Translations under genes and position numbers: made by a program
From: an uncultured Bacteroidales bacterium
GTDB lineage: Bacteria > Bacteroidota > Bacteroidia > Bacteroidales > P3
Length of the DNA stretch: 64,000 bases
Direction of reading: 5' to 3'
NCBI GenBank assembly: GCA_910578275.1
Contig: CAJTPR010000005.1
Coordinates: forward strand, 109,030 to 173,029
The notes under the pieces: model-generated
What the model saw: only the letters and a program-made list of their open reading frames with translations
Told to the model about the DNA's origin: nothing
The model's database searches: none
Shown here: positions 1 through 64,000 of the stretch, piece by piece
Position numbering within the stretch: position 1 is the first letter of the stretch
Layout: every line of letters starts with the position of its first letter

Positions 1-611
1 ACCGGGCATATCGTGTTGCAATAGGTCCTGCCGTTTTTCCAGGCAAGGAAGACCAGGACCACGAACGTGAGGGCGGCCACGATGAACACGGGCAGGGACT
101 TGATCCATACGTCGATCCTGTAAAAGGCGTAACTGCCGATACGTTCGGACAGCCAGGCCAGGAAATTGTTGCCCCATTGCCAAAGGGGAGCGAACAGGTT
201 CTGGACGATGCGGCCGTAACTGCTGTAAGGCGCCAGCAAGGCCGCGAACGAGCCGATTCCGGCCGTCAGGGCCACGATGAACAAGGCCAGGACCGTGTAA
301 CGGAGCCAGTTCTTGGCAGGTGAATACGAAAAGCGGAACCTGTGTTTCTTGCGCCGGCCGCTTGTCCATGAAACGATGTCCTGGAACACGCCCAAGGGAC
401 AGACGACCGAGCAGTAGATGCGGCCGAACAGCAAGGTGGCCAGGACCAAGGCCGCGACGACGCCCGCGTTGAGCGCCAGCACGGCGGGCAGGAACTGGAT
501 TTTCGCGAGCCATCCGAACCAGACATGCAAGGTTCCCGTAAAATCGAGGAACAGCAACGTGATCAGGACAAAGGAGACGGCTGCCAGCGTAATTCTGATT
601 TTGCGTAACAT
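1..611 (-). CDS. 4Fe-4S-binding polytopic membrane protein (NapH/MauN-like polyferredoxin), N-terminal part; the gene runs off the left edge
   Basis: Absent from the ORF track because it has no stop in the window. My reverse-strand translation from the ATG (complement of 609-611) reads [26 protein letters not shown]...[19 protein letters not shown]...[10 protein letters not shown] and stays open to base 1. It has hydrophobic helices plus Cys-x3-CP motifs typical of this family. Confidence 0.55.
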
Positions 612-795
612 GTTTCGAACTTGTGATGTTGAGTTGTGCGCAAATATAACGAATGGATTGGTTTGTCGGGGATTTTTCGTTCTAATCCCGGCAGGGTCCG
701 GGGAAATCGCCACGCCGGGAAAACCATGGATCCATGATGCCGGTCGTACGCTTTCTCCGCGGGCAATTTCAAAAATCCGTATCTTCGCGGGACTT

Positions 796-2583
796 ATGAA
801 GAATATCCGGAATTTTTGCATCATCGCCCATATCGACCATGGCAAGAGTACCTTGGCCGACAGGCTTTTGGAATATACCGGCACCGTGTCGGCGCGTGAA
901 TTGCAGGCGCAGGTGCTTGACGACATGGACCTGGAACGCGAGCGCGGCATCACCATCAAGAGCCATGCCATCCAGATGAAATACAAGCATGACGGGCAAG
1001 AGTACGTGCTCAACCTCATAGACACGCCGGGACATGTCGATTTCTCGTATGAGGTTTCGCGCTCCATCGCCGCCTGCGAAGGTGCCTTGTTGATCGTGGA
1101 CGCCACGCAAGGCATTCAGGCGCAAACCATTTCCAACCTCTACCTGGCCATGGAGAACGACCTGGCCATCATTCCCGTGCTCAACAAGATGGACCTTGCC
1201 AACGCCATGCCCGAGGAAGTGAAAGACCAGATCGTGGACCTGGTGGGTTGCCGCCGCGAAGACATCATGGCCGCCAGCGGAAAGACCGGACTTGGCGTGC
1301 CCGATCTGCTGCAAGCCATCGTCGAGCGCATTCCCGCTCCGGAGGGCAAGCCCGATGAACCTTTGCAAGCCCTCATCTTCGATTCGGTATTCAATTCCTT
1401 CAGGGGCATCATATCCTATTTCCGTATCGTCAACGGTACCTTGCGTAAGGGCGACAAGGTGAAATTCTTCCATACCGGCAAGGAATACGATGCCGAGGAA
1501 GTGGGCGTGCTCGGCTACAAGCCTATACCGTTGCAGGAAGTGAGCGCGGGAAACGTGGGCTATATCATTTCGGGCATCAAGACCTCGGCGGAGGTGAAGG
1601 TGGGCGATACGATAACCCATGTGGACAATCCTTGCAAGGCGGCCATCGACGGTTTCGAGAACGTGAAGCCCATGGTGTTCGCCGGCGTTTATCCGGTGAG
1701 CCCCGACGACTATGAGGATTTGCGGGCTTCCATCGAGAAACTGCAGCTCAACGACGCTTCGCTTACCTACGAACCCGAGTCTTCGGTGGCGTTGGGTTTC
1801 GGCTTCCGTTGCGGGTTCCTGGGCTTGTTGCACATGGAAATCATCCAGGAGCGCCTGGAACGCGAGTTCAACATGGATGTCATCACCACCGTTCCCAACG
1901 TTTCGTACAAGGTGACCACCACCAAGGGAGAGGAACTGGAAATCCACAATCCTTCGGGCTTGCCCGCGCCCAACTACGTCGACCACATAGACGAGCCCTA
2001 TATCCGCGCCCAGATCATCACCAAGGCGGAATTCGTGGGAGCCATCATGAAGCTTTGCATCGACAAGCGCGGCGTCCTCAAGAACCAGATCTATATCACT
2101 ACCGACCGTACCGAACTCACGTTCGAGATGCCTCTTTCCGAAATCGTGTTCGATTTTTACGACAGGCTCAAGAGCATATCGAAAGGCTATGCTTCGTTCG
2201 ACTATTACCCCTGCGGATACCAGCCTTCCAGGCTCGTGAAACTGGAAATCCTGCTCAACGGCGACACGGTGGACGCTCTTTCCACGCTCATTTACCAGGA
2301 CAACGCCTATGCGTTCGGGCGGAGGATGTGCGAGAAGCTGAAAGATCTTATTCCGCGCCAGCAGTTCGACATTGCCGTGCAGGCGGCGATCGGATCCAAG
2401 ATCATCGCCCGCGAAACCATCAAGGCCGTGCGCAAGGACGTGACGGCCAAATGCTACGGAGGAGACATCTCGCGCAAGCGCAAGTTGCTCGAAAAGCAGA
2501 AAGAAGGCAAGAAACGCATGCGTCAGGTAGGCAACGTGCAAGTGCCCCAGTCGGCGTTTCTGGCCGTGCTCAAACTGGATTAA
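796..2583 (+). CDS. lepA: Elongation factor 4 (LepA), translational GTPase
   Basis: [25 protein letters not shown]..., DTPGHVDF and NKMD GTPase motifs, with a LepA-type C-terminus. The track ORF starts at 418; I trimmed it to the ATG at 796, which gives the canonical N-terminus. Confidence 0.95.
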
Positions 2584-2585
2584 GC

Positions 2586-4649
2586 GTGAAAAGGCTGCTT
2601 CCGTTCGTGGAAAGGGACGAATGGCTCTGGCCCGTAGCCGATCGCATCGAACGTCGTCATGCCGCTTATCTCGATGCCAAGCGGAGGATTGAAAAGGAAT
2701 GGGGCGGTTTGTACGAATTCGCTTCCGCGCATCTTTATTTCGGATTGCATTATCACCAAGATACCGATACCTGGACTTTCCGGGAATGGCTCCCTCATGC
2801 CCGTCATGTATTCCTGACAGGGGATTTCAACGGCTGGGACCGGACTTCGCACGCGCTTGCTCCCTTGGAGGACGGTGTCTGGGAAATAAGGATACCTGGC
2901 GCTTCGGCAAAGGGGCTTGGTCACGGTTCGCGCTACAAGACCTACGTGCAGGATTGTGACGGGAACTGGCGGATGCGGCTTCCCGCTTATACTTTTTATG
3001 CCTTGCAAGACCAGACCGGCAAGGATTTTTCCGCTCTCGTATGGCGGCCTGAAAAGGCGTTTCGCTGGTCGGAGACGGGGGAAGAAGTTCGTCCCCGGGC
3101 CGATTTTTCGAAGCAAACGCCGTTGATTTACGAGGCTCACGTAGGCATGGCCCAGGAAAAGGAGGGGGTCGGAACCTACGCCGGGTTCACGAGGAACATA
3201 TTGCCTCGTATCAAGGATGCGGGCTACAACGTCGTCCAGCTTATGGGAATCGCCGAACATCCCTATTACGGAAGTTTCGGCTATCATGTGTCCAATTTCT
3301 TTGCGCCGTCTTCACGTTTCGGTACGCCCGACGAATTGAAAGGACTGGTGAAGACCGCGCACGAGATGGGACTTTTCGTGGTCATGGACGTCGTCCACGC
3401 GCATTTCGTGGCAAACATCGAGGAAGGACTGAACCGTCTGGACGGGAGCGACGACCTGTACAGTTACGGCGGCAGGGCGGGAACGCACCCTTATTGGGGT
3501 TCGCGCATGTTCAACTTCGGCCGTGACGAGGTAAGGCGTTTCCTGTTGTCGAACCTGCGTTATTGGTTGGAGGAATTCCATTTCGACGGATTCCGCTTCG
3601 ACGGCGTCACCGCCATGATTTACTTTCATCGCGGCTATGTGGACCATTTCGGCACGTATGCCAACTATTTCGGTGCGGAAGTAGATGAAAACGCGCTGAT
3701 TCATATTTCCTTGGCCAATGATTTGATCAGGGAGGCGTGTCCCGGGACGGGCTTGAGCATCGCCGAGGAAGTGAGCGGAATGCCGGGCATCACCGTGCCT
3801 ACCGGGGAAGGAGGTTTGGGTTTCGACTATCGTCTTTCGATGGGGATTCCCGATTTCTGGATCAAGCTCGTCAAGGAATTCAGGGACGAGGATTGGGTCA
3901 TGGGCGAACTTTGGCGGACGGTGACCGACAGGCTTGTGAACGTGCCGCAGATAGCCTATTGCGAAAGCCACGACCAGGCTTTGGTAGGCGACCAGACCTT
4001 GGCTTTCCGTCTGATGGGGGCTGAAATGTACACACGGATGTCGGTGGACTCGTCAAGCCCTGTCGTGGAAAGGGGAATGGCGTTGTTAAAGATGATTCGC
4101 CTGTTCAGCCTCTTTGCCGGAGCCGAGGGTGGAGGATACCTGAATTTCATGGGCAACGAGTTCGGTCATCCCGAGTGGATAGATTTTCCGCGGCCGGGCA
4201 ACGGACAATCCTATCGGTACGCCCGCCGTCAATGGAGCCTTGCGGACAACCCGCGATTGCGCTACAAGTTCCTGGCTGCTTTCGACAAGGCCATGCTGTG
4301 TTTGGCCCGAACCCTCGACTTGCGGTGTTGCCCTCCGGCAAGGCTGTTGTCGATCGACGAGGAAAACAAGACCTTGGCTTTCGGTCTGGACGGAACGCAC
4401 CTGTTCGTCTTCAACTGGCACGTCGATCGCAGCATCCCTGATTATGAGGTTCCCGTGGAGATTCCCGGCAAATACCGTTTGGTCTTGTGCAGCGATTCGG
4501 CTTGTTTCGGAGGTTTTTCGCGTGTGGACGAAGATGCCTTTTTCTTTACCCGTGACGACGCTTCGGGCAAGCCGCGTCTTTCGGTTTACAATGTGAACAG
4601 GGCTGCCCAGGTATTTGAGCGGGTGCGGGAGCAGGTCACCGAAGGGTGA
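2586..4649 (+). CDS. glgB: 1,4-alpha-glucan branching enzyme (GH13)
   Basis: In-frame GTG at 2586 gives (M)KRLLPFVERDEWLWPVADRIERRH..., followed by GDFNGWD, HPYYGSFGYHVSNFFA, FDGFRFDGVT and ESHDQALVGD, which are GH13 catalytic-region motifs. The 5' part of the track ORF (1809-2585) overlaps lepA and is not coding. Confidence 0.85.
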   Translation: MKRLLPFVERDEWLWPVADRIERRHAAYLDAKRRIEKEWGGLYEFASAHLYFGLHYHQDTDTWTFREWLPHARHVFLTGDFNGWDRTSHALAPLEDGVWEIRIPGASAKGLGHGSRYKTYVQDCDGNWRMRLPAYTFYALQDQTGKDFSALVWRPEKAFRWSETGEEVRPRADFSKQTPLIYEAHVGMAQEKEGVGTYAGFTRNILPRIKDAGYNVVQLMGIAEHPYYGSFGYHVSNFFAPSSRFGTPDELKGLVKTAHEMGLFVVMDVVHAHFVANIEEGLNRLDGSDDLYSYGGRAGTHPYWGSRMFNFGRDEVRRFLLSNLRYWLEEFHFDGFRFDGVTAMIYFHRGYVDHFGTYANYFGAEVDENALIHISLANDLIREACPGTGLSIAEEVSGMPGITVPTGEGGLGFDYRLSMGIPDFWIKLVKEFRDEDWVMGELWRTVTDRLVNVPQIAYCESHDQALVGDQTLAFRLMGAEMYTRMSVDSSSPVVERGMALLKMIRLFSLFAGAEGGGYLNFMGNEFGHPEWIDFPRPGNGQSYRYARRQWSLADNPRLRYKFLAAFDKAMLCLARTLDLRCCPPARLLSIDEENKTLAFGLDGTHLFVFNWHVDRSIPDYEVPVEIPGKYRLVLCSDSACFGGFSRVDEDAFFFTRDDASGKPRLSVYNVNRAAQVFERVREQVTEG

Positions 4650-4663
4650 GGGCGGGCTCGGCA

Positions 4664-6331
4664 TTAGTTCCTTCTTGCGCGGTCCAATGCCTGCGGGAAG
4701 CAGCCGTAGATGACCGTGAGAAGCAGCAAGAACAGCGAGAACGTCAGGCAATAACGTCCCAATATGTCTCCGTGACGGGAGTAGAACGTCAGTTTTTCGT
4801 TGGCCCGCAGCACGCTCCTTATGCAATCGGGTTGTCCGTATCCGGTGGCTTGGAACACCTTGCCTTTCTGGTCGATGAAGCATGAAATGCCGGTATTGGC
4901 CGAACGGGCCACGTCGCGGCGGTTCTCGATGGCACGCAACCTTGCGTAGGCGGCGTGTTGGCGGTGTCCGGGCGAATCTTTCCACCAGCCGTCGTTGGTC
5001 GATACGAAGAGCAGGCGTGCGCCTTTGCGCACGTTCCATGCCACGTAGCCGCCAAAGACGGATTCATAGCAGATGATGTCCGAAAACGGAATCGGGTCTT
5101 TGAACACCATCGGTTCGGGATCCACGCCCAGCGTGCCCGTGGTGCCTCCCAGGTCGATGGCCAGTTTTTCCAGGAAACCCAGATGCTTGGCAAACGGCAT
5201 GATTTCCACACCCGGAGTGAGTTTCGACTTGTGATAGATCGGAATGTCCGTGTTCCGTCCGGCACTTATGACGATGGCCGAGTTATGCGCCCGGTAGAAT
5301 TTCAGGTACGGGTCGTCGGTCCAGCGGGAACGTCTGACGCCGGCTTGCGCCGAATCCTGCGGCGCCACTCTCGAATAGGAAGATATTCCCGCCACTACCT
5401 TTGCCTGCGGCCAGTTTTCCAGGAACCTTTGAATCCGGATGACGGACGGGCATAGGTCTATCTCGTCTTCTTGGATGTTTTCCTGCAGCATGCTTTCGGG
5501 CGTCACCACGAAACGGGTCTGCGGCGTGATTTTTCCGGAAGTCAACGTAAGCATGCGCGTGGCGGCATCCTGGGCGGAAATGCTGAATTGTTCGAGGTAG
5601 GGATCGATATTGGGTTGAACCACCACCACCTCGACGGGTTCCCCTTGCGGTTCGTAGATGGCGTGGCGCAGGAGCGAAATCGCTGCGGGAACCAGCAGGA
5701 CGCAACAGGCGGCCACGGCCGGACGTACGGGAAAGGCCTTGCGGGTCGACCATGCCTTTATCCAATGGAAAACGAGCACGTTGCTGGCCAATATCCATAA
5801 GCTTCCGCCCAATACGCCCGTCACCTCGTACCATTGGACCAGACGGGGGCAGTTGGCGAAGGCGTTGCCGAGCGTGAGCCAAGGCCAGGAAACGTCCCAA
5901 TTATGGTGAAAATGCTCGAAACCTATCCAATAGGCCATGAACAGGAGCCAGCGGTTCCCGTTCCTTTCCTTGGTAATCTTCACGAATATGTTGCGGCTTC
6001 CCACGTGAAAGAGCGTGAAGACGCAGGCCATCAACAAGGCATTGAGCGTGACGGCCAGTATCGCCGCCGGCGTGGAATACCATATCCACCATGTCACAAG
6101 GATGTTCCAGGTCAAGAAGGTGAGATACGAATAGCCGGGCACATGGTATCGTGTGCGATATTTCTTGGGAAGGCTCGATTGCGCCAGTTGCCTTGTCAAC
6201 ACGAAATCCTCCACCCAAAAGAGGGGGACGAGCGCGACGAGCGCGAGCGGGGCGAAGCCTCGTGCCGGCCAGGAAAGGGCGAGCAATACGCCGCTCAAGG
6301 CCGAAAGAAGCCAAAGGTGTCTCTTTTTCAT
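4664..6331 (-). CDS. lnt: Apolipoprotein N-acyltransferase
   Basis: 555 aa. Multi-helix N-terminus (MKKRHLWLLSALSGVLLALSWP...) followed by a CN-hydrolase-like domain (VVVVQPNIDPY..., ICYESVFG). Confidence 0.85.
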   Translation of the reverse strand: MKKRHLWLLSALSGVLLALSWPARGFAPLALVALVPLFWVEDFVLTRQLAQSSLPKKYRTRYHVPGYSYLTFLTWNILVTWWIWYSTPAAILAVTLNALLMACVFTLFHVGSRNIFVKITKERNGNRWLLFMAYWIGFEHFHHNWDVSWPWLTLGNAFANCPRLVQWYEVTGVLGGSLWILASNVLVFHWIKAWSTRKAFPVRPAVAACCVLLVPAAISLLRHAIYEPQGEPVEVVVVQPNIDPYLEQFSISAQDAATRMLTLTSGKITPQTRFVVTPESMLQENIQEDEIDLCPSVIRIQRFLENWPQAKVVAGISSYSRVAPQDSAQAGVRRSRWTDDPYLKFYRAHNSAIVISAGRNTDIPIYHKSKLTPGVEIMPFAKHLGFLEKLAIDLGGTTGTLGVDPEPMVFKDPIPFSDIICYESVFGGYVAWNVRKGARLLFVSTNDGWWKDSPGHRQHAAYARLRAIENRRDVARSANTGISCFIDQKGKVFQATGYGQPDCIRSVLRANEKLTFYSRHGDILGRYCLTFSLFLLLLTVIYGCFPQALDRARRN

Positions 6332-6427
6332 TCCTCGGACAAACTATCCGCAAAGATAGGGATATGGATTAATATTCGTATCTTCACCCGCCCTTTGGGT
6401 ATAGACGTTCAAATTAATGACGAGGAC

Positions 6428-9400
6428 ATGAAAGCACGCTGCCTTTGGATGGCCGTTTTCGCGGCATTTTTCCCGGTATCCGTCCGGGCGCAGACCGGAC
6501 AAGGAATCGCGGTGAACCCGAAATCGGAAACCTTGCTGGAAATGGTTTCCGGCACCGAATACGGGTTGGAATTCCGTAACCGATTGGGCGGAATAGACGA
6601 GGCGGCCTGTTTTTCAGTGCCGCAGGGAGCCTATTCCACGGCCTCCGTGGCCGGGATACCCCGGCAGTTCACCACGTTGTCCGTCCGCGGCTATGCGTTT
6701 ACGAACAAGGCGGGTCGTCCCATGTTGCCGGTGCGCGTGGAAATGATCGAGGTGCCGCAAGGGGCGGTGCCGCGCGTGGTCTATGGCAAGACGGCCTACA
6801 AGGACGTCGACCTGGCAAAAGCGGGTTATCCGCAGCCGTTATATCCCGCCCAGCCGCCCGTAAGCAAGAGTGCCGGGCGGACTCCCGATTTCGTGTACGA
6901 CGTGGAGGCTTATCGCGCCGACGGATTCTTTGCCGACGAGCAAGACGAGGAATTGGTGGAAGTGGAGGTTTTGGGCGAGATGCGGGGCACCCGTATCGCG
7001 AAGATATTGGTGAAGCCGTTCCGATACAATGCGGCCAGGCATATGCTGCGCGTGTATACCACGCTCGACTTTGAAATCGTGTTCGACCATGCCGACTGGC
7101 AGTCCACTTACGAGAAGCAAAGACGCTACGCTTCGCCGGCTTTCGGTTTCTTGCGCGGCGAACTGGCCAACCCCTCCAAGGCCGCGATCCACGAGCGGCC
7201 GCTGCGCTACGTGATCGTCGCCGACCCCATGTTCAAGGATTCCTTGCAGAAGTTCGTGGACTGGAAGACCCGTTTCGGCTTTGAAGTCGTGCAGGCCTAT
7301 ACGGATGAGCCCGAAGTGGGCAAGACGGCATCCTCCATTCGCGCCTACCTCAAGAAACTTTACGATGAAGCCACGTCGGAAGCCCCCGCACCGTCTTACG
7401 TGCTCTTCGTGGGAGACCTGGCGCAGGTTCCTACCCAGACTTACGGGAAAAACGATTGGTCCGGGAGCGGCAAGCATTATTCCGACCTGTATTTGTGCGA
7501 ATATACCGGCGACCATTTTCCCGAAGTGCAGTATGGCCGTATGTCGGCCACCACGGTGGAAGAACTGATGCCGCAGATTGACAAGCTCATCCACATGGAA
7601 AGCCTTTCGCCCGGGCACGCCGCTTTCCTGGACACGGCCGTGGCGATTGCCGGCAGCGATGACGGTCGATTCGACGATACCCACCTCAATCCTACGATCA
7701 ATTACATCTGCTCGTATTATCTCAAGGATACGCTGCAAAGGCATACCTACAAATATCTTGCACCTGAATCGAGTTGGAAGTCCGACGACATCTTGCGCCG
7801 TTTCAACGACGGGCTTTCCTTTATCCTTTATACGGCTCATGGCGATTATGACGGCTGGTCGGATCCGAGCGTGAACGTGTCGGACGTGAACACGATGACC
7901 AACAAGGGCAAGTATCCGTTGGCCATCGGAAATTGCTGCCTTACGGGCAAGTTCGACATGAGCACCTGCTACGGGGAGGCCTTGTTGCGCAAGAAAGACG
8001 CCGGCGCGGTGGGGTATATCGGTGCTTCCGACGTGACTTATTTCGACCAGGACGTCTATTGGGCGATCGGTTATACCGAGCGTATCGCCAAAGGCGTGGT
8101 GCAGACTTACGAGAAGACGGAACTTGGCGCGTTCGATGCCCTCCACCATACGCATGGCGAGGCGTATGAAGACTGGGCGTTGACCGCCTACGAGATCGTC
8201 CATGCGGGCAACATGGCCGTCCAGCGCGCCAATCAGGACCTCGAGGACTATTACTGGGAAGTCTATCACGTTTTCGGAGATCCCTCCTATATGCCTTACT
8301 TGCACGGAGCGGATTATCCGCAAGCCGATTACAGGGATGAATTGATGGTGGGTGAAACGTCCTTTTCCATCCAGACCGTTCCCTACGCCCGGGTGACGAT
8401 AAGCAAGGACGGTGAAATCCTGGGATTCGCCATGGCCGATCCGCATGGTTCCGCCGAAGTGCCCTTGCATGGATTGGATGAGCCGGGAGAATACGACTTG
8501 GTCGTGGCCGCACAGGGCCATCTGCCCTTGCATGCCAAGTTGAACGTGCTGGTGCCGGAGGGAAAATACGTCATCGTGGCCGCTTCCCAGTGGCTGGATG
8601 TCGAAGAAAAGCCGGTGAAAAGCGTCCTTTACGGTGAAACCTACAAGCTTCGCCTTTCCTTGCGCAACGTGGGCGAGGAAACGGTCGGCAAGGTGGAAGC
8701 GGACCTCTTTTCCGATGACCGCTACCTGACGGTGGAAGACGGCCGGTACACGTTGACGACCCCGCTTCAAGCCGGTGAAGAAAAAGTCCTGGATCATTCT
8801 TTCGTCATGAAAGTCGGTACCCATGTCCCGAACAACCATAGGCTTGCCTATGGCGTGCGCCTCGTACTCGACGATACAAGCCAAGAGGCGTCGACCAGGG
8901 AATTCCACGTAAGGGCGGAGGCTCCCGAATTGAAAGTGGTCGCCTTCCGGATAGACGATTCGTCGGGAAGCAAGCCCAACGGCGTCCTTGACAACGGTGA
9001 AACGGTGAAAGGCACGATACAAGTCATGAACATGAGCCGGATCAAGGCTTCCGACGTGAAGGTGAAGGTTTCCTCTTCGTCCGATTTCCTGATCCTGCCC
9101 GACGAGGAAATGGAATTGGGCGACCTGGACGGACAGCAAGGCAAGGAACTTTCCTTTTCGTACGGTGCCCGGCAGGCCGGCGTGTATTATGCTTTCTATT
9201 GGTTGGATTTCACGTTCGAGTCGAAGGGCCGCACGAGCAAGGACAGCGTGCGCTCGTACATCGAGCCGGTGGTGGAGACGTTCGAGAGCGGGGATTTCAC
9301 GTTCGTGGATTGGGACAAGTCTTCGGATTGGGAAATAGACGGGAACAAGTTTCATGGCGGAAAGTTCAGCGCTGCCAGCAAGACCATCGCCGATAACGAA

Positions 9401-9997
9401 AGCAGCAGTTTGAAAATCAACGTGAACGTGCCTGTAAACGACAGGGTGGGCTTTTATTACCTTACTTCATCCGAGGTATTGCACGATGTCTTGGGCGATT
9501 TCCTTGAATTTTACATAGACGGGAAGCGTCAGGGGCGTTGGGCGGGAGAAACCGCGGCCTGGGGATATGCCGAATACCCCTTGGCGGCAGGGCCGCATAC
9601 GTTGGAGTGGAGATACAAGAAAGATGCTTCCGACGCCCAAGGCGCGGACAAGGTATGGATAGACGACGTGCGTCTTCCCGTCGGCACGCATGCCCCCGTA
9701 GGCGTGGCCAACGAAGACAGGCAGGGAGAGGGTGGAAACGAGGGCTTTTTGCGTTCCGTCTCGTATGCGGAGGGGACGTTGCGGGTGGCTTACGATACGG
9801 ACAAGCCTAGGACCGGTTCGCTGTATGTGGTGGATGTCAACGGGCGACGCTTGAAGACCCTGGCCAAGGCCTGGCAGGTACAAGGGCGGGGCCAGGCTGA
9901 TCTTGTCCTGGGAAAGGTTCCTGCGGGCGTGTATCTCCTGGTGTTTGAAAACGCGAAGGAAACACCCCGTGCCATGAAGTTCGTCGTGTTCCGGTAG
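6428..9997 (+). CDS. Peptidase C25 (gingipain-family cysteine peptidase) with a T9SS C-terminal sorting domain
   Basis: Signal peptide MKARCLWMAVFAAFFPVSVRAQ from the ATG at 6428. C25-like core (YVIVADPMFKDSL, YVLFVGDLAQVPT, ILYTAHGDYDGW, IGNCCLTGKFD). The last ~70 aa (GSLYVVDVNGRRLKTL...GVYLLVFENAKETPRAMKFVVFR) look like a T9SS type-A CTD. Confidence 0.8.
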   Translation: MKARCLWMAVFAAFFPVSVRAQTGQGIAVNPKSETLLEMVSGTEYGLEFRNRLGGIDEAACFSVPQGAYSTASVAGIPRQFTTLSVRGYAFTNKAGRPMLPVRVEMIEVPQGAVPRVVYGKTAYKDVDLAKAGYPQPLYPAQPPVSKSAGRTPDFVYDVEAYRADGFFADEQDEELVEVEVLGEMRGTRIAKILVKPFRYNAARHMLRVYTTLDFEIVFDHADWQSTYEKQRRYASPAFGFLRGELANPSKAAIHERPLRYVIVADPMFKDSLQKFVDWKTRFGFEVVQAYTDEPEVGKTASSIRAYLKKLYDEATSEAPAPSYVLFVGDLAQVPTQTYGKNDWSGSGKHYSDLYLCEYTGDHFPEVQYGRMSATTVEELMPQIDKLIHMESLSPGHAAFLDTAVAIAGSDDGRFDDTHLNPTINYICSYYLKDTLQRHTYKYLAPESSWKSDDILRRFNDGLSFILYTAHGDYDGWSDPSVNVSDVNTMTNKGKYPLAIGNCCLTGKFDMSTCYGEALLRKKDAGAVGYIGASDVTYFDQDVYWAIGYTERIAKGVVQTYEKTELGAFDALHHTHGEAYEDWALTAYEIVHAGNMAVQRANQDLEDYYWEVYHVFGDPSYMPYLHGADYPQADYRDELMVGETSFSIQTVPYARVTISKDGEILGFAMADPHGSAEVPLHGLDEPGEYDLVVAAQGHLPLHAKLNVLVPEGKYVIVAASQWLDVEEKPVKSVLYGETYKLRLSLRNVGEETVGKVEADLFSDDRYLTVEDGRYTLTTPLQAGEEKVLDHSFVMKVGTHVPNNHRLAYGVRLVLDDTSQEASTREFHVRAEAPELKVVAFRIDDSSGSKPNGVLDNGETVKGTIQVMNMSRIKASDVKVKVSSSSDFLILPDEEMELGDLDGQQGKELSFSYGARQAGVYYAFYWLDFTFESKGRTSKDSVRSYIEPVVETFESGDFTFVDWDKSSDWEIDGNKFHGGKFSAASKTIADNESSSLKINVNVPVNDRVGFYYLTSSEVLHDVLGDFLEFYIDGKRQGRWAGETAAWGYAEYPLAAGPHTLEWRYKKDASDAQGADKVWIDDVRLPVGTHAPVGVANEDRQGEGGNEGFLRSVSYAEGTLRVAYDTDKPRTGSLYVVDVNGRRLKTLAKAWQVQGRGQADLVLGKVPAGVYLLVFENAKETPRAMKFVVFR

Positions 9998-10025
9998 CCT
10001 GTTTCAGAGGCGAGGTATAATTTCG

Positions 10026-10033
10026 TACCTTTG
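10026..10033 (+). promoter_or_regulatory. Bacteroidetes -7 promoter box (TAnnTTTG) for sdhCAB
   Basis: TACCTTTG, a perfect match to the established Bacteroides sigma-AB -7 consensus, 33 nt upstream of the ATG at 10066. Confidence 0.5.
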
Positions 10034-10065
10034 CCGCTCCGACAACGAAATAAAACAACACAGAT

Positions 10066-10896
10066 ATGTCGCACTTTAAGAAGTTCGCCTCGGTGACGCA
10101 GAAGATAACCCTGGCGATTTTTGGCAGTTTCTTGATGCTCTTTTTGTTGGTGCATGCCGGCCTTAATCTTTGCCTGCTGCGCGCCGACGGAGGCGAGTGG
10201 TATCGCGCCGCCGCCCATTTCATGGGGACCAACTATATCGTGAAGGTGTTCGAGGTGGTGCTCTTTGCCGCCTTGTTCCTGCATGTGCTGTTGGGAATCA
10301 TCCTTCAGTGGCAGAATTGGAAAGCGCGTCCGATACGTTACAAGGTACCCAACAAATCGGCTACCGCTCCCGGTTCCAAGTTCATGATTTACACCGGATT
10401 GTTGGTAGCTATCTTTTTGGTTGTCCATCTGATGAACTTCTATTTCGTCAAGATGGACTGGGTGGAAGGCAAGTATATGGTGGAAATCGAAGATGTCCAG
10501 AAAGCCGATCCCGTCCATGTGCAGGAGCACATGGAGAAGGTGCTGGAACTTTTCCAGGACGAGGCCCAAGCCGACAATCCTTTCAAGGAAGTGGCCACGG
10601 GCATTTCGAAGGCCGACCTGGTGGAAGCTTTCGGACCCGGATTCAGCGCGTATGAGCCTGATTTCTATACCATGGCCCAAGGGTTGTTCAACAATCCGGC
10701 CTATCTGGTGCTTTACCTGTTGCTGATTCTGGCCTTGGGTGTCCATTTGGTGCACGCGTTCCCTTCGGCCTTGCATACGCTCGGCCTGAACGGGCCTTGC
10801 TACGACAAGCCCGTCAAACGGATAGGCGCCATATATGCCGTAGTGGTGGTGCTCATGTTCTGGGCGGTGGCCATAGGCTTGAACCTTCTTTACTAA
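10066..10896 (+). CDS. sdhC: Succinate dehydrogenase/fumarate reductase cytochrome b subunit
   Basis: 276 aa polytopic membrane protein (MSHFKKFASVTQKITLAIFGSFLMLFLLVHAGLN...) immediately upstream of the flavoprotein and Fe-S subunits. Confidence 0.85.
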   Translation: MSHFKKFASVTQKITLAIFGSFLMLFLLVHAGLNLCLLRADGGEWYRAAAHFMGTNYIVKVFEVVLFAALFLHVLLGIILQWQNWKARPIRYKVPNKSATAPGSKFMIYTGLLVAIFLVVHLMNFYFVKMDWVEGKYMVEIEDVQKADPVHVQEHMEKVLELFQDEAQADNPFKEVATGISKADLVEAFGPGFSAYEPDFYTMAQGLFNNPAYLVLYLLLILALGVHLVHAFPSALHTLGLNGPCYDKPVKRIGAIYAVVVVLMFWAVAIGLNLLY

Positions 10897-10917
10897 CCGA
10901 AAAAAACGCAACGACAT

Positions 10918-12861
10918 ATGAGCAAGTTAGATTCCAAAGTTCCATCCGGGCCTTTGGCTCAGAAATGGACCAAATACAAGGCAGAACAGCATTTGGTCAA
11001 TCCCGCCAACAAGCGCAAGTTGGACGTGATCGTGGTGGGAACCGGCCTGGCAGGAGCCTCGGCGGCCGCCTCGTTGGGCGCGTTGGGTTTCAACGTCAAG
11101 ATTTTCTGTATTTCCGACAGTCCGCGCCGGGCGCATTCCATCGCCGCCCAGGGCGGTATCAATGCGGCCAAGAACTATCAGAACGACGGGGACAGCATAT
11201 ACAGGCTTTTTTACGATACCATCAAGGGGGGAGACTATCGTGCCCGTGAAGCGAACGTGTATCGTCTGGCCGAAGTGAGCAACGACATCATCGACCAATG
11301 CGTGGCCCAGGGCGTGCCTTTCGCCCGCGACTATGCCGGCTACCTCGACAACCGCTCTTTCGGCGGAGCCCAGGTTTCGCGCACGTTCTACGCCCGCGGT
11401 CAGACCGGGCAGCAGTTGCTTATCGGTGCCTATGGCGCCTTGAGCAACGAAATAGCCAAGGGTAGCGTGAAACTCTATGCCCGTCGCGAGATGATGGACG
11501 TGGTGGTCAAGGACGGACGTGCCTGCGGTATCATTTGCCGTAATATCGTCAACGGGGCCATCGAACGTTATTCGGCCCATGCCGTATTGCTTTGCACGGG
11601 TGGCTACGGAAACGTGTACTTCCTCAGCACCAACGCCATGAACAGCAACGGCAGCGCGGCTTGGAAAGCCTACAAGAAAGGCGCGTTTTTCGCCAATCCT
11701 TGCTTCACGCAGATACATCCCACCTGTATTCCCGTCCATGGCGATTACCAGAGCAAGCTCACGCTCATGAGCGAAAGTTTGCGTAACGACGGCCGTATCT
11801 GGGTTCCCAAGGAAAAAAGCGATGTGGAAAAACTCCGCAAGGGCGAGATCCGCCCCGTGGACATCCCCGAAGAAAAGCGCGACTATTATCTGGAACGTCG
11901 TTACCCGGCTTTCGGCAACCTCGTTCCGCGCGACGTGGCCTCCCGTGCCGCCAAGGAACGTTGCGACGCCGGTTTCGGTGTGAACGAGACGGGACTGGCC
12001 GTATTCCTCGACTTCAAGAGCGCCATCGAACGGTTGGGCAAGAAGAAAATCGAGGAACGCTACGGCAATCTCTTCCAGATGTACCAGAAGATTACCGACC
12101 AGAATCCTTATGAAACGCCGATGATGATCTATCCGGCGGTCCACTACACGATGGGCGGCCTTTGGGTGGATTACGAATTGCAGACCACGCTTCCGGGCTT
12201 GTTCGCCTTGGGCGAGGCCAACTTCTCCGACCACGGAGCGAACCGCCTGGGGGCTTCGGCCTTGATGCAGGGACTTTCCGACGGATATTTCGTCATCCCT
12301 TATACGTTGCAGAACGAACTTTCCTCGCATATTTCCGACGGTCCGGTTTCCACCGAATCGCCCGAGTTCGAACAGACGGAAAAGGAAGTGAAGGAACGAA
12401 TCAACCATTTGTGCAACATCAACGGAAAGACTTCGCCCGACACGTTCCACAAACGTCTGGGACACATCATGTGGGAAGGCGTGGGCATGGGGCGTACCGC
12501 CAAGAGCCTGCAATGGGCCATCGATGAAATCAAGGCCTTGCGTGCCGAGTTCTGGCGCGACTTGAAGGTGGTGGGCGCGGCCAACGAGATGAATCCTGAA
12601 CTGGAAAAGGCCTTGCGTCTGGCCGATTTCCTGGAATTGGGCGAACTCATGGCCAAGGACGCCTTGTTGCGCGAGGAGTCCTGCGGCGGCCATTTCCGCG
12701 AAGAACACCAGACTCCCGAAGGCGAAGCCAAGCGTGACGACGAGAAATTCATGCATGTTTCGGCTTGGGAATACAAGGGCGGGGAGGCCGAACCCGAACG
12801 CCACGTCGAACCCTTGGAATATGAAAACATCAAGGTGGCGGTTCGCAATTACAAAAACTAA
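10918..12861 (+). CDS. sdhA: Succinate dehydrogenase/fumarate reductase flavoprotein subunit
   Basis: 647 aa. FAD-binding [33 protein letters not shown] and the typical C-terminal domain. Confidence 0.95.
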
Positions 12862-12873
12862 ACAAGAAAAGAG

Positions 12874-13611
12874 ATGAACTTTACATTGAAAATATGGCGA
12901 CAGAGCGGTCCCAAGGCGAAAGGTCGTTTTGAAACCTATCCGATAAGCAATATTTCGTCCGATTGCTCGTTCTTGGAAATGCTGGATATATTGAACGAGT
13001 CGTTGGTGGCCGAAGGCAAGGAACCCGTTTGCTTCGACCACGACTGCCGCGAGGGTATTTGCGGCATGTGCAGTTTGTATATCAACGGTCATCCGCATGG
13101 TCCCGACAGCCAGATCACCACTTGCCAGTTGCATATGCGCAAGTTCAAGGATGGCGATACCATTTACATTGAACCGTGGCGCAGCGCGGCATTCCCCGTC
13201 ATCAAGGACCTTACCGTGGATCGCCAGGCGTTCGACAAGATCATTCAGGCGGGCGGTTTCATTTCCGCCACCACGGGGGGCGTTCCCGACGGCAATGCCA
13301 TTCCGGTACGCAAGAAAGACGCCGACATTTCGATGGACGCGGCGGCTTGTATCGGATGCGGGGCTTGCGTGGCGGCTTGCAAGAACGCCAGCGCGATGTT
13401 GTTCGTTTCGGCCAAGGTGTCGCATCTGGCGCACTTGCCCCAAGGCAAGGTGGAAGCCGCCGAAAGGGTGAAGAAGATGATTGCCAAGATGGACGAACTC
13501 GGTTTCGGCAACTGCACGAATACGGGCGCTTGCGAGGCCGAGTGTCCCAAAGGCATCAAGATCCTGCATATCGCCAAGCTGAACCGCGAATTCATCAAGG
13601 CTTCGTTCTAA
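12874..13611 (+). CDS. sdhB: Succinate dehydrogenase/fumarate reductase iron-sulfur subunit
   Basis: 245 aa with CREGICGMC and [11 protein letters not shown] ... [12 protein letters not shown] cluster ligand motifs. Confidence 0.95.
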
Positions 13612-13667
13612 GGAGACAAGACCAGGCTTTCCGTACAGGAGCCCGGCACACGGACCTTTCTTTGAAA

Positions 13668-13700
13668 GGGCGGAAGCGCATGCGCTTCCGCCCTTTTTTT
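13668..13700 (+). terminator. Rho-independent terminator after sdhB
   Basis: Perfect 12-bp stem GGGCGGAAGCGC/GCGCTTCCGCCC followed by T7. Confidence 0.85.
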
Positions 13701-13712
13701 GTGTGAAAGCGT

Positions 13713-13720
13713 TATCTTTG
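13713..13720 (+). promoter_or_regulatory. -7 promoter box (TATCTTTG) upstream of pheT
   Basis: Perfect TAnnTTTG within the recurrent TTATCTTTGCC motif, 108 nt before the pheT ATG. Confidence 0.4.
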
Positions 13721-13827
13721 CCGTTCGTACGCCTTTTGCTGTACAACCGGCAGGCCGGGTCGCGCTTGGCGCGCCGTAGGGCCTGGTTCCGCGCGGAAAG
13801 TCCGGGGCGAAATATTTCAACAGGAAA

Positions 13828-16290
13828 ATGAAAGTAGCATACAGTTGGCTTAAGCAATACGCCGATTTCGATTTGAACGTGGATGAGGTTTCACGCCTCC
13901 TTACCGATTGCGGACTGGAGATAGATGCCGTGGAAGAAGTGGAAAGTATCCGGGGCGGATTGAAAGGTGTCGTGACCGGAAAGGTGCTTACGTGCGAACC
14001 GCATCCCGATTCCGATCATTTGCATGTCACCACCGTGGATACGGGAGAATCCGAGCCGCTTCCCATCGTGTGCGGGGCGGCCAACGTGGCGGCGGGCCAG
14101 AAGGTGATCGTGGCCACGGTAGGCGCGGTGTTGTACGACGGGGAAGAGTGTTTCACGATCAAAAAGGCCAAGTTGCGCGGCTGTCCGTCTTGCGGCATGA
14201 TTTGCGCGGAAGACGAGATAGGCGTGGGAAAGAGTCATGACGGGATCATGGTCTTGCCGGAAGATACGCCCGTGGGCATGCCCGCCGCCGAGTATTTCAA
14301 TCTTCAGAGCGAGACGGTCTTTGAAATAGGGCTCACTCCCAACCGTTCCGATGCCACTTCGCATATCGGCGTGGCGCGTGACTTGGCCGCGCTTGAAACC
14401 ATCCGGAACAATCATCCCGTCAAGCTTGCATATCCTTCGGTGGAGGCATTCGAGGAAGGAACGGGATCTTGCGTGGACGTGGAGGTGCTCGATAAGGTCG
14501 GTTGCCCCCGGTATGGCGGGCTTTGCATTAAGGACGTCCGGGTCGGACCTTCCCCCGAATGGTTGCAGAAAAGGCTTTTGAGCGTGGGGCTTCGTCCTGT
14601 CAACAACGTGGTGGACGTGACCAATTTCGTGCTGATGGAGACCGGTCAGCCCATGCATGCTTTCGACATGGCCAAGATAAAGGGGCGCAAGATCGTGGTC
14701 CGTCCTGCCAAGGAAGGGGAAACGATGGTGACGTTGGACGGTGTGGAACGCAAATTGAGCGCGCAAAACCTCATGATTTGCAATGAAAGCGAACCGATGT
14801 GCATCGCGGGCGTCTTCGGTGGCTTGGACGCGGGCGTGAGCCTGACGACGACCGAAGTGTTCCTAGAAAGCGCGTATTTCAATCCTGTCAGCATACGCAA
14901 GACGGCGCGCGAGCACGGACTCAACACCGACGCCTCGTTCCGTTACGAGCGCGGGGCCGATCCCGATATTTGCATCTATGCGCTCAAGCGGGCGGCATTG
15001 TTGTTGGCGGAAGTGGCGGGCGCCCGGGTGGCGAGCGGCATCATCGATCGTTATCCCGAACCGATAGTAAGGCCGCAAGTGGAATTCACGCTGGAATACC
15101 TGGATCGTTTGATAGGGCAGCCCATGGAGGCCGCCGAGGTGAAACGGGTTCTGGAAGCCTTGGAAATGCAGGTGGAAATGCAATCCGGAGCCACGGCCCG
15201 GGAGACGGTTTACAAGGTGAGGGTTCCGCTCAACAAGACCGACGTGACGCGCCCTGCCGACGTGGCCGAAGAGTTCTTGCGCATCTACGGATACAACCGT
15301 GTCGATTCGGGTAACCGGCTCTCGTTCGGAATGAGGGAAGAAAAGAGCGCCGAAAACGAACGGGTGGTGACACATGTTTCGGAATTCTTGAGCCACAACG
15401 GTTTCGATGAAATCATGAACAATTCGCTTTGTTCGGAAAATTATGTGGAATGGTTCGGCTTGCAGGACGTGGTGAGGATGATGAATCCGCTGAGCAAGGA
15501 AATGAGCGTCATGCGTCCCGATCTCCTGTTCGGCGGGCTTTCGAGCATCATGTTCAACTTGCACCACAAGCAGGGGAACTTGCGTTTCTACGAGTTCGGA
15601 CGCACCTATTCCGCCCTGTCAGGTGCAAGCTCCTCGGCGCCGGTGACGGAGCGTTTCAGGGAAGAAAACCATCTGGGCTTGTGGTTGTGCGGCAACGACC
15701 ATGACGAACTTTGGCAGCAAGCCCCCAAGCCGTTCGATTTCTACGCGCTCAAGTCGTATGTGGAAAAAGTTTGCCGCCTTTTGCGGATCGATACGGCTAG
15801 AAGCCGCTGCACGGAACATCAAAGTCCTTGTTTCGCCTATGGCTTGCAGTTGGAACTGGCCGGAAAACCGGCTGTGAAGTTCGGCGAAGTCCTGCCGTCC
15901 GTATGCAGTCGTTTCGATATCAAGGTCCCCGTATTCTATGCCGATTTCGATTGGGACGCGGTGTTGCGGGCGATGCCTGGAAAAGCGCCCAAGTACAAGG
16001 AAGTGAACCGTTTTCCGGAAGTTCGCCGCGACTTGGCGCTTCTGGTGGACAAGACCGTCAAGTTCTCCCGGATAGAACAAGTGGCGCGCAAGAGTGAAAA
16101 AAGCCTGTTGAAGGAAGTTTCCCTCTTTGACGTCTACGAAGGCAAGAACCTGCCCGAAGGCAAGAAATCGTATGCGGTCAGCTTTATCTTGCAGGAAGAA
16201 GGCAAGACCCTTGCCGACAAGCAGATCGAAAAGACGATGGACAGGATTTCCACGGCCTTGCAGGACGAATTGGGTTGTTCGCTGCGATAA
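13828..16290 (+). CDS. pheT: Phenylalanine--tRNA ligase beta subunit
   Basis: 820 aa. N-terminus MKVAYSWLKQYADFDLNVDEVSRLLTDCGLEID, tRNA-binding domain, B3/4 and B5 regions, and the C-terminal FDVYEGKNLPEGKKSYA anticodon-binding-like domain. Confidence 0.95.
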   Translation: MKVAYSWLKQYADFDLNVDEVSRLLTDCGLEIDAVEEVESIRGGLKGVVTGKVLTCEPHPDSDHLHVTTVDTGESEPLPIVCGAANVAAGQKVIVATVGAVLYDGEECFTIKKAKLRGCPSCGMICAEDEIGVGKSHDGIMVLPEDTPVGMPAAEYFNLQSETVFEIGLTPNRSDATSHIGVARDLAALETIRNNHPVKLAYPSVEAFEEGTGSCVDVEVLDKVGCPRYGGLCIKDVRVGPSPEWLQKRLLSVGLRPVNNVVDVTNFVLMETGQPMHAFDMAKIKGRKIVVRPAKEGETMVTLDGVERKLSAQNLMICNESEPMCIAGVFGGLDAGVSLTTTEVFLESAYFNPVSIRKTAREHGLNTDASFRYERGADPDICIYALKRAALLLAEVAGARVASGIIDRYPEPIVRPQVEFTLEYLDRLIGQPMEAAEVKRVLEALEMQVEMQSGATARETVYKVRVPLNKTDVTRPADVAEEFLRIYGYNRVDSGNRLSFGMREEKSAENERVVTHVSEFLSHNGFDEIMNNSLCSENYVEWFGLQDVVRMMNPLSKEMSVMRPDLLFGGLSSIMFNLHHKQGNLRFYEFGRTYSALSGASSSAPVTERFREENHLGLWLCGNDHDELWQQAPKPFDFYALKSYVEKVCRLLRIDTARSRCTEHQSPCFAYGLQLELAGKPAVKFGEVLPSVCSRFDIKVPVFYADFDWDAVLRAMPGKAPKYKEVNRFPEVRRDLALLVDKTVKFSRIEQVARKSEKSLLKEVSLFDVYEGKNLPEGKKSYAVSFILQEEGKTLADKQIEKTMDRISTALQDELGCSLR

Positions 16291-16337
16291 ATATGCGAGC
16301 GCGTCGGGTTGCGCGTCCTTGATTCTTTCCCGTGAAC

Positions 16338-16370
16338 GGGCGAGGCGGCCGGGTTTCCGGTCGCCTTTTT
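16338..16370 (+). terminator. Probable intrinsic terminator after pheT
   Basis: GC-rich bulged hairpin (GGCGA..CCGG GTTT CCGG TCGCC) followed by T5. Confidence 0.45.
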
Positions 16371-16426
16371 CATGCGGGTCCATATCCTCGGTCCGGCAAG
16401 ATGTCGGGCGTAGTCAAGATGACTTG

Positions 16427-16456
16427 TTCACCCCGGCAAAGCCCATAAATCCTTGG
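16427..16456 (+). repeat. Degenerate partial copy of the 78-bp repeat unit, upstream of the riboswitch
   Basis: TTCACCCCGGCAAAGCCCATAAATCCTTGG versus the unit TTCGCCTCGGCAAAGTCCAGGAATCCTTGG; about 25 of 30 positions identical by eye. Confidence 0.5.
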
Positions 16457-16537
16457 TTTGTGTATTAGGATTTTTTAAGTCGTTGTTTTTCAGTCAGATT
16501 TTTGATATTTGAAAATTTGCGTACTTTCGTGGCGGCT

Positions 16538-16708
16538 TTTTGGTCAAGGCGAAAAGGTAAGGCCTTGATAATTAGGAACACGGTGTGAATCCGTGACAGT
16601 ACCCTCTACTGTGATTCTCGTTGAAGCCGGGCAATAGGTCACTGTGTCGCATGAAAACCGGCATGGGAAGGCGTCCGGGGGAGAGATAAGTCAGGAGACT
16701 AGCCAAAG
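16538..16708 (+). promoter_or_regulatory. Cobalamin (B12) riboswitch aptamer
   Basis: Conserved core AGGAACACGGTGTGAATCCGTGACAGTACCC..ACTGT, then GGGAAGGC, and the B12 box AAGTCAGGAGACTAGCC at 16688-16704. A near-consensus -7 box TACTTTCG sits at 16522-16529. The next gene downstream is a TonB-dependent receptor. Confidence 0.85.
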
Positions 16709-16818
16709 CGAGCATGGCTTTCATTCTTCCGGGGAAAGGGGGAGGAAAGCACGGAGGGACGCCGTTCTTGCGTTCCTGTTTCCGGAAATGTTCTCATAGG
16801 GTCCGAAAGTCAGTTGAG

Positions 16819-17128
16819 CTTTCATCCGACGTTTTATTCGCCTCGGCAAAGTCCAGGAATCCTTGGCCTCTGCGCTCGGCTTCAGTAAAACGTTGGCTTT
16901 CATCCGACGTTTTATTCGCCTCGGCAAAGTCCAAGAATCCTTGGCCTCTGCGCTCGGCTTCAGTAAAACGTTGGCTTTCATCCGACGTTTTATTCGCCTC
17001 GGCAAAGTCCAGGAATCCTTGGCCTCTGCGCTCGGCTTCAGTAAAACGTTGGCTTTCATCCGACGTTTTATTCGCCTCGGCAAAGTCCAAGAATCCTTGG
17101 CCTCTGCGCTCGGCTTCAGTAAAACGTT
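16819..17128. repeat. Tandem array, 4 x 78 bp, near-identical units
   Basis: The unit CTTTCATCCGACGTTTTATTCGCCTCGGCAAAGTCCAGGAATCCTTGGCCTCTGCGCTCGGCTTCAGTAAAACGTTGG starts at 16819, 16897, 16975 and 17053. Copies 1 and 3 have CCAGGAAT while copies 2 and 4 have CCAAGAAT. No unique spacers are present. Confidence 0.95.
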
Positions 17129-17142
17129 CAATTTGATTCGAG

Positions 17143-19164
17143 ATGGTTGACAGGATCCTTGTCGTCGTTTTCTTTCTTGCTTGCGGCTTGCTTCCGGCAG
17201 TTCGCCTTTCGGCGCAGGAGCAGGCACCGCGCGGGGAGGATTCGGTAAGCCGGCACTACTATCTGGACGAAGTGGTGATTTCCGCTCCGTCGAAGGAAAT
17301 CATCCGGCCGCAGAAGTTGGACGGAAAGGTGTTGGAACGCCTCAACAGTCTTTCGGTGGCAGATGCCATCCGTTTCTTTTCCGGCGTGCAGATCAAGGAC
17401 TACGGCGGGGTGGGAGGCATCAAGACCGTCAATATACGCAGCATGGGAACCAACCAGATGGGCGTTTACTACAACGGCATCCAGTTGGGCAACGCCCAGA
17501 ACGGGCAAATAGACTTGGGCAAGTTCTCGTTGGAAAACATAGACGAGATCGCGCTCTACAACGGACAGAAAAGCGATATATTCCAAAGCGCGCGCGAGTT
17601 CGGTTCCTCCGGCAGTATTTATCTCAACAATCGTCGTCCCGGATTCGAGGAAGGCAGGAACTTTCATCTCCGGGCGGCCATGAAGACCGGATCGTTCGCG
17701 TTGGTGAACCCTTCCTTGCTCATGGAATACAAGGTGGGCGAGAAGTTCAACGTGTCGATGAACGCCGAGGTGCTCAACTCCGATGGCAAGTACAAGTTCC
17801 GCTATCGCAGGCGCACGCCTTCGGGCGACCTGGCTTACGACACGACGGCGGTGCGTCAAAACGGCGACATCAACGCCGTGCGCGTGGAAGCGGGGCTGCA
17901 ACACTATTATTCCAACACGGGATGCTGGAAGTTCCAGGCCTATCACTACAATTCCGAACGCGGCGTGCCGGGCGCGATCGTCAACAATGTCTGGCGGCGC
18001 GGGGAACGGCTTTGGGACCGCAACAGTTTCGTGCAGGCTTCTTTCCAGGACGAGTTTTTCGACCGCTGGCAGTTGCGCCTCAACGCCAAGTACGCTTACG
18101 ACTACACGCATTACGTGAACAACGACGACAAGCTGGTTCGCTCCGACAACGTCTATGTGCAACGCGAGGCATACGCTTCGTTGGCCAACAAGCTGGAGGT
18201 TTTCCGCTGGTGGGACGTTTCGCTGGCCTACGACTTCCAGTGGAACGGCATGGAGGAATACATGGACGTGAGCCGTTTTTCGCACTACTTGGCGGCGGCC
18301 ACGGCGATGAACCTTTTCGACCATGTGAAAATACAGGCCTCCGTGCTGGGTACTTTCGTCAACGAGGAGGCTTCACGCCGCCACAAGGCTCCCGACAAAC
18401 GCAAGGTCACGCCCGGCTTGTTCCTTTCCTACCAGCCTTTCAGGCGCATAGGATTGGTCGTCAGCGCGTTCTACAAGCAAGCCTATCGTTATCCCACGTT
18501 CAACGACCTTTACTATACCGACATGGGCAACGCCTCCTTGGAACCGGAACTGGCCATCCAGCACGATGTGGGTGTCGGTTATTCCCTGGAACGTAAAAAA
18601 GGCGTGTTCCGTCAATTCGAGATCAAGGCGGACTATTATTACAACCGCGTAAAGGACAAGATCGTGGCCTATCCCAAAGGGCAACAGTTCCGTTGGACGA
18701 TGCTCAATCTGGGCATGGTGAAAATCAACGGCGTGGATGTGTCTTCGCGTTTCATGCTGCAATTCCCGCATCAATGGTCGTTGACAGGCACGTTGCAGTA
18801 TACGTATCAGACGGCCGTGGACGTTACCGATCCCGCCGACACCTATTACGGCGACCAGATTCCCTACATTCCTTGGCATAGCGGTTCGGTGACGGGCATG
18901 CTGGCATGGCGCAACTATGCGCTCAACTACGGCTTCATCTATGTCGGGAAACGTTACAATCAGCAGGAGAACATAGTGTATAACTACACACAGCCGTGGT
19001 ACACGCACGATCTTTCGCTCTCGGGGGCGTGGAAAATAAGGAAAAAGGTGCTCTTGAAAGCCACGTTGGAGGTGAACAACCTGCTTTCGCAGGACTACGA
19101 CGTGATACTCAATTACCCGATGCCCGGGCGGAATTACCGTATCTCGCTGGTTGTTGAATATTGA
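17143..19164 (+). CDS. btuB: TonB-dependent outer-membrane receptor, BtuB-like (riboswitch-linked)
   Basis: 673 aa. Signal peptide, plug domain (LDEVVISA...LNSLSVADAIRFFSGVQIKDYGGVGGIKTVNIRSMG), beta-barrel body and a terminal aromatic residue (...RISLVVEY). Its position behind a cobalamin riboswitch supports a corrinoid receptor role. Confidence 0.8.
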   Translation: MVDRILVVVFFLACGLLPAVRLSAQEQAPRGEDSVSRHYYLDEVVISAPSKEIIRPQKLDGKVLERLNSLSVADAIRFFSGVQIKDYGGVGGIKTVNIRSMGTNQMGVYYNGIQLGNAQNGQIDLGKFSLENIDEIALYNGQKSDIFQSAREFGSSGSIYLNNRRPGFEEGRNFHLRAAMKTGSFALVNPSLLMEYKVGEKFNVSMNAEVLNSDGKYKFRYRRRTPSGDLAYDTTAVRQNGDINAVRVEAGLQHYYSNTGCWKFQAYHYNSERGVPGAIVNNVWRRGERLWDRNSFVQASFQDEFFDRWQLRLNAKYAYDYTHYVNNDDKLVRSDNVYVQREAYASLANKLEVFRWWDVSLAYDFQWNGMEEYMDVSRFSHYLAAATAMNLFDHVKIQASVLGTFVNEEASRRHKAPDKRKVTPGLFLSYQPFRRIGLVVSAFYKQAYRYPTFNDLYYTDMGNASLEPELAIQHDVGVGYSLERKKGVFRQFEIKADYYYNRVKDKIVAYPKGQQFRWTMLNLGMVKINGVDVSSRFMLQFPHQWSLTGTLQYTYQTAVDVTDPADTYYGDQIPYIPWHSGSVTGMLAWRNYALNYGFIYVGKRYNQQENIVYNYTQPWYTHDLSLSGAWKIRKKVLLKATLEVNNLLSQDYDVILNYPMPGRNYRISLVVEY

Positions 19165-19167
19165 CCG

Positions 19168-20355
19168 ATGCCGGAAATGAAAAGGAAACGACTCCTCTCA
19201 TGGCTCTGCCTCGTGCCGTTGCTGTTTGCCGCTTGCCGCAAGGACGAGATCGTCGTGCCCGCCGAGTACGAACTCTTGCCGCTTCCGGTAAGGACGGAGG
19301 CCGGTTTCGCCCCCGACGAACCGATCGGCATGTACCTGCTCAACGAGGGCAACATGGGAAGCAACAAGGCTTCGATCGATTACGTGGATTTCGTGAACGG
19401 CTGTTACGTGCGCAATATCTACGCCGGGCGTAATCCGTCCGTCGTCAAGGAACTGGGCGACGTGGGCAATGACATCCAGGTTTACGGGAGCAAGCTCTAC
19501 GCGGTCATCAATTGTTCGCACAAGGTGGAAGTGATGGACGCGCGGACGTGCGTACGTGTCGGGCAGATAGACATTCCCAATTGCCGCTATATCCGTTTTT
19601 CGTGCGGCAAGGCCTACGTTTCGGCCTATGTCGGTCCGGTTTCGATGGATCCCGACGCGCAACCGGGCGCGGTGTTCGAGATAGATACCGCCACGCTTTC
19701 GGTAACCGGCCAGGTTACGGTGGGCTATCAGCCCGACGAACTGGACATATCGGGCGAATATGTCTACGTGGCCAATTCCGGAGGCTATCGCGCTCCGGAC
19801 TACGATCATACGGTTTCGGTGGTGGAACGCCAGGCGATGAGGCAGGTGCGCAAGATTGCCGTGGGACCGAACCTGAACGGCTTGCGAAAGGATCGTTACG
19901 GCAGGTTGTGGGTCAGTTCGCACGGCGATTACGGAAAAAGGCCGTCCCGCCTCTATCTGTTGGCGGAGAAAGACGGATTGTCCCGGGAAATGGCGGTGAG
20001 TGACACGTTCGATCTGCCTTGCCACCGTTTCACGATAGCGGGCGATTCGCTCTATTATTGCGGCCTTTCAAGGACCGGCCCGGACGAGGCGGACCGCGTT
20101 TCCTACGGTATCGTGGACGTGCGTACCATGCAGCATGCCGCTTCCTTTATCACCGACGGTACCGAACGCGAGATCAAGACGCCTTACGGAATAGCCGTGA
20201 ACCCGTATGACGGCGACATTTTCGTTACCGATGCCAGGAATTACGTTTCCAGCGGCGTGTTGCACTGCTACGGAAAAGACGGCAAGCGGAAATGGAGCGT
20301 GCGTACGGGCGACATACCGGCGCACATGGTTTTCATTTACAAGAAAAACGGATGA
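19168..20355 (+). CDS. Surface lipoprotein, YncE/DUF5074-like beta-propeller (BtuG-like candidate)
   Basis: Lipobox LLFAAC|RKDE. It contains YLLNEGNMGSNKASIDYVDF, YVANSGGY and repeated propeller-like blades. It lies directly after the receptor. The BtuG assignment is an inference from architecture and context. Confidence 0.6.
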   Translation: MPEMKRKRLLSWLCLVPLLFAACRKDEIVVPAEYELLPLPVRTEAGFAPDEPIGMYLLNEGNMGSNKASIDYVDFVNGCYVRNIYAGRNPSVVKELGDVGNDIQVYGSKLYAVINCSHKVEVMDARTCVRVGQIDIPNCRYIRFSCGKAYVSAYVGPVSMDPDAQPGAVFEIDTATLSVTGQVTVGYQPDELDISGEYVYVANSGGYRAPDYDHTVSVVERQAMRQVRKIAVGPNLNGLRKDRYGRLWVSSHGDYGKRPSRLYLLAEKDGLSREMAVSDTFDLPCHRFTIAGDSLYYCGLSRTGPDEADRVSYGIVDVRTMQHAASFITDGTEREIKTPYGIAVNPYDGDIFVTDARNYVSSGVLHCYGKDGKRKWSVRTGDIPAHMVFIYKKNG

Positions 20356-21614
20356 TGGAAAATACGGGACATGCCTGGTTGCCTCTTTTGTTTTTAGGTC
20401 TGGCCGCGGCTTTTTGTTCGTGCAAGGAAGAAATACCGATGGTCAGTCTCGGCATAGACGACCGGTACGCGGTGGCGCGCATGCAGGCCTTGGTGCTGCA
20501 TCCCCGGTTCGACGGGGATGGCTACCTCTGGACGATGCCCGACAGCGCGGGCGATGAAACCGTCGTTTCCACCAGCCGCGACTTCGTCTTTTGCAAGGCG
20601 GTGCCGGGCGAATACGACCTTCGCTTGCGAATAGAAGACAAGACGAATCCTTACGTGCACGACGTGCATATCGTCGTGTGGGAGGAAGAAGTGGCTTACA
20701 GCCGCTATATCGCCAAGGTGTACGAATATTGTCCGGCGCCGGGGCAGTTCGTGAACGTGATGCCCGAATACGAGCCGGGAAACACCTATGCCGACATGCT
20801 CGAAAAGGCGGAAGAATCCATTTCGGGCACGAACGACGGGATGGTCTCGCTGGGGGCTTTCGGCGGTTACATCACTTTCGGCTTCGACCACAGCGTGGTG
20901 AACGTGCCGGGCGAATACGACTTCAAGATACTGGGCAATGCGTTTTATGCTTCCGAAACGCCGGATCCCGACGACCCGTATTCGGGCGGAAGCGCCGAGC
21001 CGGGCATCGTCATGGTCTCGTTCGACCGGAATGGCAACGGCATTCCGGACGACGAGTGGTACGAGTTGGCGGGTAGCGAATACTACAAGCCGCAGACCAA
21101 GCATGGCTATCGGATAACCTATCATCGTCCCGATCCGCTCAAACCCGCCACACCCGACGAGCGGAATCCCTCCGTCACGGATACTTCCTATATCCGCTTT
21201 ACGGACAACGAGGGCGGCACGGGGCATGTCGCCAAGGTCGTTTTTTACAATCAGGAATATTTTCCGTGCTGGGTGAACGAGGCAAGCCTCACGTTCGGCG
21301 GCACCAAATTGGCGGACAATGCCGTGGATGAGAGCGGAAACGGCAGTGGCTACGTGCAGCATGCCTACGACTGGGGCTATGTGGACAATCATCCCAACGG
21401 AGTGCGGGACAAGTCCAGTTTCGATATCGGTTGGGCGGTAGACGGGAACGGCTACCCCGTGGATCTTCCTTGCATCGATTTCGTGCGCGTATATACGGGT
21501 GTGAGCCAGTCTTGCGGTTGGCTGGGAGAAATATCCACCGAGGTATCGCGGGCGGAAGACTTGCATGTGGAAGAACGATTACGGGACGGACGGATGAAAA
21601 ACGACGAACGATGA
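20352..21614 (+). CDS. Hypothetical cell-surface lipoprotein of the B12 locus
   Basis: The start MMENTGHAWLPLLFLGLAAAFCSC (lipobox) overlaps the previous stop by ATGA. An Ig/PKD-like N-terminal module (EYDLRLRIEDKTNPYVHDVHIVVWEEE) is followed by a YCPAPGQFVN-containing domain. I do not recognise the family. Confidence 0.6.
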   Translation: MMENTGHAWLPLLFLGLAAAFCSCKEEIPMVSLGIDDRYAVARMQALVLHPRFDGDGYLWTMPDSAGDETVVSTSRDFVFCKAVPGEYDLRLRIEDKTNPYVHDVHIVVWEEEVAYSRYIAKVYEYCPAPGQFVNVMPEYEPGNTYADMLEKAEESISGTNDGMVSLGAFGGYITFGFDHSVVNVPGEYDFKILGNAFYASETPDPDDPYSGGSAEPGIVMVSFDRNGNGIPDDEWYELAGSEYYKPQTKHGYRITYHRPDPLKPATPDERNPSVTDTSYIRFTDNEGGTGHVAKVVFYNQEYFPCWVNEASLTFGGTKLADNAVDESGNGSGYVQHAYDWGYVDNHPNGVRDKSSFDIGWAVDGNGYPVDLPCIDFVRVYTGVSQSCGWLGEISTEVSRAEDLHVEERLRDGRMKNDER

Positions 21615-23071
21615 AGAAATCATTCTTTACGACGTGTCTTGTCACGTTGCTTGCCGCCGGAGGCCTTCATGCGGGGGAACCGGACTACGCCGAGGGCGTC
21701 TTCTTTCTCAACGAGGGCTGGCTGGGGCACCAGAACGGAACGATAAACCATTTGTCACAGGACGGGCGTTGGAACTATCGGGTTTTCCAACAGGAGAATC
21801 CGGGCATGGAGTTGGGATGTACCGCCACGTACGGCACCGTCTTCAAAGGCCGGATGTACATCATTTCCAAGCAGGCGCGCGATTTCGGCTCGTCGGTGAC
21901 GGGCGGGCGTATCACCGTGTGCGATGCCGTCACTATGAAATGTATCAGGCAGATAGGGAACATAGCCACCGATTCGGCCGGCCGGTCGATAGCCGACGGG
22001 CGCGCCTTTACGGGTATCGATTCCTGCAAAGGCTACGTATCTACCAGCAACGGTATCTATGTCATGGATCTCGGGACATTGGAGGTGGAAGGGCTCGTTG
22101 CCGGCAGCGGCGGCGCGGGAGGCTTGTATTCCGACCAGTGCGGCACGATGTTGCATTACGGCGATCGGGTCTTCGCCTTGCATCAGAAGAAAGGCCTGCT
22201 GGTCATTGATGCCGGAAACGACACGGTCGTGCACGTGATAGGTGCTCCCGTGGAAAGAACGCCGGACGGAAAGACGGTACGGCGGGGCTTCGGCTCCATC
22301 GTGCAGGCCAAGGACGGCAGCATGTGGTTGAGCGTGACCGGCGACGTGACGGGAAGCGGAAACACGGTAGACTATTTCTTCCGTTTCGATCCTGACAACC
22401 TTGACACGACGCGGATAAGCCTGCCTGCCGGTTACGGATTGCCCAATTCATGGTATTCCTGGACGGCGGATGCCTTTTGCGCCTCGGCCGTGCAGAACAG
22501 GCTGTATTGGAAGAAGCAAGGAGAGAACCGTTACAAGAGCAGCGTGATTTGCTGCTATGACATCGACAAGGGCGAATGCCGCGATATTTTTGACGCCAAG
22601 GACATGGGATGGTACATGTATTGCGGCGCGGGCTTCCGTCTGCATCCTCGCACGGACGAGATCTACGTTTCGCTCTATCAGGACAATCTCAAGCAGGCCT
22701 ACGAGACCTTGCGCCTGAGTGCCGACGGGGAATTGCTGGAAACCTATGAGATGGCGGCCAATTGCTGGTTCCCGGCCATGCCGGTATTCCCGGACGGGCA
22801 GCATCCGGACACGCCCGACGATCCCGTGGCCGGTGAGGCCTGCAAGCCCTCGTCCCTCCTGCATGTTTATCCGAACCCGACCGTGGATGCGGTGAACGTG
22901 GACGTTTCCGGACCGGCTTTCTTGGAAGTGCTGGCCGTCGACGGTCGCCGGATCTTTGGCAAGGAAGTCGGTGCGGGCGTGCAAGAAGTGAGACTCGGAC
23001 GCTCCGGTGTCTATTTCGTCCGCGTGTCGGCAAACGGAGGTGTGGCCGTGAAACGGGTCATAAGACGATAA
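21611..23071 (+). CDS. Secreted DUF5074/YncE-like beta-propeller paralog with a T9SS C-terminal sorting domain
   Basis: ATGA overlap with the upstream gene. Non-lipoprotein signal peptide MKKSFFTTCLVTLLAAGGLHAG, then FFLNEGWLGHQNGTINHL. The C-terminus LHVYPNPTVDAVNVDVSG...GVYFVRVSANGGVAVKRVIRR is T9SS CTD-like. Confidence 0.65.
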   Translation: MKKSFFTTCLVTLLAAGGLHAGEPDYAEGVFFLNEGWLGHQNGTINHLSQDGRWNYRVFQQENPGMELGCTATYGTVFKGRMYIISKQARDFGSSVTGGRITVCDAVTMKCIRQIGNIATDSAGRSIADGRAFTGIDSCKGYVSTSNGIYVMDLGTLEVEGLVAGSGGAGGLYSDQCGTMLHYGDRVFALHQKKGLLVIDAGNDTVVHVIGAPVERTPDGKTVRRGFGSIVQAKDGSMWLSVTGDVTGSGNTVDYFFRFDPDNLDTTRISLPAGYGLPNSWYSWTADAFCASAVQNRLYWKKQGENRYKSSVICCYDIDKGECRDIFDAKDMGWYMYCGAGFRLHPRTDEIYVSLYQDNLKQAYETLRLSADGELLETYEMAANCWFPAMPVFPDGQHPDTPDDPVAGEACKPSSLLHVYPNPTVDAVNVDVSGPAFLEVLAVDGRRIFGKEVGAGVQEVRLGRSGVYFVRVSANGGVAVKRVIRR

Positions 23072-23100
23072 ATCGAAAAACAATAAAAATCATCAGAATC

Positions 23101-24255
23101 ATGAAAAAGATCATTTTTTGCGGATGGCTCATGGTGTATATGCTCATGAGCGTGACGGCCCAGGATTCCGCGTTCTCGTTCGAGGACGTCAAGACCTGGG
23201 TGGGAGAAGGTTCCAATCGCGCCGTCTTGGTGGTTGACTGGAACAGTGAAAAGAAGGAGCAAGCCTTGGTATGGGGTTTCCGCTGGAACGGCGAGGCCAC
23301 CGGCTACGACATGCTGGCCGCCGTGGCCAAGGAAGATCCGCGTTTTGTGCTGTTGGCCGAAGAAAGCATCTACGGCAATACGGTGGCGGGTCTCGGTTTC
23401 AATCCCCGTTCGCCCTATCAGACCAAGTTGATATACGACAGGAACGGCGAAGCTGTCGGATACACGCCGGCAGACGGTGTGGTGATGGCCGATTCCAACG
23501 ATTACGGGAATTGGTCGTGTTCCGATACGGCGGCCTTGTGGCAAGCGGAGCACTGGACCGTGGGCTACTGGTCTTATTATGTCAAGGATCAGGCCGAGGA
23601 TGACTTCGGTTATGCCAGCACGGGCGCGACAGGACGTCAATTGACGGATGGTTGCGTGGACGGTTATTCCTTTGCCCTCGTTTCCGATACGACCACGGGC
23701 GGGGTTCCGCGCATGCCCTACGAATTTGTCTTGCCGTATGCGGATACGATGATAGCCGTCACGGGCGTAAGTCTCGACAAGCAGGCGGCCGAACTGACGG
23801 TGGGTGCCGGGCCCTTGCAATTGACGGCGACCGTGACGCCGGCCCAGGCCGTGAACAAGGACGTCGTTTGGCTTTCCACCGACCAGGCCGTGGCGACGGT
23901 GAGCGCGGGCGGCCTGGTGACACCCGTTTCGGCCGGTGAGGCCAGGATCGTCGTCAAGACCGTGGACGGCGGCTTTGCCGACACTTGCGTGGTGAGGGTG
24001 AAGGAAAATGTGGCGAACGAATCCGGTTTGCCGGTCGTCCTGGGACGGATTTATCCGAATCCGGCCGTCGAGGTGGCGAACGTGGAGGTTTGCCGCGATG
24101 CCGTACTCGAAGTATTCGACCTGAACGGCCGCACGGTTTTCCGCAAGCAGGTTTCCGCCGGCATCCAGACAATCGCGCTCGACAAGAGCGGCGTTTACCT
24201 TGTCCGTGTATCGGCCGGCGACCGGGTTTACGTGAAGCGTCTGGTGAAGCGATAG
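23101..24255 (+). CDS. Secreted protein with a Big_2 (bacterial Ig-like) domain and a T9SS C-terminal sorting domain
   Basis: Signal peptide ...MLMSVTAQ. Big_2-like VTGVSLDKQAAELTVGAGPLQLTATVTPAQAVNKDVVWLSTDQAVATVSAGGLVTPVSAGEARIVV. C-terminus IYPNPAVEVANVEV...GVYLVRVSAGDRVYVKRLVKR. Confidence 0.65.
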   Translation: MKKIIFCGWLMVYMLMSVTAQDSAFSFEDVKTWVGEGSNRAVLVVDWNSEKKEQALVWGFRWNGEATGYDMLAAVAKEDPRFVLLAEESIYGNTVAGLGFNPRSPYQTKLIYDRNGEAVGYTPADGVVMADSNDYGNWSCSDTAALWQAEHWTVGYWSYYVKDQAEDDFGYASTGATGRQLTDGCVDGYSFALVSDTTTGGVPRMPYEFVLPYADTMIAVTGVSLDKQAAELTVGAGPLQLTATVTPAQAVNKDVVWLSTDQAVATVSAGGLVTPVSAGEARIVVKTVDGGFADTCVVRVKENVANESGLPVVLGRIYPNPAVEVANVEVCRDAVLEVFDLNGRTVFRKQVSAGIQTIALDKSGVYLVRVSAGDRVYVKRLVKR

Positions 24256-24289
24256 GGTTTCCGCAAGTCCGTTTTATGTTTTTTCCTTC

Positions 24290-24320
24290 GGGCGGTCCTG
24301 GACGGGCCGCCCTTTTTTTT
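24290..24320 (+). terminator. Rho-independent terminator closing the B12 locus
   Basis: 9-bp GC-rich stem GGGCGGTCC/GGGCCGCCC with a 5-nt loop, followed by T8. Confidence 0.8.
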
Positions 24321-24323
24321 GCG

Positions 24324-24331
24324 TACCTTTG
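24324..24331 (+). promoter_or_regulatory. -7 promoter box (TACCTTTG)
   Basis: Perfect TAnnTTTG, 35 nt before the ATG at 24366. Confidence 0.45.
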
Positions 24332-24365
24332 CGCCGACAGAAGAAATCCCAAAACCTTCAAGCCG

Positions 24366-25229
24366 ATGAAAACCCTCAAATCCGTTTTTCTTGCCGTTTC
24401 GTTATTGCTTGTTTCCTCATCCGTCCGGGCGTTGGTGCCTCCGCAGTTCGTCGATGAACTTTTCGAAGTGAATCCCGGCACGCGGCCTTCGCGCATCATC
24501 CTCAAGTATTTCCAGCCTGTGGACAAGGGTTTCAAGGTGGAAATAGGCGAACAGGTGAACAGCGTCCTGGTGCTGGACTTGAAAGACACCCGCCCCTCGA
24601 CCTATTGGGAATACGGCCTCGACGGTCACCTGAAAGAAAAGTATGAATTGGAATACAATGAAAACGGTCTGCTTTCGACGGTCTCCAAAAAAGACAAGAA
24701 CCAGAATCCCCAGCTTCATGTGCAGTACATCTATTCCAATCCCAAGAACGAAAAGACGCTGAAGGAAAAAAGGGTCTATAACTCGACGAACATGAAAGTG
24801 GTCCGCACCGAGGTCTTTTTGCGTGACAAGCAGGGGCGCGTTTCGACGAAGCGATATTTGGACGAGGCCGGCCATGAGATGTATTCCGATACTTACGCCT
24901 ACAATTCCGACGGTTGGGTGGAAGACGAGTTGCGCAAGGATGCCTCGGGCAACAAGCGCAGCGAGACCGAGACTTCCTACGACGAGGAGGGCAGGGTCAT
25001 TTCCGAAATCGTGTACAACAGTCAAGGAAAGATGATAGCGCAAACCAAATATTCCTATAACGTGAAAGGGTTGCCAGACAATATCATTACCACCACCACG
25101 GAAGTGAAGGCCGAACGTTATACGGTCGAGTACACTTATGACGAACGGGGAAACTGGATACAGCAAATCATCTACAAGGGCGTGGGGCATATGCCCGAGA
25201 CCATTCTGGTCCGCTTGCTGACCTATTAG
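24366..25229 (+). CDS. Hypothetical secreted protein with YD/RHS-like short repeats
   Basis: Signal peptide MKTLKSVFLAVSLLLVSSSVRA, then repeated Y-x-Y-N-x-x-G-like units (YELEYNENGLL, YAYNSDGWV, SYDEEGRV, YTYDERGNW). The 5' part of the track ORF (23985-24365) was rejected. Confidence 0.55.
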   Translation: MKTLKSVFLAVSLLLVSSSVRALVPPQFVDELFEVNPGTRPSRIILKYFQPVDKGFKVEIGEQVNSVLVLDLKDTRPSTYWEYGLDGHLKEKYELEYNENGLLSTVSKKDKNQNPQLHVQYIYSNPKNEKTLKEKRVYNSTNMKVVRTEVFLRDKQGRVSTKRYLDEAGHEMYSDTYAYNSDGWVEDELRKDASGNKRSETETSYDEEGRVISEIVYNSQGKMIAQTKYSYNVKGLPDNIITTTTEVKAERYTVEYTYDERGNWIQQIIYKGVGHMPETILVRLLTY

Positions 25230-25960
25230 CGCGCCGGCCCTGATTCCACGCTCAGATAGGGTGCGATGCGCGCAAACGTGCCGCTGTCGATGAGGTTCAC
25301 GCACCGCACGTCGTCCACCTCCGTGAAACGGCCGTGCCTTTGCCTGTGCAGGTAGATTTCCTTGGCTTGATAGTAGTCGAGATAGGGGTGTTTCTTCAGC
25401 GTCTTGATGTCGGCTTCATTGATGTCGATTTGCCGTAATTCCTTCTTTTTGATGTACACGTGCGCCTTGATGCTTTCCGACAACGACGAATCGATGCCCC
25501 ATACCTCGCGCAGTTGTCCTAAGCGGATGAACCCGCCCAGCATTTCCCTATAGTTCACGATGCGTCGGGCGAAAGCCGGGCCGATGCCGCGTATTTCCTG
25601 CAAGTCGAACGTGTCGGCCATGTTCAGGTCTACCGTGAATTTCCTTTTTACCATATAGTGTGGCGGGACATAGTCGCTTTTTTGCCGCTTGCCGTCTTGT
25701 CCCTCGCAGGGACGATCCGTGATGCCGGAGAGTGCCGACGGACGCAGGAAGGCCGTCTCTTCCACGGACGTCGCCCATTCCCGGGCAGGCTTGCCTGGAA
25801 CATGGGCGCGCAGGAACAACGTAAGGGCGATAAGCCCCGACAGGATGCCGATGGCGCGGCGGTCGCTTTTGCTGAACGCGAAACGATACGATACGCGGGC
25901 CGCTTGCGTGTGAAGCCGCTCGAGAATGACGACCAGCAGGTTTTTGAGGTTTGTTTTCAT
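25226..25960 (-). CDS. ComEA-like helix-hairpin-helix DNA-binding protein
   Basis: Two HhH units (DLQEIRGIGPAFARRIVNYRE; DINEADIKTLKKHPYLDYYQAKEI). I prefer the start MKTNLKNLL at 25960, which places FSKSDRRAIGIL near the N-terminus as in homologs. The track ORF extends to 26089, so the start is uncertain. Confidence 0.65.
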   Translation of the reverse strand: MKTNLKNLLVVILERLHTQAARVSYRFAFSKSDRRAIGILSGLIALTLFLRAHVPGKPAREWATSVEETAFLRPSALSGITDRPCEGQDGKRQKSDYVPPHYMVKRKFTVDLNMADTFDLQEIRGIGPAFARRIVNYREMLGGFIRLGQLREVWGIDSSLSESIKAHVYIKKKELRQIDINEADIKTLKKHPYLDYYQAKEIYLHRQRHGRFTEVDDVRCVNLIDSGTFARIAPYLSVESGPAR

Positions 25961-26071
25961 CGGATGTCTTGCCGAATGTAACGGGCGTGCCTTTATATGA
26001 TAATCCCCGAACCGGGTTTTGACGAAGCCCTCGTGTCGTCTTTTTTTTGTTTTTGCTTCTAAACTCTTTGC

Positions 26072-26079
26072 TATCTTTG
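26072..26079 (+). promoter_or_regulatory. -7 promoter box (TATCTTTG)
   Basis: Perfect TAnnTTTG, 28 nt before the ATG at 26107. Confidence 0.45.
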
Positions 26080-26106
26080 TTTTCTTCAAACAAAAAAAAT
26101 ATTTTC

Positions 26107-27252
26107 ATGCACCAGTTCAAATTTTATAATCCGGTGAAGATCCTGTTCGGACCCGGTCAGATCGCCAACGTGGCCGCCAACATACCTCAGGGCTCGAAGG
26201 TCATGCTTGTCTATGGAGGAGGCAGCATCAAGAAGAACGGCATCTACGCCCAGGTGACGCAAGCCCTTTCCGGCTTCGAATACGTGGAATTTCCGGGTGT
26301 CGAGGCGAATCCCAAGTACGAGACCTTGATGAAGGCCGTGGAACTGGTCCGCAAGGAAAAGGTGGATTTCCTGTTGGCCGTGGGCGGAGGTTCGGTCATC
26401 GACGGAACGAAGTTCATCGCCGCCGCCACCTATTTCGAAGGCGAGGATCCCTATGTCATTTGCACCGAGAGGGCCAGGATCGGCAAGGCCTTGCCCTTGG
26501 CGTCGGTGCTCACGATGCCGGCCACCGGTTCGGAGATGAATTGCGGCGGTGTCATCAGCCGTCTTTCCACACAAGAGAAATTCGCCTTTTCGAGCCCCTT
26601 GCTCTTTCCGCGTTTTTCGGTGTTGGATCCTTCGGTGACGAAGACCATACCGCCTCGTCAGCGCGGCAACGGCGTGGTGGACGCCTTTGTCCATGTGACC
26701 GAGCAATACCTTACCTGTCCGGCGCATGGCGACATACAGGATCGTTTCTCGGAAGCCATCCTGCATGTGTTGCTGGATAACGGGGATGCTTACGTGAACG
26801 ATCCCGGCGACATGGATGCCGCTTCCAATATCATGTGGGCATGCACCATGGCCTTGAACGGCCTTATCGCCGCCGGAGTTCCGGAAGATTGGTCTACCCA
26901 TCGCATTGGTCATGAAATCACGGCTTTGGCGGGTCTGGATCATGGACAGACCTTGGCCGTCGTCTGGCCCGGCGTGCAGCGCGAAATGGCATCGGGCAAG
27001 CACGAAAAGCAGAAGCAGTATGCCGCGCGTGTCTGGAATACCGCCGACGTGGAGGAAGCCTTGGCCAAGACCGAAGACTTTTTCCGCCGGATGGGCGTGG
27101 GAACCCGTTTTTCCGATTATCCGCAAGTGCAGGATCCCCAAGGTCTCATCGACGCGATCGTGGAACGTTTCAAGGTGCGGGAGACGTTGCTGGGGGAAAA
27201 TGCCGACATCGATTACCGCAAGACGCGCGCTATCCTGGAATCCCGCAAATAG
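26107..27252 (+). CDS. Iron-containing (group III) alcohol dehydrogenase, YqhD/BdhA-like
   Basis: MHQFKFYNPVKILFGPGQI..., GGGSVIDGTKFIA, and the His-rich metal site (HRIGHEITALAGLDHGQTLA). Confidence 0.85.
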   Translation: MHQFKFYNPVKILFGPGQIANVAANIPQGSKVMLVYGGGSIKKNGIYAQVTQALSGFEYVEFPGVEANPKYETLMKAVELVRKEKVDFLLAVGGGSVIDGTKFIAAATYFEGEDPYVICTERARIGKALPLASVLTMPATGSEMNCGGVISRLSTQEKFAFSSPLLFPRFSVLDPSVTKTIPPRQRGNGVVDAFVHVTEQYLTCPAHGDIQDRFSEAILHVLLDNGDAYVNDPGDMDAASNIMWACTMALNGLIAAGVPEDWSTHRIGHEITALAGLDHGQTLAVVWPGVQREMASGKHEKQKQYAARVWNTADVEEALAKTEDFFRRMGVGTRFSDYPQVQDPQGLIDAIVERFKVRETLLGENADIDYRKTRAILESRK

Positions 27253-27279
27253 CGGGGAATCTCATAGAAAAAGGTGACG

Positions 27280-28062
27280 ATGAAAGCCGTGTTGTTGGGT
27301 TCGGGCAATGCCGCCTTCCATATCGCGCCAGCCTTGCGGGCGGCCGGCGTGGAATGGTTGCAGGTTTACAGCCGTACTTCGGCTCATGCCCGCGAAATGG
27401 CCGAACGCATAGGCGCCGCTTCCTGCACGGACTCCCTTGACGAAATAAGCAAGGAAGCCGGATTGTACTTGTTGGCCGTCAGCGACCAGGCCCTGCCCGC
27501 GATAGCCGGCCGGTTGCGGTTGCCGGGCAAGACGGTGGCGCATGTGGCCGGTTCGGTTCCCCTTTCGGCCTTGGCGCCTGTGTCGGGACATCACGGGGTG
27601 ATGTATTTTTTCCAGACGTTCAGCAAGGAAGCCTCTTCGCCCGATTTCAGGAAAATTCCCGTCTGCCTGGAAGCCTCCGACGACGTTACGGCGAATTTGC
27701 TGGAATCCTTGGCACGGCGGGTTTCGGACAAGGTTTGTTTCCTGTCTTCCGAACAGCGTGAAGTGTTGCACATAGGCGGCGTGTTCGTCAACAATTACGT
27801 CAACTTCATGTACACGGCCGCTTCCGACTTGTTCGCCGAACAGGACATGGACTTCTCGTTGCTTCATCCGCTCATGGAACAGACGCTCGAAAAGGCCCTG
27901 CGGATTCCGCCCGCCAAGGCGCAGACGGGCCCTGCCGTGCGCGGCGATAAGGAAGTGCTGTCACGCCACCTGCGACGGCTCTCACAAACCCCGCAAGGGA
28001 AAAGATACGAGGAAACGTACCGTTTGCTGGCTCATGCCATCGCGAACCGGTATGAAAAATGA
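27280..28062 (+). CDS. Rossmann-fold oxidoreductase-like protein (DUF2520-type)
   Basis: MKAVLLGSGNAAFHIAPALRAAG... with the C-terminal QTGPAVRGD motif typical of the DUF2520 family. An alternative GTG start lies at 27274. Confidence 0.6.
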   Translation: MKAVLLGSGNAAFHIAPALRAAGVEWLQVYSRTSAHAREMAERIGAASCTDSLDEISKEAGLYLLAVSDQALPAIAGRLRLPGKTVAHVAGSVPLSALAPVSGHHGVMYFFQTFSKEASSPDFRKIPVCLEASDDVTANLLESLARRVSDKVCFLSSEQREVLHIGGVFVNNYVNFMYTAASDLFAEQDMDFSLLHPLMEQTLEKALRIPPAKAQTGPAVRGDKEVLSRHLRRLSQTPQGKRYEETYRLLAHAIANRYEK

Positions 28063-28591
28063 CGAAAAGATGGCGAACTACAAGGAAAAATTACCCGGAA
28101 TCACCACGTTCATTTTTGATTACGACGGGGTGATGAGCGACGGGAAAGTCTGGATGATCGACGAGGAAACCCAGTTGCGCAATGCCGATGTCAAAGACGG
28201 CTACGCCTTGCACCATGCCTTGAAGAAAGGTTATCGGGTGGCGGTGATTTCGGGAGGGAAAAGCCGTTCCATTCATGAAAGGATGCGCTATATAGGCGTG
28301 AAGGACGTTTTCACGCAAGTGCCCTACAAAAAGGCCAAGTACGAGGAATATCTCCGGGAAAACGGGATAAAACCCGAGGAGGTGCTCTACATGGGCGACG
28401 ACATCCCCGATTACGAAGTGATGAAAATGAGCGGAGTGGCGGCTTGTCCCGCCGATGCCGTCATGGAAATCCAGGAAGTGGCCGATTACATATCCCATAA
28501 GAAAGGCGGAGAAGGTTGCGTGCGCGATGTCATCGAGCAGGTCATGCGCGTGCGCGGCGACTGGTTCGACGAGGCGAGCCTGCACTGGTGA
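28052..28591 (+). CDS. kdsC: KDO 8-phosphate phosphatase (HAD superfamily, KdsC-like)
   Basis: FIFDYDGVMSDG (DxD motif), VISGGKS, YMGDDIPDYEVM and GGEGCVRDVIEQV. The start is ambiguous between ATG 28052 (11-nt overlap with the upstream gene) and ATG 28070. Confidence 0.75.
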   Translation: MKNDEKMANYKEKLPGITTFIFDYDGVMSDGKVWMIDEETQLRNADVKDGYALHHALKKGYRVAVISGGKSRSIHERMRYIGVKDVFTQVPYKKAKYEEYLRENGIKPEEVLYMGDDIPDYEVMKMSGVAACPADAVMEIQEVADYISHKKGGEGCVRDVIEQVMRVRGDWFDEASLHW

Positions 28592-28638
28592 TTCTCGTGC
28601 ATTTTTTCCCCATCGCGCACCGGACGTTGAAAAAATTT

Positions 28639-28646
28639 TATCTTTG
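28639..28646 (+). promoter_or_regulatory. -7 promoter box (TATCTTTG)
   Basis: Perfect TAnnTTTG inside TTATCTTTGCC, upstream of the PorP/SprF gene. Confidence 0.45.
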
Positions 28647-28719
28647 CCGTCTGTGATATTGCGTAGGGCTGTATTGTTTATACGGCCAATTGTTTGATTT
28701 TTAGATAGAAAACGGATTT

Positions 28720-29730
28720 ATGCGTTGCAAGTGCGCCATACGTGGGTCGATAATGGGCTTGCTCTTGGGAGCGGGCGCATGGGGCGTTCGGGCACAGGAC
28801 TTGCATCTTTCCCAGTTGTTTTCCAATCCGCTCTATACCAATCCGGCCTTTGCCGGTACTTCCGAATGCGGACGCATTTCGGCGGCCTATCGGAACCAGT
28901 GGCCCAACGTGGGCGGCGGTTTTTCCATGGCCACCGTGTCTTACGACCAGTATTTCCGTGCCCTTCACGGAAGCATAGGCGCGTATGTGAATGCCGATTT
29001 CCAAGGCGGGGACGTCTATCGCGACATCACGGCGGCGTTCATGTATTCGTTCCGTGCCCGGCTCGGACAACGCCTTTATCTGAGCCTGGCCGTGCAGGGA
29101 GCCTACATGAACAAGTACGTGAACTGGAATTCGCTCACGTTCGCCGACCAATACGATCCTTTTACCGGCCTGATTCCGGGTCGTCCCACCGACGAGGCCT
29201 TGCCGAACACCCCGATGAACAAGCATTATGCCGACGTGGGGGCGGGTCTCATGTTGTACGGGGAATATTTCTACGTGGGATTTTCGGCGCTTCATCTCAA
29301 CCGGCCCGACATGGGCTTTACGGCTACCAGCCGCATGGACATGAAGTTCAGCGGCCAGGTGGGAGGGATGATCTATTTCAGGAAAAGTTACGGTGAACGC
29401 CACAGCGAGCGTGATTTCTCGCTTTCTCCGAACATTGTCTATACGCAGCAGGGCAAGTTCACCGAGTTCAATTACGGCTTGTACGGCAATTTCTATCCCA
29501 TCGTGGTAGGCGTATGGTTCCGTCAGAGCTTTACCAATCCCGACGCCGTCATCTTCCTGTTCGGCGGGGAGTTCAAGGGCGTAAGGCTTGCTTACAGTTA
29601 CGACCTGACCGTTTCAAAGCTCGTCAAGAGCGGAGGCAGTCATGAGATTTCGCTCGGTTTCCGTTTGCCTTGCGCGAGGAAGCACACCTACCGTCAGGAA
29701 ATCATGCCGGTGCCGTGCCCCAAGTTCTAA
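28720..29730 (+). CDS. PorP/SprF-family type IX secretion system membrane protein
   Basis: AQDLHLSQLFSNPLYTNPAFAG is the family-typical N-terminus, followed by a beta-barrel-like body ending ...HEISLGFRL. An alternative start lies at 28753. Confidence 0.75.
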   Translation: MRCKCAIRGSIMGLLLGAGAWGVRAQDLHLSQLFSNPLYTNPAFAGTSECGRISAAYRNQWPNVGGGFSMATVSYDQYFRALHGSIGAYVNADFQGGDVYRDITAAFMYSFRARLGQRLYLSLAVQGAYMNKYVNWNSLTFADQYDPFTGLIPGRPTDEALPNTPMNKHYADVGAGLMLYGEYFYVGFSALHLNRPDMGFTATSRMDMKFSGQVGGMIYFRKSYGERHSERDFSLSPNIVYTQQGKFTEFNYGLYGNFYPIVVGVWFRQSFTNPDAVIFLFGGEFKGVRLAYSYDLTVSKLVKSGGSHEISLGFRLPCARKHTYRQEIMPVPCPKF

Positions 29731-29754
29731 GTTGATATTGTGGCGGAAAAACTT

Positions 29755-29762
29755 TATCTTTG
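29755..29762 (+). promoter_or_regulatory. -7 promoter box (TATCTTTG)
   Basis: Perfect TAnnTTTG inside TTATCTTTGCC, 24 nt before the ATG at 29786. Confidence 0.45.
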
Positions 29763-29785
29763 CCGCTGCTTAAAATACCACATTC

Positions 29786-31300
29786 ATGCTGAAGCAAACA
29801 TTCAAGGCAATCCTTGCCGTTGGTTGCATGGCCTTTCTGGCTTCTTGCAATTCGTCCACGAACCAATCCCAATCCACAGGTTGGGGAGTAAACGACCCGA
29901 GTTGGGGCGGGTTCCAGCGCAACGACAACTATACGCAGCCCGTACCCTTGCGCTTTGTTTTCATCCAAGGCGGATTCTTCACCATGGGGCGCAACCAGGA
30001 AGACCTCAAGTACGAACATCACAATGCCCCGCATCCGGCCACGGTAAGTTCTTTCTACATGGACGAGGTGGAAACCTCCAACATCGACTACAACGAGTAC
30101 ATCTATTGGCTGCAACGCATCTACGGCCAGGATTATCCCGAAGTCGTGGAACGTGCCCGTCCCGATGCCTTGGTATGGAACAACATTTCGGGCTATCGCG
30201 ACCCCATGCAGGATTATTTTGAAAATCCGGCCTACAACAACTATCCCGTCGTAGGGGTTACCTGGGAACAGGCCCGCGACTATTGCGACTGGCGTACCGA
30301 CCGTGTCAACGAGTATCTTCTCTATCAGGGCAAGATCCTCAAGAAAGACATGGGGCAGACGGCCGACAACAACTTCAACACTGACGCCTATCTGGCCGGA
30401 CAATACAGCGGTATCGTCAACAAGGGCCTTACCGACATGAACCCCAATGCCAGCGAAAAGACGCGCGGCGTACAGAAGAAAGACGGTATCCTGATCGAGA
30501 AGTTGCGTCTTCCCACCGAAGTGGAATGGGAGTATGCGGCTTTGGCCTTGATGGGAAACAGCAACCAGGAACGTGTGGCCGAAAGGCGCATCTATCCTTG
30601 GAACGGCAAGCCGCTTCAGGTCCGTTCCCCGGAAAGCCCGTATCGTGGCAACATGATGGCCAACTTCGCCCGCGGCAAGGGTGACTACATGGGAACCGCC
30701 GGCGCCTTGAACGACGGTGCCGACTACACTGCTCCCGTCTATTCCTATTTTCCCAACGACTTCGGTTTGTACAACATGTCGGGCAATGTGGCCGAATGGT
30801 GCCTGGACGTATATCGTCCCCTTACGTTCGAAGATGCCAACGACTTGAATCCTTTCCGTGGCAACGTATATACGACCGTGGTTCGCGATGAGGACGGCTT
30901 GATTGCCGAGAAGGACAGTCTGGGTCGTATCGCCTACCGTCCCTTCGCCGACGAGGAACTGGCCGATCGGGCCAACTTCCAGCGTGCCGACAACCGCAAC
31001 TATCTCGATGGCGATTACGAGTCGGCCATCGTGGACGATTGGTTGGCCAAGCCTGAAAGCGACGAAGGCCCGGAAAAGAAATCCACCACTTCGCTCTTGT
31101 ATGAATACGGTACCAGTTCGCTTATTTCCGACAAGTCGCGCGTGATCAAGGGCGGCTCGTGGAAAGACCGTGCCTATTATCTCTCTCCGGCAACGCGTCG
31201 CTACATGGACCAGGACAAGAGCGCCGCCTGGGTCGGTTTCCGTTGCGCGATGTCGAGGGTAGGTTCGGCCAACGGCGGTACCGTCAGTGCCAAACGATAA
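29786..31300 (+). CDS. gldJ: GldJ-like lipoprotein (GldJ/GldK/PorK family, FGE-sulfatase fold)
   Basis: Lipobox FLASC|NSS. STGWGVNDPSWGGFQRN...FVFIQGGFFTMGRNQED...SFYMDEVETSN matches my recollection of the GldJ N-terminal region. C-terminal KGGSWKDRAYYLSPATRRY. Confidence 0.7.
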   Translation: MLKQTFKAILAVGCMAFLASCNSSTNQSQSTGWGVNDPSWGGFQRNDNYTQPVPLRFVFIQGGFFTMGRNQEDLKYEHHNAPHPATVSSFYMDEVETSNIDYNEYIYWLQRIYGQDYPEVVERARPDALVWNNISGYRDPMQDYFENPAYNNYPVVGVTWEQARDYCDWRTDRVNEYLLYQGKILKKDMGQTADNNFNTDAYLAGQYSGIVNKGLTDMNPNASEKTRGVQKKDGILIEKLRLPTEVEWEYAALALMGNSNQERVAERRIYPWNGKPLQVRSPESPYRGNMMANFARGKGDYMGTAGALNDGADYTAPVYSYFPNDFGLYNMSGNVAEWCLDVYRPLTFEDANDLNPFRGNVYTTVVRDEDGLIAEKDSLGRIAYRPFADEELADRANFQRADNRNYLDGDYESAIVDDWLAKPESDEGPEKKSTTSLLYEYGTSSLISDKSRVIKGGSWKDRAYYLSPATRRYMDQDKSAAWVGFRCAMSRVGSANGGTVSAKR

Positions 31301-31327
31301 CATCTGAAATCGTTTCATGAAGCCGGA

Positions 31328-31361
31328 GGGCTGTACAGCAACATGTGCAGCCCTTTTGTTT
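31328..31361 (+). terminator. Rho-independent terminator after the gldJ-like gene
   Basis: 10-bp stem GGGCTGTACA/TGTGCAGCCC (one G-T pair), 6-nt loop, then TTTTGTTTT. Confidence 0.7.
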
Positions 31362-31374
31362 TAATCTTCGGTGT

Positions 31375-33282
31375 GTGGAAAAAAAGACCCGGAAACTGGA
31401 ATTGCTTGCCCCTGCGGCCGATGCCCGGGTGGCGATGGCGGCCATCGACGCCGGCGCGGACGCGGTGTACATGGGCGGACCGGCATTCGGAGCCAGGGCC
31501 CGGGCCGGCAACAGCCTCCAGGACCTTGAACGGGTGGTACGTTACGCGCATCGTTACGCGGCGCGTTGTTTTTTGACGCTCAATACGCTTATTTACGAGC
31601 AACAGATGCCGCAAGCCTTGCGGTTGGCCCGTCAGGCTTATGAAATGGGCATGGATGCCCTGCTTGTCCAGGACATGGGGCTCATCGAAGCGGGCCTGCC
31701 GCCCATCGAGCTTCATGCCAGTACCCAATGCCATATCACCACGCCCGAAAAGGCCCGTTTCCTGGAAAGCGTCGGGTTCAAGCGGCTCGTGTTGGGGCGG
31801 GAACTGTCGATAGCGGAGATCAGGCGGATAGCCGGTTCGGTGCAGGCGGAGATAGAAACCTTCGTGCACGGGGCCCTTTGCGTCTCGTACAGCGGGCAGT
31901 GTTACATGAGTTGCCATATGGGAGGCAGGAGCGGCAACAGGGGCGAGTGCGCGCAGTCGTGCCGGCTTGCCTATGATTTGCAGGACGCTGCAGGGAAAGT
32001 ACTGCAAAAAGAACGTTACCTGCTGTCGATGAAAGACTTCAATGCCGATGCCTTTCTTGAAGAGCTGGTGGGAGCCGGCGTGGACTGCCTCAAGATAGAA
32101 GGCCGCCTGAAAGATGCCACTTACGTAAGGAACATCACGGCCTGGTATCGCCGGCGGATCGACAAGATCATGGAGGGGAATCCGGACCTTGTCCGGCCTT
32201 CGCAAGGCAAGACGGTGCTGCCGTTGCGTCCTGACTTGCAAAAGAGTTATCATAGGGAATACACCACGTTCAATTTGTCGGGAAAACGCGGGCATTGGGC
32301 TGTTTTTGAAACGCCGAAAGCCACAGGCGAAAGGGTGGGCACGGTCAAGGCGGTCGAAAAATATGTTCCGGGGCGATATTCGGGCATGATACTGCGTGTT
32401 TCGCCCGATTCGGAAGGCATGACCTTTGCCAATGGTGACGGATTGTGCTATTACGGGGAAAACGGGAAACTGTGCGGGAGAAGCCTCGAAAACTTCGTCA
32501 AGGCGGGAAAGGATTTCCTTTTCACGATGCGGGGCGTGGATGAACGTCCGGCATTGCCCGTTCCGGGAACCGTCTTGTACCGGAACAGGGACACGGTCTT
32601 TGAAAACGCCTGGAAGCAGGCCCGGATCGGCCGCAAGGTTCCGGTAAGCATAAAGATAGACACGGACACGCTTTCGGTGGTCATGGACGATGGTTCCGGC
32701 CATGAGGTGCGTTCGGTCATCGATCGGGAAAAGGTGCAGGCGGCCAAAGTCGCCCCCAAGGCCGAACAGGCGATGACCGGCGCGTTCCTTAAGCTCGGGG
32801 ATACGGCCTATGAGGCGGAAAAGGTGGAGATTTCGGGAAAGGCCAGGTTGTTCGTTCCCGTATCGGTACTCAACGAATGCCGGCGCAATTTGGTCGCGGC
32901 CTTGGACAAGGCAAGGGAGGAAGCCTACGCCCCTGTCGGCTCGGAGCCTTGTCCGGCGCAAGAAACGACTTATCCCGACATGAGCGAGGGGGTCTTGTCT
33001 TATCTGGCGAACGTGGCCAATCCGTGGGCGGAGAAATTCTATCGGAAGCATGGGGCGAAAGCCGTGCAGGCGGCCTTTGAGCTCTTGCCGGAAAAAGAGC
33101 GGCAGAAACCGGGTATGACGCTTATGGTATGCAAGCATTGCATACGTCGCCAATTGGGACAATGCCTCAAGGAAAATCCGGAACCCGCCTATGCGGGGGA
33201 TTTGTATTTATGTCACGGGCGGCATAAATTCGCATTGCGTTTCGATTGCCTCCGTTGCAGGATGGAGGTCCGCACTTGTTAG
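31375..33282 (+). CDS. Peptidase U32 family protein
   Basis: (M)EKKTRKLELLAPAADARVAMAAIDAGADAVYMGG... and the Cys-rich GECAQSCR motif. I chose the GTG at 31375 because the track start (31345) lies inside the terminator stem. Confidence 0.8.
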   Translation: MEKKTRKLELLAPAADARVAMAAIDAGADAVYMGGPAFGARARAGNSLQDLERVVRYAHRYAARCFLTLNTLIYEQQMPQALRLARQAYEMGMDALLVQDMGLIEAGLPPIELHASTQCHITTPEKARFLESVGFKRLVLGRELSIAEIRRIAGSVQAEIETFVHGALCVSYSGQCYMSCHMGGRSGNRGECAQSCRLAYDLQDAAGKVLQKERYLLSMKDFNADAFLEELVGAGVDCLKIEGRLKDATYVRNITAWYRRRIDKIMEGNPDLVRPSQGKTVLPLRPDLQKSYHREYTTFNLSGKRGHWAVFETPKATGERVGTVKAVEKYVPGRYSGMILRVSPDSEGMTFANGDGLCYYGENGKLCGRSLENFVKAGKDFLFTMRGVDERPALPVPGTVLYRNRDTVFENAWKQARIGRKVPVSIKIDTDTLSVVMDDGSGHEVRSVIDREKVQAAKVAPKAEQAMTGAFLKLGDTAYEAEKVEISGKARLFVPVSVLNECRRNLVAALDKAREEAYAPVGSEPCPAQETTYPDMSEGVLSYLANVANPWAEKFYRKHGAKAVQAAFELLPEKERQKPGMTLMVCKHCIRRQLGQCLKENPEPAYAGDLYLCHGRHKFALRFDCLRCRMEVRTC

Positions 33283-33293
33283 CAGGTAAGACG

Positions 33294-35171
33294 ATGTTGA
33301 AGGAACGGATCGGGAGTTTGCTTTTGCGTTCGGCGTGGTGGGGCATCGCGCTTTGCGGAATGCTTGTGTATTCGTGCGCCCGCTTGGGGTCGGCTCCCGC
33401 CGGCGGCCCCGTGGACTTGGCGCCCCCCATGCTGTTGAAGGCCATTCCGCAGGAGGGAAGCACCCGTTTCCAGGCCAAGGAGATCACGCTCGATTTCGAT
33501 GAATACATCGTGCTGCAGAATACCGACAAGATTGTCACTTCCCCGAGGATTTCAAAGATTTCGTATCGCGGCAACCTCAAGCGCGTGCAGATCTTGATAG
33601 ACGACACGTTGCAGGAAGACCGGACATATTCCATCGACTTCAAGGATGCCATCGGCGACTTGCATGAAGCCAGGCCGATAAAGGACTATGTCTATTATTT
33701 TTCCACGGGAAGCAAACTCGACAGCGGTCGTATCACGGGACAGGTGCTGGACGCTTTCAGCCTCTCGCCTGTCAAGGAGGCTTCGGTCATGCTCTATTCC
33801 CGGTTGCCGTCGGGCTATCCCGTGGATACGGCGCCCGACTACGTGGCGGTTACCGATTCGGCGGGAATCTTCAGCTTCCGGTTTATCAAGGAAGGCTGCT
33901 ATCACGTACTTGCCGGCAGCGACGAAAACCGGAATTATCTTGTCGAACCTACGGAAGAAAAAACGGCTTTCTCGTCTTCCTGCTGGTCCACGACCTCGGT
34001 CAAGCCGCCCGTGTATCATCAAAAGCGGCGCGGGATGAAAGAGAGCGACACGGCCGCCTACCAGGCCTATCTTGCGGCCATACGGGCGAGAAAGGAAGAA
34101 GACCTGGACGAGATCAGGGCTTCGGAAAGGATACTTTATCTCTATCAGGACAAGTATGAGAAGAACTTGTTGAAGGAAGCCAAGTGGGTCAAGAAGGGAG
34201 AGATAGCGTTGACATGGCATTACAAGCCGGACACCTTGGCATTCGCTTTCCTGCCCTCCTATCAGGATTACGAACTGGCAAAGCAGCTGCAAAGCGCCGA
34301 TACTGCATCAGGGCAGACGGGGCGCGCTCATCGGAGAAGGGCGGAAAAGCAGGAAATGCCGAATCTCTTTTGGCAGGATTCCCTGGTCTTCTACTATGTG
34401 CCGCAAGACGATCCGTTGGCGGGCAAGATTTATTTCGACAACTATCGGGTATCGGACTTGCGCCTTGTCGTAAGTCATTCGGAGTTTTCGGATACGGTGG
34501 AACTGATGCTGGGCACGGGCTTGGCCGCGAAGGAAGATACGGCGGCCTTCCGCTTGTCGGCCAGGCAGAGTTCGATCTTTTTCAAGGACAGCCTCGTGCT
34601 GGACTTTACTTTTCCGCTTTCCGCCTATGATTTTCAACATGCGGCATTGACGCGTTACCATACCGACGAGGAAGGCAGGACGGACACGGTGCGGGAGGAT
34701 GTTTCGGGGATTTCCGTGATCCGGCCACGTCCCGACCGCCTGGTTCTCAAGTCCGATTGGAAGGCGGGCGACCGCTATGGCTTGTTCCTGCCTTCGGCCT
34801 GTTTCATCGATTATCTGGGGCGGCATGCCGATACTTCCGAAGTACGCTTCCAATGCCCCGGCCTGGATACCTACGGGCAGGTGGTGGTCACTCTTCGCGG
34901 CTTGCGCCCGGGAAATCATGAGTTGCAGATGGTGGACAACGGAAAGAATGTCATCCAATCCCTTCCGGTTCCGGAAAACGGGAAAGTCGAGTTCGAGTAC
35001 GTGAAGCCCGGCTATGTGAGTTTCGTGCTGGTGGAAGATCTGAACGGCAACCGCCGGTGGGATGCCGGCGACTATGTGCAAGGCAGGCAGCCGGAAAGGC
35101 GTTGGTTCTTTCCCAAGACCATACGGGCCGAAGCCGATTGGCGCGTGGAGGAGACTTGGTCGATAGAGTGA
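33294..35171 (+). CDS. Ig-like-domain lipoprotein (function unknown)
   Basis: MLKERIGSLLLRSAWWGIALCGMLVYSC (lipobox), then the SbsA_Ig/Big_5-like GGPVDLAPPMLLKAIPQEGSTRFQAKEITLDFDEYI. Confidence 0.5.
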   Translation: MLKERIGSLLLRSAWWGIALCGMLVYSCARLGSAPAGGPVDLAPPMLLKAIPQEGSTRFQAKEITLDFDEYIVLQNTDKIVTSPRISKISYRGNLKRVQILIDDTLQEDRTYSIDFKDAIGDLHEARPIKDYVYYFSTGSKLDSGRITGQVLDAFSLSPVKEASVMLYSRLPSGYPVDTAPDYVAVTDSAGIFSFRFIKEGCYHVLAGSDENRNYLVEPTEEKTAFSSSCWSTTSVKPPVYHQKRRGMKESDTAAYQAYLAAIRARKEEDLDEIRASERILYLYQDKYEKNLLKEAKWVKKGEIALTWHYKPDTLAFAFLPSYQDYELAKQLQSADTASGQTGRAHRRRAEKQEMPNLFWQDSLVFYYVPQDDPLAGKIYFDNYRVSDLRLVVSHSEFSDTVELMLGTGLAAKEDTAAFRLSARQSSIFFKDSLVLDFTFPLSAYDFQHAALTRYHTDEEGRTDTVREDVSGISVIRPRPDRLVLKSDWKAGDRYGLFLPSACFIDYLGRHADTSEVRFQCPGLDTYGQVVVTLRGLRPGNHELQMVDNGKNVIQSLPVPENGKVEFEYVKPGYVSFVLVEDLNGNRRWDAGDYVQGRQPERRWFFPKTIRAEADWRVEETWSIE

Positions 35172-35175
35172 CCTG

Positions 35176-36198
35176 TCACTCCACCATCAGGTTGCAGCCC
35201 CGGATGTCGCTGTTGTCGAAACGTCCCGATATTTCGAAACTTCCGTCGGCATGTCGTTTGCCCAGGTCTTGGGTGGCGATGAAGGGGCAGGAATGGAGGT
35301 TGCCCAGGTCGATGACGTCGATGCCGCCCGTCACCCCCTCTTTTTCGGCTTGCAAGGGGTCTTGGCTCTTGCGGACGAGGACTTTCATCCAAGGCGGACA
35401 AAGGAACCGCCCATTCTCTCCCTTGGAGTAGGCCTGGGAAAACAGTTCGCACATGCCGTATTCTGAATGGATGGCAGGCACATGGAATGCCGACCGCAAG
35501 ATCCGGTGCAGTTCCTCCCTGATCATTTCCTTGCGTCTTCCTTTCATGCCTCCCGTTTCCAGCACGACCGTGTGTTCGAGCGGCATAGGGAATTTTTCGG
35601 CAAGATCCAGCAGGGCGAAGCTCACGCCGAAAAGCATGGTCTTCGTTCGCTTTTTTTCCAATGTCCGTAGGGTTTCGGCCAGTTTTGCGATGTCGTACAG
35701 GTAAAATCCGCTTTCGGGATGCCGGTTCCGGCTCAGCGAGATGAGTTTCCGCATCATGCAGACGAGCGAGGAATGCGGTTGTTCCAGATAATTCGGCAGC
35801 AAGGCCAGGAAGACATATTCTTCGGGTTCGCCCCAGAACATGCGGAACGCGGTCAGGAAACAGCGTTCGTAGAGATCCATGTCGACGATGTAATGGCGGC
35901 TTTGCACGGCTCCCTGCGAGGTAGTGCCGGAACTCATGAAATAATCTTGTTCCTTGCAGCCTTCCAGCAATACCTTCTGGGTCTTGAAAAAGTCGATGGG
36001 CAAAAACGGGATTTGGCTGAAGTGCCGTATGTCCTCAGGTTTCATGCCGGGTTTGAGGTAATGCACGAACCGGCCGTAAACGGGATTGTGCGCCAAATGC
36101 AACTTGAAAACCTCCAAGGCCAGCTCGTTGAACTCGGTTTCGTGCCGAATCGCGAAGATGCGCGGGATAAGATTCTGTACCGTTTTCTGTATCAACAT
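35176..36198 (-). CDS. LuxE-like acyl-protein synthetase/acyltransferase family protein
   Basis: 340 aa. IPFLPIDFFKTQKVL, FMSSGTTSQGAVQSRHY (adenylate-forming signature) and ETGGMKGRRKE. Confidence 0.6.
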   Translation of the reverse strand: MLIQKTVQNLIPRIFAIRHETEFNELALEVFKLHLAHNPVYGRFVHYLKPGMKPEDIRHFSQIPFLPIDFFKTQKVLLEGCKEQDYFMSSGTTSQGAVQSRHYIVDMDLYERCFLTAFRMFWGEPEEYVFLALLPNYLEQPHSSLVCMMRKLISLSRNRHPESGFYLYDIAKLAETLRTLEKKRTKTMLFGVSFALLDLAEKFPMPLEHTVVLETGGMKGRRKEMIREELHRILRSAFHVPAIHSEYGMCELFSQAYSKGENGRFLCPPWMKVLVRKSQDPLQAEKEGVTGGIDVIDLGNLHSCPFIATQDLGKRHADGSFEISGRFDNSDIRGCNLMVE

Positions 36199-36283
36199 TT
36201 TTTATAACTTTACAAGTTTGGCGCGGAGAATGCTTCGTGTCTTTTAAATGTTTGTTTTGCAAATAAATAATAAGCATTAAAAA

Positions 36284-36826
36284 TTGCGCACGGTATCAAA
36301 AGTACTAAAATTGGCGGTATGGGTCGTGCCGTTTTGCCTGTGCGGATGTGTCAAGCCCAAGGAATTTCCTCCCGAACCTTATTTGGAATTCCGGCGTAAC
36401 ATCCTGGGGGCGCAAGTCGGTGCGGGCGGCGATACGACCTTGACCTTGGCCGTGGAATTTTATTTCCAGGACGGCGACGGCGACATCGGCCGCAAGGACG
36501 AGGAGGAAAAAGAGCCATACGTGGGCGAATATTTCCACAACCTGCACTTCCGGCTTATGGAAGTGCTTGCCGACAGCACTTGTCGTCAGGTTTACCAGAC
36601 CGACAGCACGGGAGCCCGCTATCCGATCACTTACGACTATCACCTGCATTACATCGAGCCGGTCAACGGCAACAAGTCCTTGCGCGGCACCATCACCTGG
36701 CAGGTGGACGACTTCGCGAGCACGGCCTTTTTCATGAAAGGCAAGACCGTCTTGTACGATTTCTATCTTTACGACAGGGCATTGAACAAAAGCAATGTCG
36801 TGCGGACCCAAGCCATAAGACTGTAG
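36284..36826 (+). CDS. Hypothetical lipoprotein upstream of mrdA
   Basis: TTG start. LAVWVVPFCLCGC lipobox. Abuts mrdA with a 1-nt gap. No recognisable family. Confidence 0.45.
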   Translation: MRTVSKVLKLAVWVVPFCLCGCVKPKEFPPEPYLEFRRNILGAQVGAGGDTTLTLAVEFYFQDGDGDIGRKDEEEKEPYVGEYFHNLHFRLMEVLADSTCRQVYQTDSTGARYPITYDYHLHYIEPVNGNKSLRGTITWQVDDFASTAFFMKGKTVLYDFYLYDRALNKSNVVRTQAIRL

Positions 36827-36827
36827 G

Positions 36828-38642
36828 ATGAAAAGGACGAATATCAACAGGGGGGTGGTCGTCGCCGCCATTTTTGTCGTGGTGGCCGTCATCTATTGGC
36901 TTCGCCTTTTCCAGTTGCAGATATTGGACGATCGTTACAAGATAGATGCCGAGAGCAACGCCATCCGCAACAAGGTGCAGTACCCGGGTCGGGGGCTTAT
37001 CTTCGACAGGAACGGCAAGATATTGGTGTACAACGAGGCGGTTTACGACCTGATGATCGTGCCCGGTCAGGCCAAGGACATAGACTGGGCCTTGTTGGCC
37101 GATTTGCTGGAGATTACCGAGAACGGAGCCAGGGAAAGGTACAAGAAGGCGAGAGCCTATTCCCGTTATGCCCATTCGGTATTCGAAAAGCAGATTTCCA
37201 AGGAGACCTACGGCAAATTGCAGGAATACCTGTATCGTTTTCCCGGTTTTTATGTGCAAAGCCGTACGCTCCGGCGCTATCCCCGTTCCATAGCCGCCCA
37301 TGTCTTGGGCGACGTGGGGGAAGTGAGCGAAAGCGAAATGGCCAGGAATCCCTATTACAAGATGGGAGATTATATCGGCAAGAACGGCCTTGAGAAATAC
37401 TACGAAAAGCAGTTGCGAGGCCATAAGGGCGTGAAGGTGGTGATGGTGGACGTGCTCAACCGCGAAAAGGGCAGTTACAAGGATGGCGCGTTCGACACCG
37501 CCGCGGTGGCAGGGCATGAATTGTATTCCACCTTGGATGCCGACTTGCAGGCGTACGCCGAGGAACTGATGGTCGGCAAACGAGGCAGCATCGTGGCCAT
37601 AGAGCCGTCCACGGGCGAAGTGCTGGCCTTGGTTTCGGCACCTACCTACGATCCCAACCTTCTGGTGGGACGTATCCGCAGCAACAATTACGCCGCCTTG
37701 CTCAACGATCCCCAAAAGCCCCTTTTCAACCGTGCGTTGATGGCTTTTTATCCGCCGGGATCCATCTTCAAGCTGCCGCAGGCTTTGATCGGGATGCAGG
37801 AAAAGGTCATTACCGCCCATTCGGGTTTCTCGTGCGACAAGAGCCTGGTAGGCTGTCATGGTCATCCTGACGCGCTTGGCGTGGCCGACGGGGTGAAAAT
37901 GTCGTGCAATCCCTACTTCTATCAGGTTTTCCGGCGCGTCATCATGCGGGGAAAGGATCCCAACCGTTTCGTGGACAGTCGTCTGGGCCTTGAACGATGG
38001 GATACGCTCGTGCGTTCTTTCGGCCTGGGGCAACGTCTTGGCATCGACCAATTGGACGTCAAGGCGGGCCTTATACCCAACTCCGCCTATTACGACCGTT
38101 TCTACGGCCGTAACCAATGGGCGTTCAGCACGATCTATTCGTTGAGCATCGGTCAGGGCGAGATAGGGTTGATTCCGTTGCAGATGGCCAACCTGGCGGC
38201 TATCATGGCGAACCGGGGCTATTATGTCACCCCGCATCTGGTGCGGGCGATAGGCGAGGAAAAGCACAAGCCGGGCGTGGATACGGTACGGCATTACGTG
38301 GCCGTCGACCGCAAGTATTTCGACCCTGTGGTGGAGGGCATGTACGGAGCCGTGCACCTGCCCGGAGGAACTGCCCGGCGCGCCAAGATCGACAGCATCG
38401 TCGTTTGCGGTAAGACCGGCACCTCGCAAAACCCGCATGGCAAGGATCATGCCGTCTTTATCGGGTTCGCCCCCAAGGACAAGCCCGGAATAGCCATATC
38501 CGTATTCCTCGAGAACAGCGGTTTCGGCGGTACATGGGCGGCTCCGACGGCAAGCCTGCTCATAGAAAGATACCTGACCGGAAAGGTTTCCCGCAAATGG
38601 CTGGAAGACCAGGTCAGGGAGTTTACCGTTTATACGAATTGA
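36828..38642 (+). CDS. mrdA: Penicillin-binding protein 2 (elongasome transpeptidase)
   Basis: 604 aa. N-terminal anchor, GSIFK (SxxK), SCN (SxN) and KTGT motifs. Followed by rodA. Confidence 0.9.
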   Translation: MKRTNINRGVVVAAIFVVVAVIYWLRLFQLQILDDRYKIDAESNAIRNKVQYPGRGLIFDRNGKILVYNEAVYDLMIVPGQAKDIDWALLADLLEITENGARERYKKARAYSRYAHSVFEKQISKETYGKLQEYLYRFPGFYVQSRTLRRYPRSIAAHVLGDVGEVSESEMARNPYYKMGDYIGKNGLEKYYEKQLRGHKGVKVVMVDVLNREKGSYKDGAFDTAAVAGHELYSTLDADLQAYAEELMVGKRGSIVAIEPSTGEVLALVSAPTYDPNLLVGRIRSNNYAALLNDPQKPLFNRALMAFYPPGSIFKLPQALIGMQEKVITAHSGFSCDKSLVGCHGHPDALGVADGVKMSCNPYFYQVFRRVIMRGKDPNRFVDSRLGLERWDTLVRSFGLGQRLGIDQLDVKAGLIPNSAYYDRFYGRNQWAFSTIYSLSIGQGEIGLIPLQMANLAAIMANRGYYVTPHLVRAIGEEKHKPGVDTVRHYVAVDRKYFDPVVEGMYGAVHLPGGTARRAKIDSIVVCGKTGTSQNPHGKDHAVFIGFAPKDKPGIAISVFLENSGFGGTWAAPTASLLIERYLTGKVSRKWLEDQVREFTVYTN

Positions 38643-38649
38643 TGTTGCC

Positions 38650-39897
38650 ATGAACACGGGAGGAAACACATTCAGGAACATGGACAAGCCCTTGGTGCTC
38701 ATCTATCTGTTGTTGGTCATCGCGGGTTGGTTCAATATCTATTCGGTGGTGTACGATCCCGAGAATACGGGATTCTCGTTTGCTACCCGTTATGGCAAAC
38801 AGTTGATGTTCATCGGTTTTGCTTTTTTGCTCGGAGCCGCCGTCCTCATTGCCGACATTCGGATATTCATGCAGTTCGCCTACCTCTATTACGGCATGGC
38901 GATCGTCTTGCTCCTTGCCGTCCTCGTGTTGGGTAGCGAGATTTCGGGCGCTAGGTCTTGGATAAAGATCGGTTCGCTGTCCATACAGCCGTCCGAGTTT
39001 GCCAAAGTGGCCACGTGCCTGGCCTTTTCCAGATATGTCTCCCAGCCGGCGATGAACATGAAAAGGGCGAAGAACCAGATAGTGGCCTCGCTGTGGTTCC
39101 TTTTCCCGATGGTCTTGATCTTGTTGCAGCCCGACGCGGGCTCTGCGTTGGTATTCGTTTCGTTCGTGCTGGTGCTTTACCGGGAGGGTATGTCGGGAAA
39201 GGTCTTGCTGGCGGGTCTGGTGGCGATCGTGTTGTTCGTGGCGGCCTTGCTGGTGAACCGGTATATATTGATAGGCATTATTTTCGTGGCGGTGGCGGCC
39301 TTGTTGTTCCGCAACAAGCGCACGTTCAAGAATGTCAGCCTGGCTATCCTGCTTTTCGGCATCTGCTCGTGCTATACGTTGGGCGTGGAATATGCGTTCA
39401 ACAAGCTCAGCCCGCACCAGCAAACGCGCATCAACGTGCTTTTAGGCAAGGAGATGGACGTGAAAGGGGCGGGATACAACGTCAACCAGTCCAAGATAGC
39501 CATCGGCAGCGGCGGCCTTACGGGCAGGGGGTACCTGCAAGGCACGCAGACCAAGTTCAACTTCGTCCCTGAACAAAGTACGGACTTCATTTTCTGTACG
39601 CTGGGGGAAGAGTGGGGGTGGCTCGGCTGCACCGTGTTCCTTGTCTTGTACATGGCCTTGCTGCTGCGGCTGCTGAAGATCGCCGAACGTCAGAGGAACG
39701 TCTATGCGCGTGTATACGGGTATGGCGTCGCCTGTATCTTCTTTGTCCATTTGTTCGTGAACGTGGGAATGACCATCGGCCTTTTGCCCGTCATCGGGAT
39801 TCCTTTGCCTTTTTTCAGCTACGGCGGCTCCTCGCTTTGGGCGTTCACGCTCCTGCTGTTCATCTTCATCAAGATGGATACCCGCCGTTATTCGTAG
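38650..39897 (+). CDS. rodA: Rod shape-determining protein RodA (SEDS family)
   Basis: 415 aa polytopic FtsW/RodA/SpoVE protein (SIQPSEFAKV, PEQSTDFIF, IPLPFFSYGGSS). Confidence 0.9.
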   Translation: MNTGGNTFRNMDKPLVLIYLLLVIAGWFNIYSVVYDPENTGFSFATRYGKQLMFIGFAFLLGAAVLIADIRIFMQFAYLYYGMAIVLLLAVLVLGSEISGARSWIKIGSLSIQPSEFAKVATCLAFSRYVSQPAMNMKRAKNQIVASLWFLFPMVLILLQPDAGSALVFVSFVLVLYREGMSGKVLLAGLVAIVLFVAALLVNRYILIGIIFVAVAALLFRNKRTFKNVSLAILLFGICSCYTLGVEYAFNKLSPHQQTRINVLLGKEMDVKGAGYNVNQSKIAIGSGGLTGRGYLQGTQTKFNFVPEQSTDFIFCTLGEEWGWLGCTVFLVLYMALLLRLLKIAERQRNVYARVYGYGVACIFFVHLFVNVGMTIGLLPVIGIPLPFFSYGGSSLWAFTLLLFIFIKMDTRRYS

Positions 39898-39929
39898 GTG
39901 ATTCGCCCGTGCAGGTCGTAAGATTTTCC

Positions 39930-40595
39930 TTATCGTGTCGTGTCGGCGACGATCCGGCCGTCTTTCATTTCGATGCGGCGGTCGGACATGGAAGACAGGT
40001 CGCCGTTATGGGTCACGATGACGAACGTCTGCCCGTAGTTTTCTTTCAGGTCGAAGAAAAGTCGGTGAAGCGACAAGGCGTTGGCCGTGTCCAGGTTGCC
40101 CGACGGCTCGTCGGCGAAGATTACCTGCGGCCGGTTCATCAGGGCGCGCGCCACGGCAACCCTTTGCTGTTCCCCACCGGAGAGCTCGCCCGGCTTGTGG
40201 TCTTTTCTCGCCTCAAGCCCTAAGAATTGAAGCAGTTCCAAGGCCCTTTCCTTTGCCGCACGGGGCTTCTCTCCGCCAATCAGGGCCGGCATCATTACAT
40301 TTTCGATCGCGCTGAATTCGGGTAGCAGATAGTGGAACTGGAACACGAAACCGATTTGCCTGTTGCGGAAAGCCGCCATTTTCTTGGCGGAAAGCCCGTA
40401 CAGGTCGGTGTCGTCGAAAAGGACCCTGCCGCTATCGGGCTTGTCGAGGCTGCCCATGATTTGCAACAACGTGGTCTTTCCCGCTCCCGAGGCACCGGTT
40501 ATGCAGATCACCTGCCCCGGTTCGATGTTCAGGTTCACCGATTTGAGCACTTCAAGGTTTCCGTAACGCTTGCAGATGTTTTCTACGCGAATCAT
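39930..40595 (-). CDS. lolD: ABC transporter ATP-binding protein, LolD/MacB-type
   Basis: 221 aa. Walker [10 protein letters not shown], signature [15 protein letters not shown], Walker [13 protein letters not shown]. Confidence 0.8.
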
Positions 40596-40844
40596 GAACG
40601 TAAAGATACGGTAAATTTCAGGATCGTGTCATGTCGCTTCCTTTTGCGGATTCCGAAATATTGTTTTATTTATAAGGAATGGTAAATTTGCAATGCTTCG
40701 GGAGCGGATGCCGGAACCCGTCCTTCCGGAAAGGAGCGCATTCCGGTGCCGCTTCCGTTGCGGGAGGCTTCCTTGTAATAATAAAAATTTTTTTATTTTG
40801 CATAATGATTTTGTGATAAAATTTGCCATTATTACAATAATTCA

Positions 40845-40852
40845 TATTTTTG
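40845..40852 (+). promoter_or_regulatory. -7 promoter box (TATTTTTG)
   Basis: Perfect TAnnTTTG in the AT-rich divergent intergenic region, 81 nt before the ATG at 40933. Confidence 0.35.
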
Positions 40853-40932
40853 CCTGGTTGCATATGTCTCTGGCATGTGTGGCCGGACAAGACCGGGACA
40901 TGAAATTGCGTAATCAGTTAAGATGAATTGTC

Positions 40933-41742
40933 ATGAAAAAGGGAATCATGTGTTTGTTTGCAGTCATGGCGGCCGGCTTTTTGCCGGTATCGTGCGACAA
41001 GGCGCCGGGTTTGCCTGCGGAAGAAGTGAACGGGATGACGATGGTGTTGCTTCCCGCGGGAGAGTTCATGATGGGAAGCGATGAGGGCGGAGCGGACGAG
41101 AAGCCGGTGCACAAGGTCGCCTTGTCGGCTTTTTGGATCGGCCGGACCGAAGTGACGAATGCGCAGTATGCCCGTTTCTTGAACGATGTGAAGCCGGACG
41201 ACGGGCAAATCGAGAAATATGTCTACAGTGACTACTCCAAGTTGTCGAAACGGGAAGACTCCTGGCAGGTGGAGGCCGGTTTCGAGGATTGTCCGATGGT
41301 TTGGGTGTCGTGGTACGGCGCGGAGGCCTATTGCAAATGGGCGGGAGGCCGTTTGCCGACGGAGGCCGAATGGGAATATGCCGCCAAGGGAGGCAGGGAT
41401 TGCAGGTATTCGGGAAGTAACAAGCTCGGCGAGGTCGGATGGTTTGTCGAAAACAGCGGCAACGAGATTCATCCCGTCGCCAAGAAGAAAGCCAACGGCT
41501 ACGGCCTTTACGATATGAGCGGCAATGTATGGGAGTGGTGCGCCGATCGCTGCGACGAGGCTTATTACGGGGTTTCTCCCGGGAAGGATCCGCAGGGGCC
41601 GGCCGAAGGCGCCCGTCGCTTGTTCCGTGGCGGAAGTTTCGCCGACGGCTCGTCCGTGAGCCGGGTGTCGCGCCGTGCCTGCAACTATCCCGTCAATTGC
41701 AGTTACGAGCTAGGCTTCCGTGTGGCGCGAAGCGCGGAATAG
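40933..41742 (+). CDS. FGE-sulfatase (SUMF1/EgtB/PvdO) domain lipoprotein
   Basis: Lipobox GFLPVSC|DK. Contains FWIGRTEVTNAQYARF, VSWYGAEAYCKWAGGRLPTEAEWEYAAKGG, YDMSGNVWEWC and RGGSF. Confidence 0.8.
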   Translation: MKKGIMCLFAVMAAGFLPVSCDKAPGLPAEEVNGMTMVLLPAGEFMMGSDEGGADEKPVHKVALSAFWIGRTEVTNAQYARFLNDVKPDDGQIEKYVYSDYSKLSKREDSWQVEAGFEDCPMVWVSWYGAEAYCKWAGGRLPTEAEWEYAAKGGRDCRYSGSNKLGEVGWFVENSGNEIHPVAKKKANGYGLYDMSGNVWEWCADRCDEAYYGVSPGKDPQGPAEGARRLFRGGSFADGSSVSRVSRRACNYPVNCSYELGFRVARSAE

Positions 41743-41894
41743 TATTTGCCGGCAGTTGCGCCGTTTTCCGTCGATGTGCGCTTCCGGCTCGTCAAACGCC
41801 GGGTGTTGATAACTTGTTTTTGCATGGTTGTAAGTGTTTATGCCTGCGCGAAATATAATCGTGCAAAAGCCTTTTTTTCTCTCATTTTTTTGTT

Positions 41895-41902
41895 TATCTT
41901 TG
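41895..41902 (+). promoter_or_regulatory. -7 promoter box (TATCTTTG) for thrS-infC-rpmI-rplT
   Basis: Perfect TAnnTTTG (TTATCTTTGCC), 37 nt before the thrS ATG. Confidence 0.5.
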
Positions 41903-41938
41903 CCCTCCCTTTTGTAAAAGAGGAATGTTTTTTATAAG

Positions 41939-43873
41939 ATGATGATAAACATAACATTACCTGACGGCTCGGTGAAGCAGTACCCGAAGGGCGTGACGCC
42001 CTTGGAGGTGGCCCGGGGCATTAGCGAAGGTTTGGCACGCAACGTCCTGGCCGCCAAGGTCGGGGACTCGATATGGGATGCCACGCGTCCCATAGAGGAA
42101 GACTGCGACCTTACCCTGCTTACGTGGCAGGACGAGGGCGGCCGTGCCGCTTTTTGGCATTCTACGGCCCACTTGGCCGCCGAAGCCATCGAGCAGCTTT
42201 ATCCGGGGGCCAAGTTCGGCATCGGTCCCGACATAGATACCGGATTTTACTACGACATAGATTTCGGCGACAGGGAAATTTCGGCCGATGACTTCGGGAA
42301 GATAGAAAAACGTGTCATGGAACTGGCCGCCGAAAAGCAGGCTTTCGTGCGCAAGGACGTCAGCAAGGCCGACGCCATCGACTATTTTACCAAGAAAGGC
42401 GACGAGTACAAGGTGGAACTGTTGCAAGATCTGGAAGACGGCAAGATCACGTTCTACACCAACGGGACCTTTACCGACCTTTGTCGCGGTCCGCACCTTC
42501 CCGACACCTCGTTCATCAAGGCCTTCAAGCTCACTTCGGTGGCGGGGGCCTATTGGCGCGGCGACGAGCATCGCAAGATGCTTACCCGTATCTACGGGGT
42601 GGCTTTCCCCAAGCAGAAGGATCTCAAGGAATACCTTGAATTCCTTGAAGAAGCCAAGAAGCGCGACCACCGCAAGATAGGAAAGGACATGGAACTTTTC
42701 ACGTTCTCGCCCAAGGTGGGAGCGGGTCTGCCCATCTGGCTGCCCAACGGCACGGCGATGCGCGAACAGCTCGAAAGGTTCCTCAAGCGTGTCCAGCGCA
42801 AGGCCGGTTACGTGCAGGTGATGTGTCCGCATATCGGCAACGTGGAGTTGTACAAGACTTCGGGCCACTACGAGAAATACGGAAAGGACTCCTTCCAGCC
42901 CATCAATACGCCCGTGGAAGGCGAACAGTTCTTCCTCAAGCCCATGAATTGCCCTCATCACTGCGAGGTATATCGTTCCAAGCCTCATTCGTACAAGGAT
43001 CTTCCTTTGCGGATCGCCGAGTTCGGGACGGTTTACCGTTACGAGCAGAGCGGCGAATTGCACGGGCTTACGCGGGTTCGCGGTTTTACACAAGACGACG
43101 CCCATATTTTCTGTACCGCCGACCAGCTCAAGGCCGAGTTCGAGTCGGTTATCGATATAATCCTGTTGATTTTCAAGACGCTCCATTTCAAGGAATATTC
43201 GGCTCAGATTTCCTTGCGCGACAAGGTGGATCACAGCAAGTATATCGGTACGGACGAGAATTGGGAAAAAGCGGAGAAGGCCATTATCGAAGCCTCCAAG
43301 GAAAAAGGGCTCAATACCTATGTGGAATACGGGGAAGCCGCTTTCTACGGTCCCAAGCTGGACTTCATGGTCAAGGACGCCTTGGGTCGCAAGTGGCAGC
43401 TGGGTACGGTCCAGGTGGACTACAACCTGCCCGAACGTTTCGGGCTGGAATACGTGGGCGCCGACAATCAGAAGCATCGTCCCATCATGATTCACCGCGC
43501 GCCTTTCGGTTCGATGGAGCGTTTCGTGGCGGTGCTTACCGAGAACACGGCGGGCAAGTTCCCGTTGTGGATCACGCCGGTACAGTTCAGCGTCCTGCCA
43601 ATCAGCGACAAATACCTGGACTATGCCAAGGAAGTGAAGGCCATGTTGGAGGATTACGACCTGCGCGGCGAAGTGGACGACCGCAGCGAAAAGACCGGCC
43701 GCAAGATCCGCGATGCCGAAATGCGCCATATCCCCTACATGTTGATCGTAGGCGAAAAGGAAGCCGCCGAACGCAGCGTTTCGGTGCGCAAGCACGGCGA
43801 AGGCGACCTCGGGGCCTTGAAATTGGAAGATTTCATCGCCAAGGTCGCTCACGAGGTCAAGGAATACTTGTAA
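41939..43873 (+). CDS. thrS: Threonine--tRNA ligase
   Basis: 644 aa. TGS domain ([24 protein letters not shown]), editing domain, class II core (FRGDEHRK..., [11 protein letters not shown]) and anticodon-binding domain. Confidence 0.95.
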
Positions 43874-43946
43874 TAACTAATTTCAGGAGGACAGCACCAT
43901 CGCTATCACGAGTAACAGAAGTCAAAACCGGGGTTTCCGCGCTCCC

Positions 43947-44522
43947 GTGAAGAGGGAGCCCGAACACCGGATCAATCGCCGGATTACCGCGCCGGTAGTG
44001 CGCGTAGTGGGCGAAAATGTGGAAACGGCCATCATGCATCTCAAGGATGCGTTGAGGGTGGCGGAAGAATTGGAATTGGACTTGGTGGAAATTTCGCCGG
44101 CGGCCAATCCTCCCGTCTGCAAGGTCATCGATTACCAGAAGTTCCTTTACGAGCAGAAGCGCAAGCAGAAGGAAATCAAGGCCAAGAGCGCCAAGATCGT
44201 GGTAAAGGAAATCCGTCTCGGGCCGCAGACCGACGACCATGACTTCAACTTCAAGTTGAACCATGCCAAGCGGTTCCTTTCGGAAGGTTCCAAGGTGAAG
44301 GTGGACGTTTTCTTCAGGGGACGTACGATCGTCTACAAGGAACAAGGCGAAGCCATCCTGCTCAAGTTCGCCGAAGCCCTTCTGGAATACGGCCGCCCCG
44401 AAAGCATGCCCAAACTGGAAGGCAAGCGAATGTTGATGATGATCCAGCCCGTAAAGGCCGCGCCCAAGAAACCCGCAGGCAAACCCGCCGCGACGGAAGA
44501 ACAAGATAAAAACCAACAATAA
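43947..44522 (+). CDS. infC: Translation initiation factor IF-3
   Basis: HRINRRITAPVVRVVGENVE..., ELDLVEISPAANPPVCKVIDYQKFLYEQKRKQKE. The track start is the GTG at 43947. The frame is open from 43881, with ATC codons at 43899 and 43905, so the true (possibly non-canonical) start is uncertain. Confidence 0.85.
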   Translation: MKREPEHRINRRITAPVVRVVGENVETAIMHLKDALRVAEELELDLVEISPAANPPVCKVIDYQKFLYEQKRKQKEIKAKSAKIVVKEIRLGPQTDDHDFNFKLNHAKRFLSEGSKVKVDVFFRGRTIVYKEQGEAILLKFAEALLEYGRPESMPKLEGKRMLMMIQPVKAAPKKPAGKPAATEEQDKNQQ

Positions 44523-44531
44523 TTCAAGATC

Positions 44532-44726
44532 ATGCCAAAGTTAAAGACCAAATCGGCTGCAAAGAAAAGGTTTTCTTTCACCGGAACAGGCAAGATTAAA
44601 CGTAAACACGCTTTCAAGAGTCACATCTTGACAAAAAAAAGCACCAAGCGTAAACGTAATCTGACCTATTCGACCATCGTTCACCAAGCCAACGAGGCGG
44701 CGGTGCGCGACATGTTGAATCTGTAG
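44532..44726 (+). CDS. rpmI: 50S ribosomal protein L35
   Basis: 64 aa [36 protein letters not shown]... Confidence 0.95.
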
Positions 44727-44852
44727 GCTTTCGCCTCCTGTAGGGCGTTCCGGGAATCCGCCTTGAACCAATTCCCGCAAAACAAATTATTAATTGATTA
44801 TGAGCACAAAGTTTCCTGAAAGAACGGAACGCTCATACAAAAAACGAAAAAG

Positions 44853-45197
44853 ATGCCAAGATCAGTCAATGTGGTTGCCGCCAGGGCACGCAGGAAAAAA
44901 ATGCTGAAATTGACCCGTGGTCAATTCGGACGCAGGAAAAACGTGTGGACAGTCGCCAAGAACTCCCTTGAAAAAGGTTTGTTGTATGCCTATCGCGACC
45001 GGAAAGCCAAGAAAAGAAGTTTCCGCAACCTTTGGATCGTACGTATCAACGCCGGTATCCGTCCCTACGGAATGTCGTATTCCGCGTTCATGGGCAAGCT
45101 TCATCAGAAGAACATCGACTTGAACCGCAAGGTTCTGGCCGATTTGGCGATGAATCACCCGGAAGCCTTCAAGGCTGTCGTGGATAGCGTAAAATAA
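44853..45197 (+). CDS. rplT: 50S ribosomal protein L20
   Basis: 114 aa [30 protein letters not shown]...RKVLADLA. Confidence 0.95.
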
Positions 45198-45202
45198 ACG
45201 GC

Positions 45203-45246
45203 AAGCCGAGCGCAGAGCCCAAGTTTGCTTGGACTATGCCGAGGCG
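45203..45246. repeat. Single dispersed copy (opposite orientation) of the core of the 78-bp repeat unit
   Basis: AAGCCGAGCGCAGAGCCCAAGTTTGCTTGGACTATGCCGAGGCG matches the reverse complement of the 16.8-17.1 kb unit at 38-39 of 44 positions (my hand alignment). It lies directly after the rplT stop. Confidence 0.8.
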
Positions 45247-45305
45247 CCGCGTTATTGCACACGAAGTGCGAAATAGAGTCGTTAACACAATAAATATCAG
45301 AAATC

Positions 45306-45659
45306 ATGAGCAAACCGGCATTAATGCAATTTGTTGACACGCTCACAAAAAGCAACGAGCTGCCTGCTTTCAAGGCGGGCGACACCATAACCGTAAGTTA
45401 CAAGATCAGGGAAGGTAACAAGGAACGTATCCAGCAGTTCCAGGGCGTTGTCCTGCAACGTTCGGGCAGCGGTACCACGGCTACCTTCACCGTAAGGAAA
45501 ATGTCGAGCAACATCGGTGTGGAAAGGATTTTTCCCGTGAACTCTCCCTTTATCGAAAAAGTGGAAGTGAACAAACGCGGGATTGTCCGTCGCGCCCGTA
45601 TTTTCTACCTGCGTAACCTTACCGGCAAGAAGGCTCGTATCAAAGAACGTCGTTACTAG
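45306..45659 (+). CDS. rplS: 50S ribosomal protein L19
   Basis: 117 aa ...[33 protein letters not shown]... Confidence 0.95.
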
Positions 45660-45687
45660 GCATACATTCTGCTTAGTAGATCTGCTG

Positions 45688-45727
45688 AAAGGCTGCATGG
45701 CGCGAATACGTGTCAGGCAGCCTTTTT
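45688..45727 (+). terminator. Probable intrinsic terminator after rplS
   Basis: AAAGGCTGC ... GCAGCCTTT stem (9 bp, 20-nt loop) running into T5. Confidence 0.55.
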
Positions 45728-45745
45728 GGCGTATTCACACCACTC

Positions 45746-47227
45746 ATGCAGGCGACGCGTATCAAAGACGACATAAGCGGTTTTTCATACCTTTCCCGAC
45801 AGCTGGATCTGCAGTCGGGCGTGGGGCGTGAACTGCTTTCGCGTGCGCGGTGGTACCGGAAAGGAGAGGAACCGGAACTGTTGGTGGAATTGTCGCGCAT
45901 AGAGCGGATCAAGGACCTTGTGCGTGAAGGACGGACCTTTACGCTCGAGAAATTGAAGCGCAAGTTTTCGCAAGTGTTGGACATACGCGGCACGTTCGCC
46001 CTCCTGCAAAAAGGCGACGTGGACGACGTCCAGTTGTTCGAGGTGAAACGGTTTGCGCTGTTGACGCGCGATTGCGCGGCTTTCGTTTCCGAGTTGACGC
46101 GCGATTGCGCGTTTCATCCCGCTCCGGCGGGTTTTCCGGATTTGGGCGAAGTGGTTTCCATTCTGGATCCGAGGAACGAGAACCTGCCCGCTTTCTACAT
46201 TTACGATGAATATGACGCGCTTCTGGCACGAAAGCGCAAGGAAATACAAGTCCTGTCAAGTTCCGGGACGGACGAGGAGACGATGGGCAAGATCGCTTCC
46301 TTGCAGGAAGAATGCCTGGCCCTGGAACAAGGGGTGCGTCTGGAACTGGCGCGCCGCTTGAGCGCGCACGTGGATGCCTTGCAGGAATCCATGCGCCTTG
46401 TGGCCTATTGGGACCTGTTGACGGCCAAGGCCTACATGGCGGCCGGATACGGTATGGTCATGCCTCGTTTGCAGGAACCGTCCGTTCCGGTGCGGTTGCG
46501 TTACAAGGGTTTGTTCCATCCGATGGTGAAGCGGATCTTGGAAGAAAAGGGACATCGTTACCAACGAATCGACGTCAGCCTCCAAAAAGGCCCCTGCTTG
46601 CTTACGGGTGCCAACATGAGCGGGAAGACGGTGCTGCTCAAGAGCATTGCCCTTTCCCAATGCTTGTTGCAGTCTGGCTTCCTGGTTCCGGCCGAAGAGG
46701 CCGACATGGTATTGTTCGACAGGGTGGAACTCCTCGTGCAGGACGGGCAGGACGAGGAACGGGGGCTTTCCTCGTTCGGTGCCGAGATGCAACGTCTCAA
46801 CACGGTGTTCGGACAGTTGCGGCAAGGCGTGGACACGCTCTTGCTCGTCGATGAGTTGGCGCGTACCACGAATCCCGACGAGGGAAAGGCGATAGTCTGC
46901 GCGGTATTGGAATCCTTGCAGTCGTTGCCTTGCGTGGCGATGGTAAGCACCCATTACGGGCCTGTTCCCAATCCCGTGCGGCGTTTGCGCGTGCGGGGAT
47001 TCCGCCAGGACTGGCTGACGGGACGCATGGCGGAAACGCTTGTCGCGCCGCAAGACATGGAATCCCGTTTCGACATATCCCATATCCAGTCTTGCATGGA
47101 TTATTCGTTGACCGAGGAAGAGTCCGGGGGAAAACCTCCGGCCGAAGCTTTGCGCATAGCCGGTCTTCTGGGTTTCGACGCGGAGGTATTGGCGTTGGCC
47201 GGGAAATATCTCGAAAGGAGAATATAA
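45746..47227 (+). CDS. MutS-family (domain V) ATPase lacking the mismatch-binding N-terminus
   Basis: Walker A LTGANMSGKTVLLKSIAL, SSFGAEMQRL, Walker B LLLVDELARTTNPDEG. The ATG at 45746 was chosen because the track GTG start (45710) lies inside the rplS terminator. It is co-directional with kamDE, 27 nt upstream of kamD. Confidence 0.75.
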   Translation: MQATRIKDDISGFSYLSRQLDLQSGVGRELLSRARWYRKGEEPELLVELSRIERIKDLVREGRTFTLEKLKRKFSQVLDIRGTFALLQKGDVDDVQLFEVKRFALLTRDCAAFVSELTRDCAFHPAPAGFPDLGEVVSILDPRNENLPAFYIYDEYDALLARKRKEIQVLSSSGTDEETMGKIASLQEECLALEQGVRLELARRLSAHVDALQESMRLVAYWDLLTAKAYMAAGYGMVMPRLQEPSVPVRLRYKGLFHPMVKRILEEKGHRYQRIDVSLQKGPCLLTGANMSGKTVLLKSIALSQCLLQSGFLVPAEEADMVLFDRVELLVQDGQDEERGLSSFGAEMQRLNTVFGQLRQGVDTLLLVDELARTTNPDEGKAIVCAVLESLQSLPCVAMVSTHYGPVPNPVRRLRVRGFRQDWLTGRMAETLVAPQDMESRFDISHIQSCMDYSLTEEESGGKPPAEALRIAGLLGFDAEVLALAGKYLERRI

Positions 47228-47254
47228 CCGAAAAAAGGAAAACATAAACATAAG

Positions 47255-48817
47255 ATGGAGCGAACAAAAAGCAAATTAGGCCTTGATTTTGACAAGGTGA
47301 AGCAGGCGCGGACGGCTGCCGGCAACATCGCCGCGCAGGTGCAGCGTTTCGTGGACGGATATACGACCGTCGCCACGGAAAGGACGATTGCCCGCCTGTT
47401 GGGAATAGACGGTGTCACCGCCGACGGGGTGCCTTATCCCAACGTGGTGGTGGATGCCATGAAAGAAGCCGGCCTGCTGGGCGAGGGCGTCATGTTCGTG
47501 GTGGGCAACGCCGTCGTGCAGACAGGCAAGACGCCGCAACAGATCGCCCAGGAAACGGGAGAAGGCGCATTGGACTTGTCGAAGATTGCCGTGGCGGACG
47601 CCGGAAAGCGTCAGGCCGCGCTCAAGCCCTATGTGGACGCTTCGATGGAACGGATACGCGCCCGTCGCGCCCGTCGCCAGGAATATCTCCGTACCATCGG
47701 CGAAGGCCCTAAACCCTACCTGTACGTCATCGTGGCCACTGGCAACATCTACGAGGACGTTACCCAGGCACAGGCTGCCGCAAGGCAAGGGGCGGACATC
47801 ATCGCCGTTATCCGTACCACCGGCCAGAGCTTGTTGGATTACGTGCCTTACGGTGCCACCACCGAGGGATTCGGCGGCACGATGGCCACCCAGGAAAACT
47901 TCCGCATCATGCGCAAGGCCTTGGATGAAGTGGGCGAGGAAGTAGGGCGATATATCCGTCTTTGCAATTATTGTTCGGGGCTTTGCATGCCCGAGATCGC
48001 CGTCATGGGCGCGCTGGAAGGCTTGGACGTCATGCTCAACGATGCCCTTTACGGCATCCTTTTCCGCGACATCAACATGCAGCGCACGTTGGTGGACCAG
48101 TATTTTTCGCGGGTCATCAACGGTTTTGCCGGTGTCATCATCAATACCGGCGAAGACAATTACCTTACCACCGCCGACGCGGTGGCCGAGGCGCATACCG
48201 TGCTGGCTTCCGACTTCATCAACGAGCAACTGGCCTTGTTGGCGGGGCTTCCTCCCGAACAGATGGGGCTGGGGCACGCCTTCGAGATGGATCCCAAGCT
48301 GGAGGACGGCTTCTTGATGGAACTGGCGCAAGCCCAGATGTTGCGCGAGATCTTCCCTGCCGCGCCGCTCAAATACATGCCGCCCACCAAGTTCATGACC
48401 GGCAACATCTTCCGCGGTCATTTGCAGGACGCGCTCTTCAACATGATCGGCATCTGGACGCATCAGGGGTTGCAGTTGTTGGGTATGCCGACGGAGGCCA
48501 TCCATACGCCGTTCATGAGCGACCGTTACCTTTCCATCGAGAACGCCCGATATATCTTCAACAACATGAAGAGCATAGGCGAGGAAATGGAATTCAAGGA
48601 AGGCGGCATCGTCCGCAGGCGTGCGGCCGAAGTGCTTGACAAGGCTGTTTCCTTGTTGGAGGAGATGGAAAAGGAAGGGCTTTTCTCCGCACTCGAAAAA
48701 GGCATCTTCGCCGACATCAAACGCCCCAAGAATGGCGGAAAAGGCTTGCAGGGCGTGGCGGAAAAGAGCGCCCGTTATGAAAACCCGTTTATTGACTTAA
48801 TGAAGAAAGGAGCTTGA
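47255..48817 (+). CDS. kamD: Lysine 5,6-aminomutase alpha subunit
   Basis: 520 aa. The N-terminus MERTKSKLGLDFDKVKQARTAAGNIAAQVQRFVDGYTTVATERTIARLLGIDG and the overall length fit KamD. Followed by the B12-binding beta subunit. Confidence 0.85.
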   Translation: MERTKSKLGLDFDKVKQARTAAGNIAAQVQRFVDGYTTVATERTIARLLGIDGVTADGVPYPNVVVDAMKEAGLLGEGVMFVVGNAVVQTGKTPQQIAQETGEGALDLSKIAVADAGKRQAALKPYVDASMERIRARRARRQEYLRTIGEGPKPYLYVIVATGNIYEDVTQAQAAARQGADIIAVIRTTGQSLLDYVPYGATTEGFGGTMATQENFRIMRKALDEVGEEVGRYIRLCNYCSGLCMPEIAVMGALEGLDVMLNDALYGILFRDINMQRTLVDQYFSRVINGFAGVIINTGEDNYLTTADAVAEAHTVLASDFINEQLALLAGLPPEQMGLGHAFEMDPKLEDGFLMELAQAQMLREIFPAAPLKYMPPTKFMTGNIFRGHLQDALFNMIGIWTHQGLQLLGMPTEAIHTPFMSDRYLSIENARYIFNNMKSIGEEMEFKEGGIVRRRAAEVLDKAVSLLEEMEKEGLFSALEKGIFADIKRPKNGGKGLQGVAEKSARYENPFIDLMKKGA

Positions 48818-48818
48818 C

Positions 48819-49607
48819 ATGAGCGGCGGATTATATTCGACATCGCACGAAGAAATAGACAAGACGTACGATCCCAAGAAGATCAAGCCGTACGGCGACA
48901 CGATGAACGACGGCAAGACGCAACTGAGTTTCACCTTGCCCGTGCCTTGCGGCGAGGAAGCCGTGGAAGCGGCCAAGCAGTTGTTGCGCAAGATGGGATT
49001 CGATAACCCGCAAATCGTGTATTATCACGAACTGACGGAAGGTTTCACGTTCTTCAACGCCTACGGCGCTTGCACGCACACGGTCGACTACACGGACATT
49101 CACGTGCCCAAGGTTGAATCGTCGGTGATGGGCATGGAAGAGACCGACGCCTACATCAAGGAACATATCGGTCGCAAGATCGTGGTGGTGGGTGCCAGCA
49201 CGGGAACGGACGCGCACACGGTGGGCATCGACGCGATCATGAACATGAAGGGTTTCGCCGGGCACTACGGCCTGGAACGCTACGAGATGATCGACGCCTA
49301 TAACCTGGGAAGCCAGGTTCCCAACGAGGAGCTTATATCCAAGGCTCTCGAACTGGAGGCCGATGCGATATTGGTGTCGCAGACCGTCACGCAAAAGGAC
49401 GTCCATATCCAGAACATGACACAGATGATCGAGATGCTGGAAGCCGAAGGTCTGCGCGACAAGTTGATCGTTTGTTGCGGCGGCCCGCGGATTACCTACG
49501 AATTGGGCAAGGAACTCGGTTTCGACGCCGGTTTCGGCATGAATTCGTATGCCGACGACGTGGCTTCCTACCTGGCGCAGGAGATTGCCGTGCGCAAGGG
49601 AAAATAG
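48819..49607 (+). CDS. kamE: Lysine 5,6-aminomutase beta subunit (B12-binding)
   Basis: 262 aa. Base-off/His-on cobalamin motif DAHTVG in VVGASTGTDAHTVGIDAIMN, with a Rossmann-like B12-binding domain. Confidence 0.85.
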   Translation: MSGGLYSTSHEEIDKTYDPKKIKPYGDTMNDGKTQLSFTLPVPCGEEAVEAAKQLLRKMGFDNPQIVYYHELTEGFTFFNAYGACTHTVDYTDIHVPKVESSVMGMEETDAYIKEHIGRKIVVVGASTGTDAHTVGIDAIMNMKGFAGHYGLERYEMIDAYNLGSQVPNEELISKALELEADAILVSQTVTQKDVHIQNMTQMIEMLEAEGLRDKLIVCCGGPRITYELGKELGFDAGFGMNSYADDVASYLAQEIAVRKGK

Positions 49608-49639
49608 GTCGCCTGAAAGCCGACGACTGCGAACAGCAA

Positions 49640-49681
49640 GGCGTGGCGAACCGGCCGGAAAGGCTTCGTCGCGCCTTTTTT
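49640..49681 (+). terminator. Rho-independent terminator after kamE
   Basis: 11-bp stem GGCGTGGCGAA/TTCGTCGCGCC (two G-T pairs), 14-nt loop, then T6. Confidence 0.7.
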
Positions 49682-49811
49682 GATTCTTTCAAGGATTATT
49701 TGATATTGCGTGTTGAAAATCGCTGCCAGACGAACGGTTTCCGGGTCGACGCATCTCCTCTTGCGGATACCTGGCCGTTCGTCCGCCGGTTTTCGGAATG
49801 GAATTCGGGAA

Positions 49812-50049
49812 ATTTAAAATAGAAATTGATGGAGATTACTGTCCCTTTTTCTGTTAGTAAATCCTTTGAAACATAGATTGTATACCCTGTTGATTGGGTT
49901 GGACTACCACCTGACTTTTTAATAATCACATCTCCGGTTCCCAATGTCTTTTCTTTAAAAGATTTTTCGCTAACATAGCGCAAGGGAATATTGCCGAACT
50001 CTCCAATGGATATGGGCAATGTCTGCGCCCTTAACATAATACACTGCAT
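49812..50049 (-). pseudogene. Fragment of a restriction-enzyme specificity (HsdS-type) target-recognition domain
   Basis: LPISIGEFGNIPLRYVSEKSFKEKTLGTGDVIIKKSGGSPTQSTGYTIYV resembles an S-subunit TRD (GD[IV][IL]..KSGG...G). The ORF then reads through the composition boundary into GC-rich native DNA (49696-49811), so it is truncated at the junction. Confidence 0.5.
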
Positions 50050-50307
50050 TAGGCTCTCTTCGCTTGGAATTTCATTACCCCAATCTCCAGCAGTAAATAT
50101 CAGCCGTTTGAGCTGCTATTATACTATTTTCCAATGTTTATGCGATAATTATGGAAGGCTATGGTTTGTATGTAAAGAAAATCTACTATTAAATCAGCGT
50201 ATAGGATTATTGTATTTTGTTATAATATATTTGGAGTACTTTTGCAATTTCCTCAACTGTAATATCGTATAATAATAGAAAAGCGAATACTATTCTAAAG
50301 CAATTAA

Positions 50308-51078
50308 ATGTCTCGCATACTATACAAATATTTGGATATAGTTGGTGCAAAGTGTATGATTGGAAACCAGAATCTCCAATTCACTAATGCGTCTCAACTG
50401 AATGACCCTTTCGATTGTCATCCAAAATTAATTGACTACTCAAATGTGCCGGATAATAGACTTCACGGATGGATACCTGAGGAATGGTGGATTGAGAAAG
50501 AAGAAAACGATGCTTTCAATTTGCGCAATGATACATGGTTATGCAGTTTGTCAAAAGTTAATAATTCATTACTGATGTGGAGCCATTATTGTTATAACCA
50601 TAAAGGTATTTGTGTAGGACTTGACATGGGAAAATTGATGGAGTCAGTTCCGCCAATGTTTGGTACAATATATCATGAACCGCTTGTTTTTGATGTTCAG
50701 TATCAGGATATAATAGAGCGTCCTAACGCATATCATAGCAAAAATGATATATTCAGTTATCAATGGCGGACAAAAGCAAAGGAATGGGAATATGAGCAGG
50801 AGGTGAGATTAGTCGTGCCAAGTCCCTACGCTGCGTATGCCGCTTTTACCCCACAACAAGCTGAACAGGATAAGAAAATATGGGATTGGCGTGAGATACG
50901 CCATTATATGCCACTGAAAGGCGAATGCTTTGAGTCTATCTATTTTGGCGTCAATATAGAACAAACTGAAAAAGAAAAAATAATCCGATACGTTCGCAAG
51001 AAACTAAATCCACAACTCAAGTTATACCAAATGGAAATAGATGACAATGCTTTTAGATTGCAACCAGTAATTATATGA
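50308..51078 (+). CDS. DUF2971 family protein
   Basis: 256 aa. LYKYLDIVGAKCMIGNQNLQFTNASQLNDPFDC is the characteristic DUF2971 N-terminal signature. Function unknown. Confidence 0.65.
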   Translation: MSRILYKYLDIVGAKCMIGNQNLQFTNASQLNDPFDCHPKLIDYSNVPDNRLHGWIPEEWWIEKEENDAFNLRNDTWLCSLSKVNNSLLMWSHYCYNHKGICVGLDMGKLMESVPPMFGTIYHEPLVFDVQYQDIIERPNAYHSKNDIFSYQWRTKAKEWEYEQEVRLVVPSPYAAYAAFTPQQAEQDKKIWDWREIRHYMPLKGECFESIYFGVNIEQTEKEKIIRYVRKKLNPQLKLYQMEIDDNAFRLQPVII

Positions 51079-51287
51079 ACGATTAAGTGTCGGTAAATTC
51101 TGATTTATCTGGCGAAAGATTTTATTTTGTTTTTCAATCACAACAAAAATATCGTTCAAAAAATAATGTTACCCTTGTAGTTAGGAAGAGTTATTTGGCT
51201 TAAATACGCCGTTAAATATTATTTAAACTGTTATGTTAATCCGTCCACAATCTAAAATAAACACCTGACGGAAATATAAATTTGAGC

Positions 51288-51335
51288 AAAGCGTAGCGAA
51301 TGGACTGGAACAGCGTTCGTTACGCTTTTCTTTTT
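51288..51335 (+). terminator. Strong hairpin plus T-tract inside the island
   Basis: 13-bp stem AAAGCGTAGCGAA/TTCGTTACGCTTT (one G-T pair), 15-nt loop, then TCTTTTT. There is no ORF of 60 aa or more between 51079 and 51520. Confidence 0.45.
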
Positions 51336-51520
51336 GGTTGGTATAATGCCACTCCAAGCCGTGCGAAAGCCACTAGGCGCAAGAGTTCAGTTACTACCTC
51401 ATTACCGTGCGGATACAGTAGATTTCTTGTCAAGTGCTTGTTTTTCTGCGGTTTGCATAATTTCACATAGCTTCGGTAACTCACTGTAATATAGTTTTGT
51501 AACCCCCAAAGGAGTGAGTT

Positions 51521-51877
51521 ATAAGAAGTACATTCAAAGTATTGTTCTACGTGAAGAAAGGCAGCGAGAAGCGGGGCGGCAACTTGCCTCTAATGTGCCG
51601 TATCACGGTGGACGGTGAAATCAAACAGTTCAGTTGCAAGATGGATATTCCCTTGTGGCTGTGGGACGTGAAGAACAACCAGGCTTCTGGTAAGAGTGCC
51701 GAAGCGCAGAAAATCAATCGTGCAGTGGATAAAATCCGTGTGGAGGTAACCGCCGCTATCAGGAACTGATGCAGACAGATATGTTACCGCCGCAAAGTTG
51801 AAAGATGCATATCTCGGTATAGGTGTCAAGCAGGAAACCCTACTGAAACTCTTCGAGCAGCATAATGCCGAGTTTTG
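51521..51877 (+). pseudogene. Remnant of a Bacteroides CTn/NBU-type tyrosine integrase (N-terminal arm-binding region only)
   Basis: (I)RSTFKVLFYVKKGSEKRGGNLPLMCRITVDGEIKQFSCKMDIPLWLWDVKNNQASGKS...KIRVEV is the typical N-terminus. ATA replaces the ATG. The homology continues in two other frames (NRRYQELMQTD, then YVTAAKLKDAYLGIGVKQETLLKLFEQHNAEF*), so there are at least two frameshifts. The catalytic domain is absent. Confidence 0.75.
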
Positions 51878-52097
51878 AGGGAGTACAGGATAAGACGGAC
51901 TATCCGTATATCGGACAAATGCAGTATTAAGGTTTACAACCTCGAAACGATAACCGCCCTCGCTTTCCGCATCGGCACATACGGAGCGGAACGGGTACGC
52001 CAAGCCTTGTTGGAAAGGATAACACACGGGCGGAAAGAGAAAACGACCGTTTTCGTTTCACTGTTCACGGAGGGCAAACCCAACAGCCGTTGGCAAG

Positions 52098-52164
52098 CAT
52101 GATGATATATCAACAAGCAAACCTATCATCATGTAATCATATCAACAAACAAACCTGTTGATAT
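52098..52164. repeat. Two iteron-like direct repeats, each embedded in its own inverted repeat
   Basis: ATATCAACAAGCAAACCT (52107-52124) lies between CATGATGAT and ATCATCATG. ATATCAACAAACAAACCT (52139-52156) is followed by GTTGATAT, the complement of its own 5' end. Confidence 0.6.
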
Positions 52165-52212
52165 GGTGATACGGAGTTTATTCCTCTTTTAGAGGAAAGC
52201 GGAGCAATCATT

Positions 52213-52376
52213 CCCGTTTACAAAGGCGAAGTACGTATGGGGCTTGATGTCGGCTTCAAGGTCAGGAGGCGGCTATGCCGTTTCCCGACAAATCTTCCTC
52301 TCGCTTCGTTGCGAGCGTATTTGTCGGAAAAACCTTGCTTCCGACCGCCCCATGCAAGAGAAGCCTTTGTAAACGG
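52213..52376. other. Nested imperfect hairpin of about 165 nt (candidate structured RNA or recombination site)
   Basis: Hand-paired helices: 52214-27/52363-76 (14 bp), 52235-43/52347-55 (9 bp), 52249-53/52341-45 (5 bp), 52257-62/52332-37 (6 bp), 52281-83/52328-30 (3 bp), 52285-93/52319-27 (9 bp) and 52300-04/52311-15 (5 bp, hexaloop). A 4-bp side hairpin lies at 52270-80. Confidence 0.6.
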
Positions 52377-52799
52377 AAACGACCGCCCCGCCCCCTCCGA
52401 CCGAAAGGAAAAAATAATATAAAGGGAGTTTGGATTGGGCAAGCACAGGTAATGTAGTCGCAATTCAGAATGTCTAGCACACTCGCCAATAATGAATATA
52501 GCAGGTTCTCTTAGTCAAGTCGGTACAATTAAAGTATTGATGATAAGGATTATTATGTCACTATTTCCGTATATGTTCACTCAAACATGACAAATGTTTT
52601 GTATAACACAAAACCTTTCGGGTTACATCTGAATGTATGTCCGTCTGAACACAGCAAGATGTCTTTTCAGCCGCTCAAAAAGATTTGAGCAGCTTGAAAA
52701 GTCTTGCCGTCTATGCGGACAATCTCACCTACAAAGTCGGGAGATTAAATTTTCAATAAAAAGATGGTTAACTATAACTTGTAAGCTAAATAAAAGTAG

Positions 52800-52807
52800 T
52801 ACATTTG
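52800..52807 (+). promoter_or_regulatory. -7 promoter box (TACATTTG) for the R-M-S gene
   Basis: Perfect TAnnTTTG, 42 nt before the ATG at 52849. Confidence 0.4.
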
Positions 52808-52848
52808 CATATTGGGGTATTATATATAATTTTGATTATAAAAGACAT

Positions 52849-55764
52849 ATGGATACAATGCCATTAGAAGCTGATACAAGGAATCTTATTGATACCGCTT
52901 TAACTAACTTAGGATGGAAGTTAAACGGAAAAGATAAGAATGTTTTCTTTGAACAGCCAAAAACAGAAGCAGAACGCAAATCTCTTGGAGGCAAACGTCC
53001 TGATTATGTGTTGTACTCAAATGAGAGTGATAGACCACTAATTGTTATTGAGGCCAAAAAGAAAGGCACTCGCCTTGATGTAGCAATGGAGCAAGGTATT
53101 AGTTATGCTCGTGCAATTAATGCTCCACTTGTATTTGCTACAGATGGAGTATTCTGTAAAGCATATCATACAGAAGCCAATAGAGCTCCTATTTTAAATG
53201 GGGAAGAAATAGACGAGTTTATCAGAGAAACTCTTGCGTTGCGGTATTTGACAACTTATGAGGTAAATACCGTAAGTCCCAAGGTTCAATATGATAGAAA
53301 AGAGTTAATCCGTATATTTGATGAAGCAAATAATATGTTACGAGGGGAAGGATTGCGTGCTGGAATTGAACGTTTTGGTGAGTTTGCAAATATACTATTC
53401 CTAAAACTTATTAGTGAAAGCGAACAAATCAAAAGAGAAAGTGGTATTAAAACGCTTTTTGATGCAACAGCATGTAGTTGGGATAGCATTAAAAATATTC
53501 CTTTTACAACTCGCATTGACTATATAAATAAAACAGTTTATGAAAAACTAAATTCATTATATAATACTGATATATTTACTCCCTTACAGATTCGAGATGC
53601 AAGTATCTTGAAAGAAATAATGGATAAGCTTGACCCACTAACGCTTACTGATGTGGATAGTGATGTAAAGGGAGATGCTTTTGAGTATTTTTTGAAAGCT
53701 TCAACTGCAACTAAAAATGACTTAGGAGAATATTTCACTCCACGCCACATTGTAAAAACAATGGTGCGTTTGGTTAATCCCCAAATTGGGGAAGCCATAT
53801 ATGACCCATTTTGTGGCACAGGTGGATTCTTAATAGAGAGTTTTCGCTATATATACAATAATATGGCGAGAACCGAAGCCAATATAAAGATGTTGCGGGA
53901 GCATACGGTTTATGGCAATGAAATTACTAATACTGCACGTATCACCAAAATGAATATGATTTTGGCGGGTGATGGGCATAGCAATATCAATATGCGTGAT
54001 AGTTTGGCAAATCCTATAGACGGGAAAGCTACATATAGAGATAATGATGGAAGTGAGTATCATTACGGATATGATATAGTCCTTGCAAATATGCCTTATT
54101 CTCAAAAAACTAAACATGGAGCATTGTATGACTTACCAAGTACAAATGGTGATAGTATTTGTGTACAACATTGTATGAAAGCAATAAATAGCACATCTCC
54201 TAATGGTAGAATGGCTTTGGTCGTTTCTGAAGGCTTTCTTTTTAGAAAGGATTTAACGAGAACACGTGAATACCTCTTGGAAAATTGCCAATTACAAAGT
54301 ATTATTTCATTGCCACAGGGCGTGTTCTTGCCATATACAGGTGTTAAAACGGATATTATATATGCAACCAAAGTAAATCAAAAGATAAAGAAGTCAGAGA
54401 AGAAAAAAGAATTTTGGTACTTTGATGTCAAAAGCGACGGATATACTTTAGATAACCATCGCCGTAAATTAGATACACATAGTGATTTGGCTAAATATGA
54501 GGAGTTTCGTAAGTTAGATGAGGACCAATCTACAGAAATGACGAATGTGGGATTTGAAATAATTCCACTCGATAAGGTGCACAAAAATGCCAATATTTTG
54601 GTGGGTAGTCGTTATCGAAAAGCCAAGATGATTGATTCAAAGTACGATGTGGTTAGAATTGAAGATGTCGCTACACTAAATAATGGATATGCTTTTCCTT
54701 TATCATTACAAGGGCAAGAGGGGACAATCCCATTCTATAAAGTAAGTGATATGAACTCTGAAGGTAACGAAGTTGAAATGAAAAAAAGTAACAATTATGT
54801 ATCAGCTGAAATTGCCAAGGCGAAAAAGTGGGGGATAGCGCCGATAGGCACGGTTATATTTCCAAAAATTGGAGCTGCTATTGCCACTAATAAAAAAAGA
54901 GTTCTAAGTCTACCCGCAATATTCGACAACAATATTATGGGTATTATATGTGGTGATAAAGTATTGCCACGCTTTATGCTATATATGTTGGAACATATAG
55001 ATATTTCTAATTGGGCGTCATTAGCTAATCCTCCATCAATTTCTCGGCAAGCAGTTCTTGAACAAGAAATTCCGTTGCCTTCTATAGAAGTTCAACAGCA
55101 AATAGTTGACGAACTTGACGGATATAGAAAAATTATTTTCGGTGCTCAATCTATTGTATCAAGCTATGAACCGCATTTGCCAAAGTTTAAGACAGGCACT
55201 ATTGTAAAGCTTTCGGATATTTGTGAGATTAATCGTTTTTCTGTAAATCCAGAACAAGAATACGGAGAAGAAACGTTTACTTATATTGATATTTCTTCTG
55301 TTACCAACGGTACGGGCAAAGTTAATAAATCACAAAAAATAAAAGGAAAAGATGCTCCCTGTAGAGCAAGGCGAGGAATGAGCAAGGGAGATATATTAAT
55401 GTCAACCGTTCGTCCCAATCTAAAGGCTTTCAGTTATGTTGATTTTGACACTAAAGGCTTTGTTGCCTCGACCGGCTTTGCTGTTTTGAGCCCCCAAAAT
55501 GTGAATGGCAAGTATCTACTTTATGCATTATTGGATGATTTTGTTGGGAACCAACTAAGCGATGCAATGAGTAAAGCAATGTATCCAAGCGTAAACAAAT
55601 CTGATTTAGAAAATTTGGATATTATTTGTCCTTCTGTTGAAGAACAGAATGGGGCGGTTATCCAAATTGAAAGAGAATTATCATTCATAAAGCCAGCAGA
55701 AGAAATTGTTTCTATTTTCACAAAAAAAATAGAGCAAAAAATTAACGAAGTTTGGGGTGAATAA
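52849..55764 (+). CDS. Single-chain restriction-modification-specificity enzyme (Type IIB/IIG-like, AloI/HaeIV architecture)
   Basis: 971 aa from MDTMPLEADTRNL. N-terminal PD-(D/E)xK nuclease (RPDYVLY...LIVIEAKKK; D at 53002, E-A-K at 53050-53058). Gamma-class N6-adenine MTase (DPFCGTGGFL, LANMPYS). Two HsdS-type TRDs separated by IPLPSIEVQQQIVDELD, the second containing GDILMSTVRPNLKAF. Confidence 0.8.
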   Translation: MDTMPLEADTRNLIDTALTNLGWKLNGKDKNVFFEQPKTEAERKSLGGKRPDYVLYSNESDRPLIVIEAKKKGTRLDVAMEQGISYARAINAPLVFATDGVFCKAYHTEANRAPILNGEEIDEFIRETLALRYLTTYEVNTVSPKVQYDRKELIRIFDEANNMLRGEGLRAGIERFGEFANILFLKLISESEQIKRESGIKTLFDATACSWDSIKNIPFTTRIDYINKTVYEKLNSLYNTDIFTPLQIRDASILKEIMDKLDPLTLTDVDSDVKGDAFEYFLKASTATKNDLGEYFTPRHIVKTMVRLVNPQIGEAIYDPFCGTGGFLIESFRYIYNNMARTEANIKMLREHTVYGNEITNTARITKMNMILAGDGHSNINMRDSLANPIDGKATYRDNDGSEYHYGYDIVLANMPYSQKTKHGALYDLPSTNGDSICVQHCMKAINSTSPNGRMALVVSEGFLFRKDLTRTREYLLENCQLQSIISLPQGVFLPYTGVKTDIIYATKVNQKIKKSEKKKEFWYFDVKSDGYTLDNHRRKLDTHSDLAKYEEFRKLDEDQSTEMTNVGFEIIPLDKVHKNANILVGSRYRKAKMIDSKYDVVRIEDVATLNNGYAFPLSLQGQEGTIPFYKVSDMNSEGNEVEMKKSNNYVSAEIAKAKKWGIAPIGTVIFPKIGAAIATNKKRVLSLPAIFDNNIMGIICGDKVLPRFMLYMLEHIDISNWASLANPPSISRQAVLEQEIPLPSIEVQQQIVDELDGYRKIIFGAQSIVSSYEPHLPKFKTGTIVKLSDICEINRFSVNPEQEYGEETFTYIDISSVTNGTGKVNKSQKIKGKDAPCRARRGMSKGDILMSTVRPNLKAFSYVDFDTKGFVASTGFAVLSPQNVNGKYLLYALLDDFVGNQLSDAMSKAMYPSVNKSDLENLDIICPSVEEQNGAVIQIERELSFIKPAEEIVSIFTKKIEQKINEVWGE

Positions 55765-55766
55765 TT

Positions 55767-56057
55767 ATGGTAGAAGTAATTGACTACACAGAAGTTCCAT
55801 ATTTGCAGGAAATATTGAGTTATCTTCCAATCAATCCTGATGATGAAGAAGATATAAATAGCTATGTCAATAATGTAACTAATTTAATTGCCGTAAATTA
55901 CAAATATGAGCAGTATCAATTTGCCTATTTTGGTGTTCATCTGCTCTATATGACTTATATTTATTGTACAGCATGGCAAATCAGTCAAATTATCCCTGAT
56001 AGATATAAAGATGAATTGTTTTTGCACGTCCATATAGTGGCAGAGAGAAAGACTTGA
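55767..56057 (+). CDS. Hypothetical protein; probably the N-terminal part of a frameshifted gene continuing at 56054
   Basis: Starts 2 nt after the R-M-S stop. Adding one T to the T5 run at 56019-56023 joins it in frame to the next ORF (…DELFFARPYSGREKDLKIEDANS…). Confidence 0.45.
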   Translation: MVEVIDYTEVPYLQEILSYLPINPDDEEDINSYVNNVTNLIAVNYKYEQYQFAYFGVHLLYMTYIYCTAWQISQIIPDRYKDELFLHVHIVAERKT

Positions 56058-56548
56058 AGATAGAAGATGCTAATTCAATATTTGCATATAGTTTATTACC
56101 GGAAAAAGATATTGCAAAACTTTTTAAAATTATATGTTTGGATAAATCCCAAATTGCAAATGTTAGTGATTTAGTAGATGCACGTAACGATATGGCACAT
56201 GCATCGGGGAAATTCAATATTCTTACAGAAGATGGTTATGATGCAAAAGGCAGTAGTATATTGTCTTCAATGAAAAATATTCATAAATGTATGAATGAAT
56301 CAATACGAAAATGGTATTCTGAAATCTTAGTTAGTTTCTGTGCTGGAGAATTTTCAGATTATAAAAAAGCGCGAGATTTATTGACAGAATATATGATTCA
56401 GAGTTTTAAATTATCGGTAAATGAATTGTTAGTTTGTAATGAAATGAGTGTAAGTGGTTTAATAACTCAACATCGCGGATATCAAACCAAACTTAAGCAT
56501 TTTAAGAAAACTGTCGCAGATTATTGCCAAGAGATGGGATATATATAG
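56054..56548 (+). CDS. Rx4H-motif (HEPN-like, Abi-like) protein
   Basis: VDARNDMAHASG, with R at 56183-56185 and H at 56198-56200, fits the HEPN Rx4-6H signature in a predicted all-alpha context. TTG start in the track. The frame is open upstream to 56015. Confidence 0.5.
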   Translation: MKIEDANSIFAYSLLPEKDIAKLFKIICLDKSQIANVSDLVDARNDMAHASGKFNILTEDGYDAKGSSILSSMKNIHKCMNESIRKWYSEILVSFCAGEFSDYKKARDLLTEYMIQSFKLSVNELLVCNEMSVSGLITQHRGYQTKLKHFKKTVADYCQEMGYI

Positions 56549-56550
56549 TT

Positions 56551-57575
56551 ATGGGTAAAAAAACTTCAAATACATAATAGTACGGCTGAATTCCTTATAT
56601 TTCAATTAGAAAGTAAAGAAGAAGGAATAGAGGTCTTATATCAAGACGAAACACTTTGGCTTACACAAGATACCATAGCTACACTATTTAATAAAGGGCG
56701 TTCAACAATTGCAGAACATTTGCAAAACATTTTTCAAAGCCTAGAATTACAAGAAGATTCAGTCTGTCGGAAATTCCGACGAACTGCTGCTGACGGAAAA
56801 AGTTATGCTACTAAATATTATAATTTAGATGCAGTCATTTCTGTCGGTTATAGAGCCAATTCTGTACGTGCTACCCAATTCCGGCAATGGTGTACCTATG
56901 TTCTCCGACAATTTGCCATACGCGGTTATGTGATTGACAAGAAACGAATGGAAAACGGAACATTCATCAATGAGGATTATTTCGAACATTTACTTGCGGA
57001 AATAAGAGAGATTCGATTGAGTGAACGCCGCTTTTATCAAAAGTTGACGGATATTTCGAGAACAAGTATTGACTATAATCGAGATGCCCCAACAACCAGA
57101 ATGTTTTTCAAGAAGGTGCAAAATAAAATGCACTATGCTGTTCACGGGCATACTACGGCAGAACTGATTGTAGAACGAGCCAATGCAGAAAAAGAGCATA
57201 TGGGACTTACTTCTTGGGAGAAAGCCCCTAACGGCAAGATTGTAAAAACAGATGTCAATAGCTAAGAACTATTTAAAAGAAACAGAATTGGAGTCAATGG
57301 GAAGAATAGTCAATGCTTTTCTTGATTTAGCGGAAGACAGAGCAACGCGTCATATTCCTATGACTATGGAAGATTGGGCTGTTCGTATCGACAAGTTCTT
57401 GGATGGTGATGACAGACCCATACTGGTTGACGCCGGCACAATATCTGCAGAACAAGCTAAGTTACATGCAGAGACCGAGTTTGAGAAATATCGCATTATC
57501 CAAGATAAGTTGTTTCAATCAGATTTTGATCATTGGGGGACAAACAATTTGTTTGGTTTTGATAAGGAAGAATAA
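56551..57575 (+). pseudogene. RhuM-family protein gene, disrupted by two frameshifts
   Basis: Strong RhuM similarity (ETLWLTQDTIATLFNKGRSTIAEHLQNIF, TAADGKSYATKYYNLDAVISVGYRANSVRATQFRQW, ...SIAKNYLKETELESMGRIVNAFLDLAEDRA). The ATG at 56551 is out of frame by one A in the A7 run at 56557-56563. A second shift lies near 57252. Confidence 0.75.
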
Positions 57576-57576
57576 A

Positions 57577-57619
57577 TGCAAAGGTTATGACTGTATTAAA
57601 AAATAATCATACCTTTGCA
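57577..57619 (+). terminator. Hairpin immediately after the rhuM remnant (no T-tract)
   Basis: 13-bp stem TGCAAAGGT(T)ATGA/TCATACCTTTGCA with one bulge and a 16-nt A/T loop. Confidence 0.3.
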
Positions 57620-57781
57620 ATCAAGAGTTATTTGACAGGATAGCACCGCAAACCACTGCAAATAGCACGGCGTCCAACTCGTTACCGTTGTTTCTCAAAT
57701 AATTCATTAAACATTTAATCCACAAATGGTTGCGTCAGGCTGTTGAAAACCTAAAATAATTCGTAAATTCACAGCCGATTT

Positions 57782-57803
57782 GCCGACAGGCGGGTCGGCT
57801 TTT
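57782..57803 (+). terminator. Terminator-like hairpin just upstream of the CoA-transferase beta gene
   Basis: GCCGAC AGGCGG GTCGGC followed by TTTT, 22 nt before the ATG at 57825. Confidence 0.4.
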
Positions 57804-57824
57804 GCATGCTAAAAAATCTTCAAA

Positions 57825-58481
57825 ATGGATAAGAATCAGATTCGTGAGATCATCGCCAGGCGTGTGGCCAAGGAATTGAAGAACGGCGACGTGGTGAACC
57901 TCGGCATCGGCTTGCCCACCATGGTGCCCAACTACCTCGCCCCGGGCGTAAAGGTCGTCTTGCAGTCCGAAAACGGTCTGCTCGGCATGGGGCCTACGCC
58001 CCAGGAAGGCCAGGAAGATCTCGAATACATCAATGCCGGCGGAGGCTTCACCTCGCCGGTGAAAGGCTCTTGCACGTTCAGCAGTGCCACCTCGTTCGGC
58101 ATTATCCGTGGCGGACATGTGGACGCCACCGTGCTGGGCGCCATGCAGGTGGACGAGGAAGGCGACTTGGCCAACTGGATGATTCCCGGAAAGATGACTC
58201 CCGGAATGGGCGGCGCGATGGACTTGCTTACCGGAGCCAAATTGGTGATCCTGGCCATGGAACACACGGCCAAAGGCAAGCCGAAGATTTTGAAAAAGTG
58301 CACGCTTCCCCTCACCGCCAAAGGCCGCGTGAATCTTATCGTCACCGAAATGGGCGTGATGAAAGTTACGCCCGAGGGCATAGAATTGGTTGAAATCAAT
58401 CCCGAATTCAAGCCCGAAGACGTACAAGCCCTCACCGAGGCGAAGTTGATCATTTCCCCCGACCTGAAGCCCATGTCATAA
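57825..58481 (+). CDS. atoA: CoA-transferase subunit B (3-oxoacid/acetoacetate:butyrate CoA-transferase beta)
   Basis: 218 aa MDKNQIREIIARRVAKELKNGDVVNLGIGLPTMV...SENGLLGMGP...MGGAMDL, the canonical family I beta subunit. No alpha-subunit gene is adjacent. Confidence 0.85.
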   Translation: MDKNQIREIIARRVAKELKNGDVVNLGIGLPTMVPNYLAPGVKVVLQSENGLLGMGPTPQEGQEDLEYINAGGGFTSPVKGSCTFSSATSFGIIRGGHVDATVLGAMQVDEEGDLANWMIPGKMTPGMGGAMDLLTGAKLVILAMEHTAKGKPKILKKCTLPLTAKGRVNLIVTEMGVMKVTPEGIELVEINPEFKPEDVQALTEAKLIISPDLKPMS

Positions 58482-58485
58482 GCCC

Positions 58486-59085
58486 ATGGAATATCTTCCC
58501 TTGGTAGAAACATTCTACTCCCTCCAAGGCGAGGGGGCGCATGCCGGCCGGCCCGCATATTTCGTGCGGCTGGCCGGTTGTCGTAATGCCTGCCCGTTTT
58601 GTGATACGCCCCAGTCCTGGCATCCGGCCGGCTTCCCGCTGGCGGGTGTGGAAGAAATCGTGCGTCAGGCGGCGGCAAGCGGTGCGGTCCATTGCGTGGT
58701 GACGGGCGGCGAACCGACCTTGCACGACCTGACGTCCCTCTGCCGTGAACTGGCCAAGGCAGGATTGCAATGCTGGCTGGAAACATCGGGCAGCGAAGCG
58801 CTTTCGGGCGAATGGGACTGGATTTGCCTTTCCCCGAAGAAAGGCATCGCGGTCCATGAGGAATATTATCGTCTGGCCTCCGAACTCAAGGTGGTCATCG
58901 GGCAGGATTCCGACTTTGAATTTGCCGAACGCCAGGCGGCGCAAGTTTCCCCGTCCTGCCTTTGTTACCTGCAGCCTGAATGGGGCGTTTGCAAGGAGGT
59001 CCTTCCCCGTCTTGTCGCGTATGTCAAGTCCCATCCGCGCTGGAACTTGTCGTTGCAGCTCCATAAGCTCATCGGGGTGGAATAG
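58486..59085 (+). CDS. queE: 7-carboxy-7-deazaguanine synthase (radical SAM)
   Basis: ETFYSLQGEGAHAGRPAYFVRLAGCRNACPFCDT with the QueE-type CxxxCxxC-like cluster motif, about 200 aa. Confidence 0.8.
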   Translation: MEYLPLVETFYSLQGEGAHAGRPAYFVRLAGCRNACPFCDTPQSWHPAGFPLAGVEEIVRQAAASGAVHCVVTGGEPTLHDLTSLCRELAKAGLQCWLETSGSEALSGEWDWICLSPKKGIAVHEEYYRLASELKVVIGQDSDFEFAERQAAQVSPSCLCYLQPEWGVCKEVLPRLVAYVKSHPRWNLSLQLHKLIGVE

Positions 59086-59123
59086 GGAAGGATTCCGTCG
59101 ATTCGGAAAAATACACGAGAAAA

Positions 59124-59876
59124 ATGAACAAGATAGCATTGGTTACCGGTGCCACCTCAGGTATCGGCAGGGCCGTGGCCGCGCGTCTGGCCCAAGAAGG
59201 ATACGACTTGATCGTTACCGGTCGTCGTGGTCAAAAACTGGAAGAAACCCGTCAGTCGCTTTCCGGACGGGCGAAGGTGTTGCCGTTGGTGTTCGACGTG
59301 CGCAGTCTCCAAGAAGTGGAGCGGAACCTGGGGAATCTGCCCGACGAATGGAAAAACGTGGACGTGCTGGTGAACAACGCCGGTCTGGCGGCCGGCCTGG
59401 AATCCTTGCAGGAGGGCTCGATAGACGACTGGGAACGCATGATAGACACGAATGTCAAAGGCTTGTTGTATGTGAGCCGTACCCTGTTGCCGGGAATGAT
59501 CGCCCGCAAGAAAGGCCACGTGTTCAACATAGGTTCGATTGCCGGCAAGGAGACTTACATGAACGGCAACGTGTATTGCGCCACCAAGCATGCGGTGGAT
59601 TCGTTGAGCCGTTCCATGCGCATGGAGTGCCTGCCCTATGGCATCAAGGTCACCCAGATTTGTCCGGGGGCGGTGGAAACAGAGTTCTCTACGGTCCGCT
59701 TTCATGGCGATGCTTCGCGTGCCGCACAGGTTTACAAGGGTTTTACACCGCTCAAGGCCGAGGACATCGCCGACTTGGTGGCCTATTGCGTGAACTTGCC
59801 CGCCCACGTATGCCTCAACGACATCGTGGTCATGCCCGCGGCACAGGCCGGTTCACGGGATTTTTACAAGGAATGA
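59124..59876 (+). CDS. SDR-family NAD(P)-dependent oxidoreductase (YdfG-like)
   Basis: ALVTGATSGIGRAVA (TGxxxGxG), NNAG and YCATKHAV (YxxxK). Confidence 0.8.
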   Translation: MNKIALVTGATSGIGRAVAARLAQEGYDLIVTGRRGQKLEETRQSLSGRAKVLPLVFDVRSLQEVERNLGNLPDEWKNVDVLVNNAGLAAGLESLQEGSIDDWERMIDTNVKGLLYVSRTLLPGMIARKKGHVFNIGSIAGKETYMNGNVYCATKHAVDSLSRSMRMECLPYGIKVTQICPGAVETEFSTVRFHGDASRAAQVYKGFTPLKAEDIADLVAYCVNLPAHVCLNDIVVMPAAQAGSRDFYKE

Positions 59877-59939
59877 CCGGAAACCGACATGCAGGGAAAA
59901 TACTCCTTGCGTTGAACGCCGCGCTGACGATTCCGGTCG

Positions 59940-62615
59940 TCAGCGCGGTTTTCTTTTCAGGCAGCGGGCCATTTCGCCTATCCACAAGACCAAGGAAGTG
60001 GCCGCGATGATGATGACCCAGTCGAGGAACTTGAGAGGCCGTACGCTGAAGAACTTCCCTCCGAGGCTCACGATGGCGATCTGCCCGGCAAGGATCAGCA
60101 AGGATATGAGCCCGAAGCCGCCGCATCCTTTCAAATGGAATGCCGAACGGCCGGAAGCGAAAGCCTTCGCGTTGAACATGTTCCAGAATTGCAAGAAGAC
60201 GAAGGTCGTGAAGAACAGCGAGATCTCGTAGTCCGAAAGGTCCGGCTCCTTGCCCCATGGCGCGGAACCGATTTGCGTCAGGCTCGTGATGTCGGCATGT
60301 CCCAAATAGTAGAGCAATGCCAGCAAGGCCGCAAAGAAAATCCCGCCCGTGGCCAGGATACGTTTCCACATTCCGGGGCTTATGATGAAAGCCTGGCGGG
60401 AGCGCGGCTTCTCTTGCATCACCGAGGCCGAGGGCGACAAGGAAGCCAGGGCCATGGCCGCGAACGTGTCCATGATGAGGTTCACCCAAAGCATCTGGGT
60501 CACCGTCAGGGGCGAGCGTGTGCCCATGAACGCGCCGAAGAGCACGATGAGGCAGGCGGCCACGTTCACCGTCATCTGGAAAAGGATGAAACGTTGGATG
60601 TTCCGGTAGAGCGAACGTCCCCACATCACGGCCCGGCCGATGGACGAGAACGAGTTGTCCACGATCGTGATGTCGGAGGCTTCTTTGGCCACCGACGTAC
60701 CGTCACCCATCGAAAGGCCCACGTGGGCGGCCTTGAGCGCGGGCGCGTCGTTGGTGCCGTCGCCGGTAACGGCCACCACCTCGCCGTTGGCCTGCAGGGC
60801 CTGGACGAGGCGTTTCTTGTCCATGGGGCGGGCACGTGCTATGATCTTGAAGTCGCCTACGCGCGCTTTCAGTTCCTGATCGGAAAGCGCGGCGACTTCC
60901 GCTCCGGTGACAAGGTTCTTTTCGTTGTCGGACCCATCGTTCCAAAGCCCCGTTTGACGGCCTATTTCCTTGGCCGTCGCGGGTGTGTCGCCCGTGACTA
61001 TCTTGACTTGGATGCCGGCTTCCAGCACTTCTTTCATGGCACGGGGAACGTCCTCGCGTACCGGGTCGGAGATGGCCACGATACCGAGAAAGACGAGGTC
61101 GCCGGCGGTCACCTTGTCTTGGTCGATGACGTTTTGTCCCTCTTGCACTTCCTGGTAGGCGAAGCCGAGCGTGCGCATGGCCTGGTTCTGGTACCGCAGC
61201 AGCAGCGCGTCGAACTTTTCCTTGTCGGTTCCTTCGGGCCGATGCTTGCAAAGCCCCGATACGATTTCAGGAGCCCCCTTTACGTAGAGGATGGTCTTTC
61301 CATTGGCCGATCTTACAAGGCTGGCCATGTATTTCCGTTCGGTGGTGAAAGGAAGTTCCTTGATTTTCGTGGAGTTTGCGCGCAAGGCCGCGTAGTCGGC
61401 CCCTTGGGTCTTTAACCAGAGCAGGAGCGCTCCTTCGGTGGGATTTCCCAACGCCCTGGGCTGTTCGCCCGACAGGTCGAGCCTCGCGGTGGAATTGGCG
61501 GCGATGCCTTCATATAGCAGGTCCTTGGGAGGATTCCCGTAAAAGTCGGCTTGGCTGACTTGCATCCGGTTCTGCGTGAGCGTGCCCGTCTTGTCGGTAC
61601 AGATGACGGTGGTGGCGCCCATCGTTTCGCAGGCGTGCATCTTGCGCACGAGGTTGTTGGTCCTTAACATGCGGCGCATGCTGTAGGCAAGGCTCAGCGT
61701 GACGGCCATCGGCAAGCCTTCGGGAACGGCCACCACCATGAGCGTGACGGCCACCATCAAGGTTTGCAACAGATAGGTCGCAAAAGGCAGCCAGAAATCC
61801 GTGGAATGCCATTGGGGCGCGTCTGCGGAAACGAAATACAACGCGATACGTCCCGCCACGATGATGCCGGCCAATACATAGCTGATCTTCGAAATGAGCG
61901 AGCCCAGGCCGTCCAGTTGCTTGTTGAGCGGGGTCTTCACACTGTCGTCTATGCGTGCGGCTTCGAAAACCTTGCCGTTTTCGGTAGCGTCGCCCACGGC
62001 GAATACCCGCATGATGCCGTGGCCTTCCATGACCTTCGTGCCGCGCATGGCATGATTGGAGGGAAAGGTGGCTTCGGGATCGGATTGTCCGCGGTCCGTG
62101 GTCTTGGCGCAGAGGGGTTCGCCGGTGAGGGAAGACTCGTCGATGGTGAGCGAGACGGCTTCCAGCAGTTCCCCGTCGGCAGGTACTTCGGCTCCCGTGT
62201 CGAGCAGCACGATGTCGCCCCTTACCACGTCTTTCCTGGCTATCTGGACGGTGTTGCCGTCGCGCACCACTTGCACCAGTTCGTTGTCGTTCACTTGGTT
62301 CAACAGGGCGAATTCCTTGTCCGCCTTCAGTTCAAAGACGAAAGCCAGTCCGGTGGCCAGAAGGATGGCGATGAAGATGCCCGCGGGTTCGAAGAAGACG
62401 CCGGGGCCTTCGTGCAATCCCCAGAATTCATAGCATGATATGCCCACGGAAAGGGCGCCGGCGACGAGCAGGATGATGATGAGCGGGTCGCCGAATTTCT
62501 CGAAGAACCTTTTCCAGAGCGGAACCTTTCGAGGCGGCGTCAGGACGTTGGTGCCGTATTCGAGACGGCTTGCCTCGACTTCGGCTCGGGTAAGGCCGGA
62601 AAGGAATGTTTTCAT
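59940..62615 (-). CDS. Cation-translocating P-type ATPase (Ca2+/PMCA-like, P2 type)
   Basis: 891 aa. TGEP, ICTDKTGTLTQN (phosphorylation site), KGAPE, TGDGTNDAPALK and about 10 TM segments. Confidence 0.85.
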   Translation of the reverse strand: MKTFLSGLTRAEVEASRLEYGTNVLTPPRKVPLWKRFFEKFGDPLIIILLVAGALSVGISCYEFWGLHEGPGVFFEPAGIFIAILLATGLAFVFELKADKEFALLNQVNDNELVQVVRDGNTVQIARKDVVRGDIVLLDTGAEVPADGELLEAVSLTIDESSLTGEPLCAKTTDRGQSDPEATFPSNHAMRGTKVMEGHGIMRVFAVGDATENGKVFEAARIDDSVKTPLNKQLDGLGSLISKISYVLAGIIVAGRIALYFVSADAPQWHSTDFWLPFATYLLQTLMVAVTLMVVAVPEGLPMAVTLSLAYSMRRMLRTNNLVRKMHACETMGATTVICTDKTGTLTQNRMQVSQADFYGNPPKDLLYEGIAANSTARLDLSGEQPRALGNPTEGALLLWLKTQGADYAALRANSTKIKELPFTTERKYMASLVRSANGKTILYVKGAPEIVSGLCKHRPEGTDKEKFDALLLRYQNQAMRTLGFAYQEVQEGQNVIDQDKVTAGDLVFLGIVAISDPVREDVPRAMKEVLEAGIQVKIVTGDTPATAKEIGRQTGLWNDGSDNEKNLVTGAEVAALSDQELKARVGDFKIIARARPMDKKRLVQALQANGEVVAVTGDGTNDAPALKAAHVGLSMGDGTSVAKEASDITIVDNSFSSIGRAVMWGRSLYRNIQRFILFQMTVNVAACLIVLFGAFMGTRSPLTVTQMLWVNLIMDTFAAMALASLSPSASVMQEKPRSRQAFIISPGMWKRILATGGIFFAALLALLYYLGHADITSLTQIGSAPWGKEPDLSDYEISLFFTTFVFLQFWNMFNAKAFASGRSAFHLKGCGGFGLISLLILAGQIAIVSLGGKFFSVRPLKFLDWVIIIAATSLVLWIGEMARCLKRKPR

Positions 62616-62661
62616 TGCGGTCGGTTTTCCGCGAAATTAGATAAAATCATGAGTTTTTTCG

Positions 62662-62669
62662 TACATTTG
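62662..62669 (+). promoter_or_regulatory. -7 promoter box (TACATTTG) for udk
   Basis: Perfect TAnnTTTG, 25 nt before the ATG at 62694. Confidence 0.45.
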
Positions 62670-62693
62670 TGCCTTGAGGTCAAAACGTAGGAC

Positions 62694-63329
62694 ATGCTTG
62701 TTATCGGTATTGCCGGCGGTTCAGGATCGGGCAAGACAACAGTGGTAAGGAAGATAGCTGCCGGATGCAGTTCGCAATCGGTGACGGTCATACCGCAAGA
62801 CGCCTATTACAAGGATCAAGGCGGGCTCACCGCCGAAGAAAAGCAGAAGATAAACTTCGATCATCCCTCATCCATAGAATTTTCGTTGTTGGTAAGGCAT
62901 TTGGACATGCTCCGGCAGGGGAAATCCATTCCCATGCCCGTTTATTCGTATCTTACTTGCGCCAGGGCCAAGGAGACGGTCACCATCAATCCTACCGACG
63001 TGGTGATCGTGGAAGGAATCCTTATCCTTTCCGATCCCGAAATGCGCGCGAGGATGGATATCAAGATTTTCGTGGATACCGACAGCGACGAACGCCTGAT
63101 GCGCATTATCCGTCGCGACACGCATGAGCGCGGACGGAACTATGAGCAGGTGCTTGTCCACTATGAAAAATGGGTCAAGCCCATGCACATGCAGTTCATC
63201 GAGCCGACCAAGCGCTATGCCGACATTATCGTGCCCGAAGGCGGGGCCAATGAAAAAGCAATACAAATAATAACTTCGCACTTGCATCATTACCTCATGA
63301 TGGAAGAAAAAACCAAGAAAAATGGCTAA
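62694..63329 (+). CDS. udk: Uridine kinase
   Basis: MLVIGIAGGSGSGKTTV (P-loop), NFDHPSSIEF, VIVEGILIL, DTDSDERLMRIIRRD. Confidence 0.9.
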   Translation: MLVIGIAGGSGSGKTTVVRKIAAGCSSQSVTVIPQDAYYKDQGGLTAEEKQKINFDHPSSIEFSLLVRHLDMLRQGKSIPMPVYSYLTCARAKETVTINPTDVVIVEGILILSDPEMRARMDIKIFVDTDSDERLMRIIRRDTHERGRNYEQVLVHYEKWVKPMHMQFIEPTKRYADIIVPEGGANEKAIQIITSHLHHYLMMEEKTKKNG

Positions 63330-64000
63330 AACCCAGAAAGCTGCGGTCAAACCGGCTGCCAAGCCCGCCGCAAAGAAGACTGCCGCCAAGCCGGCCGTCA
63401 AGAAATCCGTTGCAGCCAAACCGGCTGCCAAGAAGGCTGCTGCCAAACCGGCCGCCAAGAAAACGACGGCCAAGCCCGCTGTCCGGAAGGTGGCTGAAAC
63501 GAAGGCCAAGGCTGCCGCCAAGACGGCGGCCAGGAAGATCACGGTGGCTACGGTCAAGAAAGTCGTGGCCGGTTCGGCCGCCATGGCGATCGTGGCAGGG
63601 AAAAAGCTCGAAAAGGATTTGAAAGCCGAAGCCATGAAGACGGTGAAGAAAGCCGTGAGCACGGGCAAGAAGGCCGAGAAGACGTTGAAGGCCGAAGCCG
63701 GCAAGACGGTGAAGAAAGCCGTGCGTGCGGGCAAGAAGGCCGAGAAGACGTTGAAGGCCGAAGCCGGCAAGACGGTGAAGAAAGCCGTGCGTGCGGGCAA
63801 GAAGGCCGAGAAGACGTTGAAGACCGAAGCCAGGAAAACGGTGAAGAAAGCCGTGAGTACGGGTAAGAAAGTCGAAAAGACGTTGAAGGCCGAAGCCAGG
63901 AAAACGGTGAAGAAAGCCGTGAGCGCGGGCAAGAAAGCGGAAAAGACCCTCGCCCCGAAAGTGGCCAAGGTGGTGAAAAAGGCAAAAAAGACGGTTGCCG
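63322..64000 (+). CDS. Histone H1-like Lys/Ala-rich repetitive protein; 3' end lies beyond the window
   Basis: Not in the ORF track because it has no stop in the window. My translation from the ATG at 63322 gives MAKTQKAAVKPAAKPAAKKTAAKPAVKK..., followed by 22-aa KTVKKAV..GKKAEKTLKAEAG repeats, and is open to base 64000. It overlaps the udk stop by 8 nt. Confidence 0.7.
   Translation, partial: MAKTQKAAVKPAAKPAAKKTAAKPAVKKSVAAKPAAKKAAAKPAAKKTTAKPAVRKVAETKAKAAAKTAARKITVATVKKVVAGSAAMAIVAGKKLEKDLKAEAMKTVKKAVSTGKKAEKTLKAEAGKTVKKAVRAGKKAEKTLKAEAGKTVKKAVRAGKKAEKTLKTEARKTVKKAVSTGKKVEKTLKAEARKTVKKAVSAGKKAEKTLAPKVAKVVKKAKKTVA
63604..63966 (+). repeat. In-frame 66-bp (22-codon) tandem repeats, about 5.5 copies, within the histone-like gene
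   Basis: Full units start at 63637, 63703, 63769, 63835 and 63901. Units 2 and 3 are nearly identical at the DNA level. Confidence 0.85.

Follow-up and report, generated by a model that had tools for sequence, protein, structure and literature searches.

In the leader between a cobalamin riboswitch and a btuB-like receptor gene of an uncultured Bacteroidales bacterium, we identified an array of four head-to-tail units that belong to a dispersed family of hairpin-forming intergenic repeats of uncultured Bacteroidales. The explanation that we favor, with moderate confidence, is that a REP/MITE-like element inserted into the btuB leader, was expanded there by slippage into a variable-number repeat, and is most likely a non-coding passenger. 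All coordinates refer to the window, the whole 64,000-nt stretch of DNA that was analyzed (Table 1).

Table 1. Features of the pheT-btuB region and of the solo repeat copy in the window
Feature	Position	Strand	Basis or remark
pheT (phenylalanyl-tRNA synthetase beta chain), upstream neighbor	13828..16290	+	Pfam B3_4, tRNA_synthFbeta, FDX-ACB, tRNA_bind, B5
Hairpin then T run 3′ of pheT (pheT terminator)	∼16344-16372		Read from sequence
Decayed copy of array repeat subfamily	16427..16487	+	Between pheT terminator and riboswitch promoter region
Candidate Bacteroidetes-type −7 box AAAATTTG	16512..16519	+	Motif scan; 1 mismatch to TAnnTTTG; just 5′ of aptamer
Cobalamin riboswitch aptamer	16522..16721	+	RF00174, 94 bits, E 4e-22, model positions 1-189 of 189
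C-rich loop ACCCU, candidate L5	16601-16605	+	Inside aptamer
140-codon ORF through array	16714..17136	+	btuB frame; stop, 6 nt, then ATG 17143; probably non-coding
Conserved CATAGGGTCCGAAAG motif, candidate L13	16795..16809	+	Last conserved platform element before insertion
Inserted block	16813..17130	+	Four head-to-tail units plus terminal GTTCA; bounds from element-free leader of L010
Unit 1	16813-16891		G type
Unit 2	16892-16969		A type
Unit 3	16970-17047		G type
Unit 4	17048-17125		A type
TonB-dependent receptor (btuB-like)	17143..19164	+	Pfam Plug domain; homologues named outer membrane cobalamin receptor
Solo family copy after rplT	45184..45274	−	Inverted-repeat match to array core 86-89%; covariance model 80 bits

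The riboswitch lies between pheT and the receptor gene, which is followed by genes with Pfam matches to DUF5074 and Por_Secre_tail. The first-pass annotation, made from the letters and their open reading frames, had placed a cobalamin aptamer before the array and closed it at about 16708. A covariance search with RF00174, proposed there as the way to fix the aptamer limits, recovered the full model at 94 bits against a gathering score of 31.5; the aptamer itself is upheld, and its end is moved, with the Rfam model extending 13 nt beyond the proposed position. A cobalamin aptamer also lies upstream of every btuB orthologue examined. Bacteroidetes-type −7 promoters have the consensus TAnnTTTG, and four related loci (L010, L011, L013, and L014) have an exact match on the upstream side of the aptamer; in L011 the box precedes a tRNA gene that intervenes before the aptamer. 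Based on box resemblance, as opposed to a mapped transcription start, the riboswitch promoter in the window would be located at 16512-16519. Among named relatives, “Candidatus Aphodosoma” and Lentimicrobiaceae and Paludibacteraceae MAGs are nearest.

Tandem Repeats Finder placed the array at 16813-17128, with a period of 78, 4.0 copies, 98% matches, no indels, and a score of 609, confirming the earlier description of four near-identical 78-nt units arranged head to tail between the riboswitch and btuB. The consensus unit was found nowhere else in the window at up to 3 mismatches and never in shuffled sequence (0 expected). Units 1 and 3 carry CCAGGAAT (G type) and units 2 and 4 carry CCAAGAAT (A type), an alternation that makes the array a duplicated 156-nt dimer, as the first reading had it. 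Each unit is a long imperfect palindrome in which the outer arms CCGACGTTTTA and TAAAACGTTGG enclose the core CGCCTCGGCAAAGTCCAAG-AATC-CTTGGCCTCTGCGCTCGGCTT, and the spacer between units is 7 nt. The computed fold of a unit has an energy of −24.4 kcal/mol (z −3.0), and the unit-unit junction is predicted to form a 13-bp hairpin (−14.6 kcal/mol, z −3.6) whose 3′ arm enters a U-rich tract (UUUUAUU). The RNA of the array is predicted to fold as self-contained hairpins.

The degenerate partial unit reported upstream of the riboswitch is also real, as a decayed copy of the array repeat subfamily. It shares 25 of 30 bases with the unit at 16427-16456 and 16 of the next 30, and it retains the array-specific AATC loop. 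A degenerate 23-mer pattern matched solely this copy and the four array units (0 expected by chance). The decayed copy, which is present in strain contigs L007 and L039 as well, scores weakly with the covariance model described below (16403-16491, 14.1 bits, E 0.35).

The window contains one further family member, a solo copy oriented opposite to the array. Its overlap with the rplT stop (45197) amounts to 14 nt, it precedes rplS (45306), and the array core appears in reverse orientation at 45203-45246, immediately 3′ of the rplT stop. The fold of this copy reaches −35 kcal/mol (z −4.0). Family members share the conserved core CTCGGCA(A/T)AG...CTCTGCGCTCGGC. No variation is seen in GCTCGGCATAG on the 5′ side or in CTCTGCRCTCGCC on the 3′ side, whereas the changes in the outer stem and in the apical hairpin are compensatory, so that both covary. 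Many members have the pentamer GTTSG at both the start and the end of the element. A scan with the core pattern of one genome per species returned only 6 loci, all from uncultured Bacteroidales or Bacteroidaceae MAGs and one of them (L002) a head-to-tail dimer with a period of 77. The same scan of metagenomes added 16 loci, many at contig ends, and the motif was also present in two viral contigs, one of which has 66% G+C and carries its copy directly after the stop of a 2,815-aa ORF.

We built a covariance model (R1) from 17 family copies, and it revealed further, more diverged copies in the core-pattern loci at a density of several per ∼10 kb. Copies are mostly intergenic and occur in both orientations. 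They are often no farther than a few to 35 nt from a gene end or in slight overlap with it, and about half are followed by a T run. Tandem arrangements are head to tail in the window array, L002, and L028, and L022 holds one inverted pair. Across 29 aligned copies, 94% of the cells in modeled pairs were paired, and 13 of 20 pairs showed changes on both sides; these values were unmatched by any shuffle and well above slid controls, in an alignment that was itself fitted to the model. Together, the conserved internal-loop nucleotides and the covarying stems, which extend to the two viral contigs, suggest that the hairpin may be selected for some activity.

We did not find the family in literature searches, and Rfam 15 at E values up to 10 gave no match overlapping the array or the rplT copy. 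The Rfam matches at 16300-17300 were the aptamer and two weak ones upstream of it, and the three at 44700-45700 were weak and outside the rplT copy. Bacteroidales-1 RNA is located downstream of L20 genes, and the position of the solo copy after rplT made it a lead that we rejected on the lack of an Rfam match even at E up to 10. An integron origin was rejected as well. In integrons, attC hairpins carry at their base the core sites RYYYAAC and GTTRRRY, and cassettes lie between sites; the unit matches 6 of 7 bases in each core, but the copies in L022 and L003 do not, the family consists of dispersed single copies in both orientations, and the spacer between array units is 7 nt. With conserved loops and compensatory stem changes, the family is a candidate structured motif worth describing in its own right.

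To compare leaders, we used 8 orthologous riboswitch-btuB loci from other species whose BtuB proteins are 74 to 84% identical. All 8 leaders contain the aptamer and none contains the repeat element, even in a search with filters off; this is the comparison of related btuB leaders that had been suggested for repeat copy number, and within the species copy number varies among assemblies. The distance from the Rfam aptamer end to the called start is 104 to 232 nt in the orthologous loci versus 421 nt in the window. In this clade, then, the expression platform does not abut the start codon, as had been assumed to be normal for B12 riboswitches.

The leaders share a motif, CATAGGGTC(N)AAAG, located ∼75 nt past the aptamer and at 16795-16809 in the window; the form CATAGGGTCCGAAAG is kept in L011, L013, L031, and L032. 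Cobalamin riboswitches have an established L5-L13 kissing-loop model. The ACCCU at 16601-16605 can pair with AGGGU at 16798-16802, and both are conserved in the four relatives. In L010, both sides are altered (ACCCA in L5 and TGGGT in the GGG motif), a single compensatory event, and predictions of a P13 stem were inconsistent between species. By analogy with the kissing-loop model, the conserved GGG motif is probably the L13 partner of L5.

The closest relative, L010, allowed the empty site to be reconstructed. Across it, L010 reads GGAAGTCAATTTGGATT, with AAGTCA running directly into ATTTG, and the window reads GAAAGTCA-[insert]-ATTTGATTCGAGATG. The insertion point AAGTCA|ATTTG is therefore 12 nt before the btuB ATG and ∼11 nt after the conserved GGG, and the insertion has altered neither the aptamer nor the GGG motif nor the final 12 nt ahead of the ATG. 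The membership in a dispersed family, the absence from 8 orthologous leaders, the reconstructable empty site, and the varying copy number agree with the second of two readings offered earlier, namely, that a selfish or structural element has colonized the leader. That the element sits in the expression platform is correct only in part, as it did insert into the leader but lies downstream of the candidate L13 GGG motif and so outside the sensing part of the platform.

MITEs are defined by terminal inverted repeats, a target-site duplication, and a related autonomous insertion sequence. Here, the inverted termini CCGACGTTTTA and TAAAACGTTGG are present, and a duplication of TCA, and of TCA only, is possible at the filled site when compared with the L010 empty site. 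Transposition is unproven because neither a transposase nor a donor copy was identified and the target duplication is at most TCA. The insertion would have moved the GGG motif from ∼23 nt to 107 to 341 nt from the ATG, and the larger distance could weaken a translational switch or could matter little if control is transcriptional. An unrelated insertion of ∼85 nt occurs at the same place in two other species (L013 and L031), suggesting that separation at this point is tolerated.

Alleles of the array were compared in contigs that are 98.5 to 100% identical to the window and encode an identical or at least 99% identical receptor. One A-type unit is present in six Logan contigs (L039 to L044; 98.5 to 99.6% identical to the window), and the inserted block of the one-copy allele L039 is 84 nt. 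L007, 99.95% identical to the window, has two units (G-A), and at least two A-type units (A-A) are present in L009 and L038, which end within the array. Four units (G-A-G-A) occur in the window and in L008, which is 100% identical to the window over 9.8 kb and may be the same assembly. With a period of 78 and alleles of 1, 2, at least 2, and 4 units, the locus has the properties of a VNTR or minisatellite, as read from assemblies that appear to be short-read. The alleles also bear out the recent expansion that had been deduced from the G/A dimer.

All copy numbers come from assemblies that, judging by contig names, are apparently short-read and thus able to collapse or break tandem repeats. 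We consider it highly improbable that the array is an assembly artefact, in which the genome would hold a single unit or some other number and the four-copy array would be a mis-resolved de Bruijn cycle. L009, L037, and L038 do break inside or beside the array, and the sole other four-copy contig may be the same assembly as the window. Against this, one-unit and two-unit contigs from independent samples cross the site unbroken, the one-copy contigs do so with no sign of the branching expected from a second unit, and the element is real even in its one-copy form. The regular G/A alternation and the A-A arrangement in other samples show that two or more distinct units do lie side by side.

Under the passenger explanation, a single 84-nt family copy would have inserted between AAGTCA and ATTTG in the btuB leader. 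Head-to-tail duplication, by replication slippage or unequal recombination, would have been possible because the same pentamer, GTTSG, is found at both ends of the element. The likely order is one copy, then two (A-A), then an A-to-G change (G-A), and then duplication of the dimer (G-A-G-A), with a variable-number tandem repeat as the end state. The ORF that runs through the array would most likely be incidental.

This ORF was the basis of the other reading offered earlier, and its description was accurate: the ATG at 16714 opens 140 codons that span the four units, and the stop ends at 17136, in the same frame as the ATG at 17143. The start lies in the 3′ strand of P1, the aptamer closing helix, and the frame is open in the 1-, 2-, and 4-copy alleles because 78 nt equals 26 codons. 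By a rough estimate, an ORF spanning the distance from aptamer to start in this way would have a chance of only a few per cent, which counts in favor of the ORF. A riboswitch-gated translated leader would be in keeping with these features. In such a leader, B12 would close P1 and hide the ATG; without B12, the ORF would be translated, and termination 6 nt before the btuB ATG would be followed by reinitiation at btuB. Ribosomes would open the hairpins of the array and shield the long leader, and the ORF would relay the decision of the riboswitch across the array. There are precedents, as the B12 riboswitch of Mycobacterium tuberculosis ppe2 has a translated leader that is needed for PPE2 expression, with termination-reinitiation shown experimentally (PMC11260477), and MIRU repeats contain ORFs that are coupled to the gene found where the repeats inserted (PMC12548453).

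We nonetheless consider a translated leader unlikely. The codon score in the ORF frame is −0.27 for the unit and −0.24 for the part before the array, compared with +0.38 ± 0.21 for genes and −0.57 for off-frame windows, which places its codon usage ∼3 standard deviations below real genes. Across the array, three of the six frames contain no stop and a fourth contains a single one, at the left boundary, so that three to four frames are open anyway and the earlier caution that 4 of 6 are open was about right. Of five related leaders compared at the position of the ATG, four lack it and L032 has one. Among the other family copies that lie upstream of genes, there is no consistent open frame that runs up to the start, and the L002 dimer has a period of 77. 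The gene tables of L007, L008, and L039 to L044 list no gene between pheT and btuB, and the strains are without the sequence divergence that a selection test would use. The proposal that the riboswitch gates an ORF coupled to btuB thus fares poorly on codon score, on the missing ATG, on the period-77 dimer, and on the lack of a family-wide ORF arrangement, and a coding role for the ORF or its coupling to btuB appears unsupported. A protein-coding repeat was likewise rejected, as neither the plus-strand ORF nor the 168-aa minus-strand ORF has a Pfam match and codon usage is poor.

A regulatory role could also reside in the RNA structure. In this case, the unit or the junction hairpin with UUUUAUU would be a place of transcriptional pausing or termination, of RNA processing, or of protein binding, and gain or loss of units would set the BtuB level, giving heritable, reversible variation in a surface receptor. 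The differing unit numbers of close assemblies (1, 2, at least 2, and 4), the predicted 13-bp junction hairpin with its U-rich 3′ tract, the location of many family copies at or near gene ends, and the conserved loops and covarying stems, which suggest a recognized structure, are all consistent with copy-number tuning. We consider it quite unlikely, since a terminator scan was negative inside the array on both strands, only about half of the family copies have a T run after them, copies lie in both orientations relative to genes, and the copy differences may partly be assembly effects. A copy-number-dependent attenuator acting through the predicted junction hairpin is possible but unsupported, and we rejected tandem or intrinsic terminators, as no terminator-like site was detected in 16813-17130 on either strand and only about half of the family has the T run.

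Promoters within or after the array were also considered. A motif scan found no exact −7 box (TAnnTTTG) in or after the array. The only candidate for a second promoter after the array was the one-mismatch box TCAATTTG (17128), which has no −33 TTTG and would yield a leaderless mRNA. An invertible promoter between the outer inverted repeats was dismissed because the 49-nt core holds no TAnnTTTG, and a literature check of an invertase site consensus returned nothing. We also dismissed a structural link between the array and the start region, as the predicted accessibility of the start changes little (0.35 to 0.47) for 0 to 4 copies.

The most ambitious interpretation is that the hairpin is a functional module. 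Its invariant internal-loop nucleotides and its covarying outer and apical stems would fit an undescribed structured RNA or DNA motif that might bind a protein, be processed, cleave itself, or serve in recombination. The array, located between the B12 sensor and the btuB start codon, could then be a contingency locus that resets B12-receptor expression or B12 sensitivity in gut populations, or the in-frame leader ORF could have been recruited to carry the riboswitch signal past the array. We consider this very unlikely.

The locus is best filed as a REP/MITE-type intergenic repeat turned MIRU-like VNTR, and it belongs with the bacterial hairpin repeats, a class already known, but has an unusual and informative location. 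Like REPs and BIMEs, the family consists of dispersed imperfect palindromes that are mostly intergenic, multicopy, located near gene ends in both orientations, and subject to compensatory hairpin changes. Tagged REPs (GTAG/CGTC) are 20 to 40 bp long with 8- to 9-bp stems and 4- to 5-nt loops, and they are defined by a stem of 5 to 13 bp, a loop of 2 to 20 nt, and an unpaired tag at one end (PMC3733652). The hairpin described here is ∼70 nt, with 20 modeled pairs, three helices, and conserved internal loops; it lacks an unpaired GTAG or CGTC tag, and its GACG is paired inside the outer stem. REP dimers are mostly head to head or tail to tail, with head-to-tail dimers negligible, and some families are linked to RAYTs (PMC3733652), whereas the present dimers are head to tail and no RAYT transposase is known to be linked to the family. 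Because size, tag, and dimer type all fail to fit, we rejected a GTAG/CGTC-tagged REP (PMC3733652).

Mycobacterial MIRUs and VNTR loci are another parallel for the array. They share direct tandem units of 40 to 100 bp, a location in transcribed intergenic regions near start codons, strain-polymorphic copy number, an ORF through the units, and empty homologous sites in relatives (PMC3184786, PMC12548453). MIRU ORFs overlap the downstream start with a spacing of −4 nt, whereas the stop here is 6 nt upstream of the ATG (PMC12548453, PMC3184786); in addition, other copies of the present family have no such ORF arrangement, and both phylum and sequence differ. We therefore rejected MIRU-type coupling as a property of the family, given that the other copies show no consistent ORF leading to a start and that the L002 dimer has a period of 77.

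The BrickBuilt MITE of Porphyromonas gingivalis is likewise an intergenic element of Bacteroidales that has a tandem array, varies among strains, and may influence its neighbors (PMC4596501). It differs in having 23-nt bricks between leader and tail subunits and in having promoter activity (PMC4596501), whereas the array here is made of whole 78-nt hairpin repeats with no exact TAnnTTTG box. The ppe2 locus resembles the present one in that a cobalamin riboswitch is followed by a long leader ORF ending just before the regulated gene (PMC11260477). The present ORF differs from that of ppe2 in being largely created by the repeat insertion, in having non-coding codon usage, and in being known from sequence alone.

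If the element is a passenger, then this riboswitch leader tolerates 84 to 318 nt of inserted hairpins between the last conserved platform motif and the start codon, as the unrelated ∼85-nt insertion that two other species have at this position also suggests. Such tolerance would bear on whether these Bacteroidales B12 switches act transcriptionally or translationally. On the same reading, the insertion site is located with single-base precision, and the birth of a minisatellite would be visible in steps of 1, 2, and 4 copies. The locus also has practical consequences, as it breaks assemblies that appear to be short-read, and the array misleads gene callers into placing the btuB start within the leader.

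Insertion at the leader position occupied by the array in the window is not confined to this repeat family. In an alignment of btuB leaders (A2, columns about 330 to 420), two related species with orthologous riboswitch-btuB loci, L013 (about 2860-2960) and L031, share an ∼85-nt insertion placed after the CATAGGGTC motif and before the start codon. This insertion is unrelated to the window repeat and gave no match to the repeat-family covariance model. The upstream neighbor of the btuB locus was different in most species examined (for a tRNA gene in this position, see the table), indicating that the riboswitch-btuB block has moved repeatedly.

Many of the annotated BtuB orthologues are 30 to 60 residues too long, as illustrated by the start at 3001 rather than about 3088 in L011 and by homologues of 700 to 731 aa. 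Because the riboswitch leader at these loci is open in frame with btuB, gene callers place starts within the expression platform.

Copies of the repeat family outside the btuB leader include solo, paired, and viral examples (see the table), as well as truncated copies in which the 3′ half alone is retained (the first copy of L002 and L024 3449-3535). Bacteroidales-1 RNA is located downstream of L20 genes, and no match to it was found at the rplT-rplS copy. Among the viral copies, that of L036 lies immediately 3′ of the stop of a 2,815-aa open reading frame (ORF), in a region of 66% G+C.

Repeat-family copies outside the btuB leader and the tRNA gene at the btuB locus
Feature	Location	Strand	Remark
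Solo copy	window 45184-45274	-	flanked by rplT and rplS and antisense to the two genes
Head-to-tail dimer	L002 6055-6161		period 77
Head-to-tail pair	L028 about 1577-1750		diverged units
Inverted pair	L022 7186-7493		n = 1
Conserved core motif	L035 3532-3611	-	IMG/VR viral contig
Conserved core motif	L036 422-515	-	IMG/VR viral contig
tRNA gene	L011 and L012, 2682-2754		∼30 nt upstream of cobalamin aptamer; one related species

Elsewhere in the window, a 976-aa ORF upstream of pheT (10927-13857, minus strand) had no Pfam match at E values up to 0.01. Repeats of another kind occupy 63342-63947, including a 66-nt tandem repeat of ∼4 copies at 63595-63947; they apparently lie within a gene that continues past the window end and, if translated in the putative frame, would read as Lys/Ala-rich.

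Follow-up and report, generated by a model that had tools for sequence, protein, structure and literature searches.

A corrinoid uptake operon with two probable T9SS cargo proteins in an uncultured gut Bacteroidales bacterium

Why should an operon for the uptake of corrinoids end in two genes whose products carry T9SS sorting domains (CTDs), when all accessory proteins of the Bacteroides thetaiotaomicron system are SpII lipoproteins (PMC12751083)? The question is raised by a locus of an uncultured gut Bacteroidales bacterium, lying in a window of 64,000 nucleotides (the whole stretch of DNA that was analysed). A preliminary description had proposed that the last two proteins are T9SS cargo rather than lipoproteins. 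The observation itself is confirmed in this work and its interpretation supported, the predictions open to testing on the sequence having all come out as expected, and we consider it probable that the locus as a whole is a corrinoid operon of the B. thetaiotaomicron ‘locus 1’ type with a T9SS-exported outer capture layer. Its parts, in their order on the chromosome, are:

16522-16721, + strand: cobalamin riboswitch aptamer, operon head (Rfam RF00174, 94 bits, gathering score 31.5, E 4.2e-22, full model 1-189)
16813-17128, + strand: 78-bp hairpin-forming tandem repeat, four copies, between the aptamer and the btuB ATG (TRF)
17143-19164, + strand: btuB-like gene, 673 aa
19168-20355, + strand: gene of a BtuG-like lipoprotein propeller, 395 aa
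20352-21614, + strand: gene of a BtuH-like surface lipoprotein, 420 aa
21611-23071, + strand: gene of protein 4, a BtuK1-like DUF5074 propeller with a CTD, 486 aa
23101-24255, + strand: gene of protein 5 (P5N, Big_2 and CTD), 384 aa
23161-23745, + strand: P5N, new N-terminal domain of protein 5
23755-23994, + strand: Big_2 domain of protein 5 (48.2 bits)
24290-24320, + strand: intrinsic terminator, end of the unit (stem-loop and T8)

The signals of this unit are largely as first described. The riboswitch is where it was claimed to be, the start given for it (16538) falling within the aptamer, and both ATGA overlaps (btuG stop with btuH-like ATG, btuH-like stop with protein 4 start) are present in the sequence, the remaining gaps in the five-gene unit being 3 and 29 nt. 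The terminator, GGGCGGTCC-TGGAC-GGGCCGCCC followed by T8, has a stem of 9 bp with 8 G-C pairs and a loop of 5 nt, and it is indeed the sole strong one, terminator-like matches overall numbering 10 against 11.3 expected, which is no enrichment. Judging by the overlaps and short gaps, the five genes probably share one transcript. The 420 nt that separate the aptamer from the btuB ATG hold the repeat array, which is absent from the preliminary description: TRF gives a period of 78, 4.0 copies and 98% matches, the RNA fold z-score of the repeat is -4.7, a partial degenerate copy occurs at 16434-16456, and strain L001 has two copies to the window's four.

The first two genes retain the labels initially given to them, of a BtuB-like receptor and a BtuG-like lipoprotein propeller. 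The btuB product contains a Plug domain (Pfam search) and has B. thetaiotaomicron BtuB1 (8BLW_A) as its best PDB match, over the full length, at E 1.8e-121; its score for the E. coli-type equivalog TIGR01779 falls short of the cutoff. The next protein matches BtuG1 (8PTF, 8PTD, 8BLW_B; E 5.6e-35), and is a seven-bladed propeller with a weak DUF5074 match (47.6 bits) and the lipobox LLFAAC, after which RKDE resembles a signal for surface export. The third, earlier called an uncharacterised lipoprotein, is instead BtuH-like, as it matches residues 390-662 of 8BLW_B at E 1.8e-79 and BtuH2 (7BIZ) at E 1.7e-46; it joins a weak PKD-like N-terminal part to what is by homology a C-terminal BtuH-type B12-binding domain, and its signal peptide ends in AAAFCSC, then KEE. 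Under repression by the B12 riboswitch, BtuB would be a TonB-dependent outer-membrane channel, BtuG its surface lipoprotein lid, and the BtuH-like protein a further surface lipoprotein.

Proteins 4 and 5 differ from these neighbours at the N-terminus, where they have, as first noted, ordinary signal peptides without a lipobox (that of protein 5 ends in VTA, before QD), whereas the BtuG- and BtuH-like proteins have one. The same split is seen more widely: 56 of 71 BtuG and 47 of 71 BtuH ORFs have a lipobox-like motif, compared with 5 of 149 DUF5074/P5N ORFs. That both also end in T9SS CTDs is borne out by TIGR04183 (cutoff 23 bits), with 36.5 bits for protein 4 (nt 22865-23068) and 48.5 bits for protein 5 (nt 24049-24252); Pfam Por_Secre_tail (cutoff 27 bits) gives 23.8 bits, below cutoff, for the former and 33.4 bits for the latter. 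Their likeness to the CTD of the C25 peptidase at 6428 stands as a weak one (E 0.015-0.05), but the tail of that C25-like ORF has no TIGR04183 match at E<1e-3. Known T9SS type A cargo consists mainly of proteases, adhesins and glycanases. Like such cargo (gingipains; surface proteins of Porphyromonas and Flavobacterium), proteins 4 and 5 combine a Sec signal with a CTD of ~70 aa above the cutoff, and T9SS genes are found nearby in the window, namely two components:

28720-29730, + strand: PorP/SprF (TIGR03519, 197.7 bits, cutoff 90.6)
29786-31300, + strand: GldJ-like lipoprotein (TIGR03524 GldJ, 419.9 bits, just below the cutoff of 458)

One could argue that the CTDs are remnants or have some other use, and that the proteins remain periplasmic or leave the cell through lysis or in vesicles instead of through the T9SS, given that PorP and the GldJ-like protein are the only T9SS parts seen in the window, that the CTD of protein 4 is below the Pfam cutoff and that, whilst 85 of 142 related tails match TIGR04183, 57 do not score, as is the case for tails of the Prevotella/Segatella type. 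This is hard to reconcile with two CTDs above the TIGR04183 cutoff, with a domain kept across many genera, and with the 49% identity of the two CTDs to each other over 80 aa, which points to selection; we hold this alternative to be very improbable. Export by the T9SS would run from Sec, through a cut by signal peptidase I, to passage across the outer membrane by means of the type A CTDs, after which the proteins would be either anchored at the surface or released.

Is the tie of these two genes to corrinoids more than one of neighbourhood? They could be ordinary T9SS surface proteins with a promoter of their own, a view that can draw on co-transcription being read solely from overlaps and short gaps, and on the occurrence of DUF5074 T9SS proteins in other contexts, one being upregulated during gliding in Chryseobacterium (PMC11613158). 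Conservation argues against it. Among 80 species-representative genomes (Prevotella, Muribaculaceae, Porphyromonadaceae, Tannerella, Parabacteroides, Dysgonomonas, oral taxon 274), the DUF5074 gene has btuG and btuH upstream on its own strand in 69 loci, with btuB in addition in 64, and P5N is within the locus in 66. Of the 65 loci that hold btuB, 59 have a riboswitch no more than 700 nt ahead of that gene, and in the 7 loci that were compared with Rfam all 14 riboswitches were confirmed. The co-occurrence of the gene set behind cobalamin riboswitches, proposed earlier as a check, was found in dozens of species. Moreover, a dedicated riboswitch directly precedes the CTD-cargo genes in loci L021, L031 (Parabacteroides faecalis), L065, L027, L040 and L017; in the first of these, a Prevotella MAG, it is followed by a P5N-CTD gene (38 bits) and then a DUF5074-CTD gene (53 bits). 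Together with the ATGA overlap of the protein 4 start with the btuH stop, the homology of protein 4 to the B12-binder BtuK1 and the riboswitch linkage of P5N in other phyla, this leaves a mere neighbourhood strongly disfavoured, with a very small chance of being right.

The locus 1 reading is better specified by comparison. In B. thetaiotaomicron, locus 1 (BT1486-BT1491) encodes BtuK1, BtuK2, BtuH1, BtuB1, BtuGH and BtuJ1. Both loci have riboswitch control and a BtuK-family propeller, BtuB and BtuG are here closest to BtuB1 and BtuG1, and the counterpart of the BtuH-like protein is the H half of the BtuGH fusion. However, BtuG and BtuH are here encoded separately, the BtuK-like protein has a T9SS CTD and neither lipobox nor N-terminal PKD domain, and a P5N-Big_2-CTD protein takes the place of BtuJ (DUF4465), a domain that the Pfam search found in none of the operon's proteins.

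Protein 4 had been described as a second propeller paralogue. It is a propeller, but with 24% identity to the BtuG-like protein over 149 aa it is no close paralogue of the latter, being BtuK-like instead: it scores 339.5 bits for DUF5074, to which BtuK1, a seven-bladed propeller, belongs as well, and its AF2 model (pLDDT 80) has BtuK1-CNCbl (9S6C) as best Foldseek match (E 2.9e-16, TMt 0.81), at a sequence identity of ~20%. The contacts E23, W25, H28, T60 and K76 of BtuK1 (residue list from PMC13616437) align with E35, W37, H40, T71 and K87, and the contact loop is invariant in the family as NE[DG]W[FY]GH. Apart from BtuK1 being a lipoprotein whereas protein 4 has an SPI signal and a CTD, the two differ in E77 of BtuK1, which is Q here, and in a site where protein 4 has T73 against a nearly invariant family Q, and which may be a B12 contact. 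The most likely role of the NEGWxGH loop of protein 4 is to bind corrinoid on the face of the propeller.

P5N is less easily placed. It has no Pfam-A match in the copy used, weak matches to SCO2322_fam (NF040672) and PF28005, and 1161 family representatives at E<1e-3. With the AF2 model (pLDDT 94), the highest-probability Foldseek matches (0.75-0.90) are cobalamin carriers, i.e., intrinsic factor (2PMV, 0.90), haptocorrin and transcobalamin, the TMt being 0.64 for the transcobalamin beta domain and 0.62-0.69 for the isolated beta domain/3U7Z; all matches have E>0.1, the beta-domain carriers E 0.3-1 at ~10% identity. P5N is also twice the size of these beta domains (DUF4430-like fold), and profile and sequence comparison gave no link to DUF4430 or any PDB chain. 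A transcobalamin-beta-type fold is a lead, not a membership, and the carriers are a weak signal, though the sole coherent one. BtuJ structures match P5N in neither sequence nor fold; a relationship to BtuL was likewise considered, and rejected on comparison. DUF5074-P5N gene fusions occur (P0126, P0212, P0266, P0275 and 29 ORFs in loci). Outside Bacteroidota, 8 of 10 tested P5N loci have RF00174 or RF01689 immediately upstream; judging by Botrimarina, Verrucomicrobiae, Desulfosarcina and Fimbriimonadaceae, their phyla are presumably Planctomycetota, Verrucomicrobiota, Desulfobacterota and Armatimonadota, an assignment based on 5 of the 10 loci. As an uncharacterised domain behind B12 riboswitches in several bacterial phyla, P5N is probably a new domain family of the B12 regulon, most likely with a role in capturing corrinoid or in removing it from a carrier.

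A function without binding is the alternative to be taken most seriously for both proteins, even if we think it rather unlikely. They would be B12-regulated, and either act on corrinoids, by remodelling them or freeing them from a carrier, or be auxiliary, as scaffold or stalk, as adhesin to host carriers or to partners rich in B12, or, as for BtuL, in the biogenesis of vesicles. There is precedent in B. thetaiotaomicron, where BtuL and BtuK2 are B12-regulated and bind no cobalamin (PMC12751083; for BtuK2 also PMC13616437), and BtuK1 has as yet no settled role (PMC13616437); the fold matches of P5N are weak, and in Planctomycetota and Verrucomicrobiota it adjoins pseudopilin-like N_methyl/SBP_bac_10 proteins. 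Yet protein 4 retains in full the B12 loop of BtuK1, which BtuK2 lacks (reviewed in PMC13616437), P5N is no relative of BtuL and has its one coherent fold signal in cobalamin carriers, and the riboswitch linkage spans several phyla. We thus favour capture: P5N would form the outer end of an Ig-like stalk, far from the C-terminal anchor, and proteins 4 and 5 would form an outer layer handing corrinoid to BtuG-BtuB when B12 is scarce.

How new is such a route? It had been called undescribed, which holds for BtuK-like propellers and the protein 5 domain, for whose T9SS CTDs we found no equivalent in the literature, as we found no published description of vitamin-capture T9SS cargo within a TonB-transporter operon, and no mention of T9SS in the Btu literature searched for that word. 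It does not hold for the BtuJ family. We take IPR026444 to be the entry under which InterPro lists the T9SS CTD. Within that family (IPR027828), 229 of 824 proteins carry IPR026444 and 88 carry IPR013424 (PEP-CTERM), both called ‘C-terminal extracellular targeting motifs’, and 275 are lipoproteins (PMC12751083); since T9SS and PEP-CTERM tails were thereby already noted in 2025, the novelty is reduced. P5N resembles BtuJ in using alternative surface-targeting signals inside one family, as it also occurs with T9SS CTD, PEP-CTERM, dockerin or lipoprotein signals.

The window also holds, as was claimed for kamDE, genes of a B12-dependent enzyme, with kamC in addition:

45746-49607, + strand: kamC, kamD and kamE, AdoCbl-dependent lysine 5,6-aminomutase genes (profile searches)

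All three score above their cutoffs (NF052383, 406 bits; NF052384, 911 bits; NF052385, 412 bits), and from these assignments they would be the cell's demand for the cofactor.

The five genes of the operon lie on one strand behind a cobalamin riboswitch and in front of a hairpin terminator, as follows (window coordinates).

16522-16721, + strand: cobalamin riboswitch aptamer (Rfam RF00174, full model 1-189; 94 bits against a gathering score of 31.5)
17143-19164, + strand: gene 1, btuB-like ORF
19168-20355, + strand: gene 2, btuG-like ORF
20352-21614, + strand: gene 3, btuH-like ORF
21611-23071, + strand: gene 4, ORF of protein 4
23101-24255, + strand: gene 5, ORF of protein 5
24290-24320: terminator, 9-bp hairpin stem with 8 GC, followed by T8

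The three features from which the preliminary description had deduced a single transcription unit all hold, namely the full-length aptamer at its head, the two ATGA start/stop overlaps with short gaps (3 and 29 nt) at the remaining junctions, and the hairpin at 24290-24320, which is the sole strong terminator-like site in 16-25 kb of the window. Beyond this one terminator the terminator/promoter scan is uninformative, since the terminator-like sites found overall by consensus are as numerous as expected from shuffling; the consensus promoter scan has Bacteroidota promoters outside its coverage. Between the end of the aptamer and the btuB ATG there are 420 nt, in which the terminator scan found no terminator-like site. 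This leader holds a 78-bp tandem repeat in four copies (16813-17128), each unit of which folds into an imperfect hairpin of ~65 nt (z-score -4.7). The contig of another strain, L001, has two copies against the four of the window, a degenerate partial copy lies upstream of the riboswitch (16434-16456), and no further ones are present within the window. At the other end, the gene of a secreted YD-repeat protein comes directly after the terminator (24330-25229) and keeps this place behind the operon in each of the three strain contigs; its ORF as called starts at 24276, overlapping the hairpin, and the likely true start is MKTLKSVF. In two other strains (L001 and L003) the match to the window ends just past ~25648; what follows there are phage-like genes (PhageMin_Tail, DUF6046) and an HHH_3 (ComEA-like) gene shortened to 131 aa, versus 244 aa in L002, a pattern suggestive of a polymorphic prophage insertion next to the operon.

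The product of gene 1 has a Plug domain and its closest solved relative is Bacteroides thetaiotaomicron BtuB1 (8BLW_A, E 1.8e-121, full length), and that of gene 2, whose lipobox LLFAAC is followed by RKDE, matches BtuG1 (8PTF, 8PTD and 8BLW_B; E 5.6e-35). By homology this is a BtuB-BtuG core, in which a BtuB-homologous TonB-dependent transporter is followed by a predicted BtuG propeller lipoprotein. The lipoprotein encoded by gene 3, earlier called uncharacterised, is BtuH-like instead: it matches BtuH2 (7BIZ, E 1.7e-46) and, in the BtuGH fusion, the part that corresponds to BtuH (8BLW_B residues 390-662, E 1.8e-79); its signal peptide has a terminal lipobox Cys followed by KEE, and homology of the putative C-terminal B12-binding domain to BtuH2 marks it as a BtuH-type, putative surface lipoprotein. 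None of the five operon proteins matches DUF4465 (PF14717, BtuJ) at E<=0.01. The operon is the counterpart of B. thetaiotaomicron locus 1, from which it differs in that BtuG and BtuH are split, the BtuK-like protein is retargeted, and BtuJ is replaced by P5N, the N-terminal domain of protein 5.

Protein 4 had been taken for a second propeller paralog, and the propeller part of that description stands: its DUF5074 match reaches 339.5 bits, its best PDB sequence match is 9S6C, i.e., BtuK1 with cyanocobalamin (2026 review, PMC13616437), and a Foldseek search with its AlphaFold model (pLDDT 80) puts the same structure first (E 2.9e-16, TMt 0.81), before BtuG2 and BtuG3. Close kinship with the product of gene 2 does not stand, identity being 24% over 149 aa. 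As modelled, protein 4 is a seven-bladed DUF5074 propeller with the BtuK1 fold. The B12 contacts of BtuK1 are given as E23, W25, H28, T60, N62, K76, E77 and N102 (PMC13616437), and once a shift of 12 from the numbering of the review to that of the 9S6C chain is allowed for, six of them fall on the residue type named; five of these six are kept in protein 4 (E35, W37, H40, T71 and K87), whilst Q88 replaces E77. The B12-contact loop of 9S6C carrying E23, W25 and H28 (NEGWFGH) aligns with NEGWLGH at residues 34-40 of protein 4, and 13 of 13 diverse homologues conform to the motif NE[DG]W[FY]GH. The propeller begins at residue 28 and the protein has no lipobox and no PKD match, in contrast to BT1486 and BT1487, which are described as SpII lipoproteins with an N-terminal PKD domain; it is therefore BtuK-like in fold and not in the described BtuK architecture.

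What protein 4 has in place of these features it shares with protein 5. That both end in C-terminal T9SS sorting domains (CTDs), as had been claimed, is borne out by TIGR04183 (T9SS type A sorting domain), which scores 36.5 bits in protein 4 and 48.5 bits in protein 5 against a curated cutoff of 23; by Pfam PF18962 protein 5 alone passes (33.4 bits), protein 4 being below (23.8 versus a cutoff of 27). Between the two CTDs, identity is 49% across 80 aa. Both N-termini, by inspection, read as SPI signal peptides without a lipobox, MKKSFFTTCLVTLLAAGGLHA before GE in protein 4 (…GGLHA/GE) and MKKIIFCGWLMVYMLMSVTA before QD in protein 5 (…SVTA/QD). Elsewhere the window has genes for a member of the PorP/SprF family (197.7 bits, cutoff 90.6) and for a GldJ-like lipoprotein, from which it follows that the organism possesses a T9SS at least in part. 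The resemblance seen earlier between these CTDs and that of a C25 peptidase at 6428 proved weak, and since the tail of that C25-like ORF has no TIGR04183 match at E<1e-3 either, it was dropped as a supporting reference. The ORF itself (6428-9997) scores 51 bits with the PorU2 N-terminal model and 47.5 bits with that of the T9SS sortase, both far below the cutoffs; its product, instead of being ordinary cargo, may be PorU-like or gingipain-like.

At least 19 metagenome or MAG contigs carry the identical locus, and of the 120 homologues that match protein 4 best, ~75 have a precomputed Por_Secre_tail domain. A one-genome-per-species scan with NE[DG]W[FY]GH as the pattern gave 544 relatives, the best 80 loci of which were kept; these come from Prevotella/Segatella, Muribaculaceae, Porphyromonadaceae, Tannerella, Parabacteroides, Dysgonomonas, Massilibacteroides and oral taxon 274. 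Bacteria with the locus that can be grown in culture include Parabacteroides faecalis AGMB00274 (L031), Prevotella corporis DSM 18810 (L035), Segatella hominis (L058), Massilibacteroides vaginae (L019), Dysgonomonas sp. PH5-45 (L016) and oral taxon 274 F0058 (L020). Among these best 80, btuG and btuH lie upstream of the DUF5074 gene on the same strand in 69, all of btuB, btuG and btuH do so in 64, and a P5N-bearing ORF is present in 66, loci that lack a gene being mostly cut by contig ends. A riboswitch-like element lies within 700 nt upstream of btuB in 59 of the 65 that have btuB, and Rfam confirms 14 of 14 riboswitch-like elements in seven loci checked. The gene set thus recurs behind cobalamin riboswitches in other genomes, a check that the preliminary description had proposed; its central observation is confirmed, and its interpretation, T9SS cargo in a corrinoid-uptake operon, is supported at the level of sequence and is general. 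The tails of 85 of the 142 complete DUF5074- or P5N-bearing ORFs match TIGR04183 at E<=0.01. In addition, a lipobox is indicated by a simple heuristic in 56 of 71 BtuG and 47 of 71 BtuH ORFs, as opposed to 5 of 149 DUF5074/P5N ORFs, where the five look like h-region cysteines, and this contrast supports a predicted non-lipoprotein status of the DUF5074/P5N proteins.

Several genomes have a dedicated cobalamin riboswitch directly before the CTD-cargo genes, apart from btuB. In one Prevotella MAG (L021) RF00174 (75 bits) is followed by a P5N-CTD gene (TIGR04183 38 bits) and a DUF5074-CTD gene (53 bits), with btuBGH on the opposite strand; a similar arrangement is seen in Parabacteroides faecalis (L031) and in four other loci (L065, L027, L040 and L017). 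DUF5074 and P5N are also fused, in either order, in many proteins, namely P0126, P0212, P0266, P0275 and 29 ORFs of the loci. Dedicated riboswitches and fusions are both independent links of these putative cargo genes to B12. The P5N-DUF5074 fusions of Prevotella/Segatella share a tail of the form ...GINIIRMSDGT.KKV.VK (L058, L041, L052, L055, L066, L071 and others), which had no match to TIGR04183 or other T9SS tail models when that of L058 was scanned individually, and which is possibly a divergent CTD class.

Besides its CTD, protein 5 contains Big_2 (48.2 bits) and, as its N-terminal stretch of ~195 aa, P5N. P5N has no match in the copy of Pfam-A used nor among PDB sequences, so there is no sequence-level link to DUF4430, BtuJ, BtuH or BtuG; two unstudied models, PF28005 and NF040672 'SCO2322', match it weakly, and no literature on SCO2322 was found. 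A search with full-length protein 5 being swamped by Big_2 matches (three true orthologues), the N-domain alone was used instead, and its profile found 1161 members at E<1e-3 in 1.84 billion representative proteins. As a rule P5N is the N-terminal part of a long protein that goes on with Big_2 repeats, DUF5074 or PQQ-like propellers, and a CTD; among the members from Bacteroidota there are SpII lipoproteins whose export signal is acidic, and short members from other phyla have PEP-CTERM (20 of 46) or dockerin ends (13 of 46). With its AF2 model (pLDDT 94) Foldseek gives nothing in the PDB at E<1e-3; the high-probability matches, at E 0.3 or higher, are without exception to cobalamin carriers or the beta domain of these, i.e., intrinsic factor (2PMV, probability 0.90), haptocorrin (4KKI) and transcobalamin (beta domain 5NO0, TMt 0.64), along with the DUF4430-like 3U7Z (TMt 0.65-0.69), and no BtuJ structure is among the fold matches listed. 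This likeness between model and carriers is taken as a lead only.

Identity of P5N with BtuL (BT1955) was considered and rejected: against the BtuL sequence, recovered from human-gut contigs (including L092) via published cloning primers, hmmsearch --max gives -2 bits and BLAST no match, and nine locus-2 contigs of B. thetaiotaomicron lack P5N. The btuL allele of contig L091 is 145 nt shorter between the primer sites than that of L092-L095 (1895 versus 2040 nt) and is frameshifted, being either a natural inactivation or an assembly error.

A stronger result than fold similarity is the linkage of P5N to riboswitches outside Bacteroidota, where a cobalamin-class riboswitch lies immediately upstream of the P5N-holding operon in eight of ten loci sampled.

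Riboswitches upstream of P5N-holding operons in the non-Bacteroidota loci sampled
L085, Botrimarina: RF00174
L086, Verrucomicrobiae: RF00174
L084, Desulfosarcina ovata: RF00174
L088, NCBI assembly: RF00174
L090, metagenome contig: RF00174
L211, metagenome contig: RF00174
L087, Fimbriimonadaceae: RF00174, marginal (32 bits)
L212, metagenome contig: RF01689
L089, metagenome contig: no riboswitch found
L213, metagenome contig: no riboswitch found

The four named lineages stand for Planctomycetota (Botrimarina), Verrucomicrobiota (Verrucomicrobiae), Desulfobacterota (Desulfosarcina) and Armatimonadota (Fimbriimonadaceae). P5N is thus probably, as judged from sequence, an uncharacterised domain family of the B12 regulon in several phyla, and the most novel element of this work. 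A wider reading, which we hold as tentative, somewhat short of an even chance, is that P5N founds a new and widespread family for extracellular corrinoid capture, possibly a distant relative in fold of the beta domain found in animal B12 carriers. It would sit at the outer end of a stalk, be fixed to the cell by the sorting system available in the phylum in question (T9SS CTD, lipoprotein signal, PEP-CTERM or dockerin), and be repressed through B12 riboswitches in Bacteroidota and the four phyla just named.

The neighbours of P5N in these lineages differ. In L085-L088, L211 and L212 the riboswitch-controlled P5N gene shares its operon with pseudopilin-like N_methyl/SBP_bac_10 (DUF1559) proteins, often with a small DUF5522 protein next, which hints at a different, possibly pilus-linked, apparatus for B12 capture. 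In D. ovata (L084, 1356-8816) ~10 ORFs of 175-240 aa each, one of them a P5N homologue, form an array interspersed with riboswitches, three for c-di-GMP-I and one for cobalamin. In L213 (5001-8742) the P5N homologue, for which no riboswitch was detected, is followed by ExbB, ExbD and a 330-aa ORF, and these putative ExbB/ExbD neighbours link P5N to TonB-energised uptake in another lineage.

Taken together, the operon could work as follows. Low B12 would make the riboswitch permit expression of the whole unit, with BtuB, BtuG and BtuH as the known core and first shell, whilst proteins 4 and 5 would cross the inner membrane via Sec and the outer membrane via the T9SS, to be then anchored or released. 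Because the anchor is C-terminal and P5N is N-terminal on an Ig-like stalk, which reaches more than 1000 aa in relatives, P5N would be displayed distally. Protein 4 would most likely bind corrinoid as BtuK1 does, and the role of P5N may be either to bind corrinoid or to strip it off carriers. The B12-dependent kamDE genes reported earlier in the window are indeed there, together with kamC (kamC, kamD and kamE at 45746-49607, by NCBIfam); a regex search for the B12 motif of kamE was unsuccessful.

Competition for B12 shapes gut communities, and the uptake model for Bacteroidota comes from B. thetaiotaomicron. We take IPR026444 to be the entry for the T9SS CTD. In B. thetaiotaomicron every accessory binder is a lipoprotein, and IPR026444 and IPR013424 occur in 229 and 88, respectively, of 824 BtuJ-family proteins, where they were termed 'C-terminal extracellular targeting motifs' (PMC12751083). 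The general idea therefore exists in silico for BtuJ, and the claim that a T9SS route for corrinoids is undescribed has to be given up for that family, whilst no counterpart was found for BtuK-like propellers or P5N. In the Btu literature the accessory proteins figure as lipoproteins, and the terms 'T9SS' and 'type IX' are absent from it where looked for, no literature tie between T9SS cargo and B12 capture was found, and none of the DUF5074 literature found concerns B12. According to our data, the B12 loci of many other Bacteroidales (Prevotella, Muribaculaceae, Parabacteroides, Tannerella, Porphyromonadaceae) hold genes for BtuK-like propellers with T9SS CTDs, and P5N adds a domain family absent from the characterised B. 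thetaiotaomicron proteins compared. If this interpretation is correct, the T9SS would serve micronutrient acquisition, beyond proteolysis, glycan use and gliding, a B12-scavenging defect should be expected in T9SS mutants, and P5N would offer a new handle for B12-capture proteins in phyla whose uptake is poorly known.

Elsewhere in the window, a block of ORFs at ~50300-57600, including one of 1043 aa (52633-55764), has a third-position GC of 0.23-0.38 versus ~0.7 in the rest, and is probably a recently acquired island.

Follow-up and report, generated by a model that had tools for sequence, protein, structure and literature searches.

A probable tandem stack of decayed mobilisable elements between kamE and a CoA-transferase gene in an uncultured Bacteroidales bacterium

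Introduction

Hotspots of defence islands between conserved core genes have been described mainly in enterobacteria, Pseudomonas and Vibrio. The locus described here resembles them in that a single intergenic position shows seven states in 16 species, with defence-type occupants, and differs from them in its host genus and in its flanks, which are metabolic (kamE and a CoA-transferase gene).

A scheme of integration, decay and accretion has been published for genomic islands (PMC5704250). Compared by description, the elements most like our island are the Bacteroides mobilisable transposons NBU1, NBU2, Tn4555 and Tn5520 (PMC5704250), which, like its family, are small (2-9 kb), encode at one end a single tyrosine integrase whose N-terminal domain is of the arm-binding kind, have in some members a relaxase preceded by an oriT-like region, carry their cargo between the two, and integrate at a short AT-rich core; AT-rich targets are listed for Tn5520 (PMC5704250). 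The island differs from these transposons in that its integrase is a stub, it has no relaxase gene and the relaxase of its relatives is Mob_Pre (MobV-type), whereas a MobP relaxase is listed for NBU1/2 and Tn4555 (PMC5704250). We found no description among them of a 134-nt right arm with a CTAAAATAA core.

The accretion model of CIMEs and of ICESt1/ICESt3 (PMC5704250) offers a second comparison. Like a CIME, the island is decayed and att-bounded, it has no integration or transfer genes of its own, and one of its units appears stacked in tandem with another at a single attachment site; the right unit (51254-57759) retains attL- and attR-like sites, as judged by sequence only. Unlike in this model, the att site at the far left has been worn down to 2 nt, and the target is an intergenic AT-rich core rather than the 3' end of a gene.

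Results

Extent and junctions of the insertion

We analysed a 64,000-nucleotide stretch of DNA (the window), of which positions 49688-57752 are a horizontally acquired AT-rich insertion of 8,065 bp. The insert has 37% G+C (0.372) against a genome mean of 55% (0.548; z = -6.95), the lowest value among the 880 8-kb windows of the genome, and its tetranucleotide distance (z = +8.3) is the highest of the 880. The G+C profile falls from 0.55-0.60 to 0.30-0.40 over about 49.8-57.7 kb, with intermediate windowed values (0.45-0.49) at 51.4-52.6 kb. A first-pass annotation, made from the sequence alone, had taken this block for an insertion, and both its extreme windowed composition and a conspecific empty site bear this out.

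Alignment with relatives located the empty site and the exact junctions in the conspecific contig L133, the flanks of which are 99.4-99.6% identical to the window. The empty site reads ...TTTTTTGATT[CT]AAAATAATTCG..., so that position 49687 adjoins 57751 with a 2-nt overlap. It carries no scar and keeps an intact core (GATTCTAAAATAATTCG) that matches the site in congeners and has 10 nt in common with the arm-core-left-end junction described below. Because this conspecific site fixes the ends, the left junction lies at 49687/49688 (with a 2-nt 'CT' ambiguity) and not near 49811, where the annotation had ended the native DNA; the G+C-richer 124 nt from 49688 to 49811 belong to the insert. The right junction with native DNA, at 57750-57753, falls inside the proposed range of 57.62-57.78 kb.

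The core CTAAAATAA is present at the right end and at an internal junction, while at the outer left junction only its 'CT' is left, followed by an arm-like segment and not by an integrase end. The annotation had reported no flanking direct repeats; this holds for the outer ends, which share 'CT' only, but an internal repeat of about 100 nt (51158-51262 versus 57598-57759) had been missed. The leftmost part of the insert (49688-49826(+); G+C 0.52), missing from the empty site and unique in the genome, could represent a third copy of the arm, strongly diverged and with a core-like TAAAATA (49815-49821) at its end. Its arm HMM match (49696-49755) has an E value of 0.024 in the window but of 0.71 genome-wide, so that this third copy is at most suggestive. 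No tRNA gene able to serve as an att site was found in the window.

Occupancy of the site among strains and congeners

At least 19 of 20 conspecific contigs contain the insert, L133 being the contig without it, and the 19 copies are 99.97-100% identical. The intermediate state, the left unit alone, was not seen among the approximately 20 conspecific contigs, and an exact-match metagenome scan with the 3' end of kamE found no contig. That kamE otherwise adjoins the CoA-transferase B gene, as had been supposed, was confirmed by the conspecific empty site and by 9 of 15 congeners, in which the gap is 0-200 nt.

The other six congeners hold different, unrelated cargo of 1.0-2.1 kb at the site, and because of this we consider it a hotspot, with seven occupancy states across 16 species of one genus. 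All of the congeners' occupants are low in G+C, and they include TA pairs, a Fic protein, ATPases and R-M genes. Several defence-type genes are clustered at a locus that varies among relatives, and the intergenic spot is a landing site reused across a genus.

The first-pass description of the element as old and fixed finds no support in these results: one conspecific strain is without it, the 19 conspecific copies are nearly or fully identical, its composition shows no drift toward that of the host, and a Paraprevotella clara locus matches its right unit at 92-94% identity.

The left unit

A fragment of a type I hsdS target-recognition domain (TRD) is located at 49831-50031(-) (PADLOC Specificity_I, profile positions 33-101 of 405), within an ORF (49696-50049(-)) that matches Specificity_I over residues 7-73 (E = 1.7e-10). 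The hsdS-like TRD proposed for the left end is therefore upheld by PADLOC, but its ORF reads into inserted and not, as had been stated, into native DNA. A comparison of the stub with the TRDs of the nuclease-methylase-specificity (R-M-S) enzyme of the right unit gave no protein similarity at E <= 10, and a role for it as a silent TRD-shuffling cassette was rejected on this ground. A perfect inverted repeat of 14 nt (49821-49834 / 55031-55044) can be put down to chance, as 16.5% of shuffled sequences contain one or more.

The next gene (50308-51078(+)) is intact and encodes a DUF2971 protein of 256 aa (Pfam DUF2971, E = 2.7e-10; PADLOC PDC-S31, E = 3.8e-35), a candidate single-gene defence factor. 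In genome G142, a type I R-M operon has a 75% identical DUF2971 gene after its hsdS. The identical protein was found only in the same island context, and the search gave no more complete ancestor of the left unit. PADLOC matches for the R-M-S enzyme, PDC-S31, PDC-S05 and Specificity_I agree with the defence-type cargo claimed at first.

The integrase-bearing unit and its relics

A shortened second copy of the right arm (51158-51262(+)), containing a TAnnTTTG-like box and, at 51252-51260, the core CTAAAATAA, was recognised by alignment, as a direct repeat and by the arm HMM (51198-51259, E = 5.5e-5). It runs into the left end of an integrase element (51254-51520(+)), whose homology with G326, G158, G251 and G000:C9 starts at AAAATAAACAC and which contains a terminator-like hairpin (51312-51326). 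Together, the two form a predicted attP-like junction.

The left end is followed by a dead tyrosine-integrase stub, codons 1-120 (51521-51875(+); Pfam Arm-DNA-bind_5). Its ATG has become ATA, the frame changes near 51748 and 51775, and a deletion of about 1,055 bp follows. In tblastn with intact 410-aa integrases the stub aligns as three frame segments, and this, with our reading of the sequence, agrees with the stub of about 120 codons, lost ATG and two frameshifts described earlier. The island contains no functional site-specific recombinase. Positions 51872-52433(+) hold the final 76 codons of the small gene located after the integrase and then a hairpin-rich region (tblastn and blastn against G326 and G158; inverted repeat). 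The retained 52100-52433 corresponds to the DNA that precedes mob in relatives (in G326, the Mob_Pre relaxase gene), and we infer that the hairpin-rich region up to 52433 is an oriT-like relic; tblastn with the G326 and G158 Mob proteins found no relaxase gene in the island. A 73-nt fragment (52636-52708(+)) is 84-92% identical to a ParA-like/mobilisation intergenic region of three other genomes.

The mosaic structure noted at first was confirmed by the stretch of intermediate G+C and by the matching of different segments to different genomes, because of which a single-donor origin was rejected. The claim that the element is immobilised is correct in cis only: the right unit is still flanked by att-like sites (arm-core-left-end on one side, arm-core on the other), and contig C9 of the genome encodes another integrase of this family.

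The R-M-S enzyme and its downstream pseudogenes

The first gene after these relics (52849-55764(+)) is intact and encodes a single-chain R-M-S enzyme of 971 aa (Pfam HSDR_N, N6_Mtase and two Methylase_S), for which 58 related loci were found. It is predicted to be type IIB/IIG-like: as in AloI and CjeI, one polypeptide combines a PD-(D/E)xK nuclease at the N terminus, an N6-adenine methylase in the centre and two TRDs of hsdS type. Across the enzyme and 12 homologues (13 sequences) the motifs PD...EAK, DPFCGTGGF and NMPY are conserved. BsaXI uses a separate S subunit. The closest single-chain type IIB/IIG enzyme among solved structures was RM.BsaXI (PDB 8w0p), a weak match (E = 7.9e-11) over residues 145-523 only, and the strongest PDB matches were type I methyltransferase subunits.

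The P. clara locus resembles the right unit up to the arm end, with the exception of TRD1 of the R-M-S enzyme (nt 54580-55066), which the identity profile showed to be swapped. P. clara belongs to a different family from the host of the island. Its HEPN-like and RhuM genes are intact, while those of the island, like the hsdS fragment, are pseudogenes. The HEPN-like gene (55761-56548(+)) is split by a frameshift near 56012, the 262-aa P. clara orthologue aligning in two frames with 95-98% identity; its Pfam HEPN_RiboL-PSP match is weak and below cut-off. The RhuM-family pseudogene (56524-57575(+); Pfam Virulence_RhuM in both halves, PADLOC PDC-S05) has lost its start codon and has a frameshift near 57255, and the P. 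clara gene aligns to it in three frames. Only the R-M-S and DUF2971 genes of the island are intact. Part of the decay may predate arrival, since the P. clara copy is also without integrase and relaxase. The defence island, in a gut-type anaerobe, now has junctions resolved to the base pair, an empty site for comparison and a relative of donor type.

The 134-nt arm and its element family

The full right arm (57611-57759(+); HMM E = 3.6e-31) consists of a TACCTTTG box (57611-57618), a conserved arm (57625-57758) and the core CTAAAATAA (57751-57759). In an alignment of 19 copies from more than 13 genomes all arms measure 134 nt, except for one of 135, and all end at CTAAAATA, beyond which the flanks diverge; contigs break at the arm end. 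The arm is the right end of a family of small integrase-bearing elements that occurs in 14 of 400 sampled genomes of the same order. The integrase left end and the arm are collinear on one strand and 2.3-8.6 kb apart in G326, G158, G103, G251, G153 and G383, with the arm always downstream of the cargo. The intact 410-aa integrase of the relatives has Arm-DNA-bind_5, SAM_5 and Phage_integrase domains, the G326 element has a Mob_Pre relaxase, and the G326 and G103 elements carry R-M cargo. These results outline a small integrase-plus-arm family that mostly ferries restriction-modification systems between families of this order.

The arm is not a coding sequence: one frame is without a start, two have early stops, and no third-position bias among the substitutions was visible by eye. 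An integron-like cassette array was also ruled out, the family integrase having Arm-DNA-bind_5 and the arm only one weak hairpin.

Discussion

We regard the island as a clear but ordinary case of bacterial defence-island build-up, and as probably a tandem stack of decayed small integrative mobilisable elements that entered by site-specific recombination. It is read as a stack because the shortened arm directly precedes the dead integrase. Entry would have been through a tyrosine integrase acting on a short AT-rich core, TCTAAAATAA, that lies after the kamE terminator and ahead of the CoA-transferase B leader. The incoming elements would belong to the family described above, whose members run from the left end AAAATAAACAC through an integrase with an arm-binding domain and cargo, usually restriction-modification, to the 134-nt arm ending in the core, with a MobV-type relaxase in some members. 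At least two units would have been stacked in tandem, the newcomer using the core regenerated by its predecessor, in line with the accretion scheme already published (PMC5704250). Deletions and frameshifts would then have removed or killed the recombination genes, although this copy may never have had a relaxase, and the remaining intact type IIB-like R-M-S enzyme and DUF2971 protein presumably restrict phage or other foreign DNA. The outer left junction has no canonical attL, the third arm copy is statistically weak, and the approximately 20 conspecific contigs include none with the left unit only; these observations go against this reading.

They also bear on an unlikely alternative, in which the whole 8-kb composite was built and mostly decayed in another host and arrived once, without stacking in situ, either by trans integration through a resident integrase of the family or by homologous recombination with a donor strain. 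The near identity of the island-bearing conspecific contigs without intermediates, the aberrant left junction, the second family integrase on C9 and the P. clara relative already lacking integrase and relaxase all suit a single arrival, and whole-composite transfer cannot be excluded according to a review (PMC5704250). However, had a composite circle integrated, a complete core and an integrase-side end would be expected in an attL at the left junction, which is not seen, and the integrase stub and left end retained in the window are missing from the P. clara copy, so that the window copy does not descend from that truncated form. The presence of the block in at least 19 of 20 conspecific contigs would, taken by itself, allow it to be ancestral native DNA that the 'empty' genomes have lost. 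This reading is already contradicted and retains hardly any probability: the empty site is scar-free with an intact core matching the congeners, nine of which have the two genes adjacent and six of which hold unrelated cargo, the composition is the most deviant of the genome, and the right unit matches, at 92-94% identity, a locus from another family.

The arm itself invites another explanation, that it is a small host RNA gene used, like a tRNA gene, as an integration target and not an element end. Its invariant length, a TAnnTTTG promoter-like box 7-12 nt upstream in most of the 19 copies and a 3' hairpin with one covarying pair (UA in seven sequences, AU in five) are in its favour. We nevertheless hold it to be very improbable, as the conspecific empty site has no arm, the arms are always downstream of cargo and collinear with the integrase, the arm end is where contigs break, the consensus fold, at -9 kcal/mol, is weak, and an Rfam search of 48.5-59 kb and three related loci gave no match. 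Taking the arm as an element end, we further consider, as a rather doubtful proposal, that it might be a reusable docking and read-out module, with core regeneration for stacking and an outward TAnnTTTG promoter of Bacteroidetes type, and that the right unit may move by means of the C9 integrase. The arm would then regenerate the core, so that units of the family could stack and the defence island accrete. With the element integrated, transcription from the promoter would cross the core into the adjoining host gene, at this locus the CoA-transferase B gene; with the element excised or in tandem, it would run into the next left-end terminator, so that a small RNA would be made in a state-dependent manner.

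For the butyrate pathway the picture is reassuring rather than dramatic. On the left, the native genes are kamD (47255-48817), as stated in the first-pass annotation, and kamE (48819-49607(+); Pfam OAM_dimer, B12-binding), which encodes the lysine 5,6-aminomutase beta subunit and has 81-87% nucleotide identity in congeners. The native kamE-distal intergenic DNA (49608-49687(+)), collinear in L133, carries a terminator-like hairpin (49657-49680) and a T run that are already present in the empty-site strain. On the right, 57760-58481(+) is native and comprises the atoA-proximal leader, in which there is a hairpin (57782-57799), and the gene for the CoA-transferase B subunit (57825-58481; TIGR02428 score above cut-off), congeners being conserved from 57751 onward. 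The CoA-transferase alpha subunit and kamA-kdd-kce are on another contig. A large effect of the insertion on the pathway would not be expected, because the insert is downstream of the pre-existing terminator-like hairpin, the atoA leader is intact and the partner subunit is encoded elsewhere.

Boundaries, composition and distribution of the insertion

The sequence between kamE and the gene of the CoA-transferase B subunit is probably a decayed stack of mobilisable elements in a defence hotspot. It is a well-resolved and ordinary case, of which the most noteworthy aspects are a family of elements that combine an integrase with a conserved arm and the reuse of the kamE/transferase site throughout the genus. 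The G+C content was 0.55-0.60 in the flanks and dropped to 0.30-0.40 from approximately 49.8 to 57.7 kb, taking intermediate values (0.45-0.49) at 51.4-52.6 kb. Compared with sliding 8-kb windows (n = 880) of the host genome (1.86 Mb in 15 contigs, 54.8% G+C), the exact insertion, at 37.2% G+C, was below every window (z = -6.95) and its tetranucleotide distance from the genome was the highest (z = +8.3). The AT-rich insert described in the first-pass annotation was confirmed. The few further low-G+C regions of the genome share no sequence with the island. These deviant regions lie at C1:258000-282000, C1:125000-127000, C3:194000-201000 and C4:50000-52000 (host contigs), and the composition of C1:260-268 kb is almost as deviant as that of the island.

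Conspecific contigs were obtained by look-up of the identical KamE protein. One of them, L133 (Logan SRR14944432), lacks the island, has flanks 99.4-99.6% identical to the window, and supplied both the empty site and the exact junctions. In this contig, window positions 47000-49687 join positions 57751-58735 with a two-nucleotide overlap (...CGCCTTTTTTGATT[CT]AAAATAATTCGTAAATTC...). Because the flanks abut there, the insertion spans positions 49688-57752 (8,065 bp), and the insertion model was right. The 80 nt directly 3' of kamE, including a terminator-like hairpin at 49657-49680, are native. The left boundary had been placed near 49811 and needed correction, since the 124 G+C-richer nucleotides up to that position are absent from the empty site of L133 and belong to the insert.

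Most conspecific contigs with an identical KamE carry the island at 99.97-100% identity, as do all 19 of the 19 contigs encoding an identical CoA-transferase B protein. Nearly all members of a single, very homogeneous lineage thus carry the island, and a strain diverged by about 0.5% lacks it. It has not reached fixation in this species, and its description as old and fixed was not supported.

Genes of the island and its flanks

The genes named in the first-pass annotation, both in the flanks and in the island, were upheld. A MutS-like ATPase gene, kamD and kamE lie to the left, and the 3-oxoacid CoA-transferase B subunit gene, a radical-SAM gene and an SDR gene lie to the right. The island contains a minus-strand fragment of hsdS (PADLOC Specificity_I, E = 1.7e-10), an intact DUF2971 gene (candidate defence family PDC-S31), an integrase stub with an Arm-DNA-bind_5 domain, a gene (52849-55764, plus strand) for a single-chain R-M-S protein of 971 aa (nuclease, methylase and two target-recognition domains, TRDs), and split pseudogenes of HEPN-like and RhuM proteins. 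The R-M-S reading frame is open, and its nuclease motif (PD...EAK) and methylase motifs (DPFCGTGGF and NMPY) are all invariant in 12 homologues.

A gene 75% identical to the DUF2971 gene comes after hsdS in another genome of the order, G142, within a type I operon that also holds a RhuM gene. The order of this operon (contig C35; L051, reverse complement of 744-8726) is hsdR-hsdM-RhuM-hsdS-DUF2971, and its DUF2971 gene begins right at the hsdS stop codon (7946/7947). Both RhuM and DUF2971 seem to be accessory genes in restriction-modification operons, and a putative role in defence is inferred from sequence for the R-M-S enzyme and DUF2971.

In three conspecific contigs (L132, L136 and L138), a 69-nt tandem duplication (23 aa) is present in the methylase-encoding section of the R-M-S gene, at window positions 53986-54021, and gives a protein of 1066 aa versus 1043 aa here in the numbering of the gene caller. 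A perfect 14-nt inverted repeat between the end of the hsdS stub (49821-49834) and the TRD1-TRD2 boundary of the R-M-S gene (55031-55044) is probably due to chance, as at least one such repeat occurred in 16.5% of shuffles.

The arm and its element family

The right end of the island is a conserved arm of 134 nt (57625-57758), preceded by a TACCTTTG box (57611-57618) and ending in CTAAAATAA. Fourteen of the 400 genomes sampled, belonging to 12 of the 237 genera, carry the arm, and both flanks are unrelated among copies. The copy of the window and the 18 found elsewhere (L111-L130 and L052) are just 70-85% identical despite a near-constant length, which was 134 nt in 16 and 135 nt in one of the 17 copies (out of 19) measurable from end to end. 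The 3' end of the arm could form one hairpin with a covarying pair. The TAnnTTTG box before the arm, of the Bacteroidetes -7 type, is exact in 12 of the 19 copies when counted by hand, and the arm may be transcribed outward.

An integrase gene is located 2.3-8.6 kb upstream of the arm, on the same strand, in six genomes, and the homology upstream of the family integrases starts exactly at AAAATAAACAC. Intact members encode an integrase of 410 aa with Arm-DNA-bind_5, SAM_5 and catalytic domains. The element of G326 also encodes a Mob_Pre relaxase, and that of G158 has at the same position a homologous protein of 455 aa. The cargo consists of a Dam-type methylase and a putative nuclease in G326, and of a HaeII restriction-modification system, a second C5 methylase, a HATPase protein and Vsr in G103. 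This architecture is like that of the mobilisable transposons and integrative mobilisable elements of Bacteroides (PMC5704250).

The conspecific empty site, GATTCTAAAATAATTCG, has ten bases in common with the junction of arm, core and left end (...AAAATCTAAAATAAACAC...), and the two have the look expected of an attB/attP pair. A second family integrase gene, 78% identical in DNA to the stub, is located on host contig C9 (79681-80453; L020 5682-6452); its N-terminal 167 aa are intact and the gene runs off the contig end. This integrase is a candidate trans-acting recombinase for the island's att-like sites. The island had been called immobilised, and this stands in cis, where its own recombinase is dead; it is less secure in trans, given the att-like sites retained by the right unit and the second integrase on C9.

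Proposed tandem structure of the island

The island has no single donor; its pieces match different genomes of the order. A shortened arm copy lies at 51158-51262. An arm HMM from which the copy of the window had been left out matched it at 51198-51259 (E = 5.5e-5), and it was also recovered as direct repeat D4. At 51254, this short arm continues without interruption into the left end of the integrase unit, giving the attP-like junction that would be expected for a unit that entered the attR of a resident one. Because the short arm adjoins this left end, the island is read as at least two stacked units.

In the left unit, which would extend to 51262, the short arm follows the hsdS fragment and the intact DUF2971 gene. 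The right unit (51254-57759) would comprise the integrase stub, a deletion, a pre-mob region, a 73-nt fragment, the R-M-S gene, the HEPN-like and RhuM pseudogenes and the full arm. The deletion, of approximately 1,055 bp relative to G158, leaves codon 120 of the integrase gene fused to codon 55 of the small gene downstream, and the hairpin-rich region found upstream of mob in relatives is kept. The 73-nt fragment (52636-52708) shares 84-92% identity with the intergenic DNA that separates ParA-like from mobilisation genes in G030, G381 and G387, three unrelated genomes, and was probably left behind by the oriT region of a different type of element. The insert begins at the left with 139 nt that contain a core-like TAAAATA (49815-49821) and matched the arm HMM with E = 0.024 in the window and 0.71 genome-wide, which is only suggestive of a third, much diverged arm. 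This structure would fit the published scheme of integration, decay to a cis-mobilisable element and accretion of a newcomer (PMC5704250).

Comparison with the Paraprevotella clara locus

The R-M-S protein family has a broad distribution and comprises 58 loci, mostly in Clostridia, at 50-70% identity. The locus of Paraprevotella clara YIT 11840 (L052) is 92-94% identical in DNA to window positions 52119-54579 and 55067-57760, and the similarity extends to the final base of the arm and core. Between the two R-M-S proteins, the nuclease and methylase parts are approximately 99% and TRD2 approximately 92% identical, while TRD1 is swapped (window 54580-55066 versus L052 11731-12237, approximately 20% identity). 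The two enzymes should therefore have different predicted recognition half-sites.

The HEPN-like (262 aa) and RhuM (approximately 320 aa) genes are intact in P. clara, and those of the window each align to these orthologues in two or three frames. The integrase end is wholly absent from the P. clara copy; therefore, decay of the left side took place separately in each copy. No relaxase gene was found in either copy, and their common ancestor therefore probably depended on an oriT only.

Reuse of the kamE/transferase site

Of the 18 congeneric genomes, 15 have kamE and the transferase gene on a single contig. The two genes are adjacent, 0-200 nt apart, in nine of these 15 (G013, G011, G001, G015, G018, G008, G009, G005 and G003), which favours insertion and agrees with the initial view of them as neighbours. 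The other six carry different low-G+C cargo of 1.0-2.1 kb at this site, always directly upstream of the conserved AAAATAATTYGTAAATTCAC leader. As read by eye from translated ORFs rather than from family-library scans, the cargo is a nucleotidyltransferase/HEPN-type pair and an FGE-sulfatase lipoprotein in G016 (L014 4813-6669), an FGE-sulfatase lipoprotein and an HTH/toxin-like pair in G007 (L015 6223-8319) and, in the L046-L049 set, an HTH/toxin-like pair similar to that of G007 in G012, a Schlafen/AlbA-like ATPase in G017, a Fic protein in G002 and an AAA ATPase in G004. The kamE/transferase intergenic spot is an insertion hotspot in the genus.

The remaining genes of the lysine pathway, those of the transferase alpha subunit, kce, a kdd-like dehydrogenase and kamA, form a separate minus-strand cluster on host contig C8 (42785-49372; L021 4785-11372). 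Since the order kamD-kamE-B subunit only is also that of congeners and the alpha gene is on C8, no alpha gene was removed by the island. The insertion point is 3' of the terminator-like hairpin, which the empty-site strain also has, and 73 nt upstream of the start codon of the transferase gene, and the conserved transferase leader and its hairpin (57782-57799) are undisturbed. The promoter-like TAnnTTTG box of the arm, a putative promoter, points toward the transferase gene.

Follow-up and report, generated by a model that had tools for sequence, protein, structure and literature searches.

A low-G+C island with a restriction gene and two broken genes

The window, by which we mean the whole stretch of 64,000 nucleotides analyzed here, has a G+C content of ~56%, and at roughly 50.0 to 57.8 kb it contains an island of only 33 to 42% G+C. 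A gene for an R-M-S restriction enzyme lies in this island and is followed, on the same strand, by a split gene for a HEPN-type protein and by a RhuM-family gene (Table 1). A stand-alone DUF2971 gene (50308-51078), also in the island, is a match (E = 3.8e-35) to PDC-S31, a candidate defence family in PADLOC.

The R-M-S translation shows the motifs PD...EAK, DPFCGTGGF, and NMPY, and Pfam recognizes an HSDR_N, an N6_Mtase, and two Methylase_S domains in it. With a nuclease, a gamma N6-methylase, and two TRDs in one polypeptide, the enzyme has the makeup of a single-chain type IIB enzyme; AloI, PpiI, and TstI likewise have a chain of ~970 aa that starts with a PD-(D/E)xK nuclease and also holds an N6-adenine methylase of the gamma class and two TRDs. 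Of the relatives with a solved structure, the best are type I HsdM/HsdS subunits and RM.BsaXI. A closely related cassette is found in Paraprevotella clara YIT 11840 (locus L004). Compared with the 977-aa gene of P. clara, the R-M-S gene encodes a protein 84% identical over 971 aa, with no stops or frameshifts. The first 72 codons of its ORF (52633-52848) have no counterpart in the relatives, whose matches start at M73, and they overlap a GC-richer, structured upstream region; they are probably not translated.

Two further observations concern the R-M-S gene itself. A second allele (L052 and L054) carries a 69-nt in-frame insertion, giving 1066 instead of 1043 aa, which consists of a 36-nt direct duplication (ATCAATATGCGTGATAGTTTGGCAAATCCTATAGAC; window 53986-54021) flanking 33 nt of new sequence and falls between motifs I and IV of the methylase domain. 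In addition, positions 54579-55067, in the specificity region, have no nucleotide similarity to the P. clara cassette, which elsewhere is 92 to 94% identical; this suggests a swapped target-recognition domain and, with it, a recognition sequence different from that of the P. clara enzyme.

The first HEPN-type ORF starts 2 nt past the R-M-S stop at 55764, and the second one includes VDARNDMAHASGK. Both ORFs, the 2-nt spacing, and the ARNDMAH motif are present just as an initial annotation of this DNA had described them.

Table 1. Coordinates of the R-M-S gene, the split HEPN gene, and the RhuM gene in the window
Feature	Position	Strand	Remarks
R-M-S enzyme, AloI-like type IIB layout	52849..55764	+	intact single chain; ORF (1043 codons) open from 52633, likely start M73 at 52849
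HEPN ORF1	55767-56057	+	96 aa
HEPN ORF2	56054-56548	+	164 aa; -1 frame, overlaps ORF1
HEPN pseudogene, 5' part	55767..56013	+	ancestral ~260-aa protein, residues 1-82; in frame with the ATG at 55767
HEPN pseudogene, 3' part	56015..56548	+	ancestral residues ~84-260; -1 frame relative to the start codon
Inactivating lesion	56013..56014	+	one T of an ancestral GTA codon (GATGTAATT) missing between these bases
T5 run	56019..56023	+	unchanged; ATTGTTTTTGCACG common to all intact relatives aligned; not the break site
RNDMAH, Rx4H (HEPN) motif	56183..56200	+	R/H are ancestral residues 140/145, 142/147 in P0003 numbering, R44/H49 in ORF2
RhuM-family pseudogene, third cassette gene	56551..57575	+	ATG 2 nt past the HEPN stop; Pfam PF13310 matches two separate pieces

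The HEPN gene lost one nucleotide outside any repeat

A 260-aa read-through model of the two ORFs matched 556 proteins of ~260 aa at 100% coverage, the best of them being 95% identical, and the ancestral HEPN gene was therefore a single ORF. Both halves of it can still be read. The translation of the 5' part agrees with the intact relatives as far as ...IIPDRYKD; the frame of the 3' part, IVFARPYSGREKDLK..., matches them as well, scores 146.6 bits against our A4 profile of the family, and covers everything from helix 3 through the motif and helix 4 to the C-terminal helical part. Where the proteins of the relatives read ...RYQDVIVFARPYSG..., the start frame of the window is good up to ...RYKD, while the -1 frame reads IVFARPYSG from 56015 on. 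When its DNA is aligned with that of three intact relatives (L001, L002, and L004), the window has GATG-AATT in place of GATGTAATT, and the T5 run is identical in all four sequences. Thus, the HEPN gene lost one T at 56013/56014, in nonrepetitive sequence. The initial annotation had located the frameshift in the T5 run. The frameshift exists, and adding a T at 56019-56023 does join the frames, but the T5 run is unchanged and the missing T belongs a few bases upstream.

The exact 96-aa truncated product is encoded on at least 19 contigs, as found in 24 of the 48 index blocks of the assembly collection. All four loci that we fetched (L051 to L054, from three ENA metagenome assemblies and one NCBI MAG) have the identical lesion and are 99.95 to 100% identical to the window over 5.8 kb. 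Moreover, the broken HEPN allele was found on both the 1043-aa and the 1066-aa R-M-S alleles, the latter being carried by two of the four fetched loci. Since the same broken allele recurs in four other assemblies and on two R-M-S alleles, it has been inherited and is not a sequencing or assembly error; of the explanations offered initially for the split, an inactivating mutation, inherited in this lineage, is the one that stands. The dN/dS ratio of the broken gene against four intact relatives is 0.08 to 0.10, which implies that nearly all of the divergence accumulated under purifying selection and shows the inactivation to be recent. Among 18 genomes of the same genus that were searched, the cassette is absent, only RhuM-like pieces were matched, and no intact allele from the same species was found.

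Two other accounts of the split had been put forward. It is very improbable that the gene is intact in the living organism and appears split through an error of sequencing or assembly. That three indels, including one in an A7 run, fall in 1.8 kb of AT-rich sequence would suit such an error, but the HEPN lesion is outside any homopolymer, and the identical allele comes from different samples, in four other assemblies and on two R-M-S backgrounds. We give even less credence to a switch, in which slippage at the T5 run, be it phase variation, transcriptional slippage, or -1 ribosomal frameshifting, restores the full-length protein in some cells or transcripts. A one-T slip anywhere in 56014-56054 would indeed rejoin the frames at the cost of altering just three residues, and the T5 run falls in this interval. 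Known contingency and slippage tracts are, however, far longer than T5, and G_TTT_TTG does not conform to the canonical pattern X_XXY_YYZ. The flanks are plain ancestral coding sequence, which is a single uninterrupted ORF in 76 of 78 related loci. The lesion is in a GTA codon and not in a simple-sequence repeat of varying length, and the length of the T5 run is constant in the aligned intact relatives and in the four broken copies. Neither a repeat at the lesion nor variation in the T5 run was seen, and a phase switch or programmed frameshift thus has no support. We therefore rejected T5 slippage and programmed frameshifting, the run being short and invariant, without a canonical slip site, and set in ancestral flanks.

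A broken RhuM gene and probable transfer of the cassette

The third gene of the cassette has been damaged too. Relative to the intact 311-aa RhuM gene of P. clara, it has an extra A in the A7 run at 56557-56563 and has lost 2 nt at 57254/57255. The triad of R-M-S, HEPN, and RhuM genes also occurs in P. clara, in L121 and L122, and in a faecal contig labelled "Bacteriophage sp." (L064).

The whole 5.6-kb cassette (window 52134-57760) is 92 to 94% identical at the DNA level to positions 4356-9999 of the P. clara locus, while the flanks of the two are unrelated and the host genome has ~56% G+C. Such identity in spite of the G+C content of the host and the unrelated flanks points to a recent horizontal transfer of the cassette. 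Relatives were also seen in Clostridia, Bacteroidales, Victivallaceae, and a MAG labelled Micrarchaeota (L037).

The intact protein very probably belongs to the HEPN superfamily

At a clustering level of 50% identity, a profile built from 20 members of the family of ~260-aa proteins retrieved 420 clusters. When 58 members, down to ~20% identity, are aligned, R142 and H147 (P0003 numbering), the ends of the RNxxAH motif, are the sole invariant columns, so the motif recognized initially is conserved in the homologs and is more than a chance occurrence. N143, at the place after the arginine where the Rx4-6H motif of HEPN proteins carries a polar residue (N, D, or H), and G150 are at least 90% conserved in the same alignment. 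No conserved acidic residue of the Ex3[KR] type was seen in helix 2 of the 58 members; H60 is conserved in its place.

In HMMER searches, PF18735 (HEPN_RiboL-PSP) was matched by 18 of the 20 close members and by 22 of the 58 diverse ones, the best E-value being 1.3e-7. Further weak matches were to the Swt1, MAE_28990, AbiU2, and Apea HEPN models, and all of the best Pfam matches are HEPN families. The scores of single sequences are low. The read-through protein of the window reached 17.1 bits, below the PF18735 cut-off of 28.4 bits, and matched only positions 112-190 of the 191-position model; P0003, a protein 95% identical to that of the window, scored 20.5 bits, and few family members attain E-values near 1e-7. 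A profile-profile comparison gave a clearer result. When A4 was compared by hhalign with 18 bona fide PF18735 proteins gathered from genomes, the probability was 83.3% (E = 8.6e-6) over 72 columns, with RN..AH in register and the family motif aligned with RN.IAH of the bona fide proteins. PF18735, of the Abi2/Swt1 clade, is thus the nearest profile, and the alignment takes in both the RN.xAH motif and the helix that follows it. The family differs from PF18735 in that just the second half of the model is matched and in an extra conserved C-terminal helical region of ~60 residues.

The AlphaFold2 model of P0003 is all-helical, with a pLDDT of 82.6 and a pTM of 0.82. Its helices span residues 31-48 and 52-88, followed by a low-confidence insert (88-112), and then residues 115-125 and 129-146, the last of which ends in the motif R142..H147; after the motif come a loop, a helix at 157-194, and a further helical region at 204-258. 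In HEPN domains, which are four-helix up-down bundles, the motif is placed where helix 3 gives way to the loop to helix 4, and an insert lies between helices 2 and 3 (Anantharaman et al., PMC3710099), and the predicted helix order of P0003 fits this arrangement (PMC3710099), although Foldseek returned no significant match for the same model.

Foldseek searches of this confident model against the PDB and BFVD found no significant neighbour. The best HEPN-labelled matches were MtlR (6kcr_C, E = 7.0) and a phage MAE_28990-like protein (E = 2.3). A search of PDB sequences with the family profile returned nothing but spurious matches to ribosomal protein S3Ae. As the Foldseek result is null, the assignment to the HEPN fold is based on profiles, the motif, and the predicted topology. 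Of the two ways in which the initial HEPN proposal was to be checked, the profile search supports it, while the structural comparison is without a significant match; the HEPN-like nature is upheld by the best Pfam matches, the hhalign alignment with RN..AH in register, and the predicted order of helices. No match to the ~260-aa protein was found in PADLOC or NCBIfam, in keeping with the earlier remark that it could not be placed in a named family, and the family is large. We consider it very probable, on these models and profiles, that the proteins form a distinct, unnamed family of the HEPN superfamily that is nearest to RiboL-PSP-HEPN. One member (P0198, 538 aa) is fused to a C-terminal TIR domain (PF13676, E = 1.5e-15). 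Another (P0177, 784 aa) has a long unassigned extension.

The HEPN gene is almost obligately coupled to restriction genes

The association of the HEPN gene with restriction genes was surveyed from both sides. Starting from the HEPN gene, 47 genome loci were fetched and 42 were usable; of the other five, two are at contig edges (L016 and L018), and three (L031, L038, and L050) are truncated remnants that lack an R-M-S gene, the first of them adjoining an integrase gene. In 42/42 usable loci, an R-M-S homologue (41 to 84% identity) ends directly upstream of the HEPN gene. The junction is a 2-nt gap in 21 of these loci, as in the window, and an overlap of 1 to 29 nt in 18. Starting from the R-M-S gene, we fetched 80 metagenome loci by R-M-S similarity (58 to 96% identity), 78 of which have room downstream; a full-length HEPN partner follows immediately in 76 of the 78. 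The exceptions are L148, with no partner, and L125, in which both genes are degraded. The expected linkage of homologs to restriction-modification genes is therefore borne out in both surveys, and the coupling of the HEPN gene to AloI-like R-M-S genes is almost obligate.

A distant branch of the HEPN family (~25% identity) is found at the end of operons composed of an HsdR-like gene (HSDR_N and ResIII, ~845 aa) and an M.S fusion (N6_Mtase and Methylase_S, 790 to 860 aa). This branch was encountered on a Paracoccus plasmid and, in a phylum sample of 400 genomes, in six of them. In the six genomes, the partner is 0 to 2.7 kb downstream of the M.S fusion, sometimes with an AAA_13 ATPase or DUF3800 gene in between, and two copies are split or degraded. 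This result supersedes an earlier look at 29 distant M-containing loci with 1.5-kb flanks, mostly ordinary HsdM genes, in which no adjoining partner was found. Never among the loci surveyed did an intact partner occur without an upstream M.S-containing gene. In the window, G214, and G086, the HEPN partner alone has decayed, and the upstream M.S or R-M-S gene has been kept.

At one distant locus (L210, 2848-5457, minus strand), a gene for an 869-aa AAA_13/SMC-like ATPase is located between the M.S fusion gene and the HEPN gene. Pfam AAA_13 presumably includes the ATPases of the PrrC/RloC type, in which case the L210 operon may carry two RNase-type back-ups.

Comparison with known systems

HEPN genes inside restriction-modification operons are a documented theme, of which at least 16 clades were described in 2013. 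To our knowledge, apart from PrrC, very few of these genes have been tested. Given this established theme, the family can be regarded as a new, uncharacterized instance of it.

A close parallel is offered by the anticodon nucleases PrrC, which is encoded with the type Ic system EcoprrI, and RloC, in that a HEPN-type Rx4H RNase gene is contained in a restriction-modification operon. PrrC is held inactive by EcoprrI and freed by T4 Stp (PMC3710099). The logic proposed here would be alike, with a nuclease that is latent under the restriction enzyme and freed when a phage blocks restriction (PMC3710099). There are also clear differences. A large N-terminal ABC ATPase regulates the nuclease in PrrC and RloC, whereas no ATPase domain was found in the ~260-aa protein by Pfam, NCBIfam, or PADLOC; one distant locus (L210) has a separate AAA_13 ATPase gene in addition to the HEPN gene. 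PrrC has a three-subunit type I enzyme as its partner, in contrast to the single-chain R-M-S enzyme or M.S fusion that accompanies the present family. No sequence similarity of the ~260-aa protein to PrrC was detected by the searches run.

HEPN domains of the PF18735 type are reported as part of the validated phage defence systems PD-T4-2, PD-T4-5, PD-T7-3, and ApeA (PMC10952713), and the PADLOC models for the PD-T systems and ApeA did not match the ~260-aa protein. The typical context of PF18735 is a fusion to an L-PSP endoribonuclease or a ParB operon (PMC3710099, Table 1). Neither was encountered with the present family, whose neighbours are R-M-S genes or HsdR plus M.S genes in all loci surveyed.

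As to how an effector linked to M.S might be triggered, the best experimental model is Ronin, in which the toxin RonA is neutralized by HsdMS and unleashed when anti-restriction proteins of the Ocr/ArdA type bind HsdMS (bioRxiv 10.1101/2023.04.06.535777). In Ronin (an HsdM-HsdS decoy plus the RonA toxin) and in EcoR22I, the toxin gene is closely tied to an HsdM/HsdS module, an arrangement shared with the putative toxin gene of the cassettes described here. RonA is, however, a 61-aa membrane protein and not a HEPN protein, and Ronin usually lacks a nuclease, whereas an R domain or HsdR is present here. We found nothing specific in the literature on a HEPN partner of type IIB/IIG enzymes or M-S fusions.

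A probable back-up RNase of the restriction enzyme

We consider it probable that positions 55767-56548 are a recently inactivated pseudogene of a ~260-aa HEPN-superfamily protein which, in relatives, is an RNase back-up of the R-M-S enzyme. Together, the invariance of the catalytic dyad, the coupling in translation, the one-to-one pairing with M.S, and the TIR fusion argue for an RNase effector that is produced in a fixed ratio to the restriction enzyme and under its control. The intact protein would be a metal-independent RNase, co-made with the restriction enzyme and silenced by it. Release of the RNase would occur once the methylase-specificity core is put out of action by a phage, for instance by means of an anti-restriction protein that mimics DNA. 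The released RNase would then cut host or phage RNA and abort the infection, as PrrC does with EcoprrI or RonA with HsdMS. By analogy, we propose a PrrC- or Ronin-like back-up role for the family as a whole.

Two different views of the protein have to be weighed against this. It is improbable that the HEPN likeness is spurious, i.e., that the protein is all-helical with another fold and a chance-conserved R-x4-H. The null Foldseek result could be taken that way, as could the Pfam scores of single sequences, most of which fall short of the gathering cut-off and extend over only ~80 residues, but every top Pfam match is a HEPN model, the profile-profile comparison has the motifs in register, and the motif is found at a helix end, preceded by an insert and followed by a loop and a long helix, as defined for HEPN domains. 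Unlikely as well, if less so, is a role as a noncatalytic accessory or regulatory subunit of the M.S-containing enzyme that tunes restriction versus methylation, assembly, or target choice and is no RNase toxin. Tight translational coupling would suit a stoichiometric complex, no known RNase in the PDB or BFVD was matched structurally by Foldseek, and some HEPN families are noncatalytic binders (PMC3710099). Furthermore, the R-M-S gene is intact here without its partner, which implies that the partner is dispensable for methylation and viability. Against a subunit role stands the finding that the only invariant residues of the family are the R and H that form the catalytic site of HEPN RNases, the R being followed by the usual N, while noncatalytic HEPN domains typically lose the Rx4H motif (PMC3710099); the TIR fusion in one relative also fits an effector better than a subunit.

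Returning to the back-up RNase, the two-layer defence module that had been envisaged at this locus holds for the relatives, in which the genes are paired, and not for the present genome, in which the HEPN layer is broken. A two- or three-layer module exists in relatives and is defunct here: the HEPN layer and the RhuM gene are dead, and the R-M-S enzyme alone is intact. It is tempting to go further and imagine the family as a dedicated "anti-anti-restriction" effector of fused-M.S enzymes (AloI-like R.M.S and HsdR plus M.S), which docks on the M.S core, is triggered by a phage DNA mimic or another inhibitor bound there, and then shuts down translation. We put this forward tentatively, with more doubt than confidence. 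If it were true, many type IIB/IIG-like enzymes now annotated as stand-alone would be two-component sense-and-suicide systems, and the cost of the HEPN gene would explain why it alone has decayed repeatedly.

The family lends itself to testing, as it is small and very widespread in gut bacteria. Owing to the near one-to-one pairing with a single-polypeptide restriction enzyme, a two-gene construct would reconstitute the whole system, and the two invariant residues offer ready-made mutants for the family. In the annotation of this genome, the HEPN gene and the RhuM gene are to be marked as pseudogenes, and the defence capacity of the island comes down to the R-M-S enzyme (and the DUF2971 gene) only.
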